IMG/VR virus record: IMGVR_UViG_3300010399_000005
Span: 17,642 to 81,641 of that record
Strand: one strand, 5' to 3'
Length of the DNA: 64,000 nucleotides
Source of the DNA: a virus
The notes under the pieces are model-generated. The model had not been told where the DNA came from. It saw only the letters and a list, made by a program, of their open reading frames with translations, and searched no databases. Shown piece by piece: positions 1-64,000 of this stretch. A program made the position numbers and the translations under genes. How positions within the stretch are numbered: the stretch's first letter is position 1; every line of letters begins with the position of its first letter.

Positions 1-1066
1 ACCTTCGCGCGTCGAGCGTTCACTCGTTGAGTGACCTCATGCGCCAGCTGCCACGTCTCGGCCCAGTGCCACGCGTGTTCCTCGAAAGTCAGCAGTCGAG
101 CGATCGACCGTGCTGCTTCACTCGTTTCCTGCCACGCCGAGTCATCAGTGAGAAAGCGCTTCAGTGCCTTGACCCAGGACCGTGTCCGTTGGTCAACTAG
201 GACACCAGCCTCGGGGCACAAGTTGTGCAGCACTCGGTACTCGCCGATGTCCGACGCTACCCAGGGGCACCCGACGGATGCGAGCTCCAGAGGCTTGAGA
301 TACGACTTGCCTCGATTGAACCTCGAGTCCGCGAGGGGTGCGGCTCCAACATCGAGGTTGAGTAGTCCTTGCGACCAATACTGGAACTCGACGCGTCCTG
401 TGGCTCGAGGATCCTCAGGTAGACCGAGTGCCTTACCCATCCCCTCTGGGTAGCCCACCACTAGGAAGTTGTCGCGTAGCTGCTGGACCGCACCTGCGAG
501 AATGGGTACGTCATCGGGATGCGAGTGCACGGCGCCTGGCCAGCCCCAGATACGTTCATCTCTCAGTGGCCGTTCAAGCTCGGTGAACCGACGCGGTACG
601 CAGTTCCGCAGCACACGCGAACGCTCCTTACCGAAGCGTGTCTGAAGCTCAGGGGTGGACACCGTGACCAGCGTCGCGAGACGACACGCACGTTGAGCGT
701 GATGCCAGTTGTTCTTAGGGGAACGAGCTGGATGAAGCATGGCGAACGCGGCGTTGTCTGGATGGATGCACGTGAGGTCATCATCCATGTCGACGACGAC
801 TGTCTTACCCTCGTTGATCAAGTGCTCCATGAGCTGGACGAGGAAGACGTTCGTAGGCCTCTGAAAGACGTAGACATCTGCGTCGCGCCCTACCTGTACT
901 GACCGCAACCGGTCACCGTCGCGGATGGCGAACAGGCCTGAGGGGTCACCTGGCATGACGATCTCAACGTCGTACCCCTGTCGCTGCAGCTCCTGTGCTG
1001 GCCAGATCAGTCGGTAATGTCCTATCCGCAGCCCCACGCGTCAGCTGGAAACACGCAAGTCTTCAT
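1..1066 (-). pseudogene. Glycosyltransferase (GT-B/GT4-like), frame-disrupted near the 5' end; runs off the window edge
   Basis: ATG at 1066 gives MKTCVFPADAWGCG then TAG (1024-1022). A second frame continues GHYRLIWPAQEL...VVVDMDDDL...APLADSRFNRGKSYLKPLELASVGCPWVASD to position 1 without a stop. Removing 5 nt (GGATA) restores GCGHYR. Not in the ORF track. Confidence 0.7.
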
Positions 1067-1098
1067 TTGGCATCACCCATGATACATGGATCCTTTCG

Positions 1099-1710
1099 TC
1101 AAAGTGTCGTGAATGTGATGTCGTGAAACAGCACCGGCTCGGTGTCACCCATCTCGACATTGCCGGCCATCGTCACACCGACGTACGTGTGTCCACCAAG
1201 CACGTTGAGCGCGGGCATCGTGATTCGGTTCTGTGGTCGGTATCCTACCGGGAGCGTGAAGATGACAATGTTCGTACCTGAGACACGATCGGCCGTACCA
1301 CGTAAAGACACCATGTGTCCATCACGACGGAACATGACCTGTGGTGCCTGGTCCTGGCCAGGTCCCGTGGTACCACTCAGGTGGGTCCACCCAGTGTTGA
1401 ACGGCACCTGCTGCTGGTTGCCTACGATGTGCCAAGGATCGTGCCTAGGTATGCCGATGATGAGTGCTTGGTGTGGAGGGGCGAAGAGCACCGTGACACG
1501 TTCACCAACGTTCACGACGAGCTGCGTCACATCATGTGCGCGGATGATGGTGGAGTCAGCGTCGAGCTGTACCTGGTGAATGAAGTACGTCGTGTCAACC
1601 TCGGTGACTGTACCGTGAATGACCTCCGAGATGGACGTCTCGGCGAGTGCGCGCTGGACTGCAACCTGCGAGGCCGTCTTCACCAACATCATATCATGTG
1701 TCGTTACCAC
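1099..1710 (-). CDS. Minor tail protein
   Basis: End of the tail operon; C-terminal IFTLPVGYRP motif typical of phage tail-tip/fibre proteins; overlaps the stop of the upstream gene. Confidence 0.65.
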   Translation of the reverse strand: MVTTHDMMLVKTASQVAVQRALAETSISEVIHGTVTEVDTTYFIHQVQLDADSTIIRAHDVTQLVVNVGERVTVLFAPPHQALIIGIPRHDPWHIVGNQQQVPFNTGWTHLSGTTGPGQDQAPQVMFRRDGHMVSLRGTADRVSGTNIVIFTLPVGYRPQNRITMPALNVLGGHTYVGVTMAGNVEMGDTEPVLFHDITFTTL

Positions 1711-2810
1711 TACAAGTGCTCCATGTCACGGTCATACGTACGTCGTATGGTGTGCTGCATGTTCGAGCCGTCGACACACTCCATAGTCCACGTCATCTCG
1801 AGGAAGCGGTCTCCCTCAAAGTCCACGACGTTGAAGTGATCGTGTCGCGGGTCAGGCGGGCCTGAGAACTCAACGGTCTCGAAGGGAAACCTCCAGCCAC
1901 GACACAGCGACCTTGCGGCGAAGTCCGCGTCCTGCTGTGTCGCGATCCCCTGCATCTGCTCGACGTGTGAGACGACGAAGCCTCGGTTCTCGATTGAGTG
2001 TGGTGCTTCAGGTGGGATGTCACAGATCCCATAGACCGGAAGATCGGTGGCTCCGTTGTTGATGACGATGAAACGGTTTGGTAGCTCGAGGATGTTGGTC
2101 GACCTTGTGACCGTTCCTCTGAACGTTCGAAGACCCGCCGGGTAAGACAGCACATCACCGGCAGCCGCTGTGAAGGGATCAGGCATCGGTCCAAGCTGAC
2201 CTACACCCACGTTGTCGAAGTAGAGGTCGTGAAAGCCGATCATCATCGCCAGCTCGTTGATGACGCGAAGCCGTGATGTGCCGATCTTCCAGGACAGCGC
2301 CTCAGCCTGTGGTGTGATGACCGCTGGCGACGTCTGCATGTTGAACTCGATGGGAATCTCTGAGAGCAGACCGTAGATCGCGTCGGTGATGACGGTGCCC
2401 GGTGGATACGAGACCGAGTGATCAAGCTCTTGATCGACGATGAGAAGTTGATCAACTAGACCGCACTCACCGACGGTAAGTTCCACGCCGTTCATCGCCG
2501 TGATGCGATGTCGTGAGACGTCAGCGAATCGAAAGAGTCCTAGTGGCCACTCGGTCTTATCACTCAAGATCATAAAGACACGGACGCTCCAGCGCACCGC
2601 GTTGATCTCATCGATCTCATTGGGCAGCACGCTAAAGTTCTGCATCGTTCGCTTGATGCTTCGTGAGATGTCGACCGTGATACTAGGTGGGGAGTCACGA
2701 TCCATCAGCTCAAGCGTACCAAGTGGTTCACTACCGTCGTAGAGGTCGAAGCGCCACGACGATGCACGGTAGTTCGTCTCGAGGTCGAGAAGTGGGTTCG
2801 TCATCGTCAT
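1710..2810 (-). CDS. Minor tail/baseplate hub-like protein
   Basis: Second gene after tape measure; 366 aa; WPLGLF, LYFDNVG and PDPRHD motifs resemble actinophage hub (DUF5047-like) proteins. Confidence 0.6.
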   Translation of the reverse strand: MTMTNPLLDLETNYRASSWRFDLYDGSEPLGTLELMDRDSPPSITVDISRSIKRTMQNFSVLPNEIDEINAVRWSVRVFMILSDKTEWPLGLFRFADVSRHRITAMNGVELTVGECGLVDQLLIVDQELDHSVSYPPGTVITDAIYGLLSEIPIEFNMQTSPAVITPQAEALSWKIGTSRLRVINELAMMIGFHDLYFDNVGVGQLGPMPDPFTAAAGDVLSYPAGLRTFRGTVTRSTNILELPNRFIVINNGATDLPVYGICDIPPEAPHSIENRGFVVSHVEQMQGIATQQDADFAARSLCRGWRFPFETVEFSGPPDPRHDHFNVVDFEGDRFLEMTWTMECVDGSNMQHTIRRTYDRDMEHL

Positions 2811-5386
2811 GCTGCGACACTTCCCGCGTTCTCGGCGGTGACGACTGGTGTCGTGACCTCGGTGACGACGATGTCACCGGTCCAGATATCACCCACATAT
2901 GGGTCGTGGAAGTTCGTGAACGTCGGTACCTGCACACCGGCGTACCAGCGGTTACCACAGGTGTCACGTACGACGAGACCCACCGTGGATCGACAGATCT
3001 CATGAAGTCTGTGCATCACATCGATGCAGGGCTTTACCGGAGTGCACAGTGCTTGTATGAGAAGCTTACGCTTGAAGCGCAGGCCCAACTGCTCGAGAGG
3101 TCGGAACGCGACGAGACCATCACGACCGTACACCTGACGATATACGTGCTGGTCCGAGTCCAACACCTCCCACTCCCGCTCGATGGGAAGCGTCGCACCG
3201 TACGTCTCGGGGAAGGCGACGTTCAGCGTCGGATCGAGTGGAGCGGTGATGATGAGATCTGCTCCCGTCGGTGCTTGTGACGTCACGCAGACCGTCTCCA
3301 CGAAGTCCGACAGCGCGCCGTCGATCCTCTTCTGTCGCACTCGATAGCAGACCTGTGTACCGTAGACCATCGACCAGTCATCCCAGCACGTAGGCGCACC
3401 GGTGACCGCTGCTCCGGTGACAGTCACACTGCCTGTCGGCGTGATGAACGCCACGCTGACCCAGTCGTTGTCCATCACGGCCATCTCGCGCCGCTGGACC
3501 TCATAGTACACGAAGGTATCTTGAGTGAGCTTGGTGGCAGACCAGCACACGTGGTTGTATGTGATGCCTCGCACTAGGCAGTCCGTGAGCTCGGTGTTAC
3601 ATGGGTCACATGCACCACCCGACACAAGCTGTGTGAGCGTACTCACCGACGCACCGGTGACCGCTGCGACCTCCGAGATGAGCATGACCTGGAGGTCACC
3701 ACGCCGGAAGTTAGCGGGATCGTGAAGCTGCAGTGAGCTGCCGTTTGGGAACCGATAGGTCAGTCCCTGTCCAACACCGGCGGCGGTCTGATCGGAACCC
3801 GTAGGCGCGATGTTCGTCGACGCCAACGCACCGATGCGCCAGGGGTTGCCAGGGTTAGTACCGTCGTCGGTGAGAGCGATCGTGTCATCCAGGACGTACT
3901 CGACGGTGCTTGCGGTCGCATCAGCGATGTCGACCGATGTTCCCAAGTCGACGAGCACCGAGTGGTACTCATCACCCCAGATGTCATTACCCACCTTAGG
4001 TGAGTCGTCCCAGAGAGACTCGGTGATGAGCGCCGGGCCGGCGATGGTCGTACCGACGTTGTTCTTCAGTGTGACACTCACCGTCTTAGGATCGGTGGGT
4101 GTTCCCGTGCCACGAAGTAGTGCGACGTTGGTGCGCACATATCGGTACTTGGTTGTGCCCGTCACTAGAGCGAACGTGTGCTTTGCTCGACTCACCGTGT
4201 TGGATGACTTAAGCGGTCGCACACCCGAGTACGTCGTGAGGTACGGTTCGGTGTCGAGTGACTCGGTCGAAGCAACGCTCTGGAAGAAGCGGATCGCTGG
4301 AAGACCCTGCTGCCTGACGTCCAGAGCGGTGGGAACACCGAAACTCGTCCCGAATGAGGTGTCCTTCTTCGCGGTGTACAGGTCCCAGTCGAGAAAGGTG
4401 TAGTGCACCGGAGTGATGCCATCGACCTTCATGTCATTGAGTGCGGTCAGGTCATACCGCGAACCAGGTGAGATGTAGTCATCCTGTGCACACGGTGCTC
4501 TGACGACCGCGACGTACTCGACACCTGCAGTGACGGGAACTGGGTTGGCAGTCCCAGGCACGAAAAAGCTTCCGGTGTGCCAGAGGTACGGTGCCGTGGG
4601 AACGATGATCCCAACACCGGCGCGTCGCTCGGTGATGTAGTCGACGTGTAGGTTCAACCAGTCGAAGATGTTTGGTTGCGTGTCGACCGCACGCAGACGC
4701 AGGCGTCGACTGCCCACGCTCGACGCGAACTGTCTGATGAGCGTAGGAGTCCACAGTGACCACGCGTTCGGTGAGAAGTGATCGATGTACGCTTCAGCGA
4801 TGTGCATGGTCTGCGTGCCTGAGTAGCCGCTTGGGAACAAGCGCTGCCACAGGACACCACCATCATTGTCGATCCGATCCACCCACGTCTGTCTGTAGAA
4901 GAAGGTGTCGATGCCCAGAGCCAGCACGTGTGCCGTGAGTGGGAACGTGTTTGCGGTGGACATCTGAACCGTGACCTGTGCGGGGTTAGGTCCAGACTGA
5001 AAGAGGGCGAGTCCATCATTGGGAAAGTCGAGCTCATCATTCTCAGGAGTGGTGAACGACTCATCGACGACGTCCGAGTTCGCGGTCATCACAACGGTGA
5101 AGCTCGCGCTCTGGATCGGTCCTGGGTCGAAGCCTGATACAGGAATGAGCTCGATGAGCCAAGGACGACGCTGGTTCACGTAACCAGGAGCACCGAAGAT
5201 TAGTGGGTTGTTAGTCTGCGCTCCTGAGAAGACCGACACCTGTGACACAGTGCCCGACTGCTGCGCACGAAAGCGCAGCACCCACATGTCCTGGTTGGTC
5301 GCGATGACGTTGTTACTCGCACCTACACCTTGAAACTCGATGCCGATCGTGTCAGGTGAGTGTGGGTTCCATGAAGAACGTGGCAC
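2807..5386 (-). CDS. Minor tail protein (distal-tail position)
   Basis: 859-aa beta-rich ORF directly after tape measure, with an FN3-like YEVQRR...YRVRQ segment. Confidence 0.6.
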   Translation of the reverse strand: MPRSSWNPHSPDTIGIEFQGVGASNNVIATNQDMWVLRFRAQQSGTVSQVSVFSGAQTNNPLIFGAPGYVNQRRPWLIELIPVSGFDPGPIQSASFTVVMTANSDVVDESFTTPENDELDFPNDGLALFQSGPNPAQVTVQMSTANTFPLTAHVLALGIDTFFYRQTWVDRIDNDGGVLWQRLFPSGYSGTQTMHIAEAYIDHFSPNAWSLWTPTLIRQFASSVGSRRLRLRAVDTQPNIFDWLNLHVDYITERRAGVGIIVPTAPYLWHTGSFFVPGTANPVPVTAGVEYVAVVRAPCAQDDYISPGSRYDLTALNDMKVDGITPVHYTFLDWDLYTAKKDTSFGTSFGVPTALDVRQQGLPAIRFFQSVASTESLDTEPYLTTYSGVRPLKSSNTVSRAKHTFALVTGTTKYRYVRTNVALLRGTGTPTDPKTVSVTLKNNVGTTIAGPALITESLWDDSPKVGNDIWGDEYHSVLVDLGTSVDIADATASTVEYVLDDTIALTDDGTNPGNPWRIGALASTNIAPTGSDQTAAGVGQGLTYRFPNGSSLQLHDPANFRRGDLQVMLISEVAAVTGASVSTLTQLVSGGACDPCNTELTDCLVRGITYNHVCWSATKLTQDTFVYYEVQRREMAVMDNDWVSVAFITPTGSVTVTGAAVTGAPTCWDDWSMVYGTQVCYRVRQKRIDGALSDFVETVCVTSQAPTGADLIITAPLDPTLNVAFPETYGATLPIEREWEVLDSDQHVYRQVYGRDGLVAFRPLEQLGLRFKRKLLIQALCTPVKPCIDVMHRLHEICRSTVGLVVRDTCGNRWYAGVQVPTFTNFHDPYVGDIWTGDIVVTEVTTPVVTAENAGSVAA

Positions 5387-8300
5387 CTAGATCGTCCTCA
5401 CTGTAAGTGTAAGTGCTCGTCGTCTCAACGTCGCCTCGACACTGTCGGTGAACGCATCAGCGGCGGCCTGAGCTTCAGCGTTGGAGACCGCTCCGGCGAA
5501 CTGCACGTGAACGTTCTCGATCGTGATCCCACCAAGAACGGCCTGTGTCGCTGCAGCCACTGTAGCCGACGAACCTGTAGTGCCGTTACTTGACACACTT
5601 GAGGGCTGACTGATGAGATCGAGCAGTCCTGACTTCGCGGCCAGTGCGGCGGCACGACGACGATCATCCAAGGGGATGACGACCTCGGGAGAGTGTAGGA
5701 CCGCGAACGTGTCCTTGTCGATGATCCCACCACCGGCAAAACCGGGAATGCTCGGGAAGCTCGGGAGTGAGATGTGTGGAATGCTGTTCAACGTTGCGAT
5801 GAAGTTATTCACCTTTCCGATCGCGTTGTTGATCATTCCAGCGACGATGCCAAATGCTTGTCCTACACTATGAACGATGCCCTCAACAAACTCAAGTGCA
5901 CCACCTAGTGCATGCGCGACATCACCGAGTGTTTGGAACACTGACGAAGCAAAGCGTATGTTAAATGCGAGAAAGTCTGCTGCAGCTGACACACCATCAG
6001 CTGCGTTTCGAAGACCAAAGAGAGTGAGCTGAAGTGCGAATGTGATCGGAATCATCAAGTTCGAGATGACATCGTGATTGTTCTTAATCGTATTCGCAAG
6101 ACTTAGAAACGATGGTGCGATCACCGAAGAGATTACAGCTGCAAGTGGTAGAAACACGTTGTTCATCAAGTCCTTGACAACAGGACTTAGTTCACTCGTG
6201 ATGACAATCCAAACATTATGAAGTTCATTCTTAAGATTAGTAAGTGCCGGAACAACTGATGTGTTCCAAGTGTTAACGATTGGATCCCAGACATTAATGC
6301 GTAGATCATCAATCGCAGGCTTTAGTGTGTTAGTGATCTCAGTTGATGTATCGTGAAGTATGTTCTTAGCTTGAGTAAGTGCGCTGTTACCACGTGTTTC
6401 GAGCAAACCAATGAAAGGTTCAAGTGTATTAATCCTAAAGTCATCCCAGGCAGGCTTTAGTACGTTTGTGATCACTGCTGCGATGCCACCGAACACGAAG
6501 TCTCTAAGATCAACGAGTCTAGGTATCAGGTTAAACGCAATGAGATCGTGAACAGGCTGGATGACATTCAAACGAAGATCATCCCACACCGGCTTAAACA
6601 CATTCGTGATCGTATCTGCGATCGGACCAAGCTTGTCGTGTATGAGCTGAAACGCTGTCGCGATCAGTGCGAGTGGGCTCGCGACCGGTGCGAGGAACGA
6701 GAGCAAATTCGCAAATGCTGTGACGATGAACGAAAGAGCGGTGGCGATCGCAAGAAGTACTGGAGCGCCAATATCTCTTACGAAGATCGTCGTCAGTTGA
6801 AGTAGTGGAGGTATGATCGGCAAGACAGCGATGACGAGATCTGCGAACGCGATGGCAAGTGCAGCGAGTGCGGTAGCGAGCTCAGGCAAGACCGGGGCGA
6901 TAGCCTCCATGACCACGATGAACTCATCAGCGAACAGACCGATAATCTCCACGAGAATCGGTGAGAGACGCTTTAGGATCTCAAGAAGTGCACCACCCAA
7001 GATCTCAGCGACCTGCGTGATCGCTGGTCCCAGAGTTGTGGCGAACGCATCCGCGATCCGCTCGATCACTGGTGCGAGTACCTCAATGAGCTGGATAGCT
7101 ACACCGGCCACGGCATCAAGAAACGGCGTCAACGCCTTAACGACCGTACCTATGATCTTGGCTAGGGGTGGTAGAAGGACCTCAACGAGGCGTGCAATGA
7201 TCTCGAGAAACGGCTCAAGTGCGTGAACGAGTGGCGGGATGACCTGACCCAGTGCCTTGAAGATTGCACCGACTCCCGCCGCCAGAGGTTCGATAGCAGG
7301 CTGCAACTCACGGATACCCTCACCAAACCCCCTGAAGAAGTCGGCGATCGCCGGTCCCAGGACGTTGATGATCGGAATGAGCGCAGCGAGAAGTGACTGA
7401 GCGATGTCTGAGATAGCAGGTGCGACCAACTTCAGCGTATCACCAATGACCGTCGTGAGAGGCGTCAACAGCGTCTTCACTTGGTCGACCAGGGGGAGGA
7501 ACGCATCAGTCAGCGCGAGAGAGATGGTGTCCTTGAACGTTGAGAACAGACCAAGCAGTGTCTGTGACTGTGCAGCCATCGCACCAGCCGCGCCGGGGAA
7601 CTCTTTCATACCCTTCAGCAGTGCTTGAACTGCCTTGTCCGCGGGTATGAGGCCATCACTGACCTGCTGCTGAAGTGCTTGGGTCGAGATACCCAGACCC
7701 TTAGCCATCGCTTCAAAGACCGGGAAACCTGGGAGTGCTTCACCGATCTGCAGTAGCTCTTCGGTGGAAGCCTTTCCCTTCGATGCCATCTGAGAGAAAG
7801 CGAGGATGACACGATCGATGGCCTCAGGTGGTGCACCCAGCACAGCAGTGAGGTCACCGACCGTACTGATCGTCGGGATGATCTGGTCACGTGTGATCTT
7901 CAGTGCACCGGCCGTCGCGAGCAGTGACTTGGCGTTGTTCGCCAGGCCAGCGAACTCAAACGGCGTCGTCGCAGCGAACTGCTGCATCTCGCGAATGAAC
8001 TTGTCAGCTTCCTCAGCAGAACCTAGGAGAGCCTTGAAGCTGACCTGTGTCTGCTCAAGTGATGCCGCAGTCTTCAGACCAAAGCCAACGGCTGCGGCCG
8101 CACCAGTTGCGAGTGCACCGCCTACGAGTAGTGCACCTGTCTTAAGAAAGCCAAGTGCAGCGCTTGCGCGACCTGAACCCTCACTTACGTTCTCACCGAC
8201 CGCATCACCAGCGACCCTAGACTCGGCCTCCAGTCGCCCGAACGCATCCGCACCGCCGATACTCCGTAGCGACCGGTCGGCCGAGTTCGCCGCCTCCTTG

Positions 8301-8461
8301 AAGGCACGCTCGATGCCCTCACCTACGCGACGTGCTTCGTCATCGATGCTACCGAGTGCGCGTACCAGGCCCAGGATCGAGGCAAGTGCGCCTTCAGTGT
8401 GAGCGGTTACCTCGACGAATGCCGAGGCAATGGGACCACTCGAACCACCGATGAAGCTCAC
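5387..8461 (-). CDS. Tail tape measure protein
   Basis: 1024 aa, Ala/Leu/Gly-rich helical repeats; tape-measure domain (FAATTPFE...QMASKGK...EELLQIGE); C-terminal FAGGG...PEVVIPL; follows the tail assembly chaperones. Confidence 0.93.
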   Translation of the reverse strand: MSFIGGSSGPIASAFVEVTAHTEGALASILGLVRALGSIDDEARRVGEGIERAFKEAANSADRSLRSIGGADAFGRLEAESRVAGDAVGENVSEGSGRASAALGFLKTGALLVGGALATGAAAAVGFGLKTAASLEQTQVSFKALLGSAEEADKFIREMQQFAATTPFEFAGLANNAKSLLATAGALKITRDQIIPTISTVGDLTAVLGAPPEAIDRVILAFSQMASKGKASTEELLQIGEALPGFPVFEAMAKGLGISTQALQQQVSDGLIPADKAVQALLKGMKEFPGAAGAMAAQSQTLLGLFSTFKDTISLALTDAFLPLVDQVKTLLTPLTTVIGDTLKLVAPAISDIAQSLLAALIPIINVLGPAIADFFRGFGEGIRELQPAIEPLAAGVGAIFKALGQVIPPLVHALEPFLEIIARLVEVLLPPLAKIIGTVVKALTPFLDAVAGVAIQLIEVLAPVIERIADAFATTLGPAITQVAEILGGALLEILKRLSPILVEIIGLFADEFIVVMEAIAPVLPELATALAALAIAFADLVIAVLPIIPPLLQLTTIFVRDIGAPVLLAIATALSFIVTAFANLLSFLAPVASPLALIATAFQLIHDKLGPIADTITNVFKPVWDDLRLNVIQPVHDLIAFNLIPRLVDLRDFVFGGIAAVITNVLKPAWDDFRINTLEPFIGLLETRGNSALTQAKNILHDTSTEITNTLKPAIDDLRINVWDPIVNTWNTSVVPALTNLKNELHNVWIVITSELSPVVKDLMNNVFLPLAAVISSVIAPSFLSLANTIKNNHDVISNLMIPITFALQLTLFGLRNAADGVSAAADFLAFNIRFASSVFQTLGDVAHALGGALEFVEGIVHSVGQAFGIVAGMINNAIGKVNNFIATLNSIPHISLPSFPSIPGFAGGGIIDKDTFAVLHSPEVVIPLDDRRRAAALAAKSGLLDLISQPSSVSSNGTTGSSATVAAATQAVLGGITIENVHVQFAGAVSNAEAQAAADAFTDSVEATLRRRALTLTVRTI

Positions 8462-8799
8462 TGTGTCGCTCCTATGACGAAGCCGTAGTCACGTGCTGCT
8501 TGCATACTCGACTCGGCGGCCGCCGCGTCGCCCTTCCACCACGGGGGAGGTTTCTTACGCTTCGGTTGAGGCTTCTCCACCTCGACCTCCCTCGCTCTCG
8601 CTTCCATGTTCGCCAGCTGCGCCTCGAACTCATCCCTCTCTTCACGTGTCTTCCCTTCGATGATCACGAAGTAGATGAGGTTGAGCAGGCGACGAAGTGG
8701 CAGCTCTAAGGGGTCAACTCCTCGCGCTGCACACCAACCGTCGAACTCGTTCCACCGTCGTCGTGCCCATTCGTAGAGGAGGACGACGGTGAGGTAGGG
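8458..8799 (-). CDS. Tail assembly chaperone, post-frameshift segment
   Basis: The -1 frame from CCC at 8799 is open: PYLTVVLLYEWARRRWNEFDGWCAARGVDPLELPLRRLLNLIYFVII..., continuing into ORF 8458..8667. Classic G/GT arrangement before the tape measure. Confidence 0.7.
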   Translation of the reverse strand, partial: PYLTVVLLYEWARRRWNEFDGWCAARGVDPLELPLRRLLNLIYFVIIEGKTREERDEFEAQLANMEARAREVEVEKPQPKRKKPPPWWKGDAAAAESSMQAARDYGFVIGATQ

Positions 8800-9185
8800 C
8801 GTCCGGTGTACTGCTCGACGAGGTACTTCCAGATCTCGATGGCCTGAAGCAAGGTGATAGGATTCACCTTGTCCTTTAGACGCTCGGCAAAGCGCTCGGC
8901 TGACTTGGGCAGAAGCAGTTCATCCAGCATAGCCATGATCTGCCCGATGTACTTGTTCGCTCCACTGGCGATGGACCGTGCTCGCTCGAAGTCCTCCGGC
9001 GTCGCGGTCGCCGGGTCAAGATCACCAACACTCATGCCCTCGAGCGTCATCACACCCATGGTGTTCATCAGCTCAACGGCCTGCATCGTCATCTCGGCGC
9101 TCAGCTCGGGAATCGCCTCGAACGTATCACCGTCGGCCTTGAACCGGATCGGCTCGAGCTTGAGCGGTCGACTAAAGTCTTTCAT
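8706..9185 (-). CDS. Tail assembly chaperone
   Basis: Position before tape measure; ends YTGRPT followed by a Ser-rich tail, as in frameshifting chaperones. Confidence 0.8.
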   Translation of the reverse strand: MKDFSRPLKLEPIRFKADGDTFEAIPELSAEMTMQAVELMNTMGVMTLEGMSVGDLDPATATPEDFERARSIASGANKYIGQIMAMLDELLLPKSAERFAERLKDKVNPITLLQAIEIWKYLVEQYTGRPTSPSSSSTNGHDDGGTSSTVGVQREELTP

Positions 9186-9478
9186 CGTACCTCCTGAAGG
9201 GCAGGTCGTAGGTATGGACGAGCGCGCATGCGACGAGTCCCAAGTTCAACGAACCGTGCGTAGTTGACGTTTGAGCCGATACGTACCGTCAGACCAGCGG
9301 TGCTCTGACGCGGTGCCGACGACTGAATGGATGACCGTAGTCTACCTGTGTCGACCGGGCAGTGCTGCTTCGCACTGGACTGTACGTTCACACCAAGCTT
9401 GAATACGCGTTGACCGATCGGACCACCAGGTGACCTAAGCAGTGTGTTGATCACACCAGTGTGCACGGTGACGCTCAC
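9182..9478 (-). CDS. HK97 gp10-like tail-completion protein
   Basis: CPVDTGRLRSSI...YARFVELGTRRMRARPYLRPAL signature. Confidence 0.85.
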   Translation of the reverse strand: MSVTVHTGVINTLLRSPGGPIGQRVFKLGVNVQSSAKQHCPVDTGRLRSSIQSSAPRQSTAGLTVRIGSNVNYARFVELGTRRMRARPYLRPALQEVR

Positions 9479-10026
9479 AGTCCCACCGTCGCACAGTCGT
9501 GACAGTTCATCAAGCCCATAAAGACTCGCAGCGTCGATCCGGCGCAGCCGCCCTCGGGTCCGATGGTCGGATGCTCATCTAGCACCCAGCGGTAGTTGAA
9601 CCCGGCGACCCCACCGAGTGTGTCTTGGTTCTGCAGACAGCAGCGCACAGCCTCACGCACGATGAGCTGGTCGGTGAACGTCGTGTACGCGGCCGCACTG
9701 AGCTGCTCACACGACGGTGCGTGATCGATGTCGCCGACAGGTACACATCGAATGATGGACACCGCGAAGACGACGACCTCATAGGGTGCATCACAGACAT
9801 TCGCAGTCGCATCAGGTTGTGGAAACGTTCTCGACGCGTACACATTCTCAATGTGCACAGTGAGCTGTCCACCGTTAGGTCCTCCACAACAGTTGGAGAA
9901 CTCGATCTCATTACCAGGAACGACACACCGTCGACTTGGGCACCCGTTCTCACTCGACTGAAGTGCCGCACAGACACAGTCCAGCAACACCTGTGCTACA
10001 TCAAAAGAACGACGGATCGGATTCAC
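9475..10026 (-). CDS. Cys-rich head-tail/tail terminator-like structural protein
   Basis: Position next to the gp10-like gene; GPEGGCAG motif; coupled overlap with the downstream gene. Confidence 0.55.
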   Translation of the reverse strand: MNPIRRSFDVAQVLLDCVCAALQSSENGCPSRRCVVPGNEIEFSNCCGGPNGGQLTVHIENVYASRTFPQPDATANVCDAPYEVVVFAVSIIRCVPVGDIDHAPSCEQLSAAAYTTFTDQLIVREAVRCCLQNQDTLGGVAGFNYRWVLDEHPTIGPEGGCAGSTLRVFMGLMNCHDCATVGL

Positions 10027-10054
10027 ACAAGACTCCTCCAGTCGATTCTAGCCC

Positions 10055-12673
10055 TCAGACAGTGTGCACATCGATGAGACGAATCTCGTCATGCTGCACG
10101 GTGATGATCGCATCTCGTGTGTCACCACTGGCCATCGCGACTGGATTCATCATCGTCCCATCGATGTCAAGTACGGCGTAAGTCGGTGCACTTACAGTGA
10201 TCAGACCAACCAGTGGTACGCGCATCGCCTGCGTCACCGTGATGAGATCAAGTGTGATCGACACGGTAGGTCGTGGACCCGCGGGACCGGTGACCGTCGC
10301 AGTTCCCGTGATGATCGTCGTGACGACGAGATCACCGCCGGTGTCCTGTGTCGTACCGGCCGTTCCCACGAGCGTCACAGTGGTGAGAACAGCTCCGTCG
10401 ATCACGTGAACGACGTTCGCCGACCCGAACGTGGTGGCGATCGTCGTCGTCTGACTCGACCCAGCGCGTGAGACGAAAGCAGCACCGAGTGTCGTGACGG
10501 TCTCGGTCAGTGATCCAGCGATCGAGGTACCTACAGCACCAGTGATCGTCGTCGTCACGCTGAGGTTGCCACCAGTGTTGCGATCCACGACAGCAGCACC
10601 GGATGTGGTGGCGTTGACGCTTAGACTGCCAGCAGCTGCTCGAGTGACGGTGGCCGTACCCGTAATGGTAGTCGTCGTGAGGTGAGTACCCGAGACAGCG
10701 ACACCAACACTTACACTACCTGAAGTAAGAGCTGTGACGCCCCGAAAGCCACCACTTTCAGTGATGAGACCACTGTCACCCGTGATGAGAGCGGCGACCG
10801 ACAAGTCACCGGCGGCTTGTCCTGGTGCGAGAACGTTCGCTGTGCCAGCGATCGTGACGGTCACCGGTGTGGTGCTTGAGACAGCCCACGCGATAGAAGC
10901 GATGCCAAGCGTTATCACGGTGGTGACGGCTGTGCCACCGGCGGCTTGTGCAGCGGTCACTGCACCGGTGCTCGTAACGGTGATCGACGTCGTACCGCCG
11001 ACACTCACACCAAGCGTCGCGGCTCCGATCGCAGTCGCGGTCACTGCTAGGTTACCGGCCGTAGGACGAACGACAGCAGCGGTCCCGGTGATCGTCGTAG
11101 TCACGGCCAGGGTACCACTGGTGGCCCTGTCGACGGCCGCAACGCCGGCGATAGTGGCTACCGCAGTCGTGGTACCCGCGACGTCGCGGGGGATGCTAGT
11201 CGTTCCCGTGATCGTGGCAGTCGCGGTCAGCGAACCACTCGCTGCTAGGAGTACAGCCACGACTCCCGTGGTCGTGGCGTTCGTCACCAGTGAGCCGGTG
11301 ACGCCCATCGATGCGTTGACCGCACCGGTGATCGTGGCGGTCACTCCGAGTGAGCCACCCGAGCCGTTAGTGGCGAACGCCGTACCCGTAAGTGTCACGG
11401 TTGTGGTGAGCGTCCCATCAACCGGACGTGTGACCGCTGCCACACCTGACAGGTTCGCAGTGATACTCTGCAATCCATCGACGGTGTGAGTCACGACCGC
11501 GACACCCGTCGCAGAAGCTGTGACTACCGTGGTACCCGAGACGGCCCACACGACGTTGGCCGTACCCGTCAGCGTCGCAGTCGTAGGTCGTGTACCACTG
11601 GTAGATGTGACGTACGATGCAGCGCCCGCGATCGTTGCAGTGATCGTACACGTTCCTGCCGCTGCACGTGAGACGACTGCGGCACCTGCGATGGTAGCAG
11701 TCGTCGTGGTCGTACCGGCTGCGGCTCGTGAGACAGTCGCAGCACCGACGATGGTGGCGGTCGTTGGACGAGTACCGTCGACCGTCAGTGTCGCAGCGGT
11801 CGTACCCTTAAGTGACGGTGCTCCCGCTGTGTTCTTAAGATACGAACCTCCACCAGCGTATCCCTTAAGTAGGAACAGGCTGCCAGCACCACCACCACCA
11901 AGACCCGGGACGAGTCCCGCTCCAGTGCCAGTCTCGGTGATGACGAGCGATCCATCGATCTCAACGGGTGGAAACTCACGAAGACGGACCATGACCGCTG
12001 GTCCAGCACCCGAGGTACCTACCGAGTACGTCGCTGTCCAGACGGGTGCAGCCGCTGCTGTACCCGTAGCACAGAGCGCGTGGTTCGTGTTCCCACCGAT
12101 GTCATTACCAGTGGTTGTTCTTGGGTTCTGGTCGCCCGCTGCGACGATACCTGAGAACGTCGCTGATGTCGCAGTCAGAGCTGAAGCCGAGACCGTACGA
12201 GCAAGATCAGTTGGCCACGAGCACCCGAAGAGAAGCATGTCCCCGGCAGTGATGCCCGGGTTCGTCGTCATCGTCGCTGACCAGGTCGTGTTCGCGGTTG
12301 CGTCGATCCCCGATGCGAACACAACGGCCACATCTTGTCCAGCGGCGTGGGTGCACCGATACATGACGCCCCACGAGCTGTTACCTGATGTGATCGTTAC
12401 CGTCTCGTTACCAGTGAGAGCAGACGGTGCCTTACGAAAGAAGACTGCGATCTTAGTGGAACCTGTGTCGACACCCTGTGCCACTGAACCATCAGTGAGC
12501 GTGCCCATCAGCGTCCAGCCTGAGGGCGTGACGATCGTCGCGTTGAACGGCTTTGTCGCGACAAACATGACGAGCCAGTCGTCCGTCGCGATGCTCGCTG
12601 GATACGGCACGAGCATCAGCGTCGCTGACGCTGTCGACAGAGACACCGTTGAAGAGGCAACCGCGATGGTCAC
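10055..12673 (-). CDS. Thr/Ala/Gly/Val-rich repetitive virion (fibre-like) protein
   Basis: 872 aa; globular N-terminal ~230 aa followed by many ~20-aa repeats of the form G-[TS]-x-x-x-T-A-T-I-[TA]-G-x-A-x-V. Confidence 0.7.
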   Translation of the reverse strand: MTIAVASSTVSLSTASATLMLVPYPASIATDDWLVMFVATKPFNATIVTPSGWTLMGTLTDGSVAQGVDTGSTKIAVFFRKAPSALTGNETVTITSGNSSWGVMYRCTHAAGQDVAVVFASGIDATANTTWSATMTTNPGITAGDMLLFGCSWPTDLARTVSASALTATSATFSGIVAAGDQNPRTTTGNDIGGNTNHALCATGTAAAAPVWTATYSVGTSGAGPAVMVRLREFPPVEIDGSLVITETGTGAGLVPGLGGGGAGSLFLLKGYAGGGSYLKNTAGAPSLKGTTAATLTVDGTRPTTATIVGAATVSRAAAGTTTTTATIAGAAVVSRAAAGTCTITATIAGAASYVTSTSGTRPTTATLTGTANVVWAVSGTTVVTASATGVAVVTHTVDGLQSITANLSGVAAVTRPVDGTLTTTVTLTGTAFATNGSGGSLGVTATITGAVNASMGVTGSLVTNATTTGVVAVLLAASGSLTATATITGTTSIPRDVAGTTTAVATIAGVAAVDRATSGTLAVTTTITGTAAVVRPTAGNLAVTATAIGAATLGVSVGGTTSITVTSTGAVTAAQAAGGTAVTTVITLGIASIAWAVSSTTPVTVTIAGTANVLAPGQAAGDLSVAALITGDSGLITESGGFRGVTALTSGSVSVGVAVSGTHLTTTTITGTATVTRAAAGSLSVNATTSGAAVVDRNTGGNLSVTTTITGAVGTSIAGSLTETVTTLGAAFVSRAGSSQTTTIATTFGSANVVHVIDGAVLTTVTLVGTAGTTQDTGGDLVVTTIITGTATVTGPAGPRPTVSITLDLITVTQAMRVPLVGLITVSAPTYAVLDIDGTMMNPVAMASGDTRDAIITVQHDEIRLIDVHTV

Positions 12674-12694
12674 CGGCTGCCTCCTTTCGTCAGG

Positions 12695-13630
12695 TCAGTA
12701 CCATGGCCGTGGTGTAGCGATGCGCGTAGCGGTGTCGTGGATGTCAGGAGTCACATTCGCTGGAGCTGCATCGAAGAAACCTGATGGTGTGGATAGGATC
12801 GAGAGTGCGGCATTCGTCCGAGTCTCGCCGCCCTTCTGCCGCATGTAACCGGGTGTGGCCGAGACAGCAGTGATGTTGCAGTTTGCGGTACCGACCGAGT
12901 AGTCAATGAGGAAACTGTCGATTGAGTTACCGATGCCGTCCATGTCGATGTGACGTACGTGCCACTCGGGCGACCACGGCCACTCCGTGAAGATGTCGCC
13001 GGGATAGCCCGCATCTTCGAACGGCTCCGTGAAGAACGAGTTAAGCGCCATCGGTTTCGACGTCGCCGGGGACTTGATCAGCACGTCATGAAAGTCAAAG
13101 GGAATGGATCCAGCGGTGAGGTCCTGCACCTGACAGCGGTACGCGACTTCATCAGTCTGCTGGTCGGTCGCAACATAAGGAGGTACCTGCCCACTTCCAC
13201 CGTAGATCTCATTTGCAACGTAGTCTTGCTTCGGCGACTTGAACACACGGAACCGATACCAGTGGTTGTAGAACCACGTGTAGCCGAATGAGACACCCGC
13301 GTTGATGTCGATGAAGACATCATCAGTGAGCATCGGTCCGGATCGAAACGTCGCACCGCCACCGATGGTGTCATCGTACACGCCCCAGTTGATCATGCCC
13401 TTGTAGACGATGTCCGGGTGGTTGTATGCCTGCAGACCGATGTGACCACCGCCGACACCTACGTCAGCGTCATTGTAGAAGTCGATCTGAAACGCCCAGA
13501 AGCACAGGAACATGCCACCACTAAAGTCGCCGGGAGGCGCCATCACAGGCCCACTGGTGACCCGCATGTCGAAACCGATCTCATCAACACGAGGTCTCTT
13601 ACTCGCGGATGGAAAGCAGTAGATCGCCAT
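12695..13630 (-). CDS. Hypothetical virion protein, aromatic-rich (possible lectin-like receptor-binding domain)
   Basis: 311-aa ORF coupled to the upstream fibre gene; W/Y/F-rich; function inferred from context only. Confidence 0.45.
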   Translation of the reverse strand: MAIYCFPSASKRPRVDEIGFDMRVTSGPVMAPPGDFSGGMFLCFWAFQIDFYNDADVGVGGGHIGLQAYNHPDIVYKGMINWGVYDDTIGGGATFRSGPMLTDDVFIDINAGVSFGYTWFYNHWYRFRVFKSPKQDYVANEIYGGSGQVPPYVATDQQTDEVAYRCQVQDLTAGSIPFDFHDVLIKSPATSKPMALNSFFTEPFEDAGYPGDIFTEWPWSPEWHVRHIDMDGIGNSIDSFLIDYSVGTANCNITAVSATPGYMRQKGGETRTNAALSILSTPSGFFDAAPANVTPDIHDTATRIATPRPWY

Positions 13631-15057
13631 TAGGCGGCGACCTCACACCCCGCACGGTGAAACGACATGCCGCGTATGGCAGTCGTGGTAGTAGCGATCC
13701 CACACACTGCCCGCATCCAGTTCGTCTGCCCGGGCATGTTCGAAGTCACATTGATCAGTGAACCGGAGTCGAGTGCATCGGTACGGTTGATGACGTGACC
13801 GAACGCGTATCCACCAGATGGTCTGCAGTAGACGTAGAAGTCAAAGACCTTGGAGGTGGCAAACGCGATGCCACTGTCCATCGTCGTTTCCGTGGTGCCG
13901 TTCTTGGACGTCAAGAGGAAGTTGCCAGAGCCGTTCGTGATGCGGAACCCATGCCGATGCCCGGCGGGGTCGGCGGTAGCGAGCGAGGTGGCCGCGGTCT
14001 GGTCGGTGAGGCCTGCAAAGAACAGCGTGGAGCCATACCCATTAGCGTGATCGAACACGACACGACAGTGAAAGTAGTAACCGCACCAAGGTTGAACGTT
14101 GTCGCCACGTACGTATCGCAGGTCGGTGGTAGACACGAACGCTGCGTTGCCTGACGTCGTGGAAGTGTTCATCGACTGCCGCACACCGAGTGTTGTCGTG
14201 CTCGTCGGTGTGGACCAAGTCGATGCGGTGTTCGTTGACGGAACCTCGGTGGTGTTCGTGGGAGCGGTCGTGCCGGTGCCCGGGTGCACGCGCCAGACCA
14301 TCGCGGGGCCCGTGATCTCATCACCATACGGCAGCCACCGGTCGACCGACTCGATGGTCGGGACCGGTCGGTAGCCCAGCCACCGAGCGTACATGTGGAT
14401 GTAGAGGTCACCGCTCGGTGTCGGCGGGTTGCTGACCGACTGGCCGGGCATGATGATGTAGCCGTCGCCCGAGGACGTGCCCAGTGTGAATGCACCAAGC
14501 ACCGCCGGCGGGTCCGAGCCGGACGGCGCGTGTGTGTCGCCGTGGTCGGTCGATGCATACTCACCAGAGTGTAGGTGATCACCACGAGCTGCCGTCGTCG
14601 ACGTCGTTCCGTACGGTGCTTGATAGTCGACGAGCAGACGCTTATCAACGATGTTGCCCGCGGTGATCGACGTCGCTGAGGTCGGGATGACAACAGCACA
14701 CAACACGGTACGTGACGCTGGAATCGTAGGAAACTCAGGCTGTGCCGCTGCGGTGCCGGCCACGACCGACAGTGCACCGGCGTTGTCAGCGACGACGAGA
14801 TCAATGCGTGGGTTCGATCCCGACGCTGCACCTGGTGTGACGGTGGCTCCTGTGACCGCTACCGCTGTCTTCGACCCGACGTGCACCGAGCCGGACGCGA
14901 CCGCTACTCCAAGCGTTACACCTGAGCTTGCAGGTGTGCACGCACATCCCGATGCGACACCGTAACCGAGGAATCCAGCACTCCAGATCTCGAAGTCCTT
15001 GGAGTCCGGTGCGGCTTGAATGGGGAACGATGCCCCCGACGCGTTTGGGATGCCCAC
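13630..15057 (-). CDS. Tail fibre/appendage protein
   Basis: N-terminal NPRIDLVV...IVDKR anchor domain, then His-containing AARGDHLH and HGDTHAPSGSDP fibre-knot motifs. Confidence 0.65.
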   Translation of the reverse strand: MGIPNASGASFPIQAAPDSKDFEIWSAGFLGYGVASGCACTPASSGVTLGVAVASGSVHVGSKTAVAVTGATVTPGAASGSNPRIDLVVADNAGALSVVAGTAAAQPEFPTIPASRTVLCAVVIPTSATSITAGNIVDKRLLVDYQAPYGTTSTTAARGDHLHSGEYASTDHGDTHAPSGSDPPAVLGAFTLGTSSGDGYIIMPGQSVSNPPTPSGDLYIHMYARWLGYRPVPTIESVDRWLPYGDEITGPAMVWRVHPGTGTTAPTNTTEVPSTNTASTWSTPTSTTTLGVRQSMNTSTTSGNAAFVSTTDLRYVRGDNVQPWCGYYFHCRVVFDHANGYGSTLFFAGLTDQTAATSLATADPAGHRHGFRITNGSGNFLLTSKNGTTETTMDSGIAFATSKVFDFYVYCRPSGGYAFGHVINRTDALDSGSLINVTSNMPGQTNWMRAVCGIATTTTAIRGMSFHRAGCEVAA

Positions 15058-15070
15058 AAGTTAGTCCGGT

Positions 15071-15481
15071 TCAAGCTGCAATGGGAGTGAACGCGATGCT
15101 GTGCGACGTCATGTTGAGTGTGTCGCCGTTGGTGATCGCCTTCGGAGTGGTGAGAGCGAATGAGTACAAGAAGTTTCCTGCGGTCAGGTTGTCCCACACA
15201 GACACGTGTGAGATCGTCTCGGAGCCCGACGCCCAAGACGCCCAGGACGGAAGCGTCGCTTGGATAGCCTTCGAGCCAGCCGAGGCAGCGGCCCACGCGA
15301 TGATCACACGCGTCGTGTTCGCCGATGCGGCAGTCGTACCAGCCGCACCCGGGTCAGCGGTGTGAAGCTTCATATACGTGTTCGTCGGCGCGGTGAACGC
15401 CGTGGCACCGAGCATGTCGAGCCACTTATTCGCCAGTGTCGTGGCGGCCAGTCCTACGGTCACGTCTGTTCCTTTCGACAA
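15071..15481 (-). CDS. Small virion fibre-associated protein
   Basis: YMKLHTADPG...ISHVSVWD...GNFL...K.I..GDT pattern common in phage structural modules; true start is probably a little downstream. Confidence 0.6.
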   Translation of the reverse strand: MSKGTDVTVGLAATTLANKWLDMLGATAFTAPTNTYMKLHTADPGAAGTTAASANTTRVIIAWAAASAGSKAIQATLPSWASWASGSETISHVSVWDNLTAGNFLYSFALTTPKAITNGDTLNMTSHSIAFTPIAA

Positions 15482-15660
15482 GCCAGCTCATCGAGCACGG
15501 CCAGGATCTCGGGTGGTACATCACCCTGGTTAGCGTCGGCGGTGATCGTGGCCGCGAGATCGATGAACTGACTAAGTGGACCCTTGACCACCTCGCCATC
15601 ACCTTCGATCTTCATCTCCATGAGTTGACCGTCGAGCGTAAACACTTTCGTCTGAGTCAT
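15460..15660 (-). CDS. Small hypothetical protein
   Basis: Fills the gap in the structural operon; ATG 3 nt after the upstream stop. Confidence 0.5.
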   Translation of the reverse strand: MTQTKVFTLDGQLMEMKIEGDGEVVKGPLSQFIDLAATITADANQGDVPPEILAVLDELACRKEQT

Positions 15661-15663
15661 ACG

Positions 15664-16005
15664 TTAAACTCCAAGTTGATGTCGACCTGAGTCGAGTATG
15701 AAGTCACCCTTCACCCAGGTCCGTGTCTCTCCACCTGCGATACGATCGAGTTCCCAGTGACCCGTAAAGCTACTAGCCCAGGGTGGTACCAGCCCAGTCG
15801 TGTTAAGCGTGAGAATGACCGGTGAGCTATTCGGTGGGGTGACGACGAATGACGCGGTAGGAGTGTCCTGACAGAGGCTGTCCCAAAGCGTTCCGACCCA
15901 CGTCCCACTCTCATATGTAGTGGGAACGTTGATCTCGATGACGATGGTGTCACCAGGCTCACCAAAGACGTTCACCGTAGGAGCGAGAAGATCGACGGTA
16001 CTCAT
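15664..16005 (-). CDS. Small beta-sandwich virion protein (BppU N-terminal-like)
   Basis: GDT...G.WEL...TRTWVKG pattern; ATGA overlap with the upstream gene. Confidence 0.5.
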   Translation of the reverse strand: MSTVDLLAPTVNVFGEPGDTIVIEINVPTTYESGTWVGTLWDSLCQDTPTASFVVTPPNSSPVILTLNTTGLVPPWASSFTGHWELDRIAGGETRTWVKGDFILDSGRHQLGV

Positions 16006-16754
16006 GAGTTCACCGGTGGTATCAGCACATCAGGTGAGTACACTCGAGCTCGATCGAGCAGACCCTTAGGGTTGAAGGTCTTGATGAAGAGGTCGGGTAT
16101 CGTCAACCCAGTGAGTCCGGTAGAGTCACGCTGCATCGTCACACCACGTCGTGACACCGATGCGACCTTGAACGGAAGCGCGCACTCTTCGCCACACATC
16201 TGCTTCATGATCTCAACGCCCAGGATCCCAACGGCGAGCTTACCGAGATCGGGAAGCTCGGGTCCAAACGCTGCTGTGACAGACCAGGCACCAAGCCCGC
16301 TCGTGACACTCCAGTCCTGACACATCGGCCACTCGGCGCCGACGCGCACCAGGCGCACACCGTCGTAGAAGGCCCAGCCACTGGTAGGTAGTGACACACC
16401 GTCGATGACGACGCCTGACACACGAGCAAAGTCAGGTAGGACGACCTCACTTGAGGTCGTGCAACCACAGGGCCCGGTGCAGATACCACACGCGACGTTC
16501 AGCCACTGCCCATCAAGCAGTGTGGGGTGAGGCCAGCCTGTGCCACCGACGTCACGGTCAGACTGTGGCATACAGTCACTCCGACACGGACGAACGGTCA
16601 CAGGACAGTTCTGGAACCGCCGCCCCGTGGCTTCCCAGAGCAGTTCAGATGCGGCTAGGAAGGCGGCACCCGTGACCACTGGTGAGTAGCCACAGATGTC
16701 CGAACACAGAGTGGCGGGCCAAGCTTCGCACAAGTTCTCGTACGTGCTGACCAC
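16002..16754 (-). CDS. Head-to-tail adaptor
   Basis: LLWEATGRRF..CPVTVRPC...LP..VASVSRRGV...FNP motifs typical of actinophage adaptors. Confidence 0.75.
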   Translation of the reverse strand: MVSTYENLCEAWPATLCSDICGYSPVVTGAAFLAASELLWEATGRRFQNCPVTVRPCRSDCMPQSDRDVGGTGWPHPTLLDGQWLNVACGICTGPCGCTTSSEVVLPDFARVSGVVIDGVSLPTSGWAFYDGVRLVRVGAEWPMCQDWSVTSGLGAWSVTAAFGPELPDLGKLAVGILGVEIMKQMCGEECALPFKVASVSRRGVTMQRDSTGLTGLTIPDLFIKTFNPKGLLDRARVYSPDVLIPPVNS

Positions 16755-16764
16755 CTCCTCCGTG

Positions 16765-17430
16765 TTAGAGAGTCACAGCACCACAACCGGTCAGCGCCGG
16801 CAGCGGTAGCGCGGCGATGTTGAAGCCGTAGTGCGCACCCACTGGCACCGCACTGATCCAGTCAGGAGCGGCTCCTGGACCTGTCCCCCAGAGTGGGTTG
16901 GCTCCCTGGGTCTTCGCGGAGATCTCCCAGTCGAGTACGTCATCCTCGATGGTGAAGTCATTGAAGCGACCAGCGAAGAGGTTAGGCCACACCCAGTACA
17001 CAGCGCGTGCCACAGACGTCGAACCACACGCCTGTCCCGACACCGCCTGCCAGACCTCCAGGCTGAAGTGCTGCGTCACGGTACCTTCAGTGACCCAGAA
17101 GCCCGTGCCCGTCGCAGGTGCACCGGTGACGATGACCGAAGAACCCGTCATGAGGTTGACCATGTCCGGGTCGATCTGACAGAACTGAATGGTGAGCTGC
17201 GAGCGGGTGAACTGGTCGGGACCAACGTCGTTCACGCAGAAGTTGCCTGCGGCGTTGCGGAGCTGGTACTCGGTACCGTCCTCGTACTCCTGCGAGGCCT
17301 CGACCTTGACGAAGCCATCCGTGACGATCTGCGAACCAGCGCCCGTGACCGGCACGCCGCAAGCGTCGAGCTTAATGACGCGCATGCGCGTCCCCTGGAT
17401 GGGAGCTGCACAGAGAGCGGGTGCGGTCAT
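16765..17430 (-). CDS. Major tail (tube) protein
   Basis: 221 aa; RMRVIKLDACG...RNAAGNFC motifs; strong AGGAGAGG RBS; position after the capsid genes. Confidence 0.7.
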   Translation of the reverse strand: MTAPALCAAPIQGTRMRVIKLDACGVPVTGAGSQIVTDGFVKVEASQEYEDGTEYQLRNAAGNFCVNDVGPDQFTRSQLTIQFCQIDPDMVNLMTGSSVIVTGAPATGTGFWVTEGTVTQHFSLEVWQAVSGQACGSTSVARAVYWVWPNLFAGRFNDFTIEDDVLDWEISAKTQGANPLWGTGPGAAPDWISAVPVGAHYGFNIAALPLPALTGCGAVTL

Positions 17431-17443
17431 GGCTTAACCTCTC

Positions 17444-18331
17444 CTACGCGTTGAATGCATCGGGGACCTGACCACCGATCTTGATCTGGATCGCCAGATG
17501 ACAACAGTCCCAGTCGATCACATATGTTCTTTCAGCGACGAGCACGATGTCGTTCTTCGCTCGGTCGACCATCTCGGAGTTGTTCGTGGCCGACATCTCG
17601 ATGGGACCACGACGAAGCTGGATGGCTCCAGTCGCGTACACCCAGCGGGTTCCGGGTCCAGGCGCTGTCCCATCCGGTGCCGTCCCGGGATACCCATTAC
17701 CCGACACCACGATGTGACCTGAGGGCGAGCGAAGACGAGTGCCGTCGTGGCGGAGTAGACCGTACGCTTCCCAGTGCGTGACGACACTGTTCGGCGCGTG
17801 GATGACTCCCTCAGAACCGTAGCACCAGCCGAGAGCTTCCTCGAGTCGAGCGAGTCCTTCCACCGCATCTACGACAGCACCACCCGTTACGAGAACCGTC
17901 GCAGCGGTCTGCAGGATGGTGCCATCAACGTCGGTGACTTGCGCGTTCGCAGCAAGGTGAGGGGTGGTGCCAAGCGCCCCCGTCCAGAACTCGCGTTCAA
18001 CGGCTCGCGCCTCACCGTATGTCAGTGCGTTCTGCGCGATCGTACGAGCCTCATCAAGGTAACCGATGGGGCTACACACGGGAAGGCTGTACACGGTGAA
18101 CGGAGATGCACCTCGAACCTGAAGTGCATCGGTACGAATCTTATCTCCGGTACCCGTGACCGCACAGCTTGCGGTCGTGACGATGCCTGGCGAGCAGGTC
18201 TCGACCTCGATGCGGACGCCCATCTGCCAGTGGGGGTCGACGTCCGTCGGTTGCTGAACTGCAGTGATCAAGCCGTAGGGAGACGTGACACGCGTCGGTC
18301 CACCGACCAACGGTCGAGCAGATGGAATCAC
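17444..18331 (-). CDS. Capsid-associated structural protein
   Basis: Directly after the major capsid gene; PYGL...PFTVY...AERTYV motifs. Confidence 0.55.
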   Translation of the reverse strand: MIPSARPLVGGPTRVTSPYGLITAVQQPTDVDPHWQMGVRIEVETCSPGIVTTASCAVTGTGDKIRTDALQVRGASPFTVYSLPVCSPIGYLDEARTIAQNALTYGEARAVEREFWTGALGTTPHLAANAQVTDVDGTILQTAATVLVTGGAVVDAVEGLARLEEALGWCYGSEGVIHAPNSVVTHWEAYGLLRHDGTRLRSPSGHIVVSGNGYPGTAPDGTAPGPGTRWVYATGAIQLRRGPIEMSATNNSEMVDRAKNDIVLVAERTYVIDWDCCHLAIQIKIGGQVPDAFNA

Positions 18332-18365
18332 GTGTCACGCTCCCTTCGGTTGATCAGTGACCAGG

Positions 18366-20078
18366 TCAGACCAGGTTGCAGGTCAGGCTGGCCGGCCCGG
18401 TGGCGCCGTTCACGCAGAAGTTGACCGTGACCAGTCGGGACTCGTGCCCGATTCTCGCGGTGAGCTTGCACTCTTCGGTCCAGGCCGCGGTGTGGTCGTT
18501 CTTCGCGTTGAGCGTGGAGTCCCGCACAACGCCGAGGTTGAGGTCGAGGCCCATGCCCACGACCCAGGTGCCCGCGGCGTAGATGAGGAACTGCACGTTC
18601 TCCGGCCAGGACGCACGTGGCGTGGTCTGCCCGAGGAAGTCGCCCGAACCGAGCTGCCAGTCACTGACGAACTGGACTCGAACGTGTCGCTCATCGAACC
18701 ACGCGCCGATCATGGCGTCCGTGACGGCCAGCAGGTCCATGCCGGTTCGCTTCGAGAGGTCGGAGCGGATCGCCTCCTTGGACCAGCGGGGTAGCACGAC
18801 CTCGAGCACCTCGTTGTCGCACATCCGATACTTCTCACGATAGTCGGCGGCCTGAAGGCCAACCGCTCCGAGGAGCCCGGTGGCGATCGGCACGTCGGTG
18901 CCGGTAACCGCGACGGAGGTGGAGCCTGCGACGATGTCAGCGATGATCCGCTGGTTCATCACGTGCTCATGAGCGTTCATCACGAGCCGCAGGTAGTTCT
19001 GGATGAGCTCGGGGTACGCGCTCTCCGTGAGGTTACCAGCGGTGACGCAGAGACCGTGACACGCGAGCCGCAGCTCGTTGAAGGTCGGGCACGGTACACG
19101 GACGCACGGCTTGGTGCCGGTGCCGGTGACGGCGGCGATGTCGTCGTTCTCGGTCCAGAGCCAGATGTTGCTCAGCACGTCGGCGATCGTCGGCGACGTC
19201 GGCCAGCGGATACCACCGCGCGTAACGCCCACGGTCGGGACGTCGAGCATCCCATCATCGCAGGCGATGTTGAAGAAGTCGTAAATGATCGTGCTGGGAG
19301 CGCACCAGCCGCCAGCAGCGACGAGGTTCTTCGGGTCGGCTGCCCGGTGCATGACGTCCCAGATCTGGGCCGGAGCGGCCTCACGATCCAGGACGATGTC
19401 GTACTCCTTGCGGACCGTGGCGACCGTGATGTTGCCCGAGGGAATGGCGAGCGTCTTGGCCCGACGGTGCATCGCGTCGGTGAGCACCTCGAGCGTCTCG
19501 AGTCGCCGGCCGGCCGCGTACATCGGCACGTCAGGAGCGGTGACGATCTGCGCCTGGGCGGCCATCGAGCTGACGCCCGGGTCCGGAGCTCGGCGAGCCA
19601 CCTCGCTAAGCGGAACGTTGAGGCGCTTCCGCTTCACGACCAGAGCACCTGTGCCTCGGATCGGACCGGCGGCGGTGACCTGCGAGGGCTCGTCCATGAT
19701 GGACTCGACCTCAGCCGGCTCGGGATCAGGCTCGGGCTCGGGATCAGGATCAGGCGGCTCGGTCGCAACGGTCTCGGAGCGAACGCCCATCTGCTCGAGC
19801 ACGGAGTCGAGCTCGGCGGCCTCGGCAGCCAGCCGCTCGTTCTCCTCATCCCGACGGTTCGTCTCGCTCTTGACCCGCTCGATGGCGGCTGTGATCGTCC
19901 GGAGCTCGGCGAGCTTGACCTCCGATAGGTTGCCGTCGCCTCGCACAGTGTCGAAGGTCCGGAGCAACTCGGAGCCCAGGGTCTCCAGGTCCGCGTCGGT
20001 CATGCTCGTCATGTCCTCGGGGACGACCAGGTTCTCATCGCCTCCCGGGTGGGTTTCAGGATCCATCAGCTTCCTCAC
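18366..20078 (-). CDS. Major capsid protein with N-terminal coiled-coil (scaffold-like) region
   Basis: LVAAGGWCAPS..IYDF...DVPTVGVTRGGI and DLGVVRDSTLN-like motifs; strong GC3 bias of a highly expressed gene; likely start ATG 20066 behind GAGGAAG. Confidence 0.9.
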   Translation of the reverse strand: MRKLMDPETHPGGDENLVVPEDMTSMTDADLETLGSELLRTFDTVRGDGNLSEVKLAELRTITAAIERVKSETNRRDEENERLAAEAAELDSVLEQMGVRSETVATEPPDPDPEPEPDPEPAEVESIMDEPSQVTAAGPIRGTGALVVKRKRLNVPLSEVARRAPDPGVSSMAAQAQIVTAPDVPMYAAGRRLETLEVLTDAMHRRAKTLAIPSGNITVATVRKEYDIVLDREAAPAQIWDVMHRAADPKNLVAAGGWCAPSTIIYDFFNIACDDGMLDVPTVGVTRGGIRWPTSPTIADVLSNIWLWTENDDIAAVTGTGTKPCVRVPCPTFNELRLACHGLCVTAGNLTESAYPELIQNYLRLVMNAHEHVMNQRIIADIVAGSTSVAVTGTDVPIATGLLGAVGLQAADYREKYRMCDNEVLEVVLPRWSKEAIRSDLSKRTGMDLLAVTDAMIGAWFDERHVRVQFVSDWQLGSGDFLGQTTPRASWPENVQFLIYAAGTWVVGMGLDLNLGVVRDSTLNAKNDHTAAWTEECKLTARIGHESRLVTVNFCVNGATGPASLTCNLV

Positions 20079-20094
20079 GTGGTGATCGGTGTCT

Positions 20095-20215
20095 GCACCG
20101 TCCGATCCCTCGAGCCGTGAGGTTCACCTCAGCTCCCCAGGGGGCTACGCCTCGCCTGGGCTGTCGCGGCTGGATCCCGCCGCGCCGGCGCTCAACGCCG
20201 GGCTCTTGGTCGACT
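20095..20215 (-). promoter_or_regulatory. Structured 5' leader of the capsid gene
   Basis: On the minus strand, four GC-rich hairpins (CCGGCG/CGCCGG, CGCGGC/GCCGCG, CCAGG/CCTGG, GAGG/CCTC) are closed by GAGCC/GGCTC; a TACAGT -10-like hexamer lies just upstream. Confidence 0.45.
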
Positions 20216-20311
20216 GTATAGCACACGCGAGAGGTACTTTCAACACCTTGGGCCGAATCGTGACACGGGCTGGTGGCACGGTAGGTTTCCGAAAGAATCT
20301 TCCCTGAACTG

Positions 20312-20340
20312 TTGACTCAGACGATAAGTGTTGATACAAT
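20312..20340 (+). promoter_or_regulatory. SigA-type promoter P1
   Basis: TTGACT-N17-TACAAT with extended TG; one of four near-identical copies. Confidence 0.85.
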
Positions 20341-20393
20341 GTTCTTAGAAGGTCGATCGAGCCCCGAGGACCTTCTTACGACAAGGAGTTCAA

Positions 20394-20945
20394 GTGCGAC
20401 AGATGACCCCTAAGCAGTACGCGTTCATCGTCAAGCTGAGCCGCGAGCGGGACTACCCGATCGCCGGCCAGTCCCCCGAGGAAGCGATGATCATCGCCCG
20501 CCACGAGGACGCCCTGGGTGGCGTCAACTCGGTCTCGACCGTCGAGGCCAGTCGGGTGATCGACTGGCTGCTCTCGCAGCCGCGGCTGGTGACACCGAAC
20601 AGCCCGAGCGACTGGAAGCTCGTCCCGGGAGTGTATGTGCTCCCCGACGGCCGCGTGGTGCAGGGCAAGTCGAACAAGGCCGGGACGAACGTCTACTCCC
20701 TCCTGTGGGTGGAGACGAACGCGGACCGCCTGAACGACGAGGGCGAGCACGTCCGCGGTGAGTGGCAGTACGCTCCGGAGCTCAAGGCTCTGGTCCGTCC
20801 CGAGCACAAGATGACCCTGGAGCAGGCACGGACCTTCACCCTCCGCTACGGCCAGTGTGCACGGTGCTGCCGCAAGCTCAAGGCCGCCCAGTCGGTCGAG
20901 GAGGGCATCGGCCCGGTGTGCCGGAAGTACTTCAGCCTGGTGTGA
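20394..20945 (+). CDS. DUF6011-like zinc-ribbon protein
   Basis: C-terminal YGQCARCCRKL...SVEEGIGPVC; AAGGAG RBS; downstream of P1. Confidence 0.75.
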   Translation: MRQMTPKQYAFIVKLSRERDYPIAGQSPEEAMIIARHEDALGGVNSVSTVEASRVIDWLLSQPRLVTPNSPSDWKLVPGVYVLPDGRVVQGKSNKAGTNVYSLLWVETNADRLNDEGEHVRGEWQYAPELKALVRPEHKMTLEQARTFTLRYGQCARCCRKLKAAQSVEEGIGPVCRKYFSLV

Positions 20946-20965
20946 ACCTCGTGGTGTGGTTCTTC
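20944..20965 (+). repeat. 22-bp repeat, copy 1 (GAACCTCGTGGTGTGGTTCTTC)
   Basis: Identical copy at 22035-22056; both overlap a stop codon; GAACC/GGTTC stem. Confidence 0.85.
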
Positions 20966-21132
20966 GAAGGGTGAACCAAGGAGGAGGTGAACATGAAGCG
21001 TGCATGGAAGTGGCTGCTGCTGCGGCTCAACGCTCCTGCGAACTGGTGAGGGCCTGTGGTGGGCTCGAAGGGTGCTGGTGTAACCTTTGACTTTGATCGC
21101 CACGTAAATACGACGCACAGAAGAGGTATGAC

Positions 21133-21561
21133 ATGGAAGCAGCAGCCGCCTGCAAGATCATCAACGACGACCTGGTGTTCCAGCCCGACTGGGACATCAC
21201 GGCGAAGGACAACACCCATCGCTTCGAGGACTGCGTCACCGTGCACATGGAGTTCTTCGCGTACGACAGCTCGCGGGAGCACTTCACGAAGGGCACGGTG
21301 CACCTCTACCCGACGCGCATCCACGTCGAGTCCAGCGTCCAGGTCGCCGACTGCCACACACCCGAGGACCTCATGTTCAAGATCCTCGAGCTGATCCTGC
21401 GGACCTACGAGCACGAGGCACGCGAGTTCCTGCGCCTCAAGTCCAAGTCCATGGCTGCACCGTTCCACCCGCACAAGCCGGACACGATGCTGGCCTACGC
21501 GGAGCGGACTGGCCGTGGTGCGGCGGGTCTGGTGCACGACCTGACGTACGGCCTGGGCTGA
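21133..21561 (+). CDS. Hypothetical protein
   Basis: GAGG RBS, phage-like GC3 bias; HEAREF...FHPH motif. Confidence 0.7.
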   Translation: MEAAAACKIINDDLVFQPDWDITAKDNTHRFEDCVTVHMEFFAYDSSREHFTKGTVHLYPTRIHVESSVQVADCHTPEDLMFKILELILRTYEHEAREFLRLKSKSMAAPFHPHKPDTMLAYAERTGRGAAGLVHDLTYGLG

Positions 21562-21617
21562 CCAGTGGGGGTGGTGAGCTCGAAGAGTGTTGGTGGTCAA
21601 CACTTGAGACGAGGAGG

Positions 21618-21809
21618 ATGAGTATGAAGGTACATAAGATGAACCCGGTCGCCAAGGTGATCGTCGGTGGGATCATGACACTCGGTGGTTGTGCGCTTGA
21701 CATCGCGTGTGAGCTGGGTGCGTTCACGAACGGTCACGAGCATCCCAGCCCCCTGGACTACCCCGACGTGGTCACCGAGCAGCCGATCCCCGATGGGTTC
21801 TTCGCATGA
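21618..21809 (+). CDS. Small membrane/lipoprotein-like protein
   Basis: GAGGAGG RBS; hydrophobic stretch ending LGGC. Confidence 0.5.
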   Translation: MSMKVHKMNPVAKVIVGGIMTLGGCALDIACELGAFTNGHEHPSPLDYPDVVTEQPIPDGFFA

Positions 21810-22034
21810 CTCACAAGACGAAGGTCACCATCGCGGGAACGTTCATGCTCGCCGCATGCGCCATCGGCACGGGGTGTGCACGACTGGTCAAGGGCGGGGA
21901 GCCCGAGCCGGTGAGAACATCGATCGAGCGCGACTTCGTGGAGTACCCATGAACGTGAACGCCCTCTGCTCGATCGCGCCGATCGTGCTCGTGCTCGTGC
22001 TGACCCTCATCGACAACATCCGACAGACGACCTA

Positions 22035-22056
22035 GAACCTCGTGGTGTGGTTCTTC
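22035..22056 (+). repeat. 22-bp repeat, copy 2
   Basis: Identical to 20944-20965. Confidence 0.85.
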
Positions 22057-22086
22057 CGGTAGTGAGAAATCTTCACGGAAATCGGT

Positions 22087-22115
22087 TTGACTCCCGTGGA
22101 GAATGTTGATACAAT
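22087..22115 (+). promoter_or_regulatory. SigA-type promoter P2
   Basis: TTGACT-N17-TACAAT with extended TG. Confidence 0.85.
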
Positions 22116-22146
22116 GTACCTAGCAAATGAATCGGAGGCAAGTGAG

Positions 22147-22284
22147 ATGAAGCGGTGGATCTACCGCATGCTGAAGTTCTCGAACGACGTCAACGCCGTC
22201 AGACGAGGACGAGTAGGTCGACGAGTCGCACGCCGCGCATACGGCAAAGCGACCGGACGACTCGCACGTAAGCTCTTTCGATGA
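22147..22284 (+). CDS. Small Arg-rich protein
   Basis: GGAGG RBS then MKRWIYRMLKFSNDVNAVRRGRVGRRVARRAYGKATGRLARKLFR; first gene after P2. Confidence 0.6.
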   Translation: MKRWIYRMLKFSNDVNAVRRGRVGRRVARRAYGKATGRLARKLFR

Positions 22285-22595
22285 CACAAGGAGAAGGTAA
22301 GATGATCCTTACCGATCACGATGAGATGGGTCACTTCGACCGACTGACCGAGGTGCTTCCGTTCCACCTCGCCGACGCGGTGGCCACCTGGTCACGCAAA
22401 CGAATCACGGATGCGGACCACGACATGACGGTGCTCAATCGTCAACGTGGCTACCCAGTACGGGTCGTCATGAAGCGACTGGCGGCGCATCGCGTGGGTC
22501 GTAGCCTCGGCACGATCGCGGCCGTCGCCAACATGATCGACACGATGCGGACCATGCTCCCGACCGAGCGTCAGCTCTTGGAGACGCTCCAATGA
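22281..22595 (+). CDS. Hypothetical protein
   Basis: Coupled to the upstream ORF; RBS AAGGAGAAGG before the second ATG. Confidence 0.55.
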   Translation: MTQGEGKMILTDHDEMGHFDRLTEVLPFHLADAVATWSRKRITDADHDMTVLNRQRGYPVRVVMKRLAAHRVGRSLGTIAAVANMIDTMRTMLPTERQLLETLQ

Positions 22596-22755
22596 TCACG
22601 GCTGCGGACGTCGACCTCCGGGACGGTGACACGTTCATCCGAGGTAACCGACGGTATAAGATACTCACGGCGTACGACGTTCGACCCGGCCGCATCGCGA
22701 TCCTGATGCGCTGCGGCGCGGTCATCGAGCTCGATCCAGCGACGTTGGTCGACGC

Positions 22756-22974
22756 ATGACTGATGAGCAGCACCCTTATCACCGTCGATCTCCAAGTGAG
22801 CAGCGTGAACATATGGAGCAGCTCCAGCGAGACATCGACGCGTATCACGCACGACGTGCAGAAGAGCAGGAGCGCCGTCGAGCTGAGGTGCGAAAGCGGA
22901 ATGATGAACGACGCGAAGCGGAACGACGAGGCAAGGTTCGATCACGCTGGCTTCGCTCACGGAAGAGGAGATGA
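22756..22974 (+). CDS. Small charged coiled-coil protein
   Basis: Operon-like packing on the plus strand; Arg/Glu-rich. Confidence 0.45.
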   Translation: MTDEQHPYHRRSPSEQREHMEQLQRDIDAYHARRAEEQERRRAEVRKRNDERREAERRGKVRSRWLRSRKRR

Positions 22975-22978
22975 GATC

Positions 22979-23416
22979 ATGAGTGATGACATCGACATCA
23001 AAGACGTGCTCACCACATACGACAACGCACTGAAACGAATAGGACACGAAGACAACCTCTACGGCTTCGTCCTCGAGCACGGGCAGGAGTACGATGCGAT
23101 GTGTCTTCCCGATGACATCCCGAAGATGGAACGAGGAGAATGCTTCCAGAACGCGCTCACCATCGCCGACGATGATGAGCTCGTCTACGTGGAAGGCTAC
23201 GCGCTTAGGCCCACCCTCGGTATGCTCTTTCACCACGCGTGGTGCGTGACACCGGAAGACGACGTGGTCGACCCGACCTGGGATCGTCCAGAGGAGTGCC
23301 AGTACTTCGGCATCGGCTTCCAGGGTCAGTGGGTGCACGACCTAGGCTACACGGGACTCGCTCTCGAGTCGTACGCACTGCACCTTCAGGCCGAGGCTGA
23401 GAGGGAGCAGTCATGA
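22979..23416 (+). CDS. Hypothetical protein with possible Cys-His-Asp (papain/transglutaminase-like) triad
   Basis: GAGGAG RBS, ATG 22979 in frame with ORF 22763..23416; motifs ECFQNA, YVEGYA, HHAW, VVDPTW. Confidence 0.6.
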   Translation: MSDDIDIKDVLTTYDNALKRIGHEDNLYGFVLEHGQEYDAMCLPDDIPKMERGECFQNALTIADDDELVYVEGYALRPTLGMLFHHAWCVTPEDDVVDPTWDRPEECQYFGIGFQGQWVHDLGYTGLALESYALHLQAEAEREQS

Positions 23417-23548
23417 TGTGGCAGGTGCTCGCTGGCGTCGCGGGTCCGGCGGGCTTGTCGTGTTCTGGTGGCAGGATCGCCACGTGGAACGTGACACCGA
23501 CCGGTGACACGGTGCTCCGAAGATTCTCGAGAAATCTTTCATCAGAGT

Positions 23549-23577
23549 TTGACTCTGATGACAAGTTATGATAGAAT
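23549..23577 (+). promoter_or_regulatory. SigA-type promoter P3
   Basis: TTGACT-N17-TAGAAT; the -35 lies inside a perfect inverted repeat CATCAGAGT-TTG-ACTCTGATG. Confidence 0.85.
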
Positions 23578-23941
23578 ATTCTTAGAAGGTTGATCGAGGC
23601 CAAGGAGGCCAGCTGTGACGAAGAATGAGAAGCCCCACATGACCGACGCGAGTGCGATTCACGCGGCTTTCCAGAACGCTCCGGTCGTCTATGACTTCGA
23701 CCGCGATGAGTCCGACATGTGTGAGGCTCTCACTCCCGGGTGTCCCGTCAACCACAGCAAGTCGCCACGTAACGCGGGCTGTGAGACCTGGTGATGGTTC
23801 CACTCGTCGATCACCTGGGCGATCGGCTTCGCCGCGCCCTCCAGTTCAAGCTAGGCCGTGAGGCTTACGAGGCCGGAGTGGTAATCCACACCGGAGCCGA
23901 CCTCACCAACTTCGCACTACGACAAGCACAGGAGAAGTGAG

Positions 23942-24253
23942 ATGCCCTCACCACTTTATGATAAGCCCATCTACAAGGAAGCTCGGCGTGCGGGATACGG
24001 TCCCATGGCCGCCCTCGACATCGCGAGGGAAACTTCGTTCGATCCCACCAACCGCGAGCTCGCCGAGGCGATCTACGACTGTGGCCGTGCACTCCAGCAC
24101 GACACGATGCTCAGCCTCATCCAGCGCGTGGCCGCCTGGGGGCCCGAGGAGCTGAACTCCATCGACCCCAACGTCACGTCACGTCAGGTCACCGAACGCG
24201 ATCAGCTCTGCATCATCGCCGAGCTGGCCAACATCATGTGTGACGAGTACTGA
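23942..24253 (+). CDS. Hypothetical protein
   Basis: AGGAG RBS, GC3 bias. Confidence 0.6.
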   Translation: MPSPLYDKPIYKEARRAGYGPMAALDIARETSFDPTNRELAEAIYDCGRALQHDTMLSLIQRVAAWGPEELNSIDPNVTSRQVTERDQLCIIAELANIMCDEY

Positions 24254-24269
24254 GACAAGGACAAGTGAG

Positions 24270-24728
24270 ATGACTGACACACCCACTCCCGACACCGTGC
24301 TCGCTGACGGCACCCTCGCCGAGGTGAAGCTGCTCGCCCGACCCTACCCCGAGCGGAAGTACTACCGTGGTGGCTCCTACTGGGCCAACTCACCACGTGA
24401 CTTCGAGAAGGCCACGCGGGTGTACGTCGACGAGGTCGGGGAGAGCGTCCTGGAGAACCTTCGTGACCGCACTGGTCGACCGGTGAAGGCCTACCGCGCG
24501 GCCGTCGTCGAGGCTCTTAAGCACGCCGGCCTCGGTGATCACCGACTGGCGTGGTCACGCACGGCCGGCTGCTCCTGCGGCTGCTCCCCCGGCTTCATCC
24601 TGCGGAGCGCGGATGGCAAGCGCTCCGTGCGTCACGAGGTCGATCACCGACCGGTCGACATCTACGTGAAGGTCGACAAGGGCAGCCTCGGTGCCTCGAT
24701 CGCACGGGACATCAACATCATCCTGTGA
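24270..24728 (+). CDS. Hypothetical protein with WSxxAGCSCGCSPGF motif
   Basis: ATG 24270 in frame with ORF 24240..24728; Cys-cluster motif; GC3 bias. Confidence 0.65.
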   Translation: MTDTPTPDTVLADGTLAEVKLLARPYPERKYYRGGSYWANSPRDFEKATRVYVDEVGESVLENLRDRTGRPVKAYRAAVVEALKHAGLGDHRLAWSRTAGCSCGCSPGFILRSADGKRSVRHEVDHRPVDIYVKVDKGSLGASIARDINIIL

Positions 24729-24766
24729 AGGTTGTAGTGTGAGGTCCACGTGGTACAGTGTAAGCT

Positions 24767-25120
24767 ATGAATAAGATCCTCATAGCTGCGCTGTGTCTCG
24801 TGGGCCTCACGCTCGCGTGTACGCCTCCGCGTGGCAACAACTCGGGGGCAACCTCCCCCGCACCTGTGGTCGCTGATGAGATCGAGCCGGAGATCACACT
24901 CGCCGAGTACGACCAGATCCAGAGCGGCATGACCTACGAGCAAGTGAAGGACATCGTCGGTGTCGCCGGTGAGGTCACGAGCGGTTACGACGCCCAGCCC
25001 GGCTACGAGCAGTACAGCACCAAGTCCTACACCTTCAAGGGCTGGTACGCCGGAGCCAACGCGGTCATCATGTTCCAGGGTGGCCGCGTGCAGAATAAGT
25101 TCCAGTTCAGCCTGCGGTGA
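24767..25120 (+). CDS. Lipoprotein (DUF3862/BLIP-like domain)
   Basis: Signal peptide with a lipobox-like TLAC; ITLAEYDQIQSGMTYEQVKDIVG motif; leaderless-type -10 (TACAGT) 7 nt before the ATG. Confidence 0.7.
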   Translation: MNKILIAALCLVGLTLACTPPRGNNSGATSPAPVVADEIEPEITLAEYDQIQSGMTYEQVKDIVGVAGEVTSGYDAQPGYEQYSTKSYTFKGWYAGANAVIMFQGGRVQNKFQFSLR

Positions 25121-25687
25121 TCACCAGCGGTCAGGCAGTCCAGACGTGTTGTGTGAATCGTGATGCCACAACCATGTCACCTCGTTGACGTGATGGAACT
25201 TCGCACCTAGGTTCGACACCTGCATCCAGAAGTTGAAGTCTTCCCCACTGCACCCCACCCCGGTCAACGGCGGTGGGAAGTGACACTCTTGGGCCAGCTC
25301 GTTGCGCACGAGCGCGGTGATGGGGAAGGTGTGAGGTGTCGCGTGGTTCCACTGGATCCCGCGGTTGCAGGCGATCGGGTCACTCCCGCCGATCACGTTG
25401 AACCAGGGCCAGATCACATCTGCGCCCGTCGCCAGCTGCTCCCTGACCAGTACCTCCAGGTGACATGGCAGGAGCTCATCGTCGTCATCTACGAACGCGA
25501 GCCACTCGGTCTGGACCTGACGCATGGCCCGGGTTCTCGTCGGTCCAGCGCCTTCCTTGGTGTGGTCAAAGGCTACCGCAACCGCCGACGCCGGGTGCGA
25601 CTGAGCGGCGACAGATGCGAGTAGTCGAGACAGCAGCGGAGCGCGTGGTGGGATCGATGGCGTGACAGTCGTGATCTCAAGCGACAC
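25121..25687 (-). CDS. Glycosyltransferase family 2
   Basis: TTVTPSIPPR, EWLAFVDDDD (DxD), GEDFNFW; likely GTG start at 25687 within ORF 25121..25954. Confidence 0.85.
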   Translation of the reverse strand: MSLEITTVTPSIPPRAPLLSRLLASVAAQSHPASAVAVAFDHTKEGAGPTRTRAMRQVQTEWLAFVDDDDELLPCHLEVLVREQLATGADVIWPWFNVIGGSDPIACNRGIQWNHATPHTFPITALVRNELAQECHFPPPLTGVGCSGEDFNFWMQVSNLGAKFHHVNEVTWLWHHDSHNTSGLPDRW

Positions 25688-26012
25688 CCTTGATCTCCCG
25701 ACGTAGTGCTTCTTCATACACGCTAGTGACGTGCTCAGCGTGTGACCTACCGAGCTCACTCCAGCCACAACCACAAGCACTCGTCGATGTGCGCCAGTGG
25801 TAGACGAGCGTTGAGACGAGCAGCTCGTGCTCACGTGTTGACAGCGTAGCTGACGAGGGCTGCTCCAGTGTTTCACGTAGCACATCCGCGCTTGCGTGAA
25901 GGTTACGCCACAAGGTCTTACGGACAGCGTCGTCGCCCTCGGCCCAACCGTCACTCATACGACCCGCTGCATACACGAGTTGCCAGGCCTGCGCGATCAC
26001 ATCAGGTGACAC
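25677..26012 (-). CDS. Hypothetical protein
   Basis: Overlaps both flanking GT2 genes; C-terminal H...CGCG...H..H motif. Confidence 0.5.
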   Translation of the reverse strand: MSPDVIAQAWQLVYAAGRMSDGWAEGDDAVRKTLWRNLHASADVLRETLEQPSSATLSTREHELLVSTLVYHWRTSTSACGCGWSELGRSHAEHVTSVYEEALRREIKGVA

Positions 26013-26688
26013 GATCTGCTTCCTTCCACGACCGTCCAGCGGTCGAGCCTCCGTGATGGTAGCACCGCCACGTGCGCTCCGGATGATGAACGAACTTCGC
26101 ACCTACGTCGAGTAGGCGTAGGTGGCCACCCCAGTCCTCACAGTCTGACCTGGGCCACTCGGGTGTACCCGGCTGTGGGTAGCCTCCCGACCGCTCGAGG
26201 AGAGGACGACGAACGACCGTAGTGATCGGGATGAAGGGGTATTTACGGAAGTGCAGCTCCTGCTCACGACCCCACTCCACGCCCAGGGGATGCACGAGCT
26301 CGCCGTTGTTCATGGTGGCCAGTGGATCGGGTCGGTCTGGTGTCGCCTCATCCCAGCCCACGAGCTCGAACCACGAGTAGACCAGACCGGCCTGCTTCTC
26401 GATGAGTGTGTTCACGCACGCCTCAAGGTGATGCGGTAGGAACTCATCATCATCATCGAGGAACGCGACGAGCTCGGTCTCGGCCGTCCGCCACGCCGTG
26501 TTGCGTGTAGGTGCTGCACCAAGACCGTGCTCATCCAGCACTACGACCACTTCATCTGGTGCGAGCGTCTGCTTCTCGATCGAGCGGATCGCCCGATCGA
26601 GAAGCTGCTCGCGACCCGGGATGGTCGGGACGCAGACCGCAACGGTAGGTCGAATCAAATCACACCCAACTTTATCGAGTGTTTCCAC
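26002..26688 (-). CDS. Glycosyltransferase family 2
   Basis: VAVCVPTIPGR, RN.A, ELVAFLDDDD, CEDW motifs; paralogous to 25121..25687. Confidence 0.88.
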   Translation of the reverse strand: METLDKVGCDLIRPTVAVCVPTIPGREQLLDRAIRSIEKQTLAPDEVVVVLDEHGLGAAPTRNTAWRTAETELVAFLDDDDEFLPHHLEACVNTLIEKQAGLVYSWFELVGWDEATPDRPDPLATMNNGELVHPLGVEWGREQELHFRKYPFIPITTVVRRPLLERSGGYPQPGTPEWPRSDCEDWGGHLRLLDVGAKFVHHPERTWRCYHHGGSTAGRSWKEADRVT

Positions 26689-26794
26689 CAGATAAGATGC
26701 TCGAGCAACTCTTCAGGCCTCACATTAAATCTGTCGGCGGTGACCACGATCGCTCGAGTAAGTTCATCTGATCGTGTAAGCTCGATCTTCGTCG

Positions 26795-27118
26795 TCAACC
26801 GACGCCCATCTCGGCGGTTCCCCGAGCTCCCGGTGCGACGCCGTTCCCCACAGGCTTCCAGACGCCGAAGTACGTGGCAACGTGCCACGTGAACGTCGTG
26901 ACGAAGAGAATCACGATGTCCTGTAGGATGAACTCCCCGTGTGCGAGTGTGATCGCATCGATGACGGCGATCGCCGCAGTGATGAGCACCGCGATGAACG
27001 CCTTCGTGCCGGGGTGAGCCTGAAGCTTGGTGACGATTCCGGTCAGCACCGGAGACAGCGTGCCACCCAAGAGCGCCACGATCCAAGCAGCGAGCTCGAT
27101 CCTCGTACTAAAGTCCAC
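26795..27118 (-). CDS. Holin-like membrane protein
   Basis: AGGAGG RBS, GTG 27118; three hydrophobic segments; ends YFGVWKP.G. Confidence 0.6.
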   Translation of the reverse strand: MDFSTRIELAAWIVALLGGTLSPVLTGIVTKLQAHPGTKAFIAVLITAAIAVIDAITLAHGEFILQDIVILFVTTFTWHVATYFGVWKPVGNGVAPGARGTAEMGVG

Positions 27119-27318
27119 ATCATCCTCCTTGTGTAGGGCGGTGGATGAAGAACATCGTACCACACTTCACTGCTTATCGGTTGAATCCCGTCTCGTGATG
27201 ATCCAGAGGAAGATCGCGAAGATATCACACGCAGTCACGAAGAGCGTGAACTTCAAGAACATGTCCGCCACACTGCAGACCGCGTACTCCGCCGACACCT
27301 CAACCTCATCCTTACTTC

Positions 27319-27963
27319 TTAGTGAGAACTCGTCCACAAGTGGTGATCTCGACCCGCGGCTTCGATGGTCCAGGGGCACTGATGCGAGGTGGTAGACACG
27401 TGATGCTCGACGCCGAGTCCCTGTAGGACTCCGATCAGCCAGCCGGCCGCGGTGGTCTTCCACAACAGGTCATCATCGCCGTACCAGATCTCATACGCGC
27501 CGACGTCCTGCCAGGCTTCAGGACGAGCCGCGAACGCCCAGTTGGAGAACTCGCGACGATTGCCGGCCTGGTGACTGACCGCCGTCACTGCGAACGGCGG
27601 CGAGTTGACCGCTGAGTAGCCCGAGACACCCATCAGGCCGTAGTCTGGATGTCCGTCCAGCGCGTCGTGCAATGAGATCTCAAAGCCATCTGGTACGATG
27701 ATGTCATCGTTCAGTACGAGAAGATACGCATCCTGCTCACGCGCTCGGTGCGCAGCCTCGTTCCACTCATCGTAGATGGACTTCCCGGGACGATGATATA
27801 CGTACACGTTGACGTGCGCTTCCCGGACTCCGACGTGTTCGGGAACATCGTCGGAGTTGACGTAGAGCTCCACGACATCGATGCGATCTCGTAGGTATTC
27901 GACGAGACCGTCAAGGTCACGTGATAGACCGATCGTGGGGATGCACGCGTGAAGCTTAGGCAC
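27319..27963 (-). CDS. Glycosyltransferase family 2-like
   Basis: CIPTIG, WN, LLVLNDDI, WYGDDD, H..STT motifs. Confidence 0.8.
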   Translation of the reverse strand: MPKLHACIPTIGLSRDLDGLVEYLRDRIDVVELYVNSDDVPEHVGVREAHVNVYVYHRPGKSIYDEWNEAAHRAREQDAYLLVLNDDIIVPDGFEISLHDALDGHPDYGLMGVSGYSAVNSPPFAVTAVSHQAGNRREFSNWAFAARPEAWQDVGAYEIWYGDDDLLWKTTAAGWLIGVLQGLGVEHHVSTTSHQCPWTIEAAGRDHHLWTSSH

Positions 27964-27969
27964 ATCAAG

Positions 27970-28158
27970 CTACTCATCTAGATGGGTGACATCTTCACGA
28001 GGTATCATGATGGTCGTCCCATCGGGGAACTCCACCGGGACGCGGTCCGAGACCACGCCGTCGTGCTCGAAGGCTTCGACCCGAACACGATCACCACTCA
28101 TGAAGTAGCGGTGACCGTCGATCTCAAGCACTACCTTAGCCATGTCACGTCCCATCAA
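27970..28158 (-). CDS. Small hypothetical protein
   Basis: Packed between glycosyltransferase genes on the same strand. Confidence 0.45.
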   Translation of the reverse strand: MMGRDMAKVVLEIDGHRYFMSGDRVRVEAFEHDGVVSDRVPVEFPDGTTIMIPREDVTHLDE

Positions 28159-28828
28159 GATGAGGGTGTAGGGTTACGAAGTCGTTGACGAGCAGTTCAC
28201 CCGGTAGGTTGATCGGTGAGTCACCGGCCTGTCGCCAGACGAAGGGTTGTGACACTTGATCTTGATTCGTCCAGCGCACCTGCTCCTCGAGCCACCTACG
28301 TGCGATGTGCTCACGACGAACTGACCAGTGGGGGTACACGATAAAGCCCGTCGCCCAGAGACCCCAGTGATCGGGATGCCCGAGCTTACGGTAGTGCTGG
28401 GCCTGGGCTTCGATGGGTTGCGTGTAGTACTTGGGAAGTGTCGCTGAGAACTCTGCCTCGGTGAAGACACAGTCACGAGCTGGATGCCTGAACTGCCACG
28501 TGATCTCGGCAGCGATGTCAGGGTGAACGACATCTAGGAGACGTGTCACCGCACACTCATCCTTGAGGATGAACGACCCATCCATCCAGATCACGTATGC
28601 GTCAGTTCCGGTCCACTCCCACGGTTGAACCTTCGGTACCTTCGCCGCGAGCCGTGGATGTGTCAGGTCCGAACGAGGCTGACACACGACCTGCCAGGTG
28701 TCGGTGCTTGTGAGGTGGGGGTTGTCAGTGACGCACGTGAATGACACGTCAACCCCGACCTGGGCCGGCTGTTCCTTCAGTGCATCATAGTCACCAAAGA
28801 TACCAGTGATGATATGAACTCGCGTCAC
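28145..28828 (-). CDS. DUF616/TOD1-MUCI70-like glycosyltransferase
   Basis: ITGIFGDYD, CVTDN, AKVPK, IWMDGS, HPARDCVFTE, QDQVS motifs. Confidence 0.8.
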   Translation of the reverse strand: MTRVHIITGIFGDYDALKEQPAQVGVDVSFTCVTDNPHLTSTDTWQVVCQPRSDLTHPRLAAKVPKVQPWEWTGTDAYVIWMDGSFILKDECAVTRLLDVVHPDIAAEITWQFRHPARDCVFTEAEFSATLPKYYTQPIEAQAQHYRKLGHPDHWGLWATGFIVYPHWSVRREHIARRWLEEQVRWTNQDQVSQPFVWRQAGDSPINLPGELLVNDFVTLHPHLDGT

Positions 28829-28997
28829 TTAGAGTCAAGCTCCGTGGTCGGTAGCCAGCGTGCTCCGATCAAACGACCGAAGTTCTGTGCATCAGCACCT
28901 AGCAGCAGTACTTTTCCGATCTCGGTAGCATCATCGCGAATCGACGTAATGAAGTACTCATCCGAGACATCGATGATAAGCTGAAGTCGTCTCACAC

Positions 28998-29846
28998 TTA
29001 CACCGCGACAGTGTAGGGTGGCCGGTAGCTCTTCACGGCCTCGACGAACCGATCGTGGTCGAAGACTGGGTGCCAGCCGTGAAGCAGGTCCCAGCCTTGA
29101 CCGTGCGCGACGTCCTTCTCGGTGGACCGAGTGCGCTCACCCTTACGACGCGGTAGATGCTGGATGCGCGATCGCCCACCGGTGATCTGGATGATGTCAC
29201 GTGCGACCGACAAGACGTCCTGCACGTAACCCGTCCCGGCGTCGAAGACCTGACCGTCACCGAACTTCATCGCGGCGACCAGCACTCGAGCGACGTCATC
29301 GACGTGCACGAGATCAACGTGTAGTGAACCAGATCCCCAGATGGAGAGAGGTTCACCGAGCCAACCCGCCGTCGAGAACGAAGGGACGATCTTCTGAGGG
29401 TGATCTCCGCCGTACGCCTGACCTGGTCCGTACGCGTTGTAGGCTCGCACGTAGCTGACCCTGAGGTCACCACTGTGTCGGTAAGCTTCGCTGGTGTCCA
29501 TCGCACAAGCCTTCGTCGCGGCGTAGAGCGAGGGGTTCACCCGAGGCATCGTGATCTGCGTGAGACCCACGCCGTACTTCACACATGCGGTCGTGACGTG
29601 AAGACTACCCAGCACATTGACCTCGAACGCACGCTCCGCTTGATCCAGCAGTTCGTGTGTGCCGAGTAGACCAGCGAGGTGGATGACGTGATCGACATCG
29701 GCGACCGACTCGTAGACATCATCACGCACCGTGACGTCGAGTCCACCAGACCGATCGAACGACAGCGGCTCGTGTCCCTCAACGCGAAGGCGTTCAGTGG
29801 TGGCACGACCGATCCAGCCACTGCCACCTGTGATGAGGACTTTCAC
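28998..29846 (-). CDS. NAD-dependent nucleotide-sugar epimerase/dehydratase (extended SDR)
   Basis: LITGGSGWIG (GxxGxxG), HLAG, YAATK (YxxxK), NAYGPGQ, DLVHVDD. Confidence 0.9.
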   Translation of the reverse strand: MKVLITGGSGWIGRATTERLRVEGHEPLSFDRSGGLDVTVRDDVYESVADVDHVIHLAGLLGTHELLDQAERAFEVNVLGSLHVTTACVKYGVGLTQITMPRVNPSLYAATKACAMDTSEAYRHSGDLRVSYVRAYNAYGPGQAYGGDHPQKIVPSFSTAGWLGEPLSIWGSGSLHVDLVHVDDVARVLVAAMKFGDGQVFDAGTGYVQDVLSVARDIIQITGGRSRIQHLPRRKGERTRSTEKDVAHGQGWDLLHGWHPVFDHDRFVEAVKSYRPPYTVAV

Positions 29847-30385
29847 ATCCAGACCTCCGTGAGTCCGTGGTTGTGTAGAAACACACCGTGAACCTTCTCA
29901 CCCAGGAGCTCGTTCACGGCCATCCGCACTGGGTACGGAGGCTCAGTGCCGGGCACGTGATGCTCGAACCTCTCGACGTTCGTGTCGTGAAAGATCATTA
30001 CACCACCGGGACGCACCCGTGGTGCATACGCGATGATCTCACGCTTCGTCAACTCATACCGATGATCGGTGTCGACAAGAACGCAGTCTACCTGAGTGGG
30101 CAGCTCTTCGAGTACGTGTGGATCGAGGTCATCACCCTGGATGAACGTCCACCGGTTCGGAGGGATACCGTTCCACAGTCGTGCGACGTCGACGGACCAC
30201 AGGTGTCCATCAGTGTGCTCAAGTGCGTGAAGAAGTGCAACGGTCGACGTACCAAAGCGAACACCCAACTCGATGACTGACTTCGCCTTGAGCTCGATGA
30301 CACGCTGCACCAGGTGCTCGAGATGTTCGTTGATGTCCGAGGGTGTGGCGAGCGCAGCTTGATAGAAGTCGTGATAAGTACTCAT
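29843..30385 (-). CDS. Class I SAM-dependent methyltransferase (Methyltransf_24-like)
   Basis: VIELGVRFGTST, LWSVD, VDTDH.YE, VRPGGVMIFHDT. Confidence 0.88.
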   Translation of the reverse strand: MSTYHDFYQAALATPSDINEHLEHLVQRVIELKAKSVIELGVRFGTSTVALLHALEHTDGHLWSVDVARLWNGIPPNRWTFIQGDDLDPHVLEELPTQVDCVLVDTDHRYELTKREIIAYAPRVRPGGVMIFHDTNVERFEHHVPGTEPPYPVRMAVNELLGEKVHGVFLHNHGLTEVWM

Positions 30386-30553
30386 TCGACCTGTGGCATC
30401 ACGAGTGCCCGCACCTTGTTACGAACGACGATCTCGATTCGCCGTTCACTACCGTCGGATGCCGTGTCGCAGATGATGATCTCAGACTCGGCGATCTTAC
30501 CATCAGACACCGCCTCTACCAGAGAGTAGAGAGCGATCATAGGATCCGTCACG

Positions 30554-30751
30554 TCACGCCGTCGTCGTGGTCATAGTGCCGTTGACGTTCTCACGGTGGA
30601 TCGCGGCGAGTCCGTAGTCGGAGAACTCCTTCACATTCCCCTCGGGGTCCGTGATGATGTACTTCGGCTTCAGTGCACCGGCGGCCACCGCTGCAGCCTG
30701 CTGCTGCGTCACCACCTGTCGAGCTTGACCACAGGTACCACAAGCCATCGC
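30554..30751 (-). CDS. Small CxxC protein often found after actinophage proteases
   Basis: AAGGAG RBS then MACGTCGQ..., within ORF 30554..30859. Confidence 0.55.
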   Translation of the reverse strand, partial: AMACGTCGQARQVVTQQQAAAVAAGALKPKYIITDPEGNVKEFSDYGLAAIHRENVNGTMTTTTA

Positions 30752-30794
30752 ATTCTCCTTCGGCTCGAGCGTCGTACGACGATCGTACCAGGTC

Positions 30795-32978
30795 TTACTC
30801 CTCCGGCGGAAGAACCGTAGCGTTCTGATCCATGTTCCATGGATGATGCACAGTCTCATTCACAAAGTTCTTATAACCCTTCACTTCGAAGGGAACAGTA
30901 CTCGTGTAGACGGTGCCCATATCAGTCTTCTTATCATAAGTACCGAGGTTCGCTTCACCGTCACCCGTGTCAACATGCGTCTTACCGTTGCTCTCACGCG
31001 TCTTAAGACTAATGCCACGATCTTTCCCAACACTCTCAATGGCAGCACCATGCGACTTACCATCCTTAACGAGGTCAGCCGCATTCTTACTCGCTGACAA
31101 CCTACCATCAGGATGCGCCTTATCGTAATCACCGCGCTTCTTGAAGATCATCATTTGAGCACTCTCAGAACCGTGACCCTGATGTCCACCGGGTGGACCC
31201 TGGATACCACGCTTCTTAGTGCCTGCGCCACCACCGTCACCACCACCGCCGCCACCACCGCCAGTGGACTTCGCTCCACCAGACTTAGCTCTTGCAGAGG
31301 AACCGCCTCTACCCTTTGTGTACTGGTTATTACCGTTACCGATAAACGTCTCGGCTGCAACACTCGCCTCAACTCGGCGGATCACCAGGGTGCCCGGGGG
31401 ATAGGGCTGGGTAGACGCTTCAACGCGCTCCTCGGTGGCGACGCCAGCGGCAACCAGCGCGGTCCAGGGGCCCTCTTCGGTGGAGGCCGCAACGCGCATC
31501 CTCGGGATCGGGAATCCCGGCACGTTCACCCCCAGCACAGCGACGAGACGAAGCTTCCCGGCGATGACTCGCCAGTCACCCGACAGCGACGCGCCTCGCA
31601 GTTCACGAAGCCGCTCTTCATCGACGTTCGGCCGGACCGCACCCGCGACCCAGATGCCGTGTGCGTCCTCACCAACGTTGATGTCACACGCGGCCAGACC
31701 GGTGTTGTCGTAGTGAGCGGCGGCCGGCACGGCGCCCAGTGTGGTTGAGGCGTGACCAGTACCGAACGTGATCGTGCCAACCGCGACGCTCTCATCCTCC
31801 CTGGTGCGAAGCTCGTGACGAAGGAAGTAAGCGTGATCACGTTCCTTCGGTGGTGTGATGCAGCGATTGGGAAAGGTCGTGTGGCACGTTCCCCAGAGAG
31901 CGAGGTGCCCGAACACCTGACCGTCATCGGTGATGGTGAACGGTGTTGCTTGTGGGAGCTTCGGGTCGGTGAACCAGTCGCTAGGTGGGTAGACCGGAAC
32001 TCCCGCCGAGGTCAACGCATCACGGTCCTGCACGATGTTCTCCGGGTCGCTCTCGTACGGTTCGGTCCCATCATCGATGAGAGCGAGTGGATCACCTGCC
32101 GCCGCCAGTGGCACCGACAGCGCCTCATCTTCATCGATGAGTTGCAGTCGTCCCTCCACCAGTGCGGGAAGTCGACACATCGTCACACCACGAATGCGAC
32201 CACCGTGAAACACCCTCTTCTCAGGTGCACCGAGAATGAACTTTGGAACAGTGCCGTCGCCGACATCGGTGGGAGCGTCATCCAGGGTCTCATCGGGAAA
32301 GACGAGCTCGACCTTCTGCACCGAGTCGATGTCGGCCGACAAGCCACCAGCGTAGCCACCCTTCGTCAGGCGGACCACCTCACGGCCGTTGTCCGAACCG
32401 AGGTCGAGGACTCCCCACGCGTGGATGTCCGCTGTGCCATCGTCCTTGTGAACTCGCTCGATGTGGTTCACACGACCAACCGTCACAGCCTCCTCGTGCT
32501 GTGGGAGATCCTTCGGCTGCCAGCTCAGGAGGATCAAGCTGGTCGTAGGATCCTCCCACGTCAGGGAGTCGACGGCGAACTCACGACCATCCCCGGTCTC
32601 ACTGCCCTCGGTGAGGATGATCCCGTGCCAGGGCTTGATGGGTAGGAGTTCATCGGTATCCGCGGTCTCGATGGCGTACGTCTGCCACTTAGGTACGCAC
32701 TTACCCTTCACCATCTTGTGGTCTGAAGAGCACGGCTGGTTCTCCTTCAGCCGCTTATCCGGCGACGTCCCAGGGGAGGGATCACCACCGAGCTTCTCGA
32801 CGATGCCCACGCCTAGGGAGAGGAGCGACTCGGCCTGTGCATAGAGCGCCGCGACCTGTCGATCAGCTGCCTCCTCGGTGGGATGACACCCAGCGACTTC
32901 ATCGTCGGCGTCCCTCACCACCGCCCAGGGTCGCGAGGAAGGACAGTCTTCACGGTTCTGCTCGACGTGCCAGGGCAC
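30795..32978 (-). CDS. Capsid maturation protease-like protein with appended C-terminal domain
   Basis: EGSETGDGREF, GLSADID, GHLALWGTCH, GEDAHGIWVAG, LSGDWR, VNVPGFP motifs; follows portal/MuF; Gly-rich linker and Lys-rich extension. Confidence 0.8.
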   Translation of the reverse strand: MPWHVEQNREDCPSSRPWAVVRDADDEVAGCHPTEEAADRQVAALYAQAESLLSLGVGIVEKLGGDPSPGTSPDKRLKENQPCSSDHKMVKGKCVPKWQTYAIETADTDELLPIKPWHGIILTEGSETGDGREFAVDSLTWEDPTTSLILLSWQPKDLPQHEEAVTVGRVNHIERVHKDDGTADIHAWGVLDLGSDNGREVVRLTKGGYAGGLSADIDSVQKVELVFPDETLDDAPTDVGDGTVPKFILGAPEKRVFHGGRIRGVTMCRLPALVEGRLQLIDEDEALSVPLAAAGDPLALIDDGTEPYESDPENIVQDRDALTSAGVPVYPPSDWFTDPKLPQATPFTITDDGQVFGHLALWGTCHTTFPNRCITPPKERDHAYFLRHELRTREDESVAVGTITFGTGHASTTLGAVPAAAHYDNTGLAACDINVGEDAHGIWVAGAVRPNVDEERLRELRGASLSGDWRVIAGKLRLVAVLGVNVPGFPIPRMRVAASTEEGPWTALVAAGVATEERVEASTQPYPPGTLVIRRVEASVAAETFIGNGNNQYTKGRGGSSARAKSGGAKSTGGGGGGGGDGGGAGTKKRGIQGPPGGHQGHGSESAQMMIFKKRGDYDKAHPDGRLSASKNAADLVKDGKSHGAAIESVGKDRGISLKTRESNGKTHVDTGDGEANLGTYDKKTDMGTVYTSTVPFEVKGYKNFVNETVHHPWNMDQNATVLPPEE

Positions 32979-33032
32979 TGGATACCTCCACGGTCGGTGG
33001 TAGCACTATATACCACCTAGGAGAGGTCTCGA

Positions 33033-33173
33033 CTAGTGCTCCTCGTCGTCCTCCGCCTCGGCGGCGAGACGGTCGATCTCATCATCGAGTTCCTTGCGTC
33101 GCTTATCTTCCTCCTCCGGCGTCCCACTCACACGGAAGTCGAAGTCACTGATGCGTTCCTCAGCTGAAGCCAT
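33033..33173 (-). CDS. 46-aa highly acidic protein (candidate ART inhibitor/immunity)
   Basis: MASAEERISDFDFRVSGTPEEEDKRRKELDDEIDRLAAEAEDDEEH; TAGAAT 6 nt before the ATG; below the ORF-track size cutoff. Confidence 0.5.
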   Translation of the reverse strand: MASAEERISDFDFRVSGTPEEEDKRRKELDDEIDRLAAEAEDDEEH

Positions 33174-33193
33174 GCTTCCATTCTATCGTCAGT

Positions 33194-35338
33194 TCACAGC
33201 ATATCGAACTCGTGAACACCGTTCTCATTACGACCTATGAACTTCAACTGGGTACCACGTGGGAAGATCAACTCCTTCTCACTCTCGGTACCGGCGATCA
33301 TCTTCTTCCCCTTCGGGACGTTGATGTGCATCAACACACCACCCGTTCCGCCGTAGTCGAGTCCCGCAAAGTTCTTAGCAGTGTATGTGCTCGTCGTGGT
33401 CGACATGAAGCCATCTTCAGTGATCGTCGTACCAGGCTTGAGTGCCCTAAGCTTGTTCCCAAGACCACTCTTCACACCGCGTTGCACCATCATCGGAGCG
33501 CTGTTCGTCGTACCGATCACGTCGAACGACTTATCGAGACCCTTCACATGCAACGCGTAACCCGAGCTTAGACTACGCTCTCGCAGCCCGGTGTTGATGG
33601 GATGGTAGCCACTACCTGTGTAAGATGAGTGAGCTTGAACGATGTGGTTCTCTTCATCAGTTCGACGCTCATAGGGCTTCTTCTTAATGATGTCCCGGTT
33701 CTTCGCGACACGGTCACGTACGATGTCGGCGTTCTTCTGCCGTGCTGTCTTTGAGAGCTTGCTACCGGTAGACGTAGTCTTTCCAACTTCGCCACCACTC
33801 GCCTTGTTGATTCGCTTCGACGCTTTAACCTTGACGTAGTACGCCTTCTTGGTGTACTCCGTCGAGCTGATCTCGCCACTCTTAAGCTTGGCGTTGAGGT
33901 CGGAGTACTCCTTCGTCTCGGCCTCGTTGAACTGATGAGGTCCAACCTCACTCGGCTTAAGAAGCTTCTTCTTACGCTCCACTGAAGCCCAAGGAGCAGT
34001 ACCGCTTCCGGTCTTCTTAAGTACATCCTTATGATATGTGACCGGTCCGTACTTCGTCTCGACGACGAGGTAGTCACCGTCTTCACGGATAACCTTACCC
34101 TTACTACCGGCGGCCGAGGTGACCTCATCACCCACCTTGATCTTCCCGGTGTCCCCACCGACTGAAGACTTCGGTTCCTTTACCTCTGAGGTCTTCTTAG
34201 TCGTACCGCCCGCCTTCGCACCGTTCGCTTTGTTGATGCGCTTGGCGGCCTTCACCTTGACGTAGTAGGACTTATACTTGAACTCTTTCTCAGAGATGGC
34301 GCCACTCGCGTACTGTTGAGCGATGTCATTGAACTCATTGAACTCTTCGTCATTGAAGTGCTGCCCACCGATCGCACTCGGCTTGATCGGCTTCTTACCC
34401 TCACCTCCGCTTGCCTCACTTCCACCAGAGGATCCACCTCCTCCCTTAGGTGCGAAACGTCCGTGGTTGTCACGAACGTAACGGTCCCCACCCTTGACGA
34501 ACGTCTCGACAGCAGCACTCGATCTAAGTGATATGTCTTCATACTCCCAGGTCACCGTGCAGCGACAGTTCACACGGTTGGCGGCCGACGCATCGGGATC
34601 ACCGGGGTAGCTGAGCTTCTCACCACCCACTCGAAAGTCGCCGAAGAAGTCCACGACCTGACCGTCGGCAGCACGGTGAGAGACCCTCGTGCGTGAGTCA
34701 TGCGTTGAGAGCCAGACCTTGCGCTGTGGTGCGTTGGGTCCTAAGAGCAGGAGCTGCTGGTAGGCTCCGGCGTTGGACGCCCCGATGACCTCGGTCCGTG
34801 CGATGGTCCGAGCACGAGTGTCCGTCGTGCCCAGGACCTCCTTGACGCGCAACGAGAGCTGTGGAATCGACTCACCCAGCTGCATACCCTGGATCAGCTC
34901 ATCCCGAGTCTTCTTCCACATGTCATCGCCGACGCCGACGAGTTGGTTCTCGACCTGCGTGAGGAAGTGCTGAGCTTGAGGATGTGAAAGGTCGAAGAGC
35001 ACTGGAGCCTGGACCGAGATCTCGTGTAGGACACGGTCCGCTGAGAGACGCATCACATCTTCCAGCTCGGGTATGATCGTCTTCTTCACCTCGGCTCGCC
35101 ACGCTCTCTCAATGAGCACGAGTTGATCCAGTGAGAGAGTCGTGGGAAGGATCGGTGAGATGGGCGTCGAAGGTGGAGTGTAGGGCGGAGGAGGTCCCGA
35201 CTCAGGTGCAGCGTCGGCAGCGGTAAGTGTAGTAAGCTCCTTGATCTTCCGCTCAATCTCAGCGAGCCGACGATCCTCGACCTCACGTGAATCGGCGACA
35301 CGAAACGCTTCATCAATGAAGCGTGTGGGTACACTCAC
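33194..35338 (-). CDS. MuF (SPP1 gp7-like) minor head protein fused to a C-terminal ADP-ribosyltransferase
   Basis: RARTIARTE, KVWLSTHDSRTRVSH, YPGDP, NCRC (MuF); then YTGSGY..IN..LR, VQRG, FMSTT, EKELIFPRG (VIP2/C3-like R-S-E ART). Confidence 0.9.
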   Translation of the reverse strand: MSVPTRFIDEAFRVADSREVEDRRLAEIERKIKELTTLTAADAAPESGPPPPYTPPSTPISPILPTTLSLDQLVLIERAWRAEVKKTIIPELEDVMRLSADRVLHEISVQAPVLFDLSHPQAQHFLTQVENQLVGVGDDMWKKTRDELIQGMQLGESIPQLSLRVKEVLGTTDTRARTIARTEVIGASNAGAYQQLLLLGPNAPQRKVWLSTHDSRTRVSHRAADGQVVDFFGDFRVGGEKLSYPGDPDASAANRVNCRCTVTWEYEDISLRSSAAVETFVKGGDRYVRDNHGRFAPKGGGGSSGGSEASGGEGKKPIKPSAIGGQHFNDEEFNEFNDIAQQYASGAISEKEFKYKSYYVKVKAAKRINKANGAKAGGTTKKTSEVKEPKSSVGGDTGKIKVGDEVTSAAGSKGKVIREDGDYLVVETKYGPVTYHKDVLKKTGSGTAPWASVERKKKLLKPSEVGPHQFNEAETKEYSDLNAKLKSGEISSTEYTKKAYYVKVKASKRINKASGGEVGKTTSTGSKLSKTARQKNADIVRDRVAKNRDIIKKKPYERRTDEENHIVQAHSSYTGSGYHPINTGLRERSLSSGYALHVKGLDKSFDVIGTTNSAPMMVQRGVKSGLGNKLRALKPGTTITEDGFMSTTTSTYTAKNFAGLDYGGTGGVLMHINVPKGKKMIAGTESEKELIFPRGTQLKFIGRNENGVHEFDML

Positions 35339-36021
35339 GTGATCACCTCAGCATCGAAGACCTCAGCACCGAGCGCTGTCTCGGTCGATCTTCCCGTGAT
35401 CTTATAGCGAGTGCCGCGGTTGAGGATGAGCTCTCCTTGTTGCTCCATACCACCAACGACAGGTGTCCCCGCTGGCACCTTGATCTTAAGCCTCACATTA
35501 CCGAACTCGAAGCCGTTCGCCGACGTCGACATGTACCCATCTTCTACGAGCTCGGTCCCGGTGCTCGTGTTGAGTCCCGAGTGTCGTTGAAGACTACGTG
35601 TAACGGTGACGTCACTGGTGGATCGCACGCTCGAGTGACTGAACACTTGATCCATACCCTTGATGGCCTCGGCCGAGTTCGCATCCATCTCACGTAAACC
35701 ACGAAGAGAGCGATTCATCCCCTCGTAACCACCACCCATGTACTGCAGTCGAGCCATCTTACCCTCGGGCGTCGCCGTCTCATTGAAGTGTGCCTGTGCT
35801 TCAGCGTGTAGGTCTTCCGCACTCGACGCATCGACGCTCTTTACACTACCGTGACCGTGAGTACGCTGGTCGTGATGAGCACCTAGGTGAAGAGTCTCGA
35901 TGCTCGCAGTCAGAGCCTCAGTCGTACCAGCCTTGATAGCACGTCGTAGCGCTCGAGCGACGAGTGCGTCGAAGTGCTCGACAAGTAGATCAAGCTCTTC
36001 CTCGCTAAGAACAATCGGCAC
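35335..36021 (-). CDS. ADP-ribosyltransferase (VIP2/C3-like)
   Basis: Y.GGGY..MN.SLRG, VTRS, GYMSTS, QGELILNRGT. Confidence 0.8.
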   Translation of the reverse strand: MPIVLSEEELDLLVEHFDALVARALRRAIKAGTTEALTASIETLHLGAHHDQRTHGHGSVKSVDASSAEDLHAEAQAHFNETATPEGKMARLQYMGGGYEGMNRSLRGLREMDANSAEAIKGMDQVFSHSSVRSTSDVTVTRSLQRHSGLNTSTGTELVEDGYMSTSANGFEFGNVRLKIKVPAGTPVVGGMEQQGELILNRGTRYKITGRSTETALGAEVFDAEVIT

Positions 36022-37903
36022 AGTCCACCGTGCCTCTTACGAGCCGTTCCAGGGTCCCACGGTCGTACTCCACCCCTTCATTCAACATCGTCCGACAGTA
36101 GCTCCCAAGCTCACGCACGGTCAGCACTGGGTCCAGGCCGATGTCACCTAGCGTCGCGAGTGCAAGACGAAAGACTCCCTCAAGTGGGTCGACCTTAGCC
36201 GAACCCTTCATACGGTTCCTCGCCACCTCAAGAGCTCGCTTCACATGTCCCTCAAGCACGAGCACACGTGCACGGTCGATCGTCAGCTGCTCGGGAGGTT
36301 CATCATCAACAGACGTCGGCTTCGGCGGTGGACCCTCACCGGTATCATCGGTAGGAGGAGGCTCAGGTGCACCCTCACCCGACACACTCGGACTGGTGAC
36401 TGTGATCGGCGTCGGTGTGACCTCGGGAAGCGTGATACCCAGGCCCTTGAGTGCGGCGGCCGCGAGTGTGGAGTCACTGACGAGCTTACGAAACGCCCAG
36501 GCCGCGAGCTCTTCATCGTCAGGAGCGTCGGACTCGGCGAACCCGAGAACACGCCGAGTCGAGTCGCCGCCTAGCTCACCTCGATCATAGAGGTCGAGAG
36601 CGGGCTTCGACTGGTCGGGCTTCGCTGACATCGCACTGGTGTCGGCCCAGAGAACGATGTCCTCGGTATCTTCACCCTGTGCCTTGAGCACCGGTGTGAG
36701 GTAGTTGCGCGTGAGATCGCCAGTGATGAGCTCGAGCAGTGGTTCGGCGTGGACGTTGATCGCGTCCTCACTGATCTGCCACGCGTTCCAGTGCGTGAGG
36801 TCGCCCATGCCCATGATGACCTCGGGTGGCACATCCAGCGCCGTGGCCACGCGCTTCTGCGCCGATTCTCGCATCTCCAGGATACGATCGGACAGCTCCG
36901 TCGACCAGTTCACCAGCTTGAACTTGTCGACGTGCTCAGCGGGCACCTCAACGGGTATCGGAACGATCTGTGCCGCAGTTCCTGGCTGTCGAACGGCCGT
37001 CATCATGACGTTCAGCACTTCGGTGATGAAGGGGTGCTGTCCCTGTGTCTCAGTCGGAGCGGTCGGAAACCGAGCCTCTGTGGGGAACACGAGTAGACCT
37101 GCACCGGCGAGCCTCGACACAAGGGTGGCGTCGATGTACTGGTTGATGCGGCGTAGCTCGCGGAGCGCACCGATGGCCGCGTGTGTCGGGCTGTCAGGCT
37201 TCCAGAACCAGCGCTGGTGGGGTCGCCAGAACTTGACGACCATCGTGTCCTCAGGTGGAAGAGTCTTCCACGCACCCTCATCATACTGAAGCTCATAGAC
37301 CGGGGGTGAGTTCGGAGTGGCTGGGTTCTTAAGACGTAGGACGTCTTGGCTTACGACTCGCCACTGGTCGTCGGCGTTGTCGGTGTCGGGCGTGATGTCA
37401 GCCAGGCCGCTTGAACCGAGTAGGTACCCGACGCCCGGGACGGACAGCTGCACCACGAATGAGCGCAGTAGTTGTGACTGTCCCTCGACTCCACCAGCGA
37501 GCGCTTCGACGGCGTCGACCGCCGGGCCGCTCTCCAGAGGCTCAGGCTCCGTGTCACCACTGACAACCTTTGCAGCGCGAAGCCTCGCCTTGCTGATGAG
37601 GTTTGAGAGCCAAGTGACACCGAACTTCAACCCCTCTCCGTCGGGTCCGTCATAGAAGTCCCAAGCTTCACTCTGCCAGTTGTCACGGCTGCGAGCTGGG
37701 TCGTCCATCCGAGTGCCGGGCAAGACTCGTGACGCCGCGACGAGTGCACCCGAGTGCATCACAACGTTCGAGTCGTCGGGTCCAGGAAGTACCACCACTT
37801 GTGCTTCAGAGCGGTCCACGTGTCTTGTCCTCGAAGTCCTTCTGGAGATTCGTCTTAATCCAGAACACCAGGTTGACGAGCTCCCCTGTGAGTCCAGCCA
37901 CAA
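36005..37903 (-). CDS. Portal protein
   Basis: WQSEAWDFYD, WRPH, SRLAGAGLL.FP, ATALDVPPE, HWNAWQI motifs of actinophage portals; follows terminase; real start is probably near 37800. Confidence 0.88.
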   Translation of the reverse strand: MWLDSQGSSSTWCSGLRRISRRTSRTRHVDRSEAQVVVLPGPDDSNVVMHSGALVAASRVLPGTRMDDPARSRDNWQSEAWDFYDGPDGEGLKFGVTWLSNLISKARLRAAKVVSGDTEPEPLESGPAVDAVEALAGGVEGQSQLLRSFVVQLSVPGVGYLLGSSGLADITPDTDNADDQWRVVSQDVLRLKNPATPNSPPVYELQYDEGAWKTLPPEDTMVVKFWRPHQRWFWKPDSPTHAAIGALRELRRINQYIDATLVSRLAGAGLLVFPTEARFPTAPTETQGQHPFITEVLNVMMTAVRQPGTAAQIVPIPVEVPAEHVDKFKLVNWSTELSDRILEMRESAQKRVATALDVPPEVIMGMGDLTHWNAWQISEDAINVHAEPLLELITGDLTRNYLTPVLKAQGEDTEDIVLWADTSAMSAKPDQSKPALDLYDRGELGGDSTRRVLGFAESDAPDDEELAAWAFRKLVSDSTLAAAALKGLGITLPEVTPTPITVTSPSVSGEGAPEPPPTDDTGEGPPPKPTSVDDEPPEQLTIDRARVLVLEGHVKRALEVARNRMKGSAKVDPLEGVFRLALATLGDIGLDPVLTVRELGSYCRTMLNEGVEYDRGTLERLVRGTVDCADCS

Positions 37904-38150
37904 GAGCGGCCGCTGGCACGAGCAGTACCGGTACTGAGAGACGAACGTCTAGAAGTCGAGCACCGATCACGCTGACTAGTGAGACCCAGAAGCCGGTACA
38001 CCACCAGCACGTCAGGAGGTACATCATCGAGCCACCGTCTCTCGCCCAGTGCATCAGACGACTACGCGTCCAGTCGATGGGTGGAAACTCAGATGCGACG
38101 ACGAGGTAAGTGAGGTACGTGACCGCCAGTACGACGAGTAGCTCATTCAC
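37806..38150 (-). CDS. DUF1360-like membrane protein
   Basis: YLLTCWWCTGFWVS (CxWC) between hydrophobic helices; between terminase and portal. Confidence 0.7.
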   Translation of the reverse strand: MNELLVVLAVTYLTYLVVASEFPPIDWTRSRLMHWARDGGSMMYLLTCWWCTGFWVSLVSVIGARLLDVRLSVPVLLVPAAALVAGLTGELVNLVFWIKTNLQKDFEDKTRGPL

Positions 38151-39694
38151 CTGTCCGGTCCTCGCTCTCTGAGCAGTGATTCTAGCAGAGCAACCTCTTC
38201 GGTGGATGCCTCCGATGGTTGACCTAGGTTTGTGAGTATGCGTGCGGCCGGCAGGTTCGCGTCCATGATATCACCCTCCCAGTACGCCATGAGCAGCGCG
38301 TCGGCGTGGTCCGGGCTTCGACCCAGGCGCGCGTGCACGAGGTCCTTGGGTTCGATCTTCACACGACCCTGCGAGTCGATGATCTCATAGTGCGACTCGG
38401 TCAACTCGACGATGGTGTCATCATCCACCTCGGTGAGATCCCAGTGCTTCAACCGCGAGAGCTCACGACCGTGCCAGTGAAGCTCAGCACGCTTATTGAG
38501 AAACCTCTTCACGTTCCTCGTCGTCGGACGCTCGGCCGCGTTGAAGGGTACGACGACTGCACTGTGCGTCGTGTCCGATGACGTGGGCTCGTGAAAGCGT
38601 GAGAGCTCCTTCAGACGACCACACACTCCCCAGCCCAGACCGATCACATCGACGACGACACGCTCGATCTCCCACTCCTCGAGTCGAGCCGCGATCTCAC
38701 CGACCTGCTTCATCGGGTCGCTCTCATTCCACGTAAGCTCACGACCTGCGTGTTGACCAATGCGCTCACGCAACACCGTCAGATCTCCACCGCCGCCGAC
38801 GTCCAGCCCAGCACAGCGCGCACCAGCTGCTGGAAGCTCGACGTACCGACACGCCGTAGCCCAGGAGAAGGGGATGACGCCCGAGTCCGCGTCGGTGGGG
38901 AACCGACCGCCGACCTTCGAGACGTAGAGAGCGGATCCCGTGCCCCACGTCTTACGCTTCTCCTCGACCCAGACCGGTGACACCAGCGAGTCGGCCACGT
39001 GAGGCTTCACAGGTTCACCCGTGAAGTTCGGAGTGTGACTCGCCGAGATGTGTATGGTGTTCCAGCCCGAACCTGGACGACACACTCGAGCGAACTCGCC
39101 GTGTGGGTTGTCGGGGTTTCCGATGGCGAGGATCCGTGAGTGCTCGTTCGCGGTCAGTGTCGATGCGGCGTCCCAGAGAGACTTCTTAATGCCGCACGCC
39201 TCATCAAGCACCACGAGGACGAACCTCGAGTGGATGCCCTGGAACGCTTCCTCATCATAATCCGCCGGCTTCCGGCCTAGGGCGATGAGCTCGTTCCCGA
39301 CGTACCACTCGGTTAGGTTCATGCGCCCAGCGAGCTGGCCACGAGCGTGGAGGCGGTTCATCTCACGCCAGAGGATCGCCCGCACCTGTGTGTTGGTCGG
39401 AGCGGTGGTGACGACGAACGCCTCACCGATCGGTCGGGTCCCGATCCACCAGACGGCGGTGGCTGCTGCCGTGAGGCTCTTTCCACTCTCGTGACAGCTG
39501 TGAACGGAGGTCAGACGTTCGTCACGGACCGACTCGATGATATCACGTTGCTTCGACCAGAGCTGGATGTCGAGCTTCTCATCGCACCAGCGCACAGGAT
39601 CCCGACGGTACACGAGGTCAGGTGGCTGCAGCATGTCGAGCGCAGCGAGGAACCCATCTCTTACTAGGTCCTCATCGTCGATGTAGCCACTCAC
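38147..39694 (-). CDS. terL: Terminase large subunit
   Basis: Walker A-like SCHESGKS, TTAPT..QV, Walker B VVLDEACG, IGNP, GLDVG nuclease Asp, SPDHADA. Confidence 0.93.
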   Translation of the reverse strand: MSGYIDDEDLVRDGFLAALDMLQPPDLVYRRDPVRWCDEKLDIQLWSKQRDIIESVRDERLTSVHSCHESGKSLTAAATAVWWIGTRPIGEAFVVTTAPTNTQVRAILWREMNRLHARGQLAGRMNLTEWYVGNELIALGRKPADYDEEAFQGIHSRFVLVVLDEACGIKKSLWDAASTLTANEHSRILAIGNPDNPHGEFARVCRPGSGWNTIHISASHTPNFTGEPVKPHVADSLVSPVWVEEKRKTWGTGSALYVSKVGGRFPTDADSGVIPFSWATACRYVELPAAGARCAGLDVGGGGDLTVLRERIGQHAGRELTWNESDPMKQVGEIAARLEEWEIERVVVDVIGLGWGVCGRLKELSRFHEPTSSDTTHSAVVVPFNAAERPTTRNVKRFLNKRAELHWHGRELSRLKHWDLTEVDDDTIVELTESHYEIIDSQGRVKIEPKDLVHARLGRSPDHADALLMAYWEGDIMDANLPAARILTNLGQPSEASTEEVALLESLLRERGPDR

Positions 39695-39719
39695 ATGACT
39701 TAGTCTACCGTAGGATCTT

Positions 39720-39992
39720 TCACCACTTCAGTCGTGAGTGACTAAGTCTAGCCTGCACCCGAAGCCTTCGTCGTTCGCGCCGTCCTGTGCCACCCCAGAC
39801 CCCGAAGTCCGTGGACATCGAGTAGGTCAGAGCATACTCGAGACACTCAAGTCGCACAGGACACCTAGAGCAGATCTCTTTCGCGGGTTCCGAGTCCTTC
39901 TCAAGATCCGGAAAGAAAAGACTTGGGTCCATGTCACGACACGCTGCCTCAAGACGCCACGTCTGTGTAGCAATCTCGGCGAGAAAGCTCAC
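39720..39992 (-). CDS. whiB: WhiB-family transcription factor
   Basis: W...AAC, LFFP, C..CPV..EC, GVWGG and a basic tail. Confidence 0.95.
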   Translation of the reverse strand: MSFLAEIATQTWRLEAACRDMDPSLFFPDLEKDSEPAKEICSRCPVRLECLEYALTYSMSTDFGVWGGTGRRERRRLRVQARLSHSRLKW

Positions 39993-40594
39993 GGGTTCTC
40001 AAAGCACAGCACACGCGCGTAGTCGATGTCGACCGCGGGCATGCGGATCAGTTCACGGTAGAGCTCGTGGTTCCACGCTGCCCCGGCGTCGGCACGGTGA
40101 GCATGAGTGTCCTTGAACTGGTCGAACCCGGGAAGCGAGTTCTCGTGAGGAAGCACTTCCTCGGGATCCAGCCCAACCAGCCACGCACGGTCCGCGAGGT
40201 CGATGCAGCGCATCGGCCAGCCGTCCGGTCGCTCGGTCAGCGGGCCGTAGATCTGGCTCAGCAGCACCCAGTCGTAGTGATCATAGTACGCGTAGAAGGT
40301 CGGCTCCTCGCCGACGAAAGCGACGATCTCGCTGGCGATCTGTGCGCGTGGTGTCGTCACCTCGAGCCAGCGCTTGTGAGCGAGGTCGACGTCCTCGATC
40401 TTCATCGCATCGATCCACGAGTCGGTGTACACGATGACGTGATCATGCACCCAGTCACTGGCTTGCGATAGGTTCGCCTCACGAGGCTCGGCATAGTACC
40501 GCGCACCGTCATCGCGCTCCAGACCGATCGACACTAGGATGAGCTCACTCCCGGTGTCAATGAACTCCGTGTCCAGAAATATCTTATGTCCCAT
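39989..40594 (-). CDS. 3'-5' exoribonuclease (DEDD, Rv2179c/RNase AS-like)
   Basis: FLDTEF, LVSIG, YYDHYDWV, P...IDL, H.A..GA.W motifs. Confidence 0.82.
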   Translation of the reverse strand: MGHKIFLDTEFIDTGSELILVSIGLERDDGARYYAEPREANLSQASDWVHDHVIVYTDSWIDAMKIEDVDLAHKRWLEVTTPRAQIASEIVAFVGEEPTFYAYYDHYDWVLLSQIYGPLTERPDGWPMRCIDLADRAWLVGLDPEEVLPHENSLPGFDQFKDTHAHRADAGAAWNHELYRELIRMPAVDIDYARVLCFENP

Positions 40595-40616
40595 TCCTTC
40601 TCATCTCCTTGGTGTG

Positions 40617-40808
40617 TAGTGGGCGTCGACGGACTCGAACCGCCGAAACATTCGTCTGGCTCAGTCTCCCCGCTACCCTCGTCCTCCATGGCGGACGTTC
40701 GACATACTCGCATCAACTCGGCATAGCCCACCGAGCGCTTTCGTCTAGGACGGTTGAACAGCCTATGCCACCAGACTGCTCTCGGTCTTCCCTACCTCCG
40801 AGACGCCC
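40617..40808 (-). ncRNA. 192-nt tRNA/tmRNA-shaped RNA
   Basis: Perfect 7-bp acceptor stem GGGCGTC/GACGCCC plus ACTA; T-arm GGCGG-TTCGAGT-CCGTC; helix GTCTGG/CCAGAC enclosing an internal domain of about 115 nt; fills the intergenic gap. Confidence 0.7.
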
Positions 40809-40814
40809 TTGAAC

Positions 40815-41225
40815 TCAACCCGTGAACGACGGCTGCGCCGTGACCGCCTGGACGACGAACCGCGTCGGAGCCTGGACCTGCGGCGGAGCCGTCTCATCGG
40901 GCACCGTGAAGTTGTTCACCGTGACATTGCGCTCGACGGTCCGCTCGATCACGTTCGGCTGCGGCGCCGGCTGCGGCACCGGCACGACCGAGATAACAGG
41001 CACGACGACGGTGGCGACCGGAGCGGTCGTGGTTGGAGCAGGCGCCGTGGTAGTCGTCGTCGTGGAGGTGCACGTCGTACGAACGGGGAGACACCGAAGA
41101 CACGGCACCGGACCAATGAGGTCGGTCTGGACGAGCTCGGTCGGCTCGGCGAACGCCGCACTTCCCACACCAATGGTGAGAGCAGCGGCCGCGATGACAA
41201 AGAGAAGAAGCTTGCGAGGATTCAC
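40815..41225 (-). CDS. Secreted Pro/Thr-rich protein
   Basis: AAAAGGA RBS; signal peptide ending AFA; poly-Thr/Pro linker; C-terminal PSFTG. Confidence 0.65.
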   Translation of the reverse strand: MNPRKLLLFVIAAAALTIGVGSAAFAEPTELVQTDLIGPVPCLRCLPVRTTCTSTTTTTTAPAPTTTAPVATVVVPVISVVPVPQPAPQPNVIERTVERNVTVNNFTVPDETAPPQVQAPTRFVVQAVTAQPSFTG

Positions 41226-41264
41226 TTGGGTCCTTTTGACTAGGTCTGTGGTGACCGGTTGAAT

Positions 41265-41621
41265 CTAGTCGGTCGGTAGCGCCGAACGAACGAAACAGTC
41301 CTTCGCCTCCAGCAACTTACGAAGACCCGCGGTGAGCTCAGGCCCGTCTTCACAGGTAGACATCATGATGTCGGCGAACTCAGCGGCCTCCTCCGCGATG
41401 TCGAACAGCGGCAGCGGAAGGTTCGTGTTGGGTTCGAGAAACCGCAGCACGTGAAGCACCGCGGAGTGACGACCGGCATACTTCTCGGTCAGCTTAGGCA
41501 TGTGCTTACTCATTTCAGTCGTGGGAGCTGGAAAGTCGATGGGATCGGTACACCCACACGTCGTACACCGTGTCTTACCCAGCGGCGTGTGGGTGTGACC
41601 GAGACAGCAGCAGTTCCTCAC
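41265..41621 (-). CDS. Small helical protein with GPELTAGLRKLLEAKDCFVR motif
   Basis: Motif recurrent in phage small proteins; N-terminal Cys/His cluster. Confidence 0.6.
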   Translation of the reverse strand: MRNCCCLGHTHTPLGKTRCTTCGCTDPIDFPAPTTEMSKHMPKLTEKYAGRHSAVLHVLRFLEPNTNLPLPLFDIAEEAAEFADIMMSTCEDGPELTAGLRKLLEAKDCFVRSALPTD

Positions 41622-41628
41622 GTCGACA

Positions 41629-41832
41629 CTAAGCTCGACTCAGACAGATGGGACACCACCACTTACCATCTGGGTATCTCTCCCACCCGCAGACCTCGGC
41701 AACCTGCGACACAAGTTGCTTTACGTCAACCTGACCGTTGCCGATCGCATCGTGATGAAGGTGTACGGTGATCGACACCTCGTGTGGTCCACTACACAGG
41801 ACCTCAGCCTCCTCACGATGGATGATCGACAT
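41629..41832 (-). CDS. Small Zn-finger-like protein
   Basis: Coupled to the DUF397 gene; ends GW...WWCPIC. Confidence 0.5.
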   Translation of the reverse strand: MSIIHREEAEVLCSGPHEVSITVHLHHDAIGNGQVDVKQLVSQVAEVCGWERYPDGKWWCPICLSRA

Positions 41833-42050
41833 CAGTCGAACTCGCCGGCCTTCACACCCGCGACGAACGCCGTGACCTCGGCCCGGTTGAAGCGCAGTCG
41901 AGGCCCATCGGGATCCTTGCTGTCGCGCATCAGCCAGCCGTCATCGGCCTCGGCGACCTCGATGCAGGTGCCACCGCTGCCCGAGAAGGAAGACTTCTTC
42001 CAGACCTCGACACAACCGGCATCACCACTGAAGCTACTCTTCTGCCACAT
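41832..42050 (-). CDS. DUF397 protein
   Basis: WxKSSFS...CVEV (tandemly duplicated), RDSKDPDGP.L.F...E..AFV.GVKAGEFD. Confidence 0.92.
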   Translation of the reverse strand: MWQKSSFSGDAGCVEVWKKSSFSGSGGTCIEVAEADDGWLMRDSKDPDGPRLRFNRAEVTAFVAGVKAGEFD

Positions 42051-42068
42051 ACTTACGGTAACCCTTTC

Positions 42069-42395
42069 CTAGTTGAACGATCTTACGCTTCGCGACGCCA
42101 CCTCGAATTCTCGAACGTGTGTCACGATGGTCTTCTTCATGTGAAAGAACCAGGCGGCGAAGCCAAAGTTCTTCACAACGTCCTCATCGGGCTGATCATA
42201 CGTCGTGTACTCCTCAGCGACGAGAACTCTTCCCTTAGGAAGAACGTTGAGAACCTTAACGGGATACCAGCCTCGCACTCGCGGAACAGCGTGACTGATG
42301 CACTGTCCATTGAGTCGTCCGGGAATCGAGCGAACCGCACGTGTCATGTACGGTATGAGCACTCGATCACCGACGTTGATGTCCGCGACCCTCAT
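42069..42395 (-). CDS. Hypothetical protein (SH3-like pattern)
   Basis: MRVADINVGDRV start; ATGA overlap with the upstream gene. Confidence 0.5.
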   Translation of the reverse strand: MRVADINVGDRVLIPYMTRAVRSIPGRLNGQCISHAVPRVRGWYPVKVLNVLPKGRVLVAEEYTTYDQPDEDVVKNFGFAAWFFHMKKTIVTHVREFEVASRSVRSFN

Positions 42396-42766
42396 TCGTC
42401 ATTCCCGAGCTTACGGATCGAGATGTCCGGAGGTGGATCACCTCGATAGGCGCACCGACGCCTGGGAGCGTCGGTGCCCAGCAGGCGAGCTCGAGCCTCA
42501 GCCGAGAGCTCAGGCTGCTCCGCTGGACCGACGAGAACGAGCTCCCTCTTAACGACGAGACCGAGCCTCGCGACTCCTGTGACCCAGCCGTGTAGCCACG
42601 TCATGATGAGTAGTCCCACTGTGAACGCCACGTAACCACGATCCTCACTGAAGAACAACCGCGACAGTACATAAGTGAGAAGCACTATAAGTGTAAACGC
42701 ACACACGATCCACCAGGCGGCAAGCCCATACACCGTCGCGGGTCGTGGCAGCTTCACGTGCATCAT
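42392..42766 (-). CDS. Membrane protein
   Basis: Two hydrophobic helices; overlapping start/stop with neighbours. Confidence 0.55.
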   Translation of the reverse strand: MMHVKLPRPATVYGLAAWWIVCAFTLIVLLTYVLSRLFFSEDRGYVAFTVGLLIMTWLHGWVTGVARLGLVVKRELVLVGPAEQPELSAEARARLLGTDAPRRRCAYRGDPPPDISIRKLGNDE

Positions 42767-42963
42767 GCCGCGGCGCAGGAGTTGAGTCGCTCCACGAGTC
42801 GTTCGGCCTCGACCTCGGAGATGACCTCGTGGATGGGCACCTCGATGCGACCCACGACCTTACCCTCATCGTTGAGCTTCGTGCATCCCTCACGGATCAC
42901 GAAGATTTCCTTGTGGTGATCCCAGCCGGTGGAGTCCTGCTTGTAGGTGTAGGTGTTCATCAC
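42763..42963 (-). CDS. Small hypothetical protein
   Basis: Coupled chain of ORFs, GC3 bias. Confidence 0.55.
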   Translation of the reverse strand: MMNTYTYKQDSTGWDHHKEIFVIREGCTKLNDEGKVVGRIEVPIHEVISEVEAERLVERLNSCAAA

Positions 42964-43298
42964 GCTGCGGCCGGGACGAGCGACTCGGCCATGTGCACGA
43001 TCTCGAGCTCGGCCGTGAGCTCCTCATCCGGCAGGTCCAGGGCGCCGTGGATGCGCCGCGCCCGCAGGTAGAGCTTGGGCGACTGCAGCAGGTTGACCAG
43101 CCGCTTGTTCAGCAGGTGCACCCGCCACTCCAGCGTGTCGAACAGCTCGAGGTTTCCCGTGGGATCCTCGTTGTTGTAGTAGAGCCGGGTCTCGAGGTAG
43201 GACACGGTCTGGAGCGCCTCGAGTCGGGAACGGCGCTGGCGGTGAATGATCGTCCCCAAGACGAGCAACACGCAGACCTGCACCAGTGGGGTCAACAT
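42960..43298 (-). CDS. Hypothetical protein with N-terminal hydrophobic anchor
   Basis: GAGGAG RBS; GC3 bias. Confidence 0.55.
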   Translation of the reverse strand: MLTPLVQVCVLLVLGTIIHRQRRSRLEALQTVSYLETRLYYNNEDPTGNLELFDTLEWRVHLLNKRLVNLLQSPKLYLRARRIHGALDLPDEELTAELEIVHMAESLVPAAA

Positions 43299-43595
43299 CG
43301 TTCAGCTCCTCATGTTCAGTCGACGGTCAGTGTGACGTCGATCTCGTGTGAGAGTGTGTGCTGTGTCATCACCGCGCTCGAGGGAGGTCCCTCGCGTAGA
43401 CGTCCCGTCAAGCGCCGAAGTGTCCACACATCCATCGTCATAGTAACGAACTCGCAGTCCGAACTCACGTGTGCGTTGATGCCCACGCCCTCGAGCTCCT
43501 GCTGAAGAAGTCGATCTCGTATGAGTCTGCGTTCGGTCATCTCGCGATGATCGCGATCGCGACGATGACGAGAACCAGGAGTAACAGCAGCCACA

Positions 43596-43967
43596 TCAGA
43601 GTTCCTCGAACTTTCGTCGTAGGTCACCGTACTTGACCGTGAGCAAGGCATCTCGTCCGCACTTAATCTCGAGCGTGTCACCGGTGGCACCATCGATCGC
43701 CGTGAGAATGTCACGGGACAGCGCCAGAGAACCGGCCCGGAACCGAGACTGTGTCAGAGCTTCGACAGCCTGTGAGACACGTGCGATCACGGCGACACGA
43801 AAGACAGTGTCACGGTCGAAGCGCCGCTTGAACCCACTGCCTAGGTCCTGAAACCGCTCACTAAAGATTCCCGACCGGCACCAGTAGTCGAGCTGTCGGT
43901 AAGTCACACCGGTCAGGTCGACGACCTCGTCACTACTCCAGTGAGTCTGTGTCTCAGTTGTGCTCAC
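43596..43967 (-). CDS. MerR-type helix-turn-helix DNA-binding protein
   Basis: EVVDLTGVTYRQLDYWCRSG...GSG..RRF; GTG 43967 lies 7 nt after TAAGGT. Confidence 0.85.
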   Translation of the reverse strand: MSTTETQTHWSSDEVVDLTGVTYRQLDYWCRSGIFSERFQDLGSGFKRRFDRDTVFRVAVIARVSQAVEALTQSRFRAGSLALSRDILTAIDGATGDTLEIKCGRDALLTVKYGDLRRKFEEL

Positions 43968-44038
43968 CCGGCAGACCTTAACACAGTCGACGGAGAAGAG
44001 CAACGAATAGTGTGAAGAAGAACTCAGTTCACTCGAAC

Positions 44039-44269
44039 TTAGCCGCTGTCTTCTCCGATCTCACCCACCGCGCGTTCGGCACGGCTGGCCTGCCAGCTTC
44101 CGAAGTGCCCCACGAAGTTCGCCCAGACGCTCATCAGTGCGATCCACATGAGCGACTCGCGCAACCAGAGTACCGTGATGGGAATCAAGATCAACCAGAG
44201 GAGTGTCAGCACACCGTGAAAGTGAGCCCACGTCATAGGATCGTGGAACTTATCCCTCAGGTAGGGCAC
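44039..44269 (-). CDS. Small membrane protein
   Basis: Two hydrophobic helices; WI.LMSVWAN motif. Confidence 0.6.
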   Translation of the reverse strand: MPYLRDKFHDPMTWAHFHGVLTLLWLILIPITVLWLRESLMWIALMSVWANFVGHFGSWQASRAERAVGEIGEDSG

Positions 44270-44625
44270 GGTGGTTCGCGACGCTCGGGCGGAGTCGCGT
44301 TACACATGAGCTTGATGAAGGGAGCGGTGCGTCGGTTGGACTCCTGCAGCGAGCGCTCGTAGCACCCACCACCAGGAGTGGTGCAGTCCTCGATGGTGTG
44401 CACCACATCGGAGTTCGCGTGCGACACGATCATCTGCACACCGATGAGACCGAAGAGTGCGGTGGCCACGAGTACGATGACCGCGAGAAACCAGCGCACG
44501 CGAGTGCGGTAGTGACTGAACTCATCACGCAGCGAGATGAGGGACTCGTTCAGTGTGGTGAAGGAGGCGGCCAACTTCTTAAAGTCGTCACCGTTCACGG
44601 GCTGATCATTATGAATCACTGACAC
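44257..44625 (-). CDS. Membrane protein (lysis-cassette type)
   Basis: Single TM helix followed by IEDCTTPGGGCY. Confidence 0.6.
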   Translation of the reverse strand: MSVIHNDQPVNGDDFKKLAASFTTLNESLISLRDEFSHYRTRVRWFLAVIVLVATALFGLIGVQMIVSHANSDVVHTIEDCTTPGGGCYERSLQESNRRTAPFIKLMCNATPPERREPPCPT

Positions 44626-44782
44626 GAGGAAACCTCCTTGAGATGTCGTCCAGCTCCTTCACAAGATTCTGGAGGTCGACCGTCAGCGCGTCCACTCGGG
44701 TGATGACCTTCTCAACGTGATCCTCCCGATATGATCTGTCTTCCTCGAGCTGCTCATGCTCCCGGTGCCACGGCCAGTGCAT
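44609..44782 (-). CDS. Small lysis-cassette protein
   Basis: MHWPWHR start followed by a coiled coil; coupled to the holin-like gene. Confidence 0.5.
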   Translation of the reverse strand: MHWPWHREHEQLEEDRSYREDHVEKVITRVDALTVDLQNLVKELDDISRRFPRVSDS

Positions 44783-44789
44783 GAGGCCG

Positions 44790-45161
44790 TCACCCCGTCC
44801 GCTCACGCCACTCGATGATGCGTTCCATCAGGGACTGCAAGCGAGCGAGTGCGGACAACACCTCACCCTGTCCCTCGGACACTTGGTTCAACGCAGGAGC
44901 CATGGTCCTCTGTACCTCCGCTACGAGAGGGACGATGTCTGAGATCATGCGAGCTGCCAGCTCATCACGCTGCGCTTCAGCGTGGTCGGCCCGGGCGTTC
45001 GCACGGTCCAGCTCGGCCTTCGTCACCAGACGACTGGTGAGCAGTAGCGCCGTGAAGATTCCAAGTGGTCCGTACGTCAGGAGTGGTCCGTAGGGGTCGG
45101 GCACTGCTTGCCCGAGCAACAGTGTGGCTTCGCCGAAGGCGAAAGCTACGACAAACCTCAA
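44790..45161 (-). CDS. Holin-like membrane protein
   Basis: LLTYGPLGI...RLV...E pattern with a TM segment followed by a coiled coil. Confidence 0.55.
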   Translation of the reverse strand: MRFVVAFAFGEATLLLGQAVPDPYGPLLTYGPLGIFTALLLTSRLVTKAELDRANARADHAEAQRDELAARMISDIVPLVAEVQRTMAPALNQVSEGQGEVLSALARLQSLMERIIEWRERTG

Positions 45162-45209
45162 CGTGACCTCGCTGTGATCCCATCGAGCGGGGACTGGACC
45201 CGATGAGAG

Positions 45210-45833
45210 TTACTCTACCACGGGCTTAGTCAAAGTCGCTGCTTCGGCCTCCATGAGCTGGGTGGTAGCCTCACGTTCACTCAGCTCGGCTCGTAGGTTA
45301 CCGATCGTCTTCTCGGTCTCGGTGAGTGCCGCCAGCGCCCTGGAGGTCGGCTCGGTACCCACCTTGCGCAGCAGATCGAACATCTCATGTGTGACGCCCG
45401 CGAACTGTACGAGAGCCGCGAGCTGAGCGTTCTTAGCCTCGGTCATGTTCGAGTTCACCAGGACGTGGATCTTCCGCGTCTGGTCCTGGATGCTGGTACC
45501 CTGGGCGTAGATCGCTGCGAGCTCAGCGGCGTTCGCGGCAGCGGCGGCAGCGGACTGCTCGGCGACGCGCTCATTCGCGGCGAGCAGAAGTTCAGCTGCA
45601 CGTGCTGCCTGCTCGGCGACCTCCACCGCACGACGAGCAGCGGCGTCAGCACGAGCCTCGGACGCGTCTTGACGAACCTCGAGAGCAGCGGCGACGTCAT
45701 CCTGCCGCTTATACTCATCGAGCTTCGAGCGGCGAGCCTGCTGCGCGTTCAACCAGGCAAGCAGAGACGGAGCGACGACCGACACCACGATCGCCACGAC
45801 GATGGTACCTGAGTCCACCTCGGCGAAGAGCAC
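45210..45833 (-). CDS. Membrane-anchored coiled-coil protein
   Basis: N-terminal TM helix; KIHVLVNSNMT motif; leaderless-type -10. Confidence 0.6.
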   Translation of the reverse strand: MLFAEVDSGTIVVAIVVSVVAPSLLAWLNAQQARRSKLDEYKRQDDVAAALEVRQDASEARADAAARRAVEVAEQAARAAELLLAANERVAEQSAAAAAANAAELAAIYAQGTSIQDQTRKIHVLVNSNMTEAKNAQLAALVQFAGVTHEMFDLLRKVGTEPTSRALAALTETEKTIGNLRAELSEREATTQLMEAEAATLTKPVVE

Positions 45834-45867
45834 GAGGCAGACGGTACCACAGTGAGGCTGTATATCT

Positions 45868-46083
45868 TCAGGTCACAGCTGGATCGACCGGAGTCGGCAG
45901 AGCCTGCACCGCAGCGACGCTGTCACGACGACGCTCATACTCGAGAGTGGTGCGCTTCACCCAGTCACGCACGACCTGGCGAGCGTTGGCGGCGTTCGCT
46001 GGTGCCACGCCCGCGGTGACGCACAGAGCCTCGATCACACGTGATACCTGTGCATCGTCGATCGTGATCGTCATGGTAGCCAT
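45868..46083 (-). CDS. Small hypothetical protein
   Basis: AAGGAG RBS 7 nt before the ATG. Confidence 0.6.
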   Translation of the reverse strand: MATMTITIDDAQVSRVIEALCVTAGVAPANAANARQVVRDWVKRTTLEYERRRDSVAAVQALPTPVDPAVT

Positions 46084-46287
46084 TTGGTTCTCCTTCGAAG
46101 TCGGACCAGAGGCGTTAGAGCGGCCGCTCAGCTCCCCCGAGTCTCTCTCGAGCCGGTCCGTCGAGCGGTCCTGTCCAGTCGATCACCCAGTCATGCTCGA
46201 ACCACCAGACAAGGTCGTCGATCGTGTCCATAACGACGACGTAAGCGAGGATGATACACCACGCACCGATCCACACCGAGAAGAACG

Positions 46288-46752
46288 TCACGTCGGCACC
46301 TGTGGGAGCTGTGGGTGGGGTGTGGAACCGTTGGTGGAGACCATCGTGCGCCGCAGCGCGTCCACCAGAGCCGTGCGCTGACCCTCATCGAGCCCGACCC
46401 GTGGATCATCCAGTGCCGCGCGCAGTGCGTCGAAGATGACGCGCCCCTGCAGCTCGGCCAGACCGACGTACCGCTCGGCCACACCTAGGCGAGCCGCGAT
46501 GTTGCAGACCTTGTCCAGGTGCTTACGCTCGGTGTCGTAGCGCAGCAGAAGCGGACCCTCGTGCATGACCCCGTGATCATCTTCTATGAAGAGTGAGTCG
46601 AACGAGGTCCGCTGGATCTGCTCACGCAGGTACTCCACGTGACCAAGTCGCCACTTCACCTCATCGATGAGAACTTTGTATGGGTTCACATCGATCTTCC
46701 GACCGTACGTCACCGCTGACTCGCGGAGTAGCTCTTGGTCGGTCAGGTTCAC
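46288..46752 (-). CDS. Terminase small subunit-like protein
   Basis: YG..IDVNP...GHV.YL...Y..ER.HL...GVAER.V.LAE pattern of actinophage TerS-like proteins. Confidence 0.55.
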   Translation of the reverse strand: MNLTDQELLRESAVTYGRKIDVNPYKVLIDEVKWRLGHVEYLREQIQRTSFDSLFIEDDHGVMHEGPLLLRYDTERKHLDKVCNIAARLGVAERYVGLAELQGRVIFDALRAALDDPRVGLDEGQRTALVDALRRTMVSTNGSTPHPQLPQVPT

Positions 46753-47099
46753 GAGCCGGATTGTAGCTCATCGTCGTCGAGACTGGCCACGAGCTGAGCG
46801 ATGGCCTCGCTTCGTTCGGTCACAGCATCCAGCACAGCACGCGGTGACGTGAAGCCGGGTCTCTTCCACGTCTCATCTTCATCGTGCTCCCAGCACAACT
46901 CACTGTCGGGAAGCGCGGGCATTCGACACTGCACACGACCCAGCCAGCGGGTCGCGGTGCAGCGAGTTCGTGCGGACGACCAGGGGATCGTCTCTTGTAG
47001 TTGCACGTTCAACCACCGCAGCTCGGCGTAGTGAGTCCAGAGCGTACGAAGCTCGTCGCCCTCGGGAAGTCGCCAACTGCGTGGGATCTTAGGTTTCAT
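46749..47099 (-). CDS. Cys/His (HGGxSTG-like) domain protein
   Basis: RCTAT...QC..PA....LCWEH; overlaps the TerS-like start. Confidence 0.45.
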   Translation of the reverse strand: MKPKIPRSWRLPEGDELRTLWTHYAELRWLNVQLQETIPWSSARTRCTATRWLGRVQCRMPALPDSELCWEHDEDETWKRPGFTSPRAVLDAVTERSEAIAQLVASLDDDELQSGS

Positions 47100-47411
47100 C
47101 TTGGCGAATGTCGTCTAAGGCCTCAGCGAGGGCGGCGGCGACGTGCGACTCATCAGCACAGACAGGGTCAAGGAGCCATAGACCTACATCATCGGTCCCG
47201 AGACGGACGCACACAGCTCCCACCGCCCAAGCATCACATCCGTCCTCATGCCCGCAGCGGAGCCTCTCGGCGGGCAGCGACCAGAGCCGTAGGTGAGGAT
47301 GGGCGGGATGACCTTCAGTGGATCCGAAAGTTACCACCGTTGACGCCGATCTCGTGTGACGCAGGTCATCGTTCGCCTGATGCTCTGACTAGCCCATCCT
47401 CAGAACTTTGA

Positions 47412-47666
47412 TCAGTCCTCGATGAGCTCGGGCTCGGTGTCGAAGGTAACCCACGTACCGTCGGCCTCCTGCTTCGAGTCCTTCTCGATGGACCACTCTT
47501 CACCGAGCGTGAGGATCCAGTTACGACCCCAACCCGAGCACTGCGCACAGACGTCACTAGGCAACTCGGCGTATGCGTTCTCGACGGCCAGCTCGGGGTC
47601 ATCGACGTCGACCTCCACCGAGGCCCAGGCCTTCGTCTCGAACCGCACCCTGTACTTTGCCATCAC
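47412..47666 (-). CDS. Small acidic hypothetical protein
   Basis: GAGGGAG RBS; CAQC motif. Confidence 0.6.
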   Translation of the reverse strand: MMAKYRVRFETKAWASVEVDVDDPELAVENAYAELPSDVCAQCSGWGRNWILTLGEEWSIEKDSKQEADGTWVTFDTEPELIED

Positions 47667-47813
47667 ATCTTCTCCCTCATCATAAGTGTTGAGACTAGTG
47701 ACCGGTGACGCAGAACGCCGACACCGCTCTGGCCACAGTCACGGCAAACGCTCCTAGGTGCGTCACCGGTCGTGTTGACACTACCACACGTGGGTGTGAT
47801 GTGTCGAGATGAT

Positions 47814-48893
47814 TCACGAGAGAAGTCGGCGCCCGGCTTCGTCGAGCAGAGTGTCGACGAGAGCCGCCGTGTCGACCGTTCCCGGTGTCGTGGGCACCGA
47901 CACAACGTCGTCATCGTCATCACGAGCACCGACGAGAGTCAGCGTGCGGAAGACGACATCGGGTACGTCGTGAAGCTCATCGTACTCGATCGGCTTACCC
48001 TGGGAGTCTTCCTTAGGAGCCTTCCCATCGATGTCGAAGCGACCACCCAGTGCACCGATGCGGAACCTGATCCAGTTCGTCTCATCATCATCGGCCAGGA
48101 ACTTGACGGTACCCACAGCCTCGTACACCACGAAGGCGTAGGGCTCGGGTCGGTCGGGCAGCCGAGCCGTCCTACGCCGCCACTCGCTGTCGACCTGGGT
48201 CCACAGGATCTTAGGTCGTTGCACGTCGTCATCCTCCAGGTCAGGTGTTGATGCATCGCCGGTGTAGGGACCGCCCCACGCCCACGTCACAGTAGTGTCG
48301 TTCACCGTGACGTTGTGGTCGGCCTGTCCACCCAGGACGTACTTAACGTCCTGGAAGAGCGCGGCGTACCGCGAGAGGCGACGGACCGAACCGTCGTTGC
48401 AGCGGAACGAGCCACCAGAGCCGCTACCGCTCCCGGACATGCCGGCGGACTGCCAGCCGTAGGGAGCCACGTGGTTCTCACCGCAGAGGACCTCAAGACA
48501 GTCATACGGACCGTACGGCATGGTCGGTCGACGGCACGCTGCGTCGAAGGCCCGGGCGTACTCGGTGACTGGTCCGCGCAGCTGAGCGATGGTCAGTGGC
48601 GCGTCCTGTGCGACGTAGATGAGCCGCACCCAGGGGGGTGCACCGCAGCGATCGGCCCAGGCATCGTGCGTGCGACCGTCGATCGTTCCCTGTGCCGCTC
48701 CACCCAGGGCACGGGTACCACCCACCTCGAAGATGTGACCGACGCCGAAGCCCTGCGCCAGGATTGTGTCGCACTCGGCCTGTGACATCTCATAACGACT
48801 GGGTGGTCCGTACCGCAAGACGAACGAGTAGCCCAGCCTACGAGCCTCACTGAGGTCCAGGATCGGTGTGGCGTTGTCGATTCCCGTGGGCAC
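47814..48893 (-). CDS. Endolysin (DUF1906/Rv2525c-like glycoside hydrolase)
   Basis: GID, GYSFVLRY, IFE, IY.AQD, YG, WQ motifs of GH25-like TIM barrels; near the membrane-protein cluster. Confidence 0.75.
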   Translation of the reverse strand: MPTGIDNATPILDLSEARRLGYSFVLRYGPPSRYEMSQAECDTILAQGFGVGHIFEVGGTRALGGAAQGTIDGRTHDAWADRCGAPPWVRLIYVAQDAPLTIAQLRGPVTEYARAFDAACRRPTMPYGPYDCLEVLCGENHVAPYGWQSAGMSGSGSGSGGSFRCNDGSVRRLSRYAALFQDVKYVLGGQADHNVTVNDTTVTWAWGGPYTGDASTPDLEDDDVQRPKILWTQVDSEWRRRTARLPDRPEPYAFVVYEAVGTVKFLADDDETNWIRFRIGALGGRFDIDGKAPKEDSQGKPIEYDELHDVPDVVFRTLTLVGARDDDDDVVSVPTTPGTVDTAALVDTLLDEAGRRLLS

Positions 48894-48926
48894 GGTCTCG
48901 ACGGTACCACACTTCAGAAGTCCAGA

Positions 48927-48960
48927 AGGGCCGGCCCACGGGAGGGTGTGGACCGGCCCA
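48927..48960 (-). terminator. Hairpin terminator after the SprT-like gene
   Basis: GGGCCGG.CCAC/GTGG.CCGGCCC inverted repeat followed by TTCT on the minus strand. Confidence 0.55.
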
Positions 48961-48980
48961 ACTCTCGCCTACCCTGTGTT

Positions 48981-49844
48981 TCACTTAGCGTACCACAGGT
49001 GACCGTTACGGTCAACCCGACCATCACGTCGGAGTCGCCACACGGAGTTGTACACCGACTTCCCGGGATAAGGACCGTACCTCTGCTCATACTCCCACGC
49101 GAGCTGCTCCCGGCTGACCGGCCCAAGAGCGATGAGCTCGTGCACCCGCTCGTCCAGGGTGCGTGCGCTGGTCTTGGTGCTCGTCGTCTTCTTAGGCCTG
49201 ATGGGAATCACAGGAGCGAGCGGTGCGTCACTCGCGGCCGCAGGCTCCAGCTCACGGATGACCTGCACCCGAGCACCGTTCACCATCTTCTCACTAGCGA
49301 CCTGGGCGAGGATTCCGTGCAGGTCCCAGATCTCCTGATCGAAGGGCTTATCACCGAAGAGCTCGTACCTCTTCAGTGCTCGTGAGTACCGTCCGTGGAA
49401 CTTGTTCTTGCGAGGCTCGAGGAACTTACCCGCACCTGGGTACGCCTCCTCGAAGAGTGCGTCGAGACGCTCCCAGAAGAATGGGCTGTGACCCACTCTA
49501 CTCCCGTCTCGTGTGCGGTTCTGCTCACCGACGGTCGCGTCGGCCGCGCGGTTGTTCGCATCGATGTGAGCGAGCTCGTGGATGAGAACTTCCTGCACGT
49601 CATAACGTGAGAGGCTTGGGTGAAGGTTGACCTTGATGCGGTGCTGTGTCCACCACGCACAGCCGAGCCGGCGAGGCCGACGATCACGCCACTGCGTGAT
49701 CTGGAGCTGTGGCTCCTTGCGTCGGATCGCTGGGTGCATGCCGGGCAGCCGCGCGAGCCGAGAGAACTCGGCCCGCACGTCCAGCCCATCGTGTATGACG
49801 TGTTTGGTGTAGGCGCTCACGACGCCTCCAGCACGATCACGCAC
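48981..49844 (-). CDS. SprT-like zinc metalloprotease with C-terminal winged-helix-like domain
   Basis: RLG.AW, EVLIHELAH (HExxH), GH...FW; C-terminal VYNSVWRLRRDG.V. Confidence 0.75.
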   Translation of the reverse strand: MRDRAGGVVSAYTKHVIHDGLDVRAEFSRLARLPGMHPAIRRKEPQLQITQWRDRRPRRLGCAWWTQHRIKVNLHPSLSRYDVQEVLIHELAHIDANNRAADATVGEQNRTRDGSRVGHSPFFWERLDALFEEAYPGAGKFLEPRKNKFHGRYSRALKRYELFGDKPFDQEIWDLHGILAQVASEKMVNGARVQVIRELEPAAASDAPLAPVIPIRPKKTTSTKTSARTLDERVHELIALGPVSREQLAWEYEQRYGPYPGKSVYNSVWRLRRDGRVDRNGHLWYAK

Positions 49845-50053
49845 GCACCACGGTCATCGGCTCGGAAGCCGTTGGCCTCGAGCAGGTGCAGCACTCGGGT
49901 GCTGAGTGCGGCCACGATCTTCCCATATGGCACGCCGTCCCAGCGCGTGCCTGGGATGACCTCGACCTCGACGCCCTCGTCCTGCAGGGCGTCGTAGATC
50001 CGCTCGGCCAGTGCGTCGGCCGCGCGCTTCTGCTGCCAGTTGATCTTCGCCAT
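49817..50053 (-). CDS. Small hypothetical protein
   Basis: AGGAAGG RBS, ATG 50053; first gene after promoter P4. Confidence 0.6.
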   Translation of the reverse strand: MAKINWQQKRAADALAERIYDALQDEGVEVEVIPGTRWDGVPYGKIVAALSTRVLHLLEANGFRADDRGACVIVLEAS

Positions 50054-50087
50054 CTCATTCCTTCCTACCGTCGAACTTCCTAAGTTC

Positions 50088-50116
50088 ATTCTATCAGGAA
50101 GTCATCACTTAGTCAA
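50088..50116 (-). promoter_or_regulatory. SigA-type promoter P4
   Basis: Minus strand TTGACT-N17-TAGAAT with extended TG and downstream CTTAG, matching P1-P3. Confidence 0.85.
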
Positions 50117-50159
50117 CAGATCTCACAGGATTTCCTCGAGACCGTGCCACCAGACGGTG

Positions 50160-50465
50160 TCATGGATGAAGAGCGTGATGTAGCGTGGCAAACGCCGTGG
50201 CCAGTCGTGCTGCAGCGTTTGCAGCTTCAAGTTCATCACTTTCATATCGGTGCTCAGCCTCGGCCAACCAGATGAGTGACCGCGCCCAGGGGGCTTGTTC
50301 AGATTCGTACTGATGTTTCTTAACCCTCAAGATCTCGACGCGTTTCCGTTCATCATCTGTGAGTTCAAGGAAACCTCTATCACCACACAAGATCAGCTCG
50401 AGACGATCCAACTCGTTCTTTTCATCAACTGAAAGTGCCTTGCGTGCACTAGGAAGCTGTGGCAT
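50160..50465 (-). CDS. Hypothetical helical protein
   Basis: AGGA RBS, 101 aa. Confidence 0.55.
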   Translation of the reverse strand: MPQLPSARKALSVDEKNELDRLELILCGDRGFLELTDDERKRVEILRVKKHQYESEQAPWARSLIWLAEAEHRYESDELEAANAAARLATAFATLHHALHP

Positions 50466-50489
50466 TTGTTCCTACTTTCTGATGTGATG

Positions 50490-50800
50490 TATCATACCTG
50501 CATTAGCACTTAGTAGCGACTGCTCCAGAGTTAGATCCCCAAGGGGTCTAGATACATAACTCTTTGAACAAGCACCCTACTACTCTTCCAGCTGCTTGTC
50601 CAGTCAGCTGCTCTCCCTACAGCAATACTTTCAGTTCCTAGTTACTACGTTACTAAGTAATCAGAAATAACCAAGAGTACTATCATTTTCCTCTAGTAGC
50701 GAAACCCAATTTCTTCAGTACTGCTCGTTACTGTCGTTACTGCTTTAGTAACCAACTCAACCACCGCTTAGTTACTAGGCTCGACTAGGGAGTTTCCGAA
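50490..50800. other. Probable replication origin with GTTACT iterons
   Basis: AT-rich non-coding stretch directly after the helicase; GTTACT at 50641, 50649, 50727, 50736 and 50771, and inverted AGTAAC at 50747. Confidence 0.65.
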
Positions 50801-50809
50801 ATGTCCGGG

Positions 50810-51871
50810 TCACAGTTCCAGCTTTGCACGGACGACAGCGAGACTACCATCGAGCCGCACGCCAAGCACTCTCACACCACCGTTGACGTTCTTCACCTCG
50901 TATCCTAGGAGACGAAGTAGCTGTCCAAACCGACGAGCAGACAACTCGCGTGTTTCACGTTCACTCCGTCGTCCCGGTGCAGTGACGTACAGCTCGAACA
51001 GTTCACCTAACTTTGCGCACTGCCCCTGGACGCTCTCACCGACCAGCAGCCTACGCTCGATCAGGTCGTGTACGAACTCGGCGACTAGTTCGGTGCCTGT
51101 GATCTCACCGTAGGCCGCAGCCCGTGCCGCCACGAACGCCTCTGGAAGGTCATCCACTCCGTGCTTCTGTGAGCGTGCACATCCCTGCATCGCCTCACTT
51201 AAGACGGCCTCGAGCGTCTTGGTGTCACTAAGCATACGCTCACGCACGGTGTAGTCCTCCCCCTCCTGGACGCTGTGTGTGAACGGTATGACCTTAACTC
51301 GACGTAGCAGTGCGTGGTCCGCATCTTTGATACGTGGTAGCTCATTCGTGACAGCGATCACGGTGAACTCGATCTTACGCGTGACGTATGTGTTTGAGTG
51401 TAGCTTTCGCGCGGTGAGCTGGCCACCACCCGTGATATCTTTCACGCGGTCGGCGTGTAGTTCCCAGGCGTGTCCGACCTCTTCGACGAACACGACTCGT
51501 GAGCTCATGATGTTCATGAGGTCGGCCCTAGGCCGTTCATCCTGGTTGCCGCGGAAGATGCTCGCGGTGCTGAGTGCGGCATAGTTCCCAAGTGCCTTCA
51601 TGATGAGTTCCGCGAGTAGTGACTTACCCGTTGTGCTGGCACCGGCGAAGAAGATCAGCTGTCGGTGCTGGTTGCCGCCTATTAAGCAACTTCCCACCAG
51701 GCGCCACAGCGCCTCCCAGTGCTCAGGATCGGGAAAGAATGTCAGACGATACGTATCCAACAACTCGCTGTGTGCATCTGGGTAGTAGCCCACCCTTGTG
51801 CATCGTGTGATCAGGTCTCGTGGGTCGTGAGGTCGTGCTTCAAAGTCATATCCTGCAGTCAACCTACTCAC
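50810..51871 (-). CDS. D5/P4-family SF3 helicase
   Basis: PHDPRDLIT, Walker A GASTTGKS, VFVEE, VKDITGG, TNELP, RRV..IPF. Confidence 0.88.
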   Translation of the reverse strand: MSRLTAGYDFEARPHDPRDLITRCTRVGYYPDAHSELLDTYRLTFFPDPEHWEALWRLVGSCLIGGNQHRQLIFFAGASTTGKSLLAELIMKALGNYAALSTASIFRGNQDERPRADLMNIMSSRVVFVEEVGHAWELHADRVKDITGGGQLTARKLHSNTYVTRKIEFTVIAVTNELPRIKDADHALLRRVKVIPFTHSVQEGEDYTVRERMLSDTKTLEAVLSEAMQGCARSQKHGVDDLPEAFVAARAAAYGEITGTELVAEFVHDLIERRLLVGESVQGQCAKLGELFELYVTAPGRRSERETRELSARRFGQLLRLLGYEVKNVNGGVRVLGVRLDGSLAVVRAKLEL

Positions 51872-53489
51872 TTACGCTACTCCTCTCAGTGATCGCAGCT
51901 AGTTGCGTAAGACCCGTTAGTGTGTTGAGCATCGTGAGATGCGTGTCGAGACACTCAGCCGTCTGGGTTCTACCGTTCCAGTGTTGGGCGTAACTCTCGG
52001 CCTTGATCTTTACACCACTCACGCTTCGCGAGTTCCAGAGTCTCTTCACTCGAGCACCTAAGAGTCGAAACTCATCTTCGAAACCCTCACGGTCGCGAAG
52101 TGTTAAGCGATACGTCTCGATGCGGTAGCCCAGTTCGGTCAGTAGGTCATCGACGTCATGTGCATCGTCAGGACGCCAGTGAGTTCCCGTCCACATGTGC
52201 CACTCGAGTCCAGGAACCCACAGCACTCGTTCACCGTAAAGTCGGTGAAACTCGCAAGCATGTTCTTCATCAGTGTCACCTAGTGTTGGTGGGCTGTCCC
52301 AACCGCCACCGGGAGGTAGCTCTCGATCTCCTTCATCACCACCCTCATCCTCACCCTCACCCGGGCTCTCACTCTCACCACCCTCACCGTGAATCAACCG
52401 CAGCTGCGCGCGTCCCTGCCCATTCGTCTCCCTAGGGATGACAGCGGACTCAAAGTGTGGGGTGTAGTCGGGAACTTCAACGTCATCTAGGTTGAAGCTA
52501 GTCCCCGCAGGTTTCTGCTTCGCTTCCTCCCACTTATCGATGGCGTGTTGATCGGTCCAAGGATCATCAGGATCTTCATTCGTGAAGCAGCGTACCCCGT
52601 CAATGAGGTGCGCGAGTGCGACATCATCATCCAGGTTCTTAGCGCGAGCACTGTGCGCTGCACTCACGAGCGTGTCGTGTTGCTCACCACCTGGTACCGC
52701 ACCCGGTGTCCAGAACCTGACCCAGTCAAACCTAACGCTACGTTCATACTCAGCGCTCTCGGCGAGTCGTCCGACGGCACTTATTCGACGTCGCCGCCCG
52801 GTGCTCAGCTCCTCGAGCAACCAGTCGGGTACGATGGGCTTCTCACACGTGCGCTGGAACTCATATGCGGTGGAGTCCCAGGCCGAGACCTGGTCACGCA
52901 CGATCGTCGGTGGAGCACCGGCCCAGTGGCCGTTGGCCAGGACGTCGACTCCCGGCAGCCAGCCGTCCCAGGACCGCAGCTCCAGGCCCTCGGGAAGCCT
53001 GAACCACAGGTGGTATCCCCCACTGGGCGTGCGCACGATCGGAGTCTCGGGCAGCACCAGGCCCGCCTCACTCCGCTCGGCTCGCCAGGCCTCCCAGGAG
53101 AACTCACCCGAGTTCTTGGTGTCGACGTCGATCAGCAGCAGCCGTGAGCGGCTTCCACAGACGACACCGATCCCGGCCGTCGGTTCACCCTCTGGTCCCC
53201 AGCACCTTCTCACCCACTCTTCACTACACTCACCGACCTCCGCCAGCTTGAAGCCACCTCCCAGGAGAGCACGGCTCGGGTTCGCCTTCGATGAGTGAGG
53301 TGTCTTAGTTCCCGGCCACAGGGGTATGACGACTAGGCCCGAGCGCTGGTACGCTAGCGCCCAGTCATAGTTGGACCACCCGGTCGCAGAAGAGTTCGAG
53401 TGCGCCACAGGCACTCCCCTCTCCGACCCGCGGTACCCCGGTCGGTCATCAGTCTTCGCCCCCGCACCACGGGCGCGAAGCCACACCAT
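51864..53489 (-). CDS. Bifunctional DNA primase/polymerase (Prim-Pol) with partial D5_N domain
   Basis: VIPL.PGTKTP, IGVVCG, LLIDVD, VRTPSGGYHLWF, GVDV...APPT; C-terminal W..WTGTHW. Confidence 0.88.
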   Translation of the reverse strand: MVWLRARGAGAKTDDRPGYRGSERGVPVAHSNSSATGWSNYDWALAYQRSGLVVIPLWPGTKTPHSSKANPSRALLGGGFKLAEVGECSEEWVRRCWGPEGEPTAGIGVVCGSRSRLLLIDVDTKNSGEFSWEAWRAERSEAGLVLPETPIVRTPSGGYHLWFRLPEGLELRSWDGWLPGVDVLANGHWAGAPPTIVRDQVSAWDSTAYEFQRTCEKPIVPDWLLEELSTGRRRRISAVGRLAESAEYERSVRFDWVRFWTPGAVPGGEQHDTLVSAAHSARAKNLDDDVALAHLIDGVRCFTNEDPDDPWTDQHAIDKWEEAKQKPAGTSFNLDDVEVPDYTPHFESAVIPRETNGQGRAQLRLIHGEGGESESPGEGEDEGGDEGDRELPPGGGWDSPPTLGDTDEEHACEFHRLYGERVLWVPGLEWHMWTGTHWRPDDAHDVDDLLTELGYRIETYRLTLRDREGFEDEFRLLGARVKRLWNSRSVSGVKIKAESYAQHWNGRTQTAECLDTHLTMLNTLTGLTQLAAITERSSVSE

Positions 53490-53699
53490 AAGAGAGTCTG
53501 GTGTGGGCCCAGGTTGAGTAGAGTCACCGTCTCACTTCAATGCTCTCAATCACCGTCGCATGAGGACGGTCGTCCGTCACTGGAAGACCTCTACCCTACT
53601 ACCGCCGCTCCGCTCGAGTTGCGAGAACGTGTAGGAGGAACTCTCCTCACACCATCTGGGGTCGACAGGACACACACAACCTGGTACCTTGTTCTTGCC

Positions 53700-53865
53700 A
53701 CACTCCAGCACCGGTGACCGGCCGCGTCCCCCGCCTAGGTCACTGAGATCGCTCGCGCGTGGTGTCACCGGAGGGGCCGCCCCAGGATCCGGTTCGCACC
53801 CCCATGTAGAGTCGCGTGTCGTCGCCGTCGCGTGACCTCCCGGGTCCTGGGAGCCCTCCTCCACA
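53700..53865 (+). ncRNA. Structured intergenic element (two long hairpins)
   Basis: CCGGTGAC (53711) pairs with GTCACCGG (53764); CCCAGGATCCGG (53780) with CCGGGTCCTGGG (53840), extended by GGAGGG/CCCTCC; TGG-TACCTT -10-like site just upstream. Confidence 0.4.
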
Positions 53866-53887
53866 CCTGCGACGAAGGAAACCTAAG

Positions 53888-54235
53888 ATGCCACGACCTC
53901 CCCGTCGTCCCGGACCTCGCGGTCGCTCTCCTAAGGAGAAGGAGGCGCTCCAGCGTCAGCTCGACCGTGACCGCCGCAACGAACAGCGTGAGCGTGACGA
54001 GCTCTACCGCAACCAGGCTGACGACTGGGTCACCTTCTACAACGCCGAGCATCACGTCAAAGAGACGACCGGACGTCAAGACCAGGCAAGCTACCAGGCC
54101 CGGGCACAGAGCGTGGTGGATCATCATCAGCGTCAACAGGAGCGACTGGCCGAGCAGCAGCGTGTACGTGCTGAGCAACAGAAGGCGCAGGCCGAACACC
54201 AGAGGCGCCTCGACGAGCAGAACAAGCGACGATAG
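53888..54235 (+). CDS. Arg/Gln/Glu-rich coiled-coil protein
   Basis: AAGGA RBS, ATG 53888 in frame with ORF 53816..54235. Confidence 0.6.
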   Translation: MPRPPRRPGPRGRSPKEKEALQRQLDRDRRNEQRERDELYRNQADDWVTFYNAEHHVKETTGRQDQASYQARAQSVVDHHQRQQERLAEQQRVRAEQQKAQAEHQRRLDEQNKRR

Positions 54236-54265
54236 GTATCTCACACAAGAATCTCGGTTTCTCGG

Positions 54266-54294
54266 TTGACCGTGGCTGCCCGGTCTGGTAGCCT
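54266..54294 (+). promoter_or_regulatory. Promoter of the Y RNA-Ro60 locus
   Basis: TTGACC-N17-TAGCCT with extended TG. Confidence 0.7.
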
Positions 54295-54364
54295 GACGTC
54301 GCGGTTCTGTATCCGCAGCTTGGGCATCTTAAACACGGGAACGATGACAGCGTGGTCAACGATC

Positions 54365-54431
54365 TCGGGTGAGCCGGAGGACTTCGGTTATCATTGGAAG
54401 AACGCCGGAGTCCACTTACTCGCTCACCCGA
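54365..54431 (+). ncRNA. Short Y RNA-like RNA 1
   Basis: TCGGGTGAGC/GCTCACCCGA terminal stem, CGGAG opposite CACTTACTC, upper stem GACTTCGG/CCGGAGTC. Confidence 0.75.
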
Positions 54432-54462
54432 CCCCCGTGTCACCCTCCAACTAAGATCTCAC

Positions 54463-54534
54463 GGTCCGGGTCGGAGGACGTCGGTTATCAGCTTATCACC
54501 TGAACCCCCCGGCGTTCACTCACTCATCCGAACC
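54463..54534 (+). ncRNA. Short Y RNA-like RNA 2
   Basis: GGTCCGGGT/ATCCGAACC stem, CGGAG opposite CACTCACTC, upper stem GACGTCGG/CCGGCGTT; same layout as RNA 1 with compensatory changes. Confidence 0.75.
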
Positions 54535-54590
54535 ACCTTCTCAGACGCTGGAGACCTTTCAGCGGGTCACCAGGTCGACGAGAGGGATAC

Positions 54591-54740
54591 GTGTCCCCGG
54601 GCCGGAGATGGTCGCTTACCAGGAAACCGAAGACGGACGTTCGAGTCGTCCCACCCCTACGCTAGATGAGTCACAGGGGTGTAGCTCAGTGGTAGAGCAT
54701 CGGTCTTTAGCGGTCTTCACTCACTTGTCTAGGGTCACAC
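54591..54740 (+). ncRNA. yrlA: YrlA-type Y RNA with circularly permuted tRNA-like domain
   Basis: ACCGA stem, T-arm GGACG-TTCGAGT-CGTCC, closed acceptor stem CACCCCT/AGGGGTG, TA, D-arm GCTC-AGTGGTA-GAGC, TCGGT; flanked by CGGAG...CACTCACTTG; 24 nt upstream of Ro60. Confidence 0.9.
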
Positions 54741-54764
54741 CCCAACGTACGACGAACGGAGCTT

Positions 54765-56420
54765 ATGATGACGGATCCACTGCGACGCATCTCGACGCGA
54801 AGCACGCCTCAGACCGAGCCCATCCCGGGTCGCACCGACCAGGTGCGCAACGCTGCCGGCGGCTACGTCTTCCAGGTCGACGACTGGCGGCGCCTGCGGC
54901 GCTTCCTGGTGCTGGGCACCGAGGGTGGCACGTACTACACCTCGGAGCAGAAGCTCACTGCCGAGAACGCCCAGACCGTCCTGGGACTCATCGAGCACGA
55001 CGGTCAGCGTGTCGTGCGTGAGCTTCTCGACGTCTCACTGCGTAACCTCGCTCCTCGACAGCAGCCGACGCTCTTCGTCCTGGCCGCGTGCACCGCTGCC
55101 TCGGACCCCGGAGTCCGACGCTTCGCCCTTGACGTGCTTCGTCAGCTGTGCCGCACGGGCTACCACCTGTTCACGTTCGCCAACTACGTGGAGCAGTTTC
55201 GAGGCTGGGGTCGTGGACTTCGTGACGCCGTCGCCGAGTGGTACACCGGTCAAGCACGTGATCGTCTCGCACTGCAGGCGGTGAAGTACCGCCAGCGCGA
55301 CGGCTGGACGCACCGTGACCTCCTGCGGCTCGCGCATCCCAAGACCGATGATCCGGTGCGCGACGCGATCTTCAAGTGGATCACCCACCGTGAGGACATC
55401 ACCTGGGAGAACGGTGGAAGTAAGCTTCCCAACGTCATCGCGGGCTTCGAACTCGTCCAGCGTGTGACCGACCCCAAGCGGGTCGCCCAGGCTGTGTTGG
55501 ATCACGACCTTCCCTGGGAGTGCCTGCCCGACGCGACGCTGCGCTCTCCCGAGGTCCTGGAGGCGCTGGTCCCGACCATGGGACTCACCGCACTCACCCG
55601 CCAGCTCGGGCGCATGGCCTCGACGGGCGCACTCACCTCGGGCTCACAGCTCGAGAAGTTGGTGCTCGAGCGGCTGCGGGTTCCCACCGCGTCCGACGAG
55701 CGTCACATCGGTGAGTTCCTCTCGCGGAACGCCAACCCCTTCGTGCAGTCGAAGGTCCACCCCTTCCAGCTGCTCCTCGCCGAGTCGACCTACCAGGCTG
55801 GACGAGGTGTTCGAGGGTCGCTGACCTGGAAACCCACCAGTCGCATCGTCGACGCCCTGGACGCGGGCTTCTACGCGGCGTTCGGGTCACTTCAGCCGTC
55901 CGACCGCACGACACTCGTGGCACTGGACGTCTCGGGGTCGATGGACTTTAGCACGATCCTGAACACGCACATCACGCCGCGTGTGGCGTCCGCCGCCATG
56001 GCGCTGATCACGCTGCGCTCCGAGCCCGACGCTCACGTGATGGCGTTCAGTGACACGCTGGTGCCGGTGAGCATCTCGCCTCGCCAGCGCTTGGATGATG
56101 TGGTGCGCACGATCTCGAACATCCCCATGGGCGGCACCGACTGCTCACTGCCGATGCATTACGCTCTCGGCCGTAAGCTCCATGTCGACACGTTCGTGGT
56201 GTACACGGACAACGAGACGTGGGCCGGTAGGGAGCATCCCACGCAGGCGCTCCGGCACTACCGCGAGAAGATCAACCCCTCCGCCCGTCTGGTCGTCGTG
56301 GGTCTGACCGCCACCGACTTCACCATCGCCGATCCCAAGGACCCGGGCACGCTCGACGTCGTCGGCTTCGACGCCTCGGCGCCGCAGGTCATCGCCGACT
56401 TCAGTGCGGGGAGACTGTGA
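54765..56420 (+). CDS. rsr: Ro60/Rsr TROVE-domain RNA-binding protein
   Basis: QVRNAAGGYVF, RLRRFLVLGTEGGTYY, KYRQRDGWTHRDLLRLAHP, vWA MIDAS DVSGSM, GGTDCSLPM, YTDNETW, LDVVGFD. Confidence 0.96.
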   Translation: MMTDPLRRISTRSTPQTEPIPGRTDQVRNAAGGYVFQVDDWRRLRRFLVLGTEGGTYYTSEQKLTAENAQTVLGLIEHDGQRVVRELLDVSLRNLAPRQQPTLFVLAACTAASDPGVRRFALDVLRQLCRTGYHLFTFANYVEQFRGWGRGLRDAVAEWYTGQARDRLALQAVKYRQRDGWTHRDLLRLAHPKTDDPVRDAIFKWITHREDITWENGGSKLPNVIAGFELVQRVTDPKRVAQAVLDHDLPWECLPDATLRSPEVLEALVPTMGLTALTRQLGRMASTGALTSGSQLEKLVLERLRVPTASDERHIGEFLSRNANPFVQSKVHPFQLLLAESTYQAGRGVRGSLTWKPTSRIVDALDAGFYAAFGSLQPSDRTTLVALDVSGSMDFSTILNTHITPRVASAAMALITLRSEPDAHVMAFSDTLVPVSISPRQRLDDVVRTISNIPMGGTDCSLPMHYALGRKLHVDTFVVYTDNETWAGREHPTQALRHYREKINPSARLVVVGLTATDFTIADPKDPGTLDVVGFDASAPQVIADFSAGRL

Positions 56421-56620
56421 AGCTCATACGACTTGCTCCATACAACTACGAGCTGATCATACTCGATCGTTGGCGAGTACCCTACGCTCCGGCATACGGG
56501 TGGCGGCGAGTACGCTACCCATATAAGAGCGGTGATGTCACGGTGCTTGGTCCTCAAGTGTTCGTCTCTGAGGATGAGACCGTCATCAACTGGCGTGGCG
56601 TCAACTATGGGAGGTTGTGA
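56417..56620 (+). CDS. Small hypothetical protein coupled to Ro60
   Basis: GTGA overlap with the rsr stop; LGPQVF...VINWRGVNY motif. Confidence 0.6.
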   Translation: MKLIRLAPYNYELIILDRWRVPYAPAYGWRRVRYPYKSGDVTVLGPQVFVSEDETVINWRGVNYGRL

Positions 56621-56630
56621 TAGAGTAGAT

Positions 56631-57060
56631 GTTTCTCCACAAGTCTGCTGGCACTCGCTCCGCGCTACACGGAGGAGCATGTGAGACTCAGCTTAATCGT
56701 ACAGGCATCACGACGAGGCACCGCACCTAGAGGCGAAGTTCAGTGATGTTGTAGGCGAGCTTCGTGAGACTTCCCGGTCACTGAAACCAGCCAGACTGGT
56801 GTAGACCGCTGACGAGCGTGGAGGGTCGGGTCCTCCTCGGGAAGCGCATCAAGCTGCGAGAGTCCCCATCCCTACCTCCCCCATTCGCGCGTGGGGACTC
56901 TCCAGCTTGGTACACTAGACCCCGTCGGTTGTCGCACTGGGAGCCACCCTCCTTCAGTGAAACTTCGACCAGAGTGATGGTCGAAGCCGACGTCGTGGGA
57001 GTCTCCATCCGGTCTCACTCTCCCTCTTCCACCGGGTGGAGGCTCCTCGATCGGTGACCG
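56631..57060 (+). ncRNA. Large structured non-coding RNA candidate
   Basis: No convincing ORF; at least six helices, a long-range closing stem 56775-56784/57051-57060 and loop-loop complementarity; extended -10 TGA-TAGAGT at 56618-56626. Confidence 0.6.
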
Positions 57061-57135
57061 TTGGACCACACTTCGGTGTAGACTAAGACACAACATTGAC
57101 TTGGACAACCTGTCCCCCGGACACGAGGAACACTG

Positions 57136-57705
57136 ATGAGAAGCTTCACTCAGGACTACGTCCTGCGCGACTACGACTTTGACACGGGTCGTATGCGAAT
57201 GGTCTCGTTCAATGGTAGACGCGTCGCCGACGCCTCCAGCCGTGAGATTGAGCACAGCCACTCGCCCGACCGCAAGGCCCAGCGTGGTGAGCGCTGCTCG
57301 GCGTGCCGCTGGCTGGAGGTGCGGATCTACATCGCTAACGACGAGTCGTCTGGCACCGCCTACGTTCTCGAGACGGTCGGTCGCTCCCTGGTTGACGGCG
57401 AGCACGATCGCTTCAGGACCCGGCGGTTCCGTGACCCATGGCTGGTCATCGCCAAGCTGGCCAAGCGTCACGATGACACGACGTTCCTCCCTCTAGTCGC
57501 TCAACGCGCCCTCTCGGAGGCCGCCGAGTACGACGGTCGACTGGCCGAGCTTCTCGACACACTCGAACTCGACTCTCACGAAGTTCGCTACACCGACGAC
57601 TCCGAACGAGGCGTCGACGTCGTGGAGCCTGAGGTCGAGGATGAGGACCGATACAACCTCATCGACCCAGCGCGTCACCCGAGCGCTCACGTGTACGGAG
57701 GTTAG
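57136..57705 (+). CDS. Hypothetical protein
   Basis: GAGGA RBS; C..CRW.E..IY...YV..TVG.S.V.GE pattern. Confidence 0.7.
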   Translation: MRSFTQDYVLRDYDFDTGRMRMVSFNGRRVADASSREIEHSHSPDRKAQRGERCSACRWLEVRIYIANDESSGTAYVLETVGRSLVDGEHDRFRTRRFRDPWLVIAKLAKRHDDTTFLPLVAQRALSEAAEYDGRLAELLDTLELDSHEVRYTDDSERGVDVVEPEVEDEDRYNLIDPARHPSAHVYGG

Positions 57706-57707
57706 TT

Positions 57708-58085
57708 GTGGGCGATCGCGGTTCTCATCCCGATCTTCAGGAAGTCTCACCCATACTTCTTAAGCTTCTTCAGGAGGCCGGTGATGAGTACGGACCACTC
57801 GGTGTCGCCCGTGTGGCAGCACAGTTGACGGACGTCGAGGTACTTCTTCAAGCGCTTGGTTATGATCCTCTCCCCGAAGACGATGAGGTCAGCATACGAG
57901 TGTCAGCACTCGAGCTCGCTGTTAAGTCGCATCCACCCATCGCCGGTGCTCCGCACGACACGTGCTTCACGAAGCGTGCCTCGGTCTTTGCGCACTTCTT
58001 AAGGACCGGTGAGTCCGCTCCGGCTGAAGCACACGTTCCCGAGCCAGGCGATCCGTACGAACCACCAGTCATCGAGTCGATGTGA
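57708..58085 (+). CDS. Hypothetical protein
   Basis: GGAGG RBS; coupled to the kinase gene. Confidence 0.6.
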   Translation: MGDRGSHPDLQEVSPILLKLLQEAGDEYGPLGVARVAAQLTDVEVLLQALGYDPLPEDDEVSIRVSALELAVKSHPPIAGAPHDTCFTKRASVFAHFLRTGESAPAEAHVPEPGDPYEPPVIESM

Positions 58086-59023
58086 TCATCGTCGTCGAGG
58101 GCACGGACTTAAGTGGGAAGAGTACATTCGTTAAGACTCTTCGCGAGTACAGGCCTGACCTCGAGCTCGTGAAGTGCAGTGCTCCTAAGCCTAAAGCCGA
58201 CCCATTCATCGAGTATGAACACGTGCTGTACCCCTTCATCGACTCGGACACTCCAGTGGTCTGTGATCGTCTCCACTGGGGAGAGCGCGTGTACGGTCCA
58301 CTCATTAGAGGTCGCGATCGCTTAGGAGTCGCAGGCTGGCGACACGTGGAGCTGTTCCTCGTAGCACACGGTGCCGTCGGTGTGTACATGATCCAGGACG
58401 AGTCGACTCTCACGAGTCGCTACCAAGTCCGCGGTGATGAGCATCGTACTCTTCACGAGATCCTACGAGCTCGTGAGCGCTACCGAGATGAGTGTCTTCC
58501 AGACACGATACTCCCCTGGTTTACTCCCGACGATACGTCGTTTCAGACCGTCCAGAAGATACTCAGTCGTGCGAACTGGGGCTCTCTCAAGCCTCCTGAC
58601 CCGTGCTACATCGGTAAGCCGTGGCCAAATGCCCTACTCTTTGGTGAGAAGCGAAACGTCACGACCGATCGCTCGGCGTTCGTACCTCGTGGCTCTACCA
58701 GTGGACGCTGGCTACTCGAGTACCTACCCGATCCGTTCTGGAGACGCATCGGCATCACTAACGCGTGTGAGGACAGCGACCCTGTGCAGACGTGGGAGTG
58801 GGCGGGTCGACCACCGGCCGTCGCACTGGGTCGCAAGGCACACGAGGCTCTGGTGAAGGCTAACGTACCTCACTCAGCCGTTCCACATCCTCAGTACGTA
58901 AGACGCTTTCTTCACGCTGACCTCGTTGAGTACGGACGACTCATCGAGTCGGTCGTCGGTCAGAACACCGATCACCTCAAGTGGCGAGGTGAACGTGAGA
59001 CCGAAGACCTGATACAATCATAA
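58082..59023 (+). CDS. Thymidylate-kinase-like P-loop NMP kinase fused to a UDG-like C-terminal domain
   Basis: IVVEGTDLSGKST, DR.HWGE.VYG; C-terminal LLFGE, SG..L, ITNA, VALGR.A, PHPQY. Confidence 0.75.
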   Translation: MIIVVEGTDLSGKSTFVKTLREYRPDLELVKCSAPKPKADPFIEYEHVLYPFIDSDTPVVCDRLHWGERVYGPLIRGRDRLGVAGWRHVELFLVAHGAVGVYMIQDESTLTSRYQVRGDEHRTLHEILRARERYRDECLPDTILPWFTPDDTSFQTVQKILSRANWGSLKPPDPCYIGKPWPNALLFGEKRNVTTDRSAFVPRGSTSGRWLLEYLPDPFWRRIGITNACEDSDPVQTWEWAGRPPAVALGRKAHEALVKANVPHSAVPHPQYVRRFLHADLVEYGRLIESVVGQNTDHLKWRGERETEDLIQS

Positions 59024-59201
59024 CCGACATACGATACACATAAGGAGTTGTGATGGCTGATATAGCACTCTCAGCATTCTTGAGCATCTGTGTGATCTGC
59101 TACACGGCCTACCGTATGTACGACCTGCGTCTGCAGTACCCAAGCCGTTGGGACCCGGGTGACACCGGTGACATTATCAATGAGATTAGGGAGAACGACC
59201 A

Positions 59202-59552
59202 GTGAAGCGTCTTATCACCATCTGTATCGCGGTGCTCGTGCTCGCGGGCTGCGGCACCAGTACCGATGAGTGGATCCAGGGGACCGTCAGCAACAAGGAG
59301 CGCACCTGCTTCTCGGCGAAGGACTGTCGGTTCATGGTGTACACTGACGTGGAGAACTTCGAGATCACTGACCAGGTGTTCGGGCGTAAGAACTCGAGCG
59401 ACGTGTACGGCAAGATCAAGGTCGGCGGGACCTACAAGTTCCACGCCATCGGCTACCGCAACCCAACCTTCACCAAGTTCCGCAACATCCTCGAGATCAA
59501 CGAGGTCACCACGACGACGACGACGATCGCGATCGTCACCACGACGAGGTAA
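59202..59552 (+). CDS. Lipoprotein
   Basis: Signal peptide with lipobox LAGC; beta-rich domain; poly-Thr tail. Confidence 0.7.
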   Translation: MKRLITICIAVLVLAGCGTSTDEWIQGTVSNKERTCFSAKDCRFMVYTDVENFEITDQVFGRKNSSDVYGKIKVGGTYKFHAIGYRNPTFTKFRNILEINEVTTTTTTIAIVTTTR

Positions 59553-59557
59553 CACAA

Positions 59558-59785
59558 GTGAGACGAGTGTTACACGTACCGATGGCCGACCTACGCGAGG
59601 GTGATCTTATCACGCTCTCGTACAGTCACAACTTTGCTGACAGTGCCGGCACCAAACAAGAACGAGTCATTGAATCACGTCCAAGTGATGACGGTGATAT
59701 GTCGTGGTACATCAAGACCGACGGCGACTTCTTCACCTGCTTTGGTGACCCGTGGCAGCAGTACACCCTGCTCTTGGACCTCTGA
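59558..59785 (+). CDS. Small hypothetical protein
   Basis: Operon packing; DLREGDLI SH3-like start. Confidence 0.5.
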   Translation: MRRVLHVPMADLREGDLITLSYSHNFADSAGTKQERVIESRPSDDGDMSWYIKTDGDFFTCFGDPWQQYTLLLDL

Positions 59786-59995
59786 TGCAGCTCGTCCAAG
59801 TTAGAGGTGGGATTCGGGAGGGTCGATACCAGGCCTTCGGTGGTCGGTTTGGGCCTGGTAAAGTTCACACATGCCTCTATGATAGCGAACGAAAGGGATG
59901 GTTCCTAGTGTGTCGTCTCAGAGACGTCGGTTGGTGGCCCTATCACGGTGAGCGTGTCGACGTCTCTACGCCTGTGACGTGTAAGAAGTGTCTTC

Positions 59996-61003
59996 GTGGC
60001 TGACCGAAACCGCATCGTCACGGACAACATGCAGTTCGGTTACCGTGAGGTGATCGAGAGCATCAAGCAGTACGGCAGTGTGACCGCACCTCGCGACCAA
60101 CCGACTCTCGAGCTGTCGGACTTCCAGCTGCTGCTTCTCGACCCAAGCATGTCGGTGCCCTGGGGGATCGGACGACAGCTGAACCTCACCATTGCGTCGG
60201 CTGAGCTGGTGCAGCTCATCGGTGGGTACTCCGACCTGCAGCAGCTTACCTCGATCGCCCCTCGGTTCGCCGACTTCGCCGACGGCGGCCGTCTGCGAGG
60301 TGCGTACGGCCCTAGACTCCACGACCAGCTCCCTCTGGTGCTTCGACGGCTAGCAACTGACCGCGACACCAGGCAGGCCGTAGCGACGATCTGGAGGCCC
60401 AGTGACCTCGCACAGCCGAGTCGTGACGTGCCGTGCACTGTCTCGCTGAGCTGGACGATACGCGATGGTGTGCTGGACATGCACACGCACATGCGCTCGA
60501 ATGATGCGTGGCTTGGAATGTGTTACGACGTGCCGATCTTCACCGCACTCCAGCGTTCACTCGCTCACGTGCTGAACATCGGGACCGGAGTGTACGTACA
60601 CAACGTCACTTCTCTTCACATCTACGAGCGTGATCTCGACGCGACCAAGCGACTTCACAATCTTCCAGCGAGTCACGATCCTGATGAGTTTGTGGACAAG
60701 GTCCCACCACTCATCACGTACGATGACCCACTCGGACCAGAGGGTATGACACGAGTCGACCCCGTGACCGAGCTACCACCACTACGCTGGCTCATGACTC
60801 GTGAGCTTGCCCGACGAATCGGCATGGGTCGAGTCGAGACGACGGATATCAACGAGTGGAACGCCGTGCACATCCACCGACTCTTCCACCACCAGCCCAG
60901 ACCTCGCATGATCTGTCGGTGGTGTGACTACGTGTACGATCCCGGCGAGACCACACCGCTCAACCCGTGCATCGAGTGTACCGTGATGGAGAACGTTCAG
61001 TGA
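59996..61003 (+). CDS. Thymidylate synthase-family pyrimidine (hydroxy)methylase, dCMP-type signature
   Basis: GAYGPRL, DTRQAV, catalytic DVPCT, MRSNDAWLGMCYD, SLHIYE. Confidence 0.85.
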   Translation: MADRNRIVTDNMQFGYREVIESIKQYGSVTAPRDQPTLELSDFQLLLLDPSMSVPWGIGRQLNLTIASAELVQLIGGYSDLQQLTSIAPRFADFADGGRLRGAYGPRLHDQLPLVLRRLATDRDTRQAVATIWRPSDLAQPSRDVPCTVSLSWTIRDGVLDMHTHMRSNDAWLGMCYDVPIFTALQRSLAHVLNIGTGVYVHNVTSLHIYERDLDATKRLHNLPASHDPDEFVDKVPPLITYDDPLGPEGMTRVDPVTELPPLRWLMTRELARRIGMGRVETTDINEWNAVHIHRLFHHQPRPRMICRWCDYVYDPGETTPLNPCIECTVMENVQ

Positions 61004-61160
61004 TCTACGTGACACGCATCCCCGAGTCCGCGAGGTCTGATCATCCCGACGCCGCGTGGCACATTTGGAATGATCGAGATGAACGAATCGTGATCACACA
61101 GGAAGAGCTTCAGTCGATGGTTAAACTCTTCCTCGCGTTCGCCGATCCCGCGAGTCTCTG

Positions 61161-61628
61161 ATGAAACGCTCTTCCTGGGACGACACATGGATGTCCGTGG
61201 CGCGCTCGATCGCGAAGCGTAGTCGTTGTGTGCGCGGTCAGATCGGCGCGGTCGTCGTCGACCCGCGCAACCGTGTTGTGGCGGTTGGCTACACCGGACC
61301 ACCCGCGGGTTATCCTGATGAAGGACCATGTAGTGACTTCTGTGAGCGTGCGATCTACGGTCCACGAGCTGACACATTGAAGTCTTACAGTGATTGCTGC
61401 TCAATACACGCCGAACAGAACTCACTACTCGTCTGTGATCGAACCGATCGTGTGGGTGGCACTATCTACTCAACGAGTGACGTTTGTTGGAGTTGTGCTA
61501 AAATGATCGCGAACTCCGGACTCTCACGCGTCGTTGTCCAGGTCACTCACTCGGACTACCGCGATCCCGAGCGCTCATATGAGCTGCTGCGCATGTGTGG
61601 TCTCGAGGTAAAGCTCGTGTCGCAGTGA
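61161..61628 (+). CDS. dCMP deaminase
   Basis: RSRC...IGAVVV, GY.G.P.G, HAEQN, C..C..MI.NSG. Confidence 0.9.
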   Translation: MKRSSWDDTWMSVARSIAKRSRCVRGQIGAVVVDPRNRVVAVGYTGPPAGYPDEGPCSDFCERAIYGPRADTLKSYSDCCSIHAEQNSLLVCDRTDRVGGTIYSTSDVCWSCAKMIANSGLSRVVVQVTHSDYRDPERSYELLRMCGLEVKLVSQ

Positions 61629-61885
61629 AGTACCGTGACGTCTGGAACGATCGTCTCCTCCTCGAGGATGAACGTCACTGTCGTCAGTGTGACCGTGAAC
61701 TACTCGATGAGCACGGACGTGTGCTACGTTCGATCTTTAGGTTTCCCGTGAGCCCCATCATCGGCCCGGAGCTTGAAGAGTTTGATGATGGCAAGTATTA
61801 TGAGGTCGACTACGTGTACTGTAAAGAGCGCTGTAAACAGTCTTTCCAGTCCTGGGACACCGACTCGGCCGCTGGGCTGCGGTGA
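61623..61885 (+). CDS. Small Zn-finger protein
   Basis: CRQC...YCKERC; GTG overlaps the deaminase stop. Confidence 0.55.
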
Positions 61886-63660
61886 GTCTCGACGACGTAC
61901 AAGTCACGAAGGTCGACACATGGGCCGACGCCGAACGATGCGTCCAGTGGCTGACCGACCTGGGTACCGGCGTTCTCGCCATCGACACCGAGACGCACGG
62001 CTTCAACCCACATGAACATCCCATCAGACTTGGCCAGCTCGGTGATGACCGACAGGCGTGGGTGTTCGAGTGCGAGGGTCGTCGTTCGTGGACCGGCTTC
62101 TTCGTCGAGCTGATCGAGAGGTTTCCCGGAACGTTCGTCGGTCACAATCTGAAGTTCGATGAACGTGTGATTCGTAAGTCGCTCGGAGTGCAGCTACCAC
62201 TCGACCGCTGTCACGACACCATGCTCATGTCCAGGGTGGTCGATCCTACCCGCTCGGCCGCCCTGAAGCGGCTCAGCTCACAGCTGGTTGATCCCCGTGC
62301 AGCGGTACTGCAGTCCCAGCTTGATGATGCCATGAAGGCATCGGGGTTCACCTGGTCGACGGTCCCACTCTCATTCGACAAGTACTGGATGTATGGTGGG
62401 ATCGATGCCGTGCTCACTCGTCAGGTACATGACATCTTGCTACCACGCGTGCAGGCCACCGCTCCTCGAGCGTACGAGCTTGAACTCACAGTGTCTTCAG
62501 TTTGTGGCAAGATGGAAGATCACGGTGTACGAGTCGACACCGCTCGAGCTCGTACCAAGCACGATGAGCTACTCAAGTACTGCGATGATCTCTCAGCGTA
62601 CTGCGAACGTCACTACGGTGTGGACCCCGCGAAGAACGCGAAGGTCATCGAGTACCTACAGGACCAGGGGTTCACCTTCACGACATTGACGAAGGGTGGG
62701 TCGATCGCTCTGGACGCTGAGGTGCTCGCGACGGTTGATCATCCCGTGTCACAGCTCGTGCTTCAGCGGCGCAAGGCGCAGAAGATCGCACGAACGTATC
62801 TACGGCACTTCTTCGAGGACGTCGATGAAGATGCTCGACTCCACCCAAGCGTGAACTTCATCGCGGCCCAGACCGGTCGCATGTCGATGAGCAATGTCAA
62901 TTTACAGAATCTCCCACGAAGTAGTGAAAGTAATCCACTCGCGGAACTTGTGCGATCGTGTATCATACCCGCATCAGATCACACACTTGTGTTTGCTGAC
63001 TTTTCACAGATTGAGTTTCGTCTCTTTGCTTCACTAAGTGAAGATCAAGATCTCATTCATGCATTCGATGCTGATGACTTTTTCACGGAAATGGCTCGTG
63101 GTATCTTTAATGATCCAAGCATCCAGAAGAAAGATCCCAGGCGTCAGATAACTAAAAATGCAATGTATGCGACCATTTATGGTGCTGGCAATGAGAAGTT
63201 CGCTTGGACTGCAGGTGTAAGTCTCACTGAAGCCAAAGAGTTCATGGCACTTCTTAATCGTCGCTTTCCTGCCATCAAGCGACTCCAGCGCCGTATCACT
63301 GAAGAAGGTGAACGAAATCTTCGTGAGACAGGACAAGCTTCAGTATTGGGACCGCTCTTTGAACGGCGATTCGCGATTGACGATGATAAGATCTATAAGC
63401 TTGTCAACTACATGGTACAGGGATCAGCAGCGCAAGTCTTAAAGCTAAAACTCATTCAGCTTGCTCAAGCAGGACTTCAAGATTACCTAGTTATTCCCGT
63501 ACATGACGAGGTGATACTTGAAGTCCCTGATGACAGACTCAGTGACACGATACATACGGTGAGTGACATCATGAATGATGATACGATGTTTGCTGTACCA
63601 CTCGAAGCTGAGATCACAATCGGTAAGTCGTGGGGAGCTAAAAGACCATATGTCAACTAG
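61882..63660 (+). CDS. polA: DNA polymerase family A (3'-5' exonuclease plus polymerase)
   Basis: AIDTET, HNLKFD, HDTM, TGRMS, NLQNLP, motif A ADFSQIEFR, motif B R..TK...YATIYG, motif C VHDE. Confidence 0.95.
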   Translation: MSLDDVQVTKVDTWADAERCVQWLTDLGTGVLAIDTETHGFNPHEHPIRLGQLGDDRQAWVFECEGRRSWTGFFVELIERFPGTFVGHNLKFDERVIRKSLGVQLPLDRCHDTMLMSRVVDPTRSAALKRLSSQLVDPRAAVLQSQLDDAMKASGFTWSTVPLSFDKYWMYGGIDAVLTRQVHDILLPRVQATAPRAYELELTVSSVCGKMEDHGVRVDTARARTKHDELLKYCDDLSAYCERHYGVDPAKNAKVIEYLQDQGFTFTTLTKGGSIALDAEVLATVDHPVSQLVLQRRKAQKIARTYLRHFFEDVDEDARLHPSVNFIAAQTGRMSMSNVNLQNLPRSSESNPLAELVRSCIIPASDHTLVFADFSQIEFRLFASLSEDQDLIHAFDADDFFTEMARGIFNDPSIQKKDPRRQITKNAMYATIYGAGNEKFAWTAGVSLTEAKEFMALLNRRFPAIKRLQRRITEEGERNLRETGQASVLGPLFERRFAIDDDKIYKLVNYMVQGSAAQVLKLKLIQLAQAGLQDYLVIPVHDEVILEVPDDRLSDTIHTVSDIMNDDTMFAVPLEAEITIGKSWGAKRPYVN

Positions 63661-63794
63661 TTATGTAAAGGTTGCACTTGAACACTATGGTCCTGCACCC
63701 TGGATGTGTTCGTACTTGTAATTCATTGATCAAGCAGCTCGGCCCAAAATCTGATGAAGGACATGTTCATCACTGGGCAAGATCCACAACCTGA
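63650..63794 (+). pseudogene. Decayed HNH endonuclease-like remnant
   Basis: MSTSYVKVALEHYGPAPWMCSY, then a 1-nt shift gives CNSLIKQLGPKSDEGHVHH (CxxC...VHH), truncated before the Asn/His half. Confidence 0.5.
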
Positions 63795-63832
63795 TACAAT
63801 CGGAACCACGTCGACTCGAAGAGTGAACTGAG

Positions 63833-64000
63833 ATGAGTGACTTGGGATACATCATAGGTGTCGACCCCGGCACGACAACCGGGATAGTCGTCTGGGACAA
63901 CACCCAGCGCCAGATCATGGATCAGTTCGCGGGTACTCCCTACGACTCACTCGCGTACATCTCATCGCTGTTGTGTGCGTGGGTGGTCGACATGAAGCTA
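63833..64000 (+). CDS. RuvC-like Holliday junction resolvase (partial)
   Basis: MSDLGYIIGVDPGTTTGIVVW; open to the window end. Confidence 0.75.
   Translation, partial: MSDLGYIIGVDPGTTTGIVVWDNTQRQIMDQFAGTPYDSLAYISSLLCAWVVDMKL

What the first reader, a model, noticed from the sequence alone, without database searches (positions are those of the whole stretch)
30795..36021. Head proteins carry cargo domains behind a shared E-T-F/L motif
Seen: three neighbouring head-module genes switch from a structural or leader part to a basic Gly/Ser/Lys-rich part right after a similar motif: MuF SSAAVETF-VKGGDRYVRDNHGRF (~34500), protease SVAAETF-IGNGNNQYTKG (~31350), ART LTASIETL-HLGAHHDQRTHG (~35895). A weaker GIVEKL-GGDP lies near the protease N-terminus. 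In the protease the junction duplicates RVEAS, and by eye the DNA after the motif is more AT-rich. Known: MuF proteins can carry variable C-terminal toxins, and prohead proteases process internal head proteins. Inference: the motif is a protease site or packaging signal releasing interchangeable effectors that are injected with the DNA.
Basis: partly seen in the sequence, partly recalled or inferred. Interest (0 to 1): 0.7.

Follow-up and report, generated by a model that had tools for sequence, protein, structure and literature searches.

The report
Phage head proteins with swappable cargo
Three neighbouring head genes of an uncultivated phage each join a structural or leader part to an add-on enzyme or domain through a short conserved junction, and relatives swap or lack what follows that junction, which suggests a common tag for proteins carried in the phage head.

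Summary
The window is part of an 81.6-kb phage record with terminal repeats. On the minus strand lie portal, leader+ADP-ribosyltransferase (ART), MuF+linker+ART, and a prohead protease with a 180-residue C-terminal extension.

E-T-[FL] itself is weak. It is not enriched genome-wide (10 seen, 8.9 expected), and the E is kept in only 2 of 5 ART relatives.

The junctions are real module boundaries. One 69%-identical protease ends exactly there. Among 8 MuF relatives, all keep L-E-[ML]-F, followed by two different motifs. The 40-residue leader heads ART, 2H phosphoesterase or MuF in relatives.

The conserved signal is the short motif that follows the tripeptide:
- HLxGxH[DN]QxxHG in the ART
- RDxHGRFAPKGG in MuF
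- GNGNNQYTKG in the protease

Among 131 related proteases, these motifs occur in 12 of 25 long C-terminal tails and 0 of 106 short tails. The first motif occurs in at least 190 viral-contig stretches, often in gene arrays beside MuF.

Cleavage was not testable. Three phages with such arrays show no detectable prohead protease, which argues against a general prohead-protease site.

MuF-ART fusions and packaged ARTs are known. The junction motifs and the cargo-bearing protease appear undescribed.

The parts
35335..36021 (-). Gene for leader + ADP-ribosyltransferase (228 aa), overlapping the portal gene's 3' end.
   Evidence: ORF; Pfam ADPrib_exo_Tox at residues 74-215, 45.8 bits; weak match to the PHROG Alt-like ART family.
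35902..36021 (-). N-terminal leader, residues 1-40 (MPxxLSxEELDxLxExFDALVxRxLRRAxxAGTxEALTA).
   Evidence: The same leader heads ART (P0004, P0005), a 2H phosphoesterase (L002 2942-3613), 2H-MuF-ART (P0015), 2H-MuF (P0021) and MuF-ART (P0016) in relatives.
35848..35904 (-). ART junction: S40-L44 (SIETL) followed by motif A, H45-G58 (HLGAHHDQRTHGHG).
   Evidence: F/L-H...H[DN]Q..HG is kept in 5 of 5 relatives. Three leaderless ARTs start 5-10 residues before it. The same motif occurs in at least 190 viral-contig stretches.
33194..35338 (-). Gene for MuF + junction + repeat-bearing linker + ART (714 aa).
   Evidence: Pfam Phage_Mu_F at 143-262, 62.7 bits; ADPrib_exo_Tox at 569-700, 42 bits.
34433..34516 (-). 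MuF junction: A275-F280 (AAVETF), then motif B region G283-G302 (GGDRYVRDNHGRFAPKGGGG).
   Evidence: L-E-[ML]-F in 8 of 8 close relatives. It is followed by RD[NS]HGRFAPKG in 6 and by HLKGKHNQHDH in 2.
33794..34393 (-). Two about 57-residue basic repeats (...YYVKVKA[AS]KRINKA.G) flanking a small Gly/Lys-rich beta-like unit. The number of such units varies in relatives.
   Evidence: DNA repeat D1, 33793-33881 against 34219-34307, 72% identity. Relatives are 698-1176 aa long, with differing numbers of these units in alignment A3.
30795..32978 (-). Gene for prohead protease with C-terminal extension (727 aa).
   Evidence: PHROG head maturation protease at 321-515. AF2 core pLDDT above 90. Best structural match is T4 gp21 (5jbl), Z 7.8, rmsd 3.2 over 119 residues, followed by about 35 herpesvirus proteases at Z 4-7. 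H366, H409, S466, D438 and D468 are invariant in 63 sequences.
31311..31358 (-). Protease junction: A541-F545 (AAETF), then motif C, I546-G556 (IGNGNNQYTKG).
   Evidence: E543 is invariant. P0013 ends here; P0011, P0012 and P0065 continue with IGNGNNQYTKG. The region is predicted disordered, pLDDT 41-58.
30798..31310 (-). Gly-rich linker (residues 557-600) and a C-terminal domain of unknown function (601-727).
   Evidence: GC3 is 0.44 and 0.52 against 0.72 in the protease body. AF2 model pLDDT 70, core 80-91, three helices plus a five-stranded sheet. No convincing fold match: best Z 4.6, best BFVD E-value 0.009. No family match.
32739..32804 (-). Fourth junction near the protease N-terminus: I59-L63 (IVEKL), then G64-N80 (GGDPSPGTSPDKRLKEN).
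   Evidence: G65, P67, S68, G70, T71, D74 and R76-N80 are invariant in 4 sequences. The preceding E-x-[LF] is kept in 3 of 4. GDPSKGTKKDKRLKEN also occurs in the distant locus L200.

Best explanation
The three genes encode head-internal proteins, each built as an anchor, then a disordered junction, then cargo. The anchors are a 40-residue leader, the MuF minor-head domain, and the prohead protease.

Each junction is a hydrophobic-E-x-[F/L] end followed at once by one of three short linear motifs, and then Gly-rich spacer:
- Motif A: HLxGxH[DN]QxxHG
- Motif B: (P/Y)xRDxxG[RK][FW]xxxGG
- Motif C: GNGNNQYTKG

The cargo is an ART in two of the genes and a small unknown domain on the protease. Cargo cassettes start at these motifs and are exchanged between phages at them.

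Shown here: the boundaries, the exchange, the motifs' tight link to add-on modules, and their wide occurrence beside MuF genes.

Inferred: the proteins are built into the procapsid through their anchors and leave with the DNA, as T4 Alt does. Also inferred is that the motifs act as an address and/or processing tag for head cargo. That would explain why they sit at the N-terminus of free-standing cargo proteins and between modules of fused ones. Which enzyme, if any, cuts there is open.
For: - Gene order is TerL, portal, leader-ART, MuF-ART, protease, glycosylation genes, then major capsid protein.
- Protease boundary: P0013 (69% identical, 525 aa) ends at the junction. P0011, P0012 and P0065 carry the extension. 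The nearest other relatives end within 10 residues after GT[IL]xVRR.
- MuF boundary: 8 of 8 relatives keep LE[ML]F, followed by motif B in 6 and motif A in 2.
- The leader is found on four different cargo arrangements.
- Family-wide, 131 of 152 proteases examined could be anchored at N.PG[FY]. Of these, 25 have tails over 110 aa, and 12 of the 25 carry motif A, B or C. In 10 of those 12 the motif starts 53-93 residues after the anchor, where ordinary proteases end (median tail 74). The motifs occur in 0 of 106 short tails, and once in 84,590 residues upstream of the anchor.
- P0124 carries a Zeta_toxin domain behind VEQF|YAPGQPRDARGRWAKSGG.
Unconstrained positions are conserved: K at -1 in 82 of 93 contexts, V/L/I/F at -3 in 65 of 93, W at +13 in 53 of 93.
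- In 31 of 49 complete ORFs, motif A lies 12-78 residues from the start.
- Pfam domains found in the motif-A ORFs include ART, Zeta toxin, SprT-like peptidase, 2H phosphoesterase, a PNKP-type phosphatase and HNH. Their position relative to the motif was not mapped.
- A MuF gene lies on the same strand as the arrays in 5 of 5 contigs tested.
- In the whole 81.6-kb genome, motifs A, B and C occur only at these three junctions, apart from one loose motif-B hit.
- The junction is predicted disordered.
- T4 precedent, from passages of PMC9958956: about 40 copies of gpAlt sit in the prohead core, gp21 removes short N-terminal peptides from the internal proteins and Alt, and a capsid targeting sequence loads foreign proteins.
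Against: - There is no direct evidence here of packaging, cleavage or injection.
- E-T-[FL] itself is not enriched and not conserved in the ART relatives.
- A hydrophobic residue followed by a Gly-rich stretch is also what any domain end plus flexible linker looks like.
- Motif C is known only from this small clade: 5 sequences, two of which (P0001 and P0010) are the window's own protein.
- The major capsid protein, the one certain substrate of the protease, carries none of the three motifs.
- Three phage records with motif-A arrays match none of five prohead-protease models.
- The protease C-terminal domain has no recognisable function, so calling it an effector is a guess.
- tblastn searches of the cultured-phage collection with two short motif-bearing peptides found nothing.
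Confidence: 0.55

Rival explanations
1. One reading: E-T-F/L, or the E within it, is the recognition site of this phage's own prohead protease. The protease cuts there and frees the cargo inside the head.
For: - The protease has the T4 gp21 / herpesvirus assemblin fold.
- From my own recall, not from any call: gp21-type enzymes cut after Glu, in [LI]-x-E for T4 and [SAG]-x-E for phiKZ-like phages.
- A-V-E, A-A-E and S-I-E precede T-F/T-L here.
- E is kept in 8 of 8 MuF relatives and 4 of 4 protease relatives.
- The site lies in a disordered stretch.
- The capsid protein's N-terminal region holds RSETV and VESI.
Against: - The E is lost in 3 of 5 ART relatives.
- Residues at P2 and P3 are not consistent among relatives (PLE, ALE, VLE, TEE, DE, SE, KE).
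- Of the two capsid-protein sites, only one is partly kept in the 81%-identical relative (RVESD), and the second is absent.
- The tripeptide is at chance frequency genome-wide.
- Phages with motif-A arrays show no detectable prohead protease.
Confidence: 0.25
2. The junctions are only recombination joints plus flexible tethers. The conserved short motifs give microhomology for cassette exchange, as the VENN and DPxGL junctions do in CdiA and Rhs toxins. The cargo stays covalently tied to its anchor, with no cleavage or address function.
For: - Different downstream motifs follow the same LE[ML]F.
- A 22-nt stretch is 19/22 identical between the MuF and protease junctions.
- GC3 drops sharply in the protease extension, which suggests recent acquisition.
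- The number of tether repeats varies between relatives.
- Gene arrays downstream of MuF resemble orphan cassette arrays.
Against: - Free-standing cargo genes keep the motif 12-78 residues from their own start in 31 of 49 complete ORFs.
- Peptide-level conservation at unconstrained positions (K at -1, W at +13) across unrelated cargo points to selection on the peptide, not only on the DNA.
- Arrays of 10 kb or more in 52-62 kb phage genomes are unlikely to be silent spares.
Confidence: 0.3
3. [LV]-T-[AS]-A-[AG], not E-T-F, is the prohead protease's site. The three motifs A, B and C have another role.
For: - VTAAG / ITAAG lies at the end of the capsid protein's acidic N-terminal region, just before the conserved PxRGTGALVVKRKRLN, in both the window and the 81%-identical relative.
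- ALTSAG precedes the protease domain. EALTAS ends the leader. TLTAAD / SLTAAA lies in the MuF N-terminus. AVLTAAA joins MuF to protease in P0023.
- A similar xLVA[AS]G is widely kept in the protease tails.
Against: - The genome-wide count is 4 against 1.9 expected, which is not significant.
- The pattern is rich in common residues.
- No cleavage data exist.
Confidence: 0.2
4. The resemblance among the three junctions is chance plus ordinary linker composition.
For: ET[FL] is at its expected frequency. The three downstream motifs differ from one another.
Against: The boundaries coincide with gain, loss and swap points in relatives. Motifs A, B and C are about 160-fold denser in long protease tails than upstream of the anchor: 12 hits in 6,255 residues against 1 in 84,590.
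Confidence: 0.05

Closest known systems
MuF polymorphic toxins / MuF-VIP2 fusions (Jamet et al. 2017, PMC5576092; Jacobs-Sera et al. 2020, PMC7302621; I read passages of both)
   Same: An N-terminal MuF domain, a variable C-terminal toxin that includes ARTs, and a position next to the portal gene. Relatives lacking the toxin exist (Percival against Floof in PMC7302621). Delivery with the DNA has been proposed.
   Different: - A term search of PMC5576092 for cleav-, motif, linker, junction and proteoly- gave 0 occurrences.
- Here the junction is conserved and shared with two other head genes.
- The tether carries repeats.
- A second, free or leader-borne ART paralogue sits upstream.
- No immunity gene or lysogeny gene was looked for.
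T4 Alt and internal proteins with a capsid targeting sequence (PMC9958956, passages read)
   Same: An ART carried in the head. It has a short N-terminal peptide that directs loading and is removed by a gp21-fold protease. The protease here has that fold.
   Different: There is no sequence similarity to the T4 targeting sequence. The motifs also occur internally, between modules. Phages with motif-A arrays may lack a prohead protease.
Polyvalent proteins of phages and conjugative elements (Iyer et al. 2017, PMC5512222, passages read)
   Same: Strings of effector domains (ART, 2H, Zeta-like, peptidases) joined to MuF or portal domains. They are predicted to be packaged and injected, and processing is proposed.
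   Different: That paper proposes zincin-like metallopeptidases for processing. A term search for HPR, GRF, HDQ, glycine-rich and low-complexity found no such motif. Here the same cargo types also come as arrays of separate genes, each with the motif near its start.
   Same: A short conserved motif marks where the variable toxin cassette begins and where cassettes are exchanged.
   Different: Different proteins, different delivery route and different motifs. This is an analogy only.

Membership tests
MuF polymorphic toxin | N-terminal Phage_Mu_F domain | tested here: met
   PF04233 at residues 143-262, 62.7 bits against a cut-off of 29.6.
MuF polymorphic toxin | Variable C-terminal toxin domain shared with other toxin families | tested here: met
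   PF03496 ADPrib_exo_Tox at 569-700, 42 bits. Relatives carry 2H domains as well.
MuF polymorphic toxin | Temperate phage or prophage context with a cognate immunity gene | not tested
   No search was made for an integrase, a repressor or an immunity gene.
T4 Alt-like packaged ART | ART catalytic domain | tested here: met
   PF03496 at 74-215, 45.8 bits. phrog_802 (Alt-like), E 1.1e-6, over residues 65-146 only. By eye, R-S-E-type residues are present (NRSLRG, YMSTS, QQGE).
T4 Alt-like packaged ART | Present in virions, with an N-terminal peptide removed by the prohead protease | not testable with these tools
   This needs virion proteomics.
gp21 / assemblin-fold prohead protease | Fold and a conserved His/Ser pair | tested here: inconclusive
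   The best match is T4 gp21 (5jbl), Z 7.8, rmsd 3.2 over 119 residues. About 35 herpesvirus proteases follow at Z 4-7; Z below 8 calls for caution. Foldseek E-values are 0.07 or weaker. H409 and S466 are invariant in 63 sequences. There is no Pfam, NCBIfam or PDB sequence match.
Polyvalent protein (Iyer 2017) | Two or more effector or structural domains in one polypeptide, in a virion-gene context | tested here: met
   MuF plus ART in the window. The relative P0015 has leader, 2H, MuF and ART in one 1176-aa protein.
Polyvalent protein (Iyer 2017) | Associated zincin-like metallopeptidase for processing | tested here: not met
   Pfam finds no metallopeptidase domain in the three window proteins. 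The relative L002 has a papain-like C1 peptidase gene between MuF and the protease. SprT-like domains occur in some motif-A arrays elsewhere.

The most novel reading that the evidence does not exclude
HLxGxH[DN]QxxHG and (H/D)PxRDxxG[RK][FW]xxGG, with clade-specific variants such as GNGNNQYTKG, form a widespread and so far undescribed peptide code for head cargo in tailed phages. The tag sits at the start of each cargo module, whether that module is a free gene in an array next to MuF or is fused behind MuF or the prohead protease. It directs loading into the procapsid and/or separation of the modules. If so, the tag could be used to list the injected effector repertoire of uncultivated phages (ARTs, Zeta-like kinases, 2H phosphoesterases, SprT-like peptidases, ParB-like proteins) directly from sequence.
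Probability: 0.35. Interest if true: 0.85.

Novelty: new variant of a known kind. Interest (0 to 1): 0.62.

Why it matters
Proteins that a phage injects with its DNA act before any phage gene is expressed, so they are prime candidates for early counter-defence and host takeover. They are hard to recognise from sequence. A short tag that marks them would have several uses:
- It would make this hidden class searchable in metagenomes.
- It would explain how cargo modules move between MuF, protease and free-standing genes.
- It would offer a handle for loading chosen proteins into phage heads, as the T4 targeting sequence does.

A prohead protease that brings its own passenger domain into the capsid would also be a new way of loading cargo.

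Tried and rejected
- **No close cultured relative.** Megablast of the 5.2-kb region against cultured phages found nothing. tblastn found only distant relatives, below 60% identity, and none covering the C-terminal parts.
- **Short-peptide searches.** tblastn with a 35-aa junction peptide found nothing (one search was the same search sent out of frame by mistake). A 60-aa motif-A N-terminus also found nothing. The low-complexity filter may hide such matches.
- **Literature string searches.** Searches for motif strings found no relevant paper: GKHDQ, HLPGKH and others; HPRD plus phage terms; GQHDQ, HDQSTHG, HGRFA and others. These cover only the open-access library held here and only exact strings.
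- **Protease C-terminal domain.** It has no Pfam, PHROG or NCBIfam match and no usable ESM Atlas hit. Against the PDB the best Z is 4.6. Against BFVD there were no matches at E <= 0.001; the best was 0.009.
- **RVEAS repeat.** It is not a DNA duplication and is absent from relatives.
- **Viral-contig scan with the ART protein.** It found no relatives.
- **Metagenome scan with the protease alignment.** It gave four loci encoding most of the protease, all MuF-protease fusions of the ordinary length with no extension.
- **Cyanophage PSS2 gp030.** It matched only the Zeta-like part of a motif-A protein and carries no motif A. It has only one loose motif-B pattern hit, at residue 415.
- **Complex prediction.** No job was sent.
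Full report
**Context.** The window is bases 17642-81641 of an 81,641-bp virus record with direct terminal repeats. All head genes lie on the minus strand:
- large terminase, 38147-39694;
- portal, 36005-37903 (phrog_776);
- a 228-aa protein, 35335-36021;
- a 714-aa protein, 33194-35338;
- a 727-aa protein, 30795-32978;
- genes that include two glycosyltransferases (phrog_14775);
- a 570-aa major capsid protein, 18366-20078 (NF033847, 545.6 bits).

The nearest cultured phages are actinophages, at below 60% protein identity. The same 877 records match both the protease and the capsid protein. No DNA-level relative exists in the cultured-phage collection.

**The three proteins.**
- The 228-aa protein is a 40-residue leader plus an ADP-ribosyltransferase (PF03496 at residues 74-215).
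- The 714-aa protein has MuF (PF04233 at 143-262), a long Gly/Lys-rich stretch with internal repeats, and a second ART (569-700).
- The 727-aa protein matches PHROG head-maturation-protease families over residues 321-515.

An AlphaFold model of protease residues 300-545, built from 63 sequences, is confident for 329-499 and poor from about 500 on. Its best structural match is the T4 capsid assembly protease gp21 (5jbl; Z 7.8, rmsd 3.2, 119 residues aligned), followed by about 35 herpesvirus protease entries at Z 4-7. Foldseek E-values are weak, 0.07 at best. H366, H409, S466, D438 and D468 are invariant. I take it to be a prohead protease of the gp21/assemblin fold, with moderate confidence.

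The DNA after the motifs is more AT-rich. Only in the protease is this a change in codon usage: GC3 is 0.72 in the body, 0.44 in the linker and 0.52 in the C-terminal domain. In MuF, GC3 is flat (0.66 against 0.65), so the GC drop there reflects amino-acid composition.

RVEAS is repeated as peptide, but with different codons, and it is absent from relatives.

The tripeptide itself is not special. ET[FL] occurs 10 times in 93 crude ORFs of the window, against 8.85 expected from shuffles.

**Relatives.** The large protein databases hold a handful of relatives at 46-77% identity. One 28-kb viral contig could be read as DNA (L002).
- *Protease.* P0011, P0012 and P0065 read ...EEF / ...DETF / ...SETF and then IGNGNNQYTKG and the extension. 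P0013 (525 aa, 69% identical) ends ...RRAIAKESV, exactly at the junction.
- *MuF.* All 8 close relatives read L-E-[ML]-F. Six follow it with xKxGDPYxRD[NS]HGRFAPKG, and two with HLKGKHNQHDHA(HG).
- *ART.* The residues before the conserved HLGxxH[DN]QxxHG are VKF, VVF, EIF, EIF and ALF. The E is therefore kept in 2 of 5 relatives and the F in 5 of 5. Three of the ARTs have no leader and start 5-10 residues before the motif.
- *Leader.* In relatives it heads a 2H phosphoesterase (L002), a single 1176-aa leader-2H-MuF-ART protein (P0015), a 2H-MuF protein (P0021), or MuF-ART directly (P0016). Only P0021 reaches Pfam's cut-off for the 2H family.

The conserved element, however, is the motif that follows the tripeptide plus the hydrophobic F/L just before it.

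**The wider protease family.** An exhaustive search with the protease gave 4255 proteins at E <= 0.001. Of the best 148 representatives plus 4 clade members (152 in all), 131 could be anchored at the conserved N.PG[FY]; the other 21 were left out.
- The tail after the anchor has a median of 74 residues. It is at most 110 residues in 106 proteins and longer in 25.
- Twelve of the 25 long tails carry motif A, B or C. In 10 of those 12 the motif starts 53-93 residues after the anchor, which is where ordinary proteases end.
- None of the 106 short tails has such a motif. Only one hit lies in the 84,590 residues upstream of the anchors.
- Examples are SVTEF|HLPGEHDQSDHAGG (P0152), EALF|HLIGKHDQSAHG (P0107), ALEW|NEEDHPRDKDGKFGGGG (P0127) and VEQF|YAPGQPRDARGRWAKSGG (P0124). 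The last is followed by a Zeta_toxin domain.

Thirteen long tails have none of the three motifs, so the rule is not absolute.

**Motif A across phages.** Several contigs hold 5 to more than 10 copies, spaced about 490-750 nt apart.
- In 93 distinct contexts, positions the pattern did not fix are conserved: K at -1 (82), V/L/I/F at -3 (65), W at +13 (53) and A at +14 (53). These are therefore not chance matches.
- In 31 of 49 complete ORFs the motif lies 12-78 residues from the start. In the rest it is internal.
- Domains found in 27 of these ORFs include ADPrib_exo_Tox, Zeta_toxin, SprT-like, 2H, a PNKP-type phosphatase, MuF plus HNH, a ParB C-terminal domain, DUF7178 and DUF3626. Several ORFs have no match.
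- In 5 of 5 contigs tested, a MuF gene lies on the same strand beside or a few kb upstream of the array, or inside the same 2180-aa frame.
- A cultured example of motif B near an N-terminus is Gordonia phage Forza gp78, the gene after the portal gene.
- In the window's own genome, motifs A, B and C occur only at the three junctions, plus one loose B-pattern hit.

**How it most likely works.**

*Shown.* There are three head-module proteins with anchor, disordered junction and cargo. The junctions are points of gain, loss and exchange. Short motifs mark the start of add-on modules in this family and, for motif A, in many other phages next to MuF.

*Inferred.* The anchors bring the proteins into the procapsid. 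MuF does so as a minor head protein. The protease would do so through its own capsid-directed tail, which in HK97 is C-terminal (my recollection, not looked up here). The leader does so by an unknown contact. The cargo then leaves with the DNA, as T4 Alt does (PMC9958956, passages). The motifs would serve as an address and/or processing tag. That reading accounts for their place at the N-terminus of free cargo proteins and between modules of fused ones.

*Open.* I do not know what cuts at the motifs, if anything does.
- The phage's own gp21-fold protease is one candidate, and Glu at -3 from the motif would fit enzymes that cut after Glu (recalled).
- Against this, the E is not kept in the ART relatives, and the capsid protein lacks the motifs.
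- Three phages with motif-A arrays (two about complete) match none of five prohead-protease models. The control for S77 was silent, so that one test says nothing.
- SprT-like peptidases inside some arrays, and a papain-like gene between MuF and the protease in L002, are other candidates.

**A second candidate site.** [LV]-T-[AS]-A-[AG] recurs at other joints: VTAAG / ITAAG just before the conserved body of the capsid protein, ALTSAG before the protease domain, EALTAS at the end of the leader, and TLTAAD in the MuF N-terminus. Its genome-wide count is not significant, 4 against 1.9 expected. It remains a lead only.

**What is known and what is not.**
- MuF-toxin fusions, including ARTs, are described (PMC5576092 and PMC7302621, passages read).
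- Polyvalent proteins with MuF, ART and 2H domains are described (PMC5512222, passages read).
- T4 Alt and the capsid targeting sequence are textbook cases.
- I found no description of the junction motifs. PMC5576092 has no occurrence of cleav-, motif, linker or junction. PMC5512222 has none of the motif strings. Three string searches of the open library found nothing relevant. This is not proof of absence, because subscription papers and supplements were not seen.
- I did not find a description of a prohead protease with a passenger domain behind its normal C-terminus. I ran no search aimed at that point alone.

**Verdict.** The E-T-F/L tripeptide is a by-product of a real and more informative feature: conserved junction motifs that mark exchangeable head-cargo modules. 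I rate it a new variant of a known kind, with interest 0.62.

Noticed in passing
window 25121-30385 (minus strand): A block of genes lies between the protease and the capsid gene. It includes two glycosyltransferases (phrog_14775; 26002-26688 and 25121-25954). By eye only, it also holds an NAD-dependent epimerase-like gene (28998-29846) and a methyltransferase-like gene (29843-30385). The same block is present in relative L002. It may serve virion glycosylation.
   Followed up: partly
window 18366-20078 and 17444-18331: The 570-aa major capsid protein has an N-terminal region of about 140 residues, with a coiled-coil-like part and Pro/Glu/Asp repeats. That region ends in VTAAG|PIRGTGALVVKRKRLN, which is kept as ITAAG|PTRGTG in the 81%-identical relative L003. 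The next gene (phrog_779, unknown function) sits where related phages have a capsid pentamer protein.
   Followed up: partly
L002 7254-7979: The closest sequenced relative has an extra papain-family (PF00112, 24.6 bits) peptidase gene between MuF and the protease. The window lacks it.
   Followed up: no
L005-L014, L034-L059 (viral contigs): Arrays of 5 to more than 10 genes or modules each carry K|HLxGQHDQSxHG[NS]WA, spaced about 490-750 nt apart, next to a MuF gene. In one contig the modules and MuF share a single 2180-aa frame.
   Followed up: partly
window 31345-31366 and 34500-34521: A 22-nt stretch, 19/22 identical, spans the protease and MuF junctions (encoding ASVAAETF and SSAAVETF). 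It may be microhomology for exchange, or it may be chance.
   Followed up: partly
window 32822-32978 (protease residues 1-52): A small N-terminal module (PWAVVxDxDxEVxGCHxxxxxAxxQxAALYAQ) also heads an unrelated 554-aa protein in viral contig L030, which matches phrog_80 positions 1-89. In L030 it is followed by a phosphatase domain and an internal motif A.
   Followed up: no
window 39720-39992 (minus strand): By eye, a 90-aa ORF with a Cys pattern (C...CxxCxxxxxC) and a basic tail resembles WhiB-like regulators. It was not tested.
   Followed up: no
window 33794-34393: The MuF tether holds two basic repeats of about 57 residues and a small beta-like unit. The copy number of these units differs between relatives (proteins of 698-1176 aa). 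This suggests a tether of variable length or a DNA-binding string.
   Followed up: partly

What the first reader, a model, noticed from the sequence alone, without database searches (positions are those of the whole stretch)
40617..40808. 192-nt mini-tmRNA-shaped RNA directly upstream of a 3'-5' exoribonuclease
Seen on the minus strand: a perfect acceptor stem GGGCGTC/GACGCCC plus ACTA, a canonical T-arm with TTCGAGT, and a GG- and GAC-containing D-like region. A long helix (GAGAGCA-GTCTGG with CCAGAC-GAA-TGTTTC) replaces the anticodon arm and encloses about 115 nt with further stems (GGCATAG/CTATGCC, CGTCC/GGACG). Known: this topology matches tmRNA, but tmRNAs are about twice as long and have G3-U70; here it is G3-C70 and I see no hydrophobic degradation tag. 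Inference: a new tRNA-like RNA (ribosome-rescue variant, decoy or intron-bearing tRNA) co-transcribed with a DEDD RNase and WhiB.
Basis: partly seen in the sequence, partly recalled or inferred. Interest (0 to 1): 0.76.

Follow-up and report, generated by a model that had tools for sequence, protein, structure and literature searches.

The report
tRNA-Val-shaped phage RNA, new family
An uncultured actinobacterial phage and one relative encode a conserved, roughly 190-base folded RNA with the outline of a valine tRNA, in which a long branched arm replaces the anticodon arm; it is not a tmRNA or an intron-bearing tRNA and may work with the phages' Ro60/Y-RNA system.

Summary
Window 40617-40808 (minus strand) is a real, conserved RNA gene. 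One homologue (72% identity over all 192 bases) lies in a related 80.7-kb phage record, G001. A 42-pair model is 97.6% paired across the two copies, and 11 pairs changed on both sides.

The outer shell is tRNA-like:
- The T arm matches actinobacterial tRNA-Val(UAC) at 17 of 17 bases.
- 5 of 7 acceptor pairs are the same.

There is no anticodon arm. It is replaced by helix P2, two invariant blocks and a three-way junction.

It matches no Rfam family and no default ARAGORN call. Both copies have G3-C70 and a real D stem, so it is not a tmRNA. No anticodon stem survives in G001, so it is not an intron-bearing tRNA.

The link to the exonuclease is not conserved: G001 has no such gene, and its copy starts 19 bases after the Ro60 stop codon. 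Both phages encode Ro60 and Y RNAs. One distal arm is a stem, CGAA bulge, stem, like Ro60 docking sites.

My best guess (0.4) is a tRNA-mimicking partner RNA of the Ro60 system. No further member was found.

The scan had already noted this same stretch (e1-6137762), and it has noted tRNA-shaped Y RNAs on other DNA, but not this family.

The parts
40617..40808 (-). Whole tRNA-shaped RNA (RNA positions 1-192; window coordinate = 40809 minus RNA position)
   Evidence: 133 of 193 alignment columns are identical to the G001 copy. Similarity stops at both ends, except for 7 bases upstream.
40802..40808 (-). Acceptor stem, 5' strand (RNA 1-7)
   Evidence: Seven Watson-Crick pairs with RNA 182-188. 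Invariant between the two phages (0 changes in 18 columns counting ACUA). 5 of 7 pairs are as in actinobacterial tRNA-Val(UAC).
40782..40801 (-). D arm (RNA 8-27) with conserved GGGAAG in the loop
   Evidence: helix 2: pair 10-25 changes G-C to U-A. Pair 12-23 is A.A here and C-G in G001.
40770..40776 (-). Helix P2, 5' strand (RNA 33-39)
   Evidence: helix 3: 7 pairs, 3 changed on both sides, 100% paired.
40746..40769 (-). Conserved block A (RNA 40-63). It holds the short frame GCU GUU CAA CCG UCC UAG and the 5' strands of the tentative helices P3a and P3b
   Evidence: 3 changes in 24 columns. P3 pairs 50-52/143-145 and 56-62/131-139 are predicted by RNAalifold but lie in invariant sequence, so they are untested apart from C57-G138 becoming U.G.
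40699..40747 (-). Distal arm (RNA 62-110): short stem P4, CGAAAG bulge (40738-40743), upper stem with hairpin CUCGG/CCGAG
   Evidence: Pairs 64-108 and 65-107 change on both sides (helix 6). A second register, 64-66/102-104, is also possible. GACGAAAG fits the published GNCGAAN0-1G motif. The stem-bulge-stem fold appears.
40680..40697 (-). Hairpin H4 (RNA 112-129), 5 pairs with an 8-base loop
   Evidence: helix 7: 4 of 5 pairs changed on both sides, 100% paired.
40661..40679 (-). Conserved block B (RNA 130-148), containing GGGTAGCGGGGAGACT
   Evidence: 1 change in 19 columns. No second copy or antisense match in the window at up to 3 mismatches.
40654..40660 (-). Helix P2, 3' strand (RNA 149-155)
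   Evidence: helix 3.
40628..40644 (-). T arm (RNA 165-181), loop UUCGAGU
   Evidence: Identical at 17 of 17 bases to the T arm of tRNA-Val(UAC) genes of sampled Actinomycetes. Its second pair is G.U here and U.G in G001.
40617..40627 (-). Acceptor stem 3' strand (RNA 182-188), discriminator A and CUA
   Evidence: Invariant in both phages. CCA is not encoded.
40810..40816 (-). Conserved 7-base leader GAGTTCA, one base upstream of the RNA; it overlaps the stop codon of the upstream ORF
   Evidence: The only flank similarity in alignment A2. Its role is unknown.
54765..56420 (+). Phage Ro60 gene, the possible protein partner (inferred, not shown)
   Evidence: Pfam TROVE 113.6 bits and vWA_Ro60 222.8 bits. 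In G001 the orthologue (68% identity) ends 19 bases before the RNA.

Best explanation
This is a stand-alone noncoding RNA gene derived from a tRNA-Val. It keeps the acceptor stem, D arm and T arm. The anticodon arm is replaced by a roughly 125-base rod: internal loop, 7-bp helix P2, two invariant blocks that probably pair, then a three-way junction with two arms.

It has no promoter or terminator of its own and fills an intergenic gap exactly. I infer that RNase P cuts it out of a long transcript at the 5' end, that the 3' end is trimmed, and that CCA is then added, as was shown for Mycobacterium smegmatis YrlA.

I propose that it is a tRNA-mimicking partner RNA of the phage's Ro60/Y-RNA system. 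The distal stem, CGAA bulge, stem arm would dock Ro60, and the tRNA-Val-like end would engage a host factor that recognises tRNA acceptor and T arms.

Shown here: conservation, fold, tRNA-Val ancestry, absence of an anticodon arm, and position next to Ro60 in the relative. Inferred: end processing, Ro60 binding and the downstream effect.
For: - Homologue with 11 compensatory pairs.
- Two single-base indels in alignment A3 rule out a protein-coding reading.
- T arm 17 of 17 and acceptor 5 of 7 pairs as in tRNA-Val(UAC). 6 of the 8 fetched host loci were called tRNA-Val, and 44 of 401 sampled genomes matched.
- In G001 the RNA starts 19 bases after the Ro60 stop codon, on the same strand.
- Both phages have TROVE/vWA Ro60 and clusters of Y-like RNAs.
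- A complete relative without Ro60 (G003) also lacks the RNA.
- RNA 64-71 here, GACGAAAG, fits GNCGAAN0-1G. CGAAAG is conserved in both copies, in a stem-bulge-stem arm. A 'CGAA motif in a large internal bulge between stems' was the criterion used to find phage Yrl RNAs that bind a phage Ro60 (PMC12135203, passages).
- M. smegmatis YrlA is cut by RNase P and receives CCA (PMC4201824, passages).
- No promoter-like or terminator-like site was found beside the RNA.
- Other Ro60 phages carry tRNA-shaped RNAs with a Y module next to Ro60 (L211, L241, L255).
Against: - In this window the RNA lies 14 kb from Ro60 and on the other strand.
- 0 of 48 other Ro60-encoding viral records hold a member, and none of the 80 Ro60 loci except G001's does. 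So it is not a general Ro60 partner.
- The co-occurrence rests on one lineage of two close relatives.
- Model R2, built from four Y RNAs of these two phages, finds nothing on the RNA's strand (best 7.5 bits, E = 2, elsewhere).
- Rfam YrlA and Y RNA models give no hit at E up to 10.
- The first G of the motif is A in G001. The window's second motif match (RNA 153-160) is lost in G001.
- The window's own Y RNAs use CGGAG, not CGAA.
- CGAA is short enough to occur by chance.
- There are no expression or binding data.
Confidence: 0.4

Rival explanations
1. A Ro60-independent tRNA-Val mimic or decoy. After processing, the RNA presents an invariant tRNA-Val-like acceptor and T arm to a host protein that reads those parts. 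Candidates are an end-modifying or end-cleaving defence enzyme, the CCA enzyme, RNase P or a synthetase. The long arm would bind something else.
For: - The acceptor stem plus ACUA is invariant: 0 of 18 columns changed against 31% overall, while other helices covary. That suggests sequence-specific reading of this end.
- The T arm is identical to host tRNA-Val.
- The RNA moves between genome contexts as a discrete module.
- It is absent from 48 other Ro60 phage records.
- There is no Y-module hit.
Against: - No candidate partner gene travels with it.
- A decoy for anticodon nucleases is excluded, because there is no anticodon loop.
- Its position directly after Ro60 in G001 would then be coincidence.
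Confidence: 0.3
2. A cis-acting processing or punctuation element, or a decaying tRNA-Val gene, with no trans function. RNase P and 3' processing at the tRNA-like fold would separate or stabilise the flanking mRNAs.
For: - It fills the gap between two ORFs exactly. The upstream stop codon is 6 bases before it and the next gene's ribosome-binding site about 8 bases after it.
- No promoter-like or terminator-like site was found beside it.
Against: - A 125-base interior with invariant blocks and covarying helices is far more than a processing signal needs.
- The flanking genes differ completely between the two phages.
Confidence: 0.1
3. A miniature tmRNA-like ribosome-rescue RNA, charged with an amino acid other than alanine and encoding a 5-codon tag.
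For: - The topology resembles tmRNA: acceptor, D region, long helix, T arm.
- Both copies hold a short frame that starts with GCU right after a UAG triplet and ends at the same place in a stop. The stop is UAG here and UAA in G001, so a stop is kept through a change.
Against: - G3-C70 in both copies.
- A paired D stem with covariation.
- No pseudoknots.
- No tmRNA hit by ARAGORN in three modes or by Rfam at E up to 10.
- Only 7 bases separate P2 from the frame.
- Most of the frame lies in predicted helices.
- The two codon changes are non-synonymous and the tag has no hydrophobic end.
- From general knowledge, ValRS depends on the anticodon, so charging of a tRNA-Val shell without an anticodon is doubtful.
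Confidence: 0.05
4. A tRNA gene interrupted by an intron or insert that is removed to give a working tRNA.
For: At an 80% score threshold, ARAGORN builds a tRNA-Pro(GGG) with a 102-base intron.
Against: - Default and relaxed intron modes find nothing.
- The proposed anticodon stem (CAGU/ACUG) is not kept in G001, where the competing helix P2 covaries instead.
- No group I or other intron family is hit.
- 115 bases is below the size of known self-splicing tRNA introns (general knowledge).
Confidence: 0.03

Closest known systems
YrlA-type Y RNAs of bacteria and phages (Rfam RF02553; Chen et al. 2014, PMC4201824)
   Same: - A tRNA-mimicking noncoding RNA with D and T arms in a genome that encodes Ro60.
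- In G001 it lies directly beside Ro60 on the same strand.
- It carries a GNCGAAN0-1G-like motif.
- In an actinobacterium, YrlA is processed by RNase P and receives CCA.
   Different: - The wiring is the reverse. Here the 5' and 3' ends form the acceptor stem and the interior is closed.
- It is about 80 bases longer.
- No hit to the YrlA model or to a model of these phages' own Y modules.
- The window copy is 14 kb from Ro60.
tRNA-shaped RNAs with a Y module in the anticodon arm beside phage Ro60
   Same: - Free acceptor ends and intact D and T arms.
- An insert in place of, or on, the anticodon arm.
- Located in Ro60-encoding phages.
   Different: - Those are 118-124 bases long and carry a recognisable GNCG...UUAYC docking module.
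- This RNA is 192 bases long with a branched interior, has no UUAYC, and shows no sequence similarity to them.
tmRNA (Rfam RF00023, RF01849-RF01851, RF02544)
   Same: A tRNA-like domain whose anticodon arm is replaced by a long helix enclosing further structure. It also contains a short frame starting with an alanine codon.
   Different: - G3-C70 rather than G3.U70.
- A true D stem.
- About half the usual size.
- No pseudoknots.
- No model hit.
- A tRNA-Val-like rather than tRNA-Ala-like acceptor.
Actinobacterial tRNA-Val(UAC)
   Same: - T arm identical at 17 of 17 bases.
- 5 of 7 acceptor pairs the same.
- Discriminator A.
- The last two bases of the variable loop are the same.
   Different: - No anticodon stem-loop.
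- The D arm differs.
- Acceptor pairs 6-67 and 7-66 are changed on both strands.
Valine-accepting tRNA-like structures at the 3' ends of plant viral RNAs (recalled, not tested here)
   Same: A viral RNA that imitates tRNA-Val.
   Different: Those are 3' ends of genomic RNAs, built with a pseudoknotted acceptor stem and an anticodon mimic. This is a discrete gene in a DNA phage with a normal acceptor stem and no anticodon mimic that I could identify.

Membership tests
tmRNA | G3.U70 wobble pair in the acceptor stem (alanine identity) | tested here: not met
   Pair 3-70 (alignment columns 3 and 187) is G-C in both copies.
tmRNA | Recognition by tmRNA models | tested here: not met
   ARAGORN with -m, -m -ps, -m -ps80 and -mt finds nothing. 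Rfam gives no tmRNA hit at the gathering threshold or at E up to 10.
tmRNA | Tag reading frame with a resume codon and a stop | tested here: inconclusive
   A 5-codon frame starting with GCU and ending in a stop is kept in both copies (UAG here, UAA in G001). Both internal changes alter the amino acid, and the frame lies in predicted helices.
tmRNA | D region without a stem, plus pseudoknots around the frame | tested here: not met
   The D stem is paired, with one compensatory change. No pseudoknot was needed or found. Only 7 bases separate P2 from the frame.
Intron-containing tRNA | Exons that rebuild an anticodon stem-loop | tested here: not met
   ARAGORN intron modes find nothing at default settings. 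The 80%-threshold model's anticodon stem is broken in G001.
YrlA / Y RNA | Encoded within about 4 kb of Ro60 on the same strand (criterion in PMC4201824) | tested here: inconclusive
   Met in G001, where the RNA starts 19 bases after the Ro60 stop. Not met in the window, where it is 14 kb away on the opposite strand.
YrlA / Y RNA | GNCGAAN0-1G (CGAA) motif in a bulge between two stems | tested here: inconclusive
   The window has GACGAAAG at RNA 64-71. G001 has ACCGAAAG, so the first G is lost. CGAAAG is conserved and lies between P4 and the upper stem.
YrlA / Y RNA | Match to family models | tested here: not met
   No YrlA or Y RNA hit at E up to 10. Model R2, built from four Y RNAs of these phages, gives no hit on the RNA strand. 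A permuted module could not be tested with a covariance model.
YrlA / Y RNA | Binding to Ro60 | not testable with these tools
   Needs pull-down or gel shift. The complex predictor here does not take RNA.
tRNA | Acceptor stem, D arm and T arm in order with a canonical T loop | tested here: met
   Model R1 aligns genuine tRNAs through its shell. The T arm equals that of tRNA-Val.
tRNA | Anticodon stem-loop | tested here: not met
   None can be drawn in either copy. ARAGORN at default settings and Rfam RF00005 give no call.

The most novel reading that the evidence does not exclude
The RNA receives CCA and is aminoacylated, despite G3-C70 and the lack of an anticodon. It then acts on ribosomes as a minimal, non-alanine trans-translation RNA whose 5-codon frame (GCU ... 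stop, kept as UAG or UAA) is read. That would be a phage-made rescue or tagging system half the size of any bacterial tmRNA.
Probability: 0.05. Interest if true: 0.9.

Novelty: new variant of a known kind. Interest (0 to 1): 0.6.

Why it matters
Phage and bacterial RNAs that imitate tRNA (tmRNA, YrlA) each opened a field. This is a third layout: a true tRNA-Val shell with open acceptor ends and a large, conserved, branched domain where the anticodon should be.

If it docks Ro60, it would show that phage Ro60 systems use more than one class of partner RNA. It would also give a tractable handle on what the tRNA-like end of Y RNAs is for, which is still an open question.

If it works without Ro60, it points to a host protein that reads the tRNA-Val acceptor end and that the phage needs to occupy.

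Either way it is a clean candidate for an Rfam family once more members are found.

Tried and rejected
**Searches for further members, all negative**
- blastn against GenBank phages with 401 bases, and with the 131-base interior at E up to 10 (98 records, each covering 18-19% of the query, in coding genes of enterobacterial phages).
- Exact or degenerate patterns in IMG/VR. True hits were G001 only; the rest were coding sequence or ordinary tRNAs.
- Model R1 over 80 Ro60 loci, 5 related records and 48 whole Ro60 phage records.
- A profile nhmmer search over all 395 loci held, 3.19 Mb. The next best hit after the two copies had E = 0.28.
- blastn in 401 sampled Actinomycetes genomes: tRNA-Val 3' ends only.

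**Relatives sought through the exonuclease**
- Searches gave only distant homologues (45% identity or less), with no RNA in the loci held at that time.
- Closer exonuclease homologues exist (77%, 60% and 54% identity), but their contigs could not be fetched.

**Sequencing runs**
- No RNA holder is listed. The one run found is the likely source sample.
- Laying it on the stretch gave one identical contig and no variants.

**Readings rejected**
- The GGCATAG/CTATGCC helix and the CGUC-CUA-GACG triloop hairpin are not kept in G001.
- ARAGORN's tRNA-Pro-with-intron model.
- A hammerhead-like core: I checked this by eye, it is not conserved, and Rfam has no hit.
- A Ro60 docking site at the D-arm CGGAG plus the 3' CACUA: it is on the wrong sides of the stem and is not conserved.
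- Antisense targets of blocks A and B in the window: none.

**Left unresolved**
- The pairing of blocks A and B: RNAalifold's 50-52/143-145 plus 56-62/131-139, or 47-53/131-137.
- The register of P4: 106-108 or 102-104.

**Literature**
- Three searches and passages of PMC4201824, PMC7824862 and PMC12135203 gave no description of this RNA.
- Supplementary tables of PMC4201824, which list phage YrlA candidates, were not open to me and could bear on that.

Full report
**What is there.** On the minus strand of window 40617-40808 the sequence shows a perfect 7-bp acceptor stem, U8 and a D region with GGG. It also has a 5-bp T stem with loop UUCGAGU directly abutting the acceptor 3' strand, a discriminator A and then CUA. 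About 125 bases lie between the D arm and the T arm.
- The RNA fills the gap between a 136-aa ORF and the next gene. That ORF's stop codon is 6 bases upstream.
- The next gene is a 201-aa DEDD exonuclease (Pfam Rv2179c-like, 18.9 bits, below the cut-off of 27). WhiB, terminase and portal follow it.
- No promoter-like or terminator-like site lies beside the RNA.
- The window is part of an 81.6-kb IMG/VR virus record with terminal repeats. Its terminase is at most about 43% identical to those of Streptomyces phages.

**Known families.**
- ARAGORN at default settings calls nothing here.
- Rfam gives no match at the gathering threshold in the whole window.
- At E up to 10 over 40300-41100, Rfam gives only three weak, unrelated hits off the RNA.
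- ARAGORN's intron, tmRNA and mitochondrial modes find nothing. Only at an 80% threshold does it draw a tRNA-Pro(GGG) with a 102-base intron and an odd long variable arm.
- Folding energy is unremarkable (z = -0.85).

**A homologue.** No relative turned up through the exonuclease.

The terminase led to four related viral contigs. One of them is G001, 80.7 kb, with a terminase 77% identical. It holds a full-length copy of the RNA: 72% identity over 1-192, E 5.7e-20. Similarity ends at both RNA ends, apart from GAGTTCA just upstream.

The 60 differing columns out of 193 are very unevenly spread:

| Region | Changed columns |
|---|---|
| Acceptor stem plus ACUA | 0 of 18 |
| Block B | 1 of 19 |
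| Block A | 3 of 24 |
| Hairpin H4 | 12 of 18 |
| RNA 64-111 | 25 of 48 |

Two single-base indels exclude a coding reading.

**Structure.** A 42-pair model was counted on the alignment. It comprises the acceptor stem, D stem, P2 33-39/149-155, P3 50-52/143-145 and 56-62/131-139, P4 64-66/106-108, H4 112-116/125-129 and the T stem.
- 97.6% of cells are paired and 11 pairs changed on both sides.
- Slid controls give 0-1, and 0 of 500 shuffles reach the observed values. With two related sequences the shuffles overstate significance; the slid control is the fairer one.
- Compensatory changes: P2 has 3, H4 has 4 of 5, P4 has 2, and the D and T stems have 1 each.
- P3 lies in invariant sequence and is therefore only predicted. 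It gives a tidy three-way junction with one-base linkers. In the window copy it is also the minimum-energy fold of the isolated interior.
- An alternative pairing, 47-53/131-137, cannot be excluded.

**tRNA ancestry.**
- blastn of the RNA against 401 sampled Actinomycetes genomes matched 44 of them, mostly over RNA 163-190 at 89-93% identity.
- 6 of the 8 fetched loci are tRNA-Val(UAC) by ARAGORN.
- The T arm is identical at 17 of 17 bases. The acceptor stem shares 5 of 7 pairs, and the other two are changed on both strands.
- Only 2 of those 6 host genes encode CCA, so the hosts add CCA enzymatically.
- Model R1, built from the two copies, picks up ordinary tRNAs by deleting its interior.
- Neither copy has anything that can be drawn as an anticodon stem-loop.

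**Context.** In G001 the RNA begins 19 bases after the stop codon of a Ro60 gene, on the same strand (TROVE and vWA_Ro60 domains).
- Four Y-like RNAs lie upstream of that Ro60.
- The window has the orthologous Ro60 at 54765-56420. Ahead of it are two small Y RNAs and a YrlA-like RNA: weak Rfam hits to RF01656 and RF02553, and 9 of 18 predicted pairs compensatory in a four-sequence alignment.
- A complete but more distant relative, G003, has neither Ro60 nor the RNA.
- Against a general link: none of 48 other Ro60-encoding viral records has a member.

**Is there a Ro60 docking site?** Chen et al. 2014 (passages read) define a 5'-strand motif, GNCGAAN0-1G. They note that Ro60 mainly contacts that strand. 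A 2025 study of a Thermus phage Ro60 (passages read) found binding RNAs by a CGAA motif in a large bulge between two stems.
- For: in the window, RNA 64-71 is GACGAAAG. In G001 it is ACCGAAAG. The conserved CGAAAG sits between P4 and an upper stem.
- Against: a covariance model of these phages' own Y modules finds nothing on the RNA strand.
- Against: the window's second motif match (RNA 153-160) is lost in G001.
- Against: the window's own Y RNAs use CGGAG, not CGAA.
- Other Ro60 phages do carry tRNA-shaped RNAs with clear Y modules next to Ro60 (L211, L241, L255). Earlier notes of this scan led me to look for these. The present RNA is larger and unlike them in sequence.

**Verdict.** This is a real structured RNA gene (about 0.9) of a family with two known members. 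It is derived from tRNA-Val and lacks an anticodon arm.
- It fails the defining tests for tmRNA and for an intron-bearing tRNA.
- The most likely function (0.4) is a tRNA-mimicking partner of the phage Ro60/Y-RNA system, processed like a tRNA.
- A Ro60-independent acceptor-end mimic is nearly as likely (0.3).
- A tmRNA-like reading cannot be fully excluded, because a 5-codon frame beginning with GCU and ending in a stop is kept in both copies (0.05).
- I found no description of it in three literature searches.

Noticed in passing
window 54365-54730 (+): Two small Y RNAs (weak RF01656 hits, 32.8 and 29.5 bits) and a YrlA-like RNA (RF02553, 35.5 bits) lie ahead of the Ro60 gene. ARAGORN's only call in the window, tRNA-Gly(acc) at 54583-54660, overlaps the YrlA-like RNA and is probably not a tRNA gene.
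   Followed up: partly
L189 5510-5940 (+), in G001: Four Y-like RNAs lie upstream of Ro60 in the relative. All carry G(U/C)CGAA, whereas the window's three carry G(U/C)CGGAG. This is a lineage-wide switch in the presumed Ro60 contact motif between two phages whose Ro60 proteins are 68% identical.
   Followed up: partly
L211 7765-7882 (+); L241 5743-5866 (+); L255 3771-3894 (+): tRNA-shaped RNAs of 118-124 bases with free acceptor ends and a loop-closed Y-RNA-like module (GNCG..., UUACC) in place of the anticodon arm. They sit right beside Ro60 genes of other viral contigs.
   Followed up: partly
L271 3976-4106 (-) and 2976-3116 (-): Two tRNA-like genes of 131 and 141 bases in a 133-kb viral contig. 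They seem to keep an anticodon arm and carry an extra insert of about 50 bases before the T arm.
   Followed up: no
window 56421-57135 (+): A stretch of about 715 bases without a convincing gene lies between Ro60 and the next conserved ORF (57136-57705). G001 has the tRNA-shaped RNA plus about 450 bases at the same place. The two stretches share a box, CGGTGTAGACTA, near their ends.
   Followed up: partly
IMG/VR: 142 viral stretches encode a relative of this Ro60 at 40-66% identity, so Ro60 is common in uncultured phages.
   Followed up: no
proteins P0002-P0004: Exonuclease homologues at 77%, 60% and 54% identity exist on NCBI and Logan contigs that I could not fetch. Their upstream regions are the most likely place for further copies of the RNA.
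   Followed up: no

Follow-up and report, generated by a model that had tools for sequence, protein, structure and literature searches.

A fast-evolving structured noncoding element with a 46-nt motif at the tail of a phage Ro60/Y-RNA island

Introduction

The question raised by this locus is what is encoded by the apparently empty stretch that follows a phage gene for Ro60. Actinophages often encode Ro60 proteins, relatives of which occur in 357 records of the phage collection, and little is known of what they do; for a Thermus phage, passages of PMC12135203 suggest a hijacking of host PNPase by Ro60 through Y-like RNAs. A second, structured RNA of non-Y type kept beside Ro60 would, if true, be a new handle on Ro60 targets. 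The window analysed here comprises 64,000 nucleotides, bases 17642-81641 of an 81,641-bp (81.6-kb) IMG/VR phage record with direct terminal repeats.

A preliminary description of the window placed a large multibranch RNA with a possible kissing loop downstream of Ro60. This should be scaled down to a 46-nt motif, M1, accompanied by hairpins. The gap region is a real, fast-evolving structured noncoding element of the + strand at the tail of the Ro60/Y-RNA island, with a putative function; its folding exceeds the genomic background, it belongs to no known family, and M1 and the adjoining hairpin P2 are conserved with compensatory changes. The M1 element is new as a motif, rare (four loci) and for the most part weakly constrained. 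Its present value is that of a well-defined 46-nt motif, not of a discovery.

Genomic setting of the gap

The gap (56621-57135, 515 nt) lies between Ro60 with the possible ORF67 and the gene for a 189-aa protein (Table 1). Ro60 relatives of less than 50% identity occur in the 357 cultured phage records, and since these are mostly phages of actinobacterial genera (Mycobacterium, Streptomyces, Gordonia and Microbacterium) the host is probably an actinobacterium. Phage Ro60 genes commonly stand among RNA genes of the same strand, and of 60 such loci scanned with ARAGORN, 26 gave at least one tRNA or tmRNA call, YrlA-like tRNA mimics perhaps accounting for some. It is therefore no surprise to find an RNA gene beside Ro60.

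Table 1. Features of the Ro60 island and of the gap downstream of it (window coordinates).
Feature	Position	Strand	Remarks
Promoter-like TTGACC-17 nt-TAGCCT	54266..54294	+	read by eye; 5' of Y-RNA cluster and Ro60
Two classical Y-RNA-like stems	54364-54433, 54461-54537	+	Rfam sbRNA, E 0.0033 and 0.00044
YrlA-like tRNA-mimic Y RNA	54609..54719	+	Rfam YrlA 35.5 bits, E 2.7e-05; below gathering score 69
Ro60/Rsr homolog (TROVE + vWA)	54765..56420	+	Pfam vWA_Ro60 3e-66, TROVE 1.7e-32; PHROG 850 RNA-binding protein 3.7e-80
Possible ORF67 (67 aa)	56417..56620	+	GTG start overlaps Ro60 stop codon; reality uncertain
Extended -10-like TGATAGAGT	56618..56626	+	read by eye
5' segment, structure at chance level	56631..56775	+	3' half homologous to L197
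Closing helix CGGTCACTGA / TCGGTGACCG	56775-84 / 57051-60	+	10 bp, one G·U; inverted repeat I7
Small stem GGUC/GACC around hairpin ACCAG/CUGGU	56776..56807	+	directly 5' of M1
M1, 46-nt core motif	56805..56850	+	CYGACGRG, hairpin P1, GGRAVCG; purine-rich flanks
P2, 21-bp hairpin	56848..56911	+	1-nt bulge (C57); C-rich 23-nt loop 56869-56891
P3 domain, closed by CGUCGG/CCGACG	56923..56992	+	two hairpins, 56935-56958 and 56963-56986
Hairpin CTTCGACCA/TGGTCGAAG	56963-86	+	loop GAGTGA at 56972-77
17-bp hairpin with UCG/CGA extension	56993..57050	+	core 56997-57047; 17-nt pyrimidine loop 57014-30
GGUGUAGACUA box	57075..57085	+	holds -10-like TAGACT (57079-84), 51 nt before next start codon
Gene for 189-aa CxxC protein	57136..57705	+	syntenic in 4/4 loci

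Upstream of Ro60, the two Y-RNA-like stems score 81.4 and 80.4 bits with a covariance model built from four local Y stems (model R2). Two-sided changes are seen in 9 of the 18 pairs when these stems are aligned with the two copies of L002, a phage contig of 80.7 kb whose Ro60 is 66% identical. Part of the YrlA-like element that follows is read as tRNA-Gly by ARAGORN. Actinobacterial promoters have a -10 element of the form TANNNT. At the place that matches the promoter-like site of the window, L002 carries TTGACT-17-TAGATT; an automated promoter scan listed neither site.

ORF67 has a gene-like GC content by codon position (0.60/0.43/0.60), belongs to no family in Pfam, PHROGs, PADLOC or NCBIfam and has no usable Atlas match. 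L002 lacks this ORF and carries a tRNA-like element in its place. This element (4724-4915 of L002) is unclassified; it has an acceptor stem GGGCGUC/GACGCCC and a T-arm loop UUCGAGU, and it is negative with ARAGORN and Rfam and folds with z = -0.86. The sequence TAGAGT lies 5 nt before it. In the window the extended -10-like site at the 5' end of the gap is one of two matches to TGNTAGAST, of which 2.2 are expected by chance.

The loops of P2 and of the 17-bp hairpin are complementary to the 3' part of ORF67 (13 nt, 85%; I2, I3). This complementarity is discounted, as chance alone is estimated to give a few such pairs in 800 nt.

On the other side of the gap, the 189-aa CxxC protein has no family in Pfam, PHROGs, PADLOC or NCBIfam and no solved relative, and its Atlas neighbours are hypothetical phage proteins. 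A primase-polymerase gene lies 3 kb upstream of the gap.

Coding potential, signals and known families

The gap is noncoding. Its open reading frames have a second-position GC content of 0.60, as against 0.43-0.48 in real genes, and so lack the low value seen there. A peptide-like frame ('DE[RC]GG..GPP'), the one frame across M1 that looked conserved, was rejected, as it has no start codon, has a stop codon just upstream and is shifted by a 1-nt indel between L002 and L197, one of the metagenomic relatives described below. Neither test supports protein coding, which had been named at the outset as one of the findings that would overturn an RNA.

The view that the region is noncoding and of no recognised family was borne out. 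No part of the window matches Rfam at gathering score, and at E <= 10 the gap and its relatives give generic miRNA-hairpin noise alone; the models of 6C, Ms1, 6S, Y RNA, tRNA, tmRNA, GOLLD, ROOL, OLE, HEARO and raiA have no match in the gap at this threshold. ARAGORN finds no tRNA-like element in the gap, the upstream YrlA-like element being the sole one in the window. A blastn search of 56400-57200 against the phage collection gave no match. No RNA of such a kind downstream of Ro60 is described in the literature covered, which includes portions of PMC4201824, PMC12135203 and PMC10690425.

An automated scan of 54000-58000 called no + strand promoter or terminator in the gap. The independent transcription first proposed would depend on -10-like hexamers that were read by eye. 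The sequence is listed in one DNA run, possibly that of the source sample, and in no RNA run. None of the gap hairpins is followed by a U tract, but terminators of a type that lacks one may be present. The GC content of the area is 0.55-0.63, with no AT-rich stretch. No tandem array was found by TRF. The tandem, nearly identical RNA repeats that stand before the endoRNase toxin in type III toxin-antitoxin systems were considered and rejected on the same result and on the lack of a PADLOC family for the 189-aa protein.

Predicted folding of the gap

The segment 56631-57060 had been taken for a highly structured RNA of about 430 nt. On the + strand it does fold strongly, with a minimum free energy of -187.1 kcal/mol and a z-score of -3.65 (0 of 100 shuffles as low), and the - strand is weaker (z = -2.38). 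However, the 5' 145 nt are at chance level. For 56631-56775 z is +0.76 (second estimate +0.70) and 155 of 200 shuffles are as good; therefore the two further hairpins that had been placed at 56631-56753 are not above chance. The adjoining segments give z = -2.57 (56775-56915) and -3.81 (56916-57060), and 56976-57064 folded alone forms a bulged rod with z = -4.22. Among 95 background windows of 145 nt from the same genome (minimum z = -2.36), all lie above 56916-57060, while 7 are as low as 56775-56919 and 74 are as low as 56631-56775. The excess structure is confined to the 3' two-thirds, and the sole segment outside the background range is 56916-57060.

All the helices that had been listed from the sequence were found again; the hairpin given as 56850-56909 has 21 bp here and spans 56848-56911 (P2). 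P2, the CUUCGACCA/UGGUCGAAG hairpin (56963-86) and the 17-bp hairpin (56997-57047, pair probabilities 0.85-1.0) are robust in every folding context. The 10-bp helix proposed to close a multibranch domain is present, but it is dependent on context: its probability is 0.85-1.0 if the transcript ends within 56621-57135 and 0.02 when 56400-57300 is folded, and it has no counterpart in the three relatives. It competes in the window with the small stem directly 5' of M1. Folding of 56775-56915 by itself yields that stem, which in the full window RNA loses out thermodynamically, with a probability of at most 0.04. The stem (GGUC/GRCY) is also found before M1 in L197 and L196, where the 4 outer pairs are kept with no two-sided change.

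Two further pairings had been proposed. The sequences GGAGGGT and ACCCTCC (56820-26 and 56946-52) are indeed complementary, but their pairing probability is 0.01-0.02; this helix is improbable because GGAGG pairs locally with CCUCC at a probability of 0.87-0.93. The kissing loop rests on TCACTC (57015-20) in the loop of the 17-bp hairpin, an exact 6-nt complement of the GAGTGA loop. The match itself is real, but when the loop letters are shuffled a 6-nt match arises between these two loops in 3% of trials and between some two of the seven loops in 5%, and none of the three relatives has a homologous counterpart. GAGUGA and UCACUC occur once each in the gap of L002; they stand there in the opposite order and upstream of M1, and were rejected as not positionally homologous.

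Relatives of the gap

Sequence relatives were sought by several routes. From the 72 phage loci with Ro60 relatives that were fetched, gap sequence is common to L002 only. A search with the downstream protein returned L002 alone in IMG/VR and two short metagenome contigs, L196 and L197, with none in the genome collection. Homologous gap sequence is thus known from three other loci only, and the four loci represent three lineages. By nhmmer, window positions 56722-56907 match L197 positions 64-259 with E 4.4e-08; the matches of L196 to L197 and to L002 have E 5e-05 and 0.013. A pattern scan of IMG/VR with M1 found the L002 contig only. The same pattern matches at least 120 stretches of the genome collection, and none is homologous by nhmmer among the matches listed. 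The pattern GGTGTAGACTA...ACACAAC occurs at 13 IMG/VR loci, of which only the L002 contig is related. A scan with a palindromic P2 pattern was discarded, as it returned chance hairpins only. A covariance model of M1 (model R1) matches only the four loci among 77 sources (603 kb).

Over the whole gap, identity between the loci is 0.44-0.58, near the level of synonymous sites. The adjacent 189-aa protein is 58-65% identical between lineages, and 98.5% identical between L002 and L197.

The conserved core

M1 has the consensus CYGACGRG, YG-U-GGWGG, 7-nt loop, CCWCC-U-CR, GGRAVCG. Its central hairpin P1 (5+2 bp) is formed in the window by pairing of 56817-18 with 56838-39 and of GGAGG (56820-24) with CCUCC (56832-36), separated by a U56819·U56837 mismatch. 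Across the four loci 23 of the 46 columns are invariant and the U·U mismatch is kept in all. All 28 cells of the seven P1 pairs are paired; one pair swaps between A-U and U-A and another varies as C-G/U-G/U-A, whereas controls with slid partners are 54-64% paired. The covariation score of P1 is reached by 67 of 500 shuffles and is not decisive with four sequences in which most pairs never vary. Pairwise identity in M1 is 61-72%, compared with 40-50% at the third codon positions of the adjacent gene; M1 is clearly better conserved than synonymous sites across the lineages.

Two readings of M1 as a known fold were rejected. In its 7-nt loop, taken as a T-loop or anticodon loop, only the U at the second position is invariant, and ARAGORN is negative. 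The hammerhead ribozyme has three stems about a core CUGANGA ... GAAA. In the window P1 is flanked by CUGACGAG and GGAAG, but this core is not conserved: CCGACG stands in L002 and L196, and GAA is replaced by GGAG in L002 and L197. The Rfam ribozyme models have no match in the gap at E <= 10.

A long hairpin directly follows M1 in all four loci. P2 of the window is homologous to the hairpins of L002 and L197, and 5 of 25 pairs are changed on both sides among these three; the hairpin of L196 at this place is unrelated in sequence. P2 of L002 is predicted as 17 contiguous pairs, three of them read by eye as G·U. Read from the opposite strand, these three would become A·C mismatches, and the + strand is favoured on this account. 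The loop, of 23 nt in the window, has 3 nt in L002, where the corresponding stretch is base-paired, 6 nt in L197 and 5 nt (AUUUA) in L196.

Further downstream stands the GGUGUAGACUA box, identical in all four loci and followed by ACACAAC, about 50 nt upstream of the following start codon. In each locus, 25-31 nt separate the end of the last long hairpin from TAGACT of the box. The exact sequence GTGTAGACT occurs in the window only in this box; a one-mismatch copy of the box sequence, GGUGUAGACC, lies at 56798-56806, just 5' of M1.

Lineage-specific parts

Nothing homologous to the closing helix, to the P3 domain with its GAGUGA hairpin, to the 17-bp hairpin or to either C-rich loop is seen in L002 or L197. 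In L196 only a possible analogue of the P3 domain follows P2, a GUCGG...CCGAC domain. The C-rich loops, which had been likened to anti-Shine-Dalgarno sequences, lack an equivalent at the homologous sites of the three relatives. A three-way module of about 100 nt is present in the window, L197 and L196 and is missing from L002, whose downstream protein is nearly identical to that of L197. Most of the gap region is therefore weakly constrained.

Several repeats are also seen within the gap of the window. The sequence CCGACGUCGUGGGAG at 56987 resembles the start of M1, CUGACGAGCGUGGAGG, a sign of internal partial duplication. The repeat of GTGGAGGCTC (D7) and the two copies of GGTGTAGAC (D8), 277 nt apart, are signs of the same kind.

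Possible functions of the element

The explanation that we tentatively favour, at somewhat less than an even chance, is that the gap encodes a hairpin-rich noncoding RNA segment of the + strand, in which M1 and P2 form the core and a putative site of protein binding or tertiary contact, the rest being lineage-specific and the 3' end predicted to fall before the next promoter. The RNA island would then run from the promoter through the Y RNAs, the YrlA-like RNA and Ro60 to the gap segment as its tail. The small part made up of M1 and P2 is conserved, and so is probably the functional part. M1, with an invariant U·U at the base of its hairpin and conserved purine-rich, single-stranded flanks, is read here as a candidate site for recognition by a protein or for a tertiary contact. 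Everything else (P3 domain, 17-bp hairpin, closing helix, C-rich loops and kissing pair) would be lineage-specific elaboration, with modules that may be duplicated, gained and lost quickly. The transcript probably ends at the last long hairpin, about 30 nt short of the -10-like box and before the promoter of the next gene. From these features we infer the production of a stable RNA, the role of M1 as a binding site and the transcript ends.

Several of the same observations can be accounted for with no separate RNA, if the gap is a 3'-end or processing zone of the Y-RNA/Ro60 transcript, in which the hairpins serve as factor-independent terminators, RNase III-type sites or exonuclease blocks and insulate the next promoter. 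This is the main rival, possible if on balance unlikely. Its appeal lies in the hairpins themselves, which have 17-27 bp, the last of them always 25-31 nt before the TAGACT box, and in the turnover of their sequence while their position stays, as in the unrelated P2 of L196; modules are gained and lost between close relatives, and the lack of a called promoter between Ro60 and the gap makes co-transcription with Ro60 plausible. However, no hairpin is followed by a U tract, no + strand terminator appears in the scan, and neither the conserved single-stranded flanks and invariant U·U of M1 nor the need for three or more stable hairpins is explained. The gap might instead face downstream, as a 5' leader in which M1 and the GGUGUAGACUA/ACACAAC box share one RNA that regulates the 189-aa gene by switching or by being bound by the gene product. 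M1, P2 and the box do accompany this gene in all four loci, but as the gene was the route by which the loci were found, this association is in part a product of the search. Pairing is possible between the 5' flank of M1 and UCGGUG of the box (6 bp with 2 G·U in the window, 6 bp in L196), the 3' flank of M1 can pair over 7 bp with the 5' UTR in L002 and L197, and the 515-nt fold of the window pairs its 5' end with the Shine-Dalgarno region. These pairings are, however, short and differ by locus, the box resembles a -10 element and its spacing to the start codon is normal, so that M1 would fall outside the mRNA, and the 189-aa protein has no recognisable RNA-binding family; we consider a leader improbable.

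Similarly, little probability is given to the gap being a remnant, that is, decaying or duplicating leftovers of the RNA island with no present function, whose hairpins persist through GC-rich palindromes and recent duplication. The internal partial duplication in the window (CCGACGUCGUGGGAG against CUGACGAGCGUGGAGG; D7; D8), the large indels between close relatives and the unclassified tRNA-like element in the gap of L002 would fit such decay, yet M1 exceeds synonymous-site conservation across lineages whose adjacent proteins are 58-65% identical, and P1 and P2 are kept paired by compensatory changes. The conserved inverted repeat of M1, with its 7-nt spacer, is also readable at the DNA level, which tells against the RNA segment favoured here. 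With the two copies of GGTGTAGAC 277 nt apart and a primase-polymerase gene 3 kb upstream, it would suit an operator, iterons or a replication origin in which inverted repeats act as duplex or cruciform DNA. We regard this as highly improbable: an invariant T·T mismatch and stems with G·U pairs suit RNA and not symmetric DNA sites, no tandem repeats were found, each motif occurs just once per genome outside the gap, and there is no AT-rich stretch (GC 0.55-0.63).

A bolder form of the favoured RNA segment would make M1 and P2 a new non-Y RNA class of the phage Ro60 operon, bound by Ro60 or by its Ro60-Y RNA-PNPase machinery, with stable hairpins that act as client, decoy or scaffold and tune degradation during infection; this is unlikely. 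A scan with model R1 finds M1 absent from the 71 other phage Ro60 loci, and it is therefore not a general partner of Ro60.

Comparison with Y RNAs and other known systems

Like bacterial and phage Y RNAs (sbRNA-like stems and YrlA, RF02553), the gap lies beside Ro60, on the same strand and in the same RNA island. In addition, the rod 56976-57064, folded alone, has a wide pyrimidine-rich loop, and its 5' strand carries a candidate Y-RNA element, GGUCGAAG. In Y RNAs the Ro60-binding motif stands on the 5' side of a helix made by the two RNA ends; it is given as GNCGAAN0-1G in PMC4201824. GGUCGAAG (56979-86) fits this motif, and the rod can be closed with GACC at 57056-59; but the rod has a probability of 0.0 in the full fold, and the GGTCGRAG class has 24 copies in 81.6 kb. 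In contrast to Y RNAs and YrlA, the gap has no match to Rfam Y_RNA, sbRNA or YrlA (56600-57140, E <= 10), and it lacks their GGUUAUC and CACUYACU elements and their tRNA-like domain. Of 71 other phage Ro60 loci, 27 have Y-like stems that model R2 recognises at E <= 0.01 on the strand of Ro60; almost all of these lie less than 1 kb upstream of the gene, and in two loci (L007 and L015) the stem is downstream of it. In the gap R2 has no match at E <= 10. With no Rfam Y or R2 match, a common octamer and an unpopulated rod, none of the tests applied identifies the gap region as a Y RNA.

The 6C RNA of Actinobacteria consists of hairpins with C-rich loops. The gap also has two stable hairpins with C- or pyrimidine-rich loops (56869-91 and 57014-30), is GC-rich and has a probably actinobacterial setting. 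Unlike 6C RNA, it has no match to the Rfam 6C model (E <= 10) and its C-rich loops are not kept in the relatives. A further likeness is to the RNase III sites of T7, which are intergenic processing hairpins of the early operons of the phage. As in such processing or terminator hairpins, long imperfect hairpins of 17-27 bp are found in the gap immediately upstream of a promoter-like box; the gap differs from them in the absence of a U tract and in the conserved non-helical motif, M1, that accompanies its hairpins.

RNAs at Ro60 loci

Upstream of Ro60 the window carries three RNAs of Ro60 type, namely two classical Y/sbRNA-like stems and a YrlA-like tRNA mimic (see table). Both stems show strong covariation when compared with their copies in L002, the 80.7-kb phage contig that is the closest relative. 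All three RNAs score below the Rfam gathering thresholds and would therefore escape standard annotation.

Of the 71 other phage Ro60 loci searched (L003–L073), 27 contain Y-like stems on the same strand as Ro60, as detected at E <= 0.01 by a covariance model (R2) for which just four Y stems from the window/L002 clade were used. In most cases these stems lie at locus positions 2000–3000, with 2–4 copies per locus in several loci, and in two loci a Y-like stem is found downstream of Ro60.

In L002, Ro60 is directly followed by an unclassified tRNA-like RNA of ~190 nt. The acceptor stem of this RNA is 7 bp long (GGGCGUC/GACGCCC), GUCGG-UUCGAGU-CCGGC forms its T arm, and its interior holds a large insertion; TAGAGT is located 5 nt upstream of it. 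Neither ARAGORN nor Rfam made a call here.

Features of Ro60 loci in the window and in other phage sequences
Feature	Location	Remarks
Y/sbRNA-like stem 1	window 54364–54433	upstream of Ro60
Y/sbRNA-like stem 2	window 54461–54537	upstream of Ro60
YrlA-like tRNA mimic	window 54609–54719	upstream of Ro60
ORF67	window 56417–56620	67 aa; GTG start overlaps Ro60 stop codon
CxxC protein	window 57136–57705; L002 5372–5962; L196; L197	189–196 aa; conserved
tRNA-like RNA	L002 4724–4915	directly after Ro60
Y-like stem	L007 4816–4892	downstream of Ro60
Y-like stem	L015 4725–4791	downstream of Ro60
tmRNA	L044 5728–6074	same strand as Ro60

Neighbouring reading frames and genes

The codon-position GC of ORF67 is gene-like; no relatives were detectable, and L002 lacks it. 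Two 13-nt segments of its 3' part, 56570–56582 and 56609–56621, are each 85% complementary to loops of the two longest hairpins downstream (57010–57022 and 56868–56880, respectively), a match that is probably due to chance.

The phage protein encoded beyond these hairpins, also present in the metagenome fragments L196 and L197, contains the invariant segment RGERCSACRWLEVRIY (CxxC). Pfam, PHROGs, NCBIfam, PADLOC and PDB offer no family for it, and structurally it resembles hypothetical phage proteins only.

In some Ro60-encoding phages Ro60 lies inside RNA-gene islands, formed by the tmRNA in L044 and, throughout L019 and L043, by 10–15 tRNA genes on the Ro60 strand.
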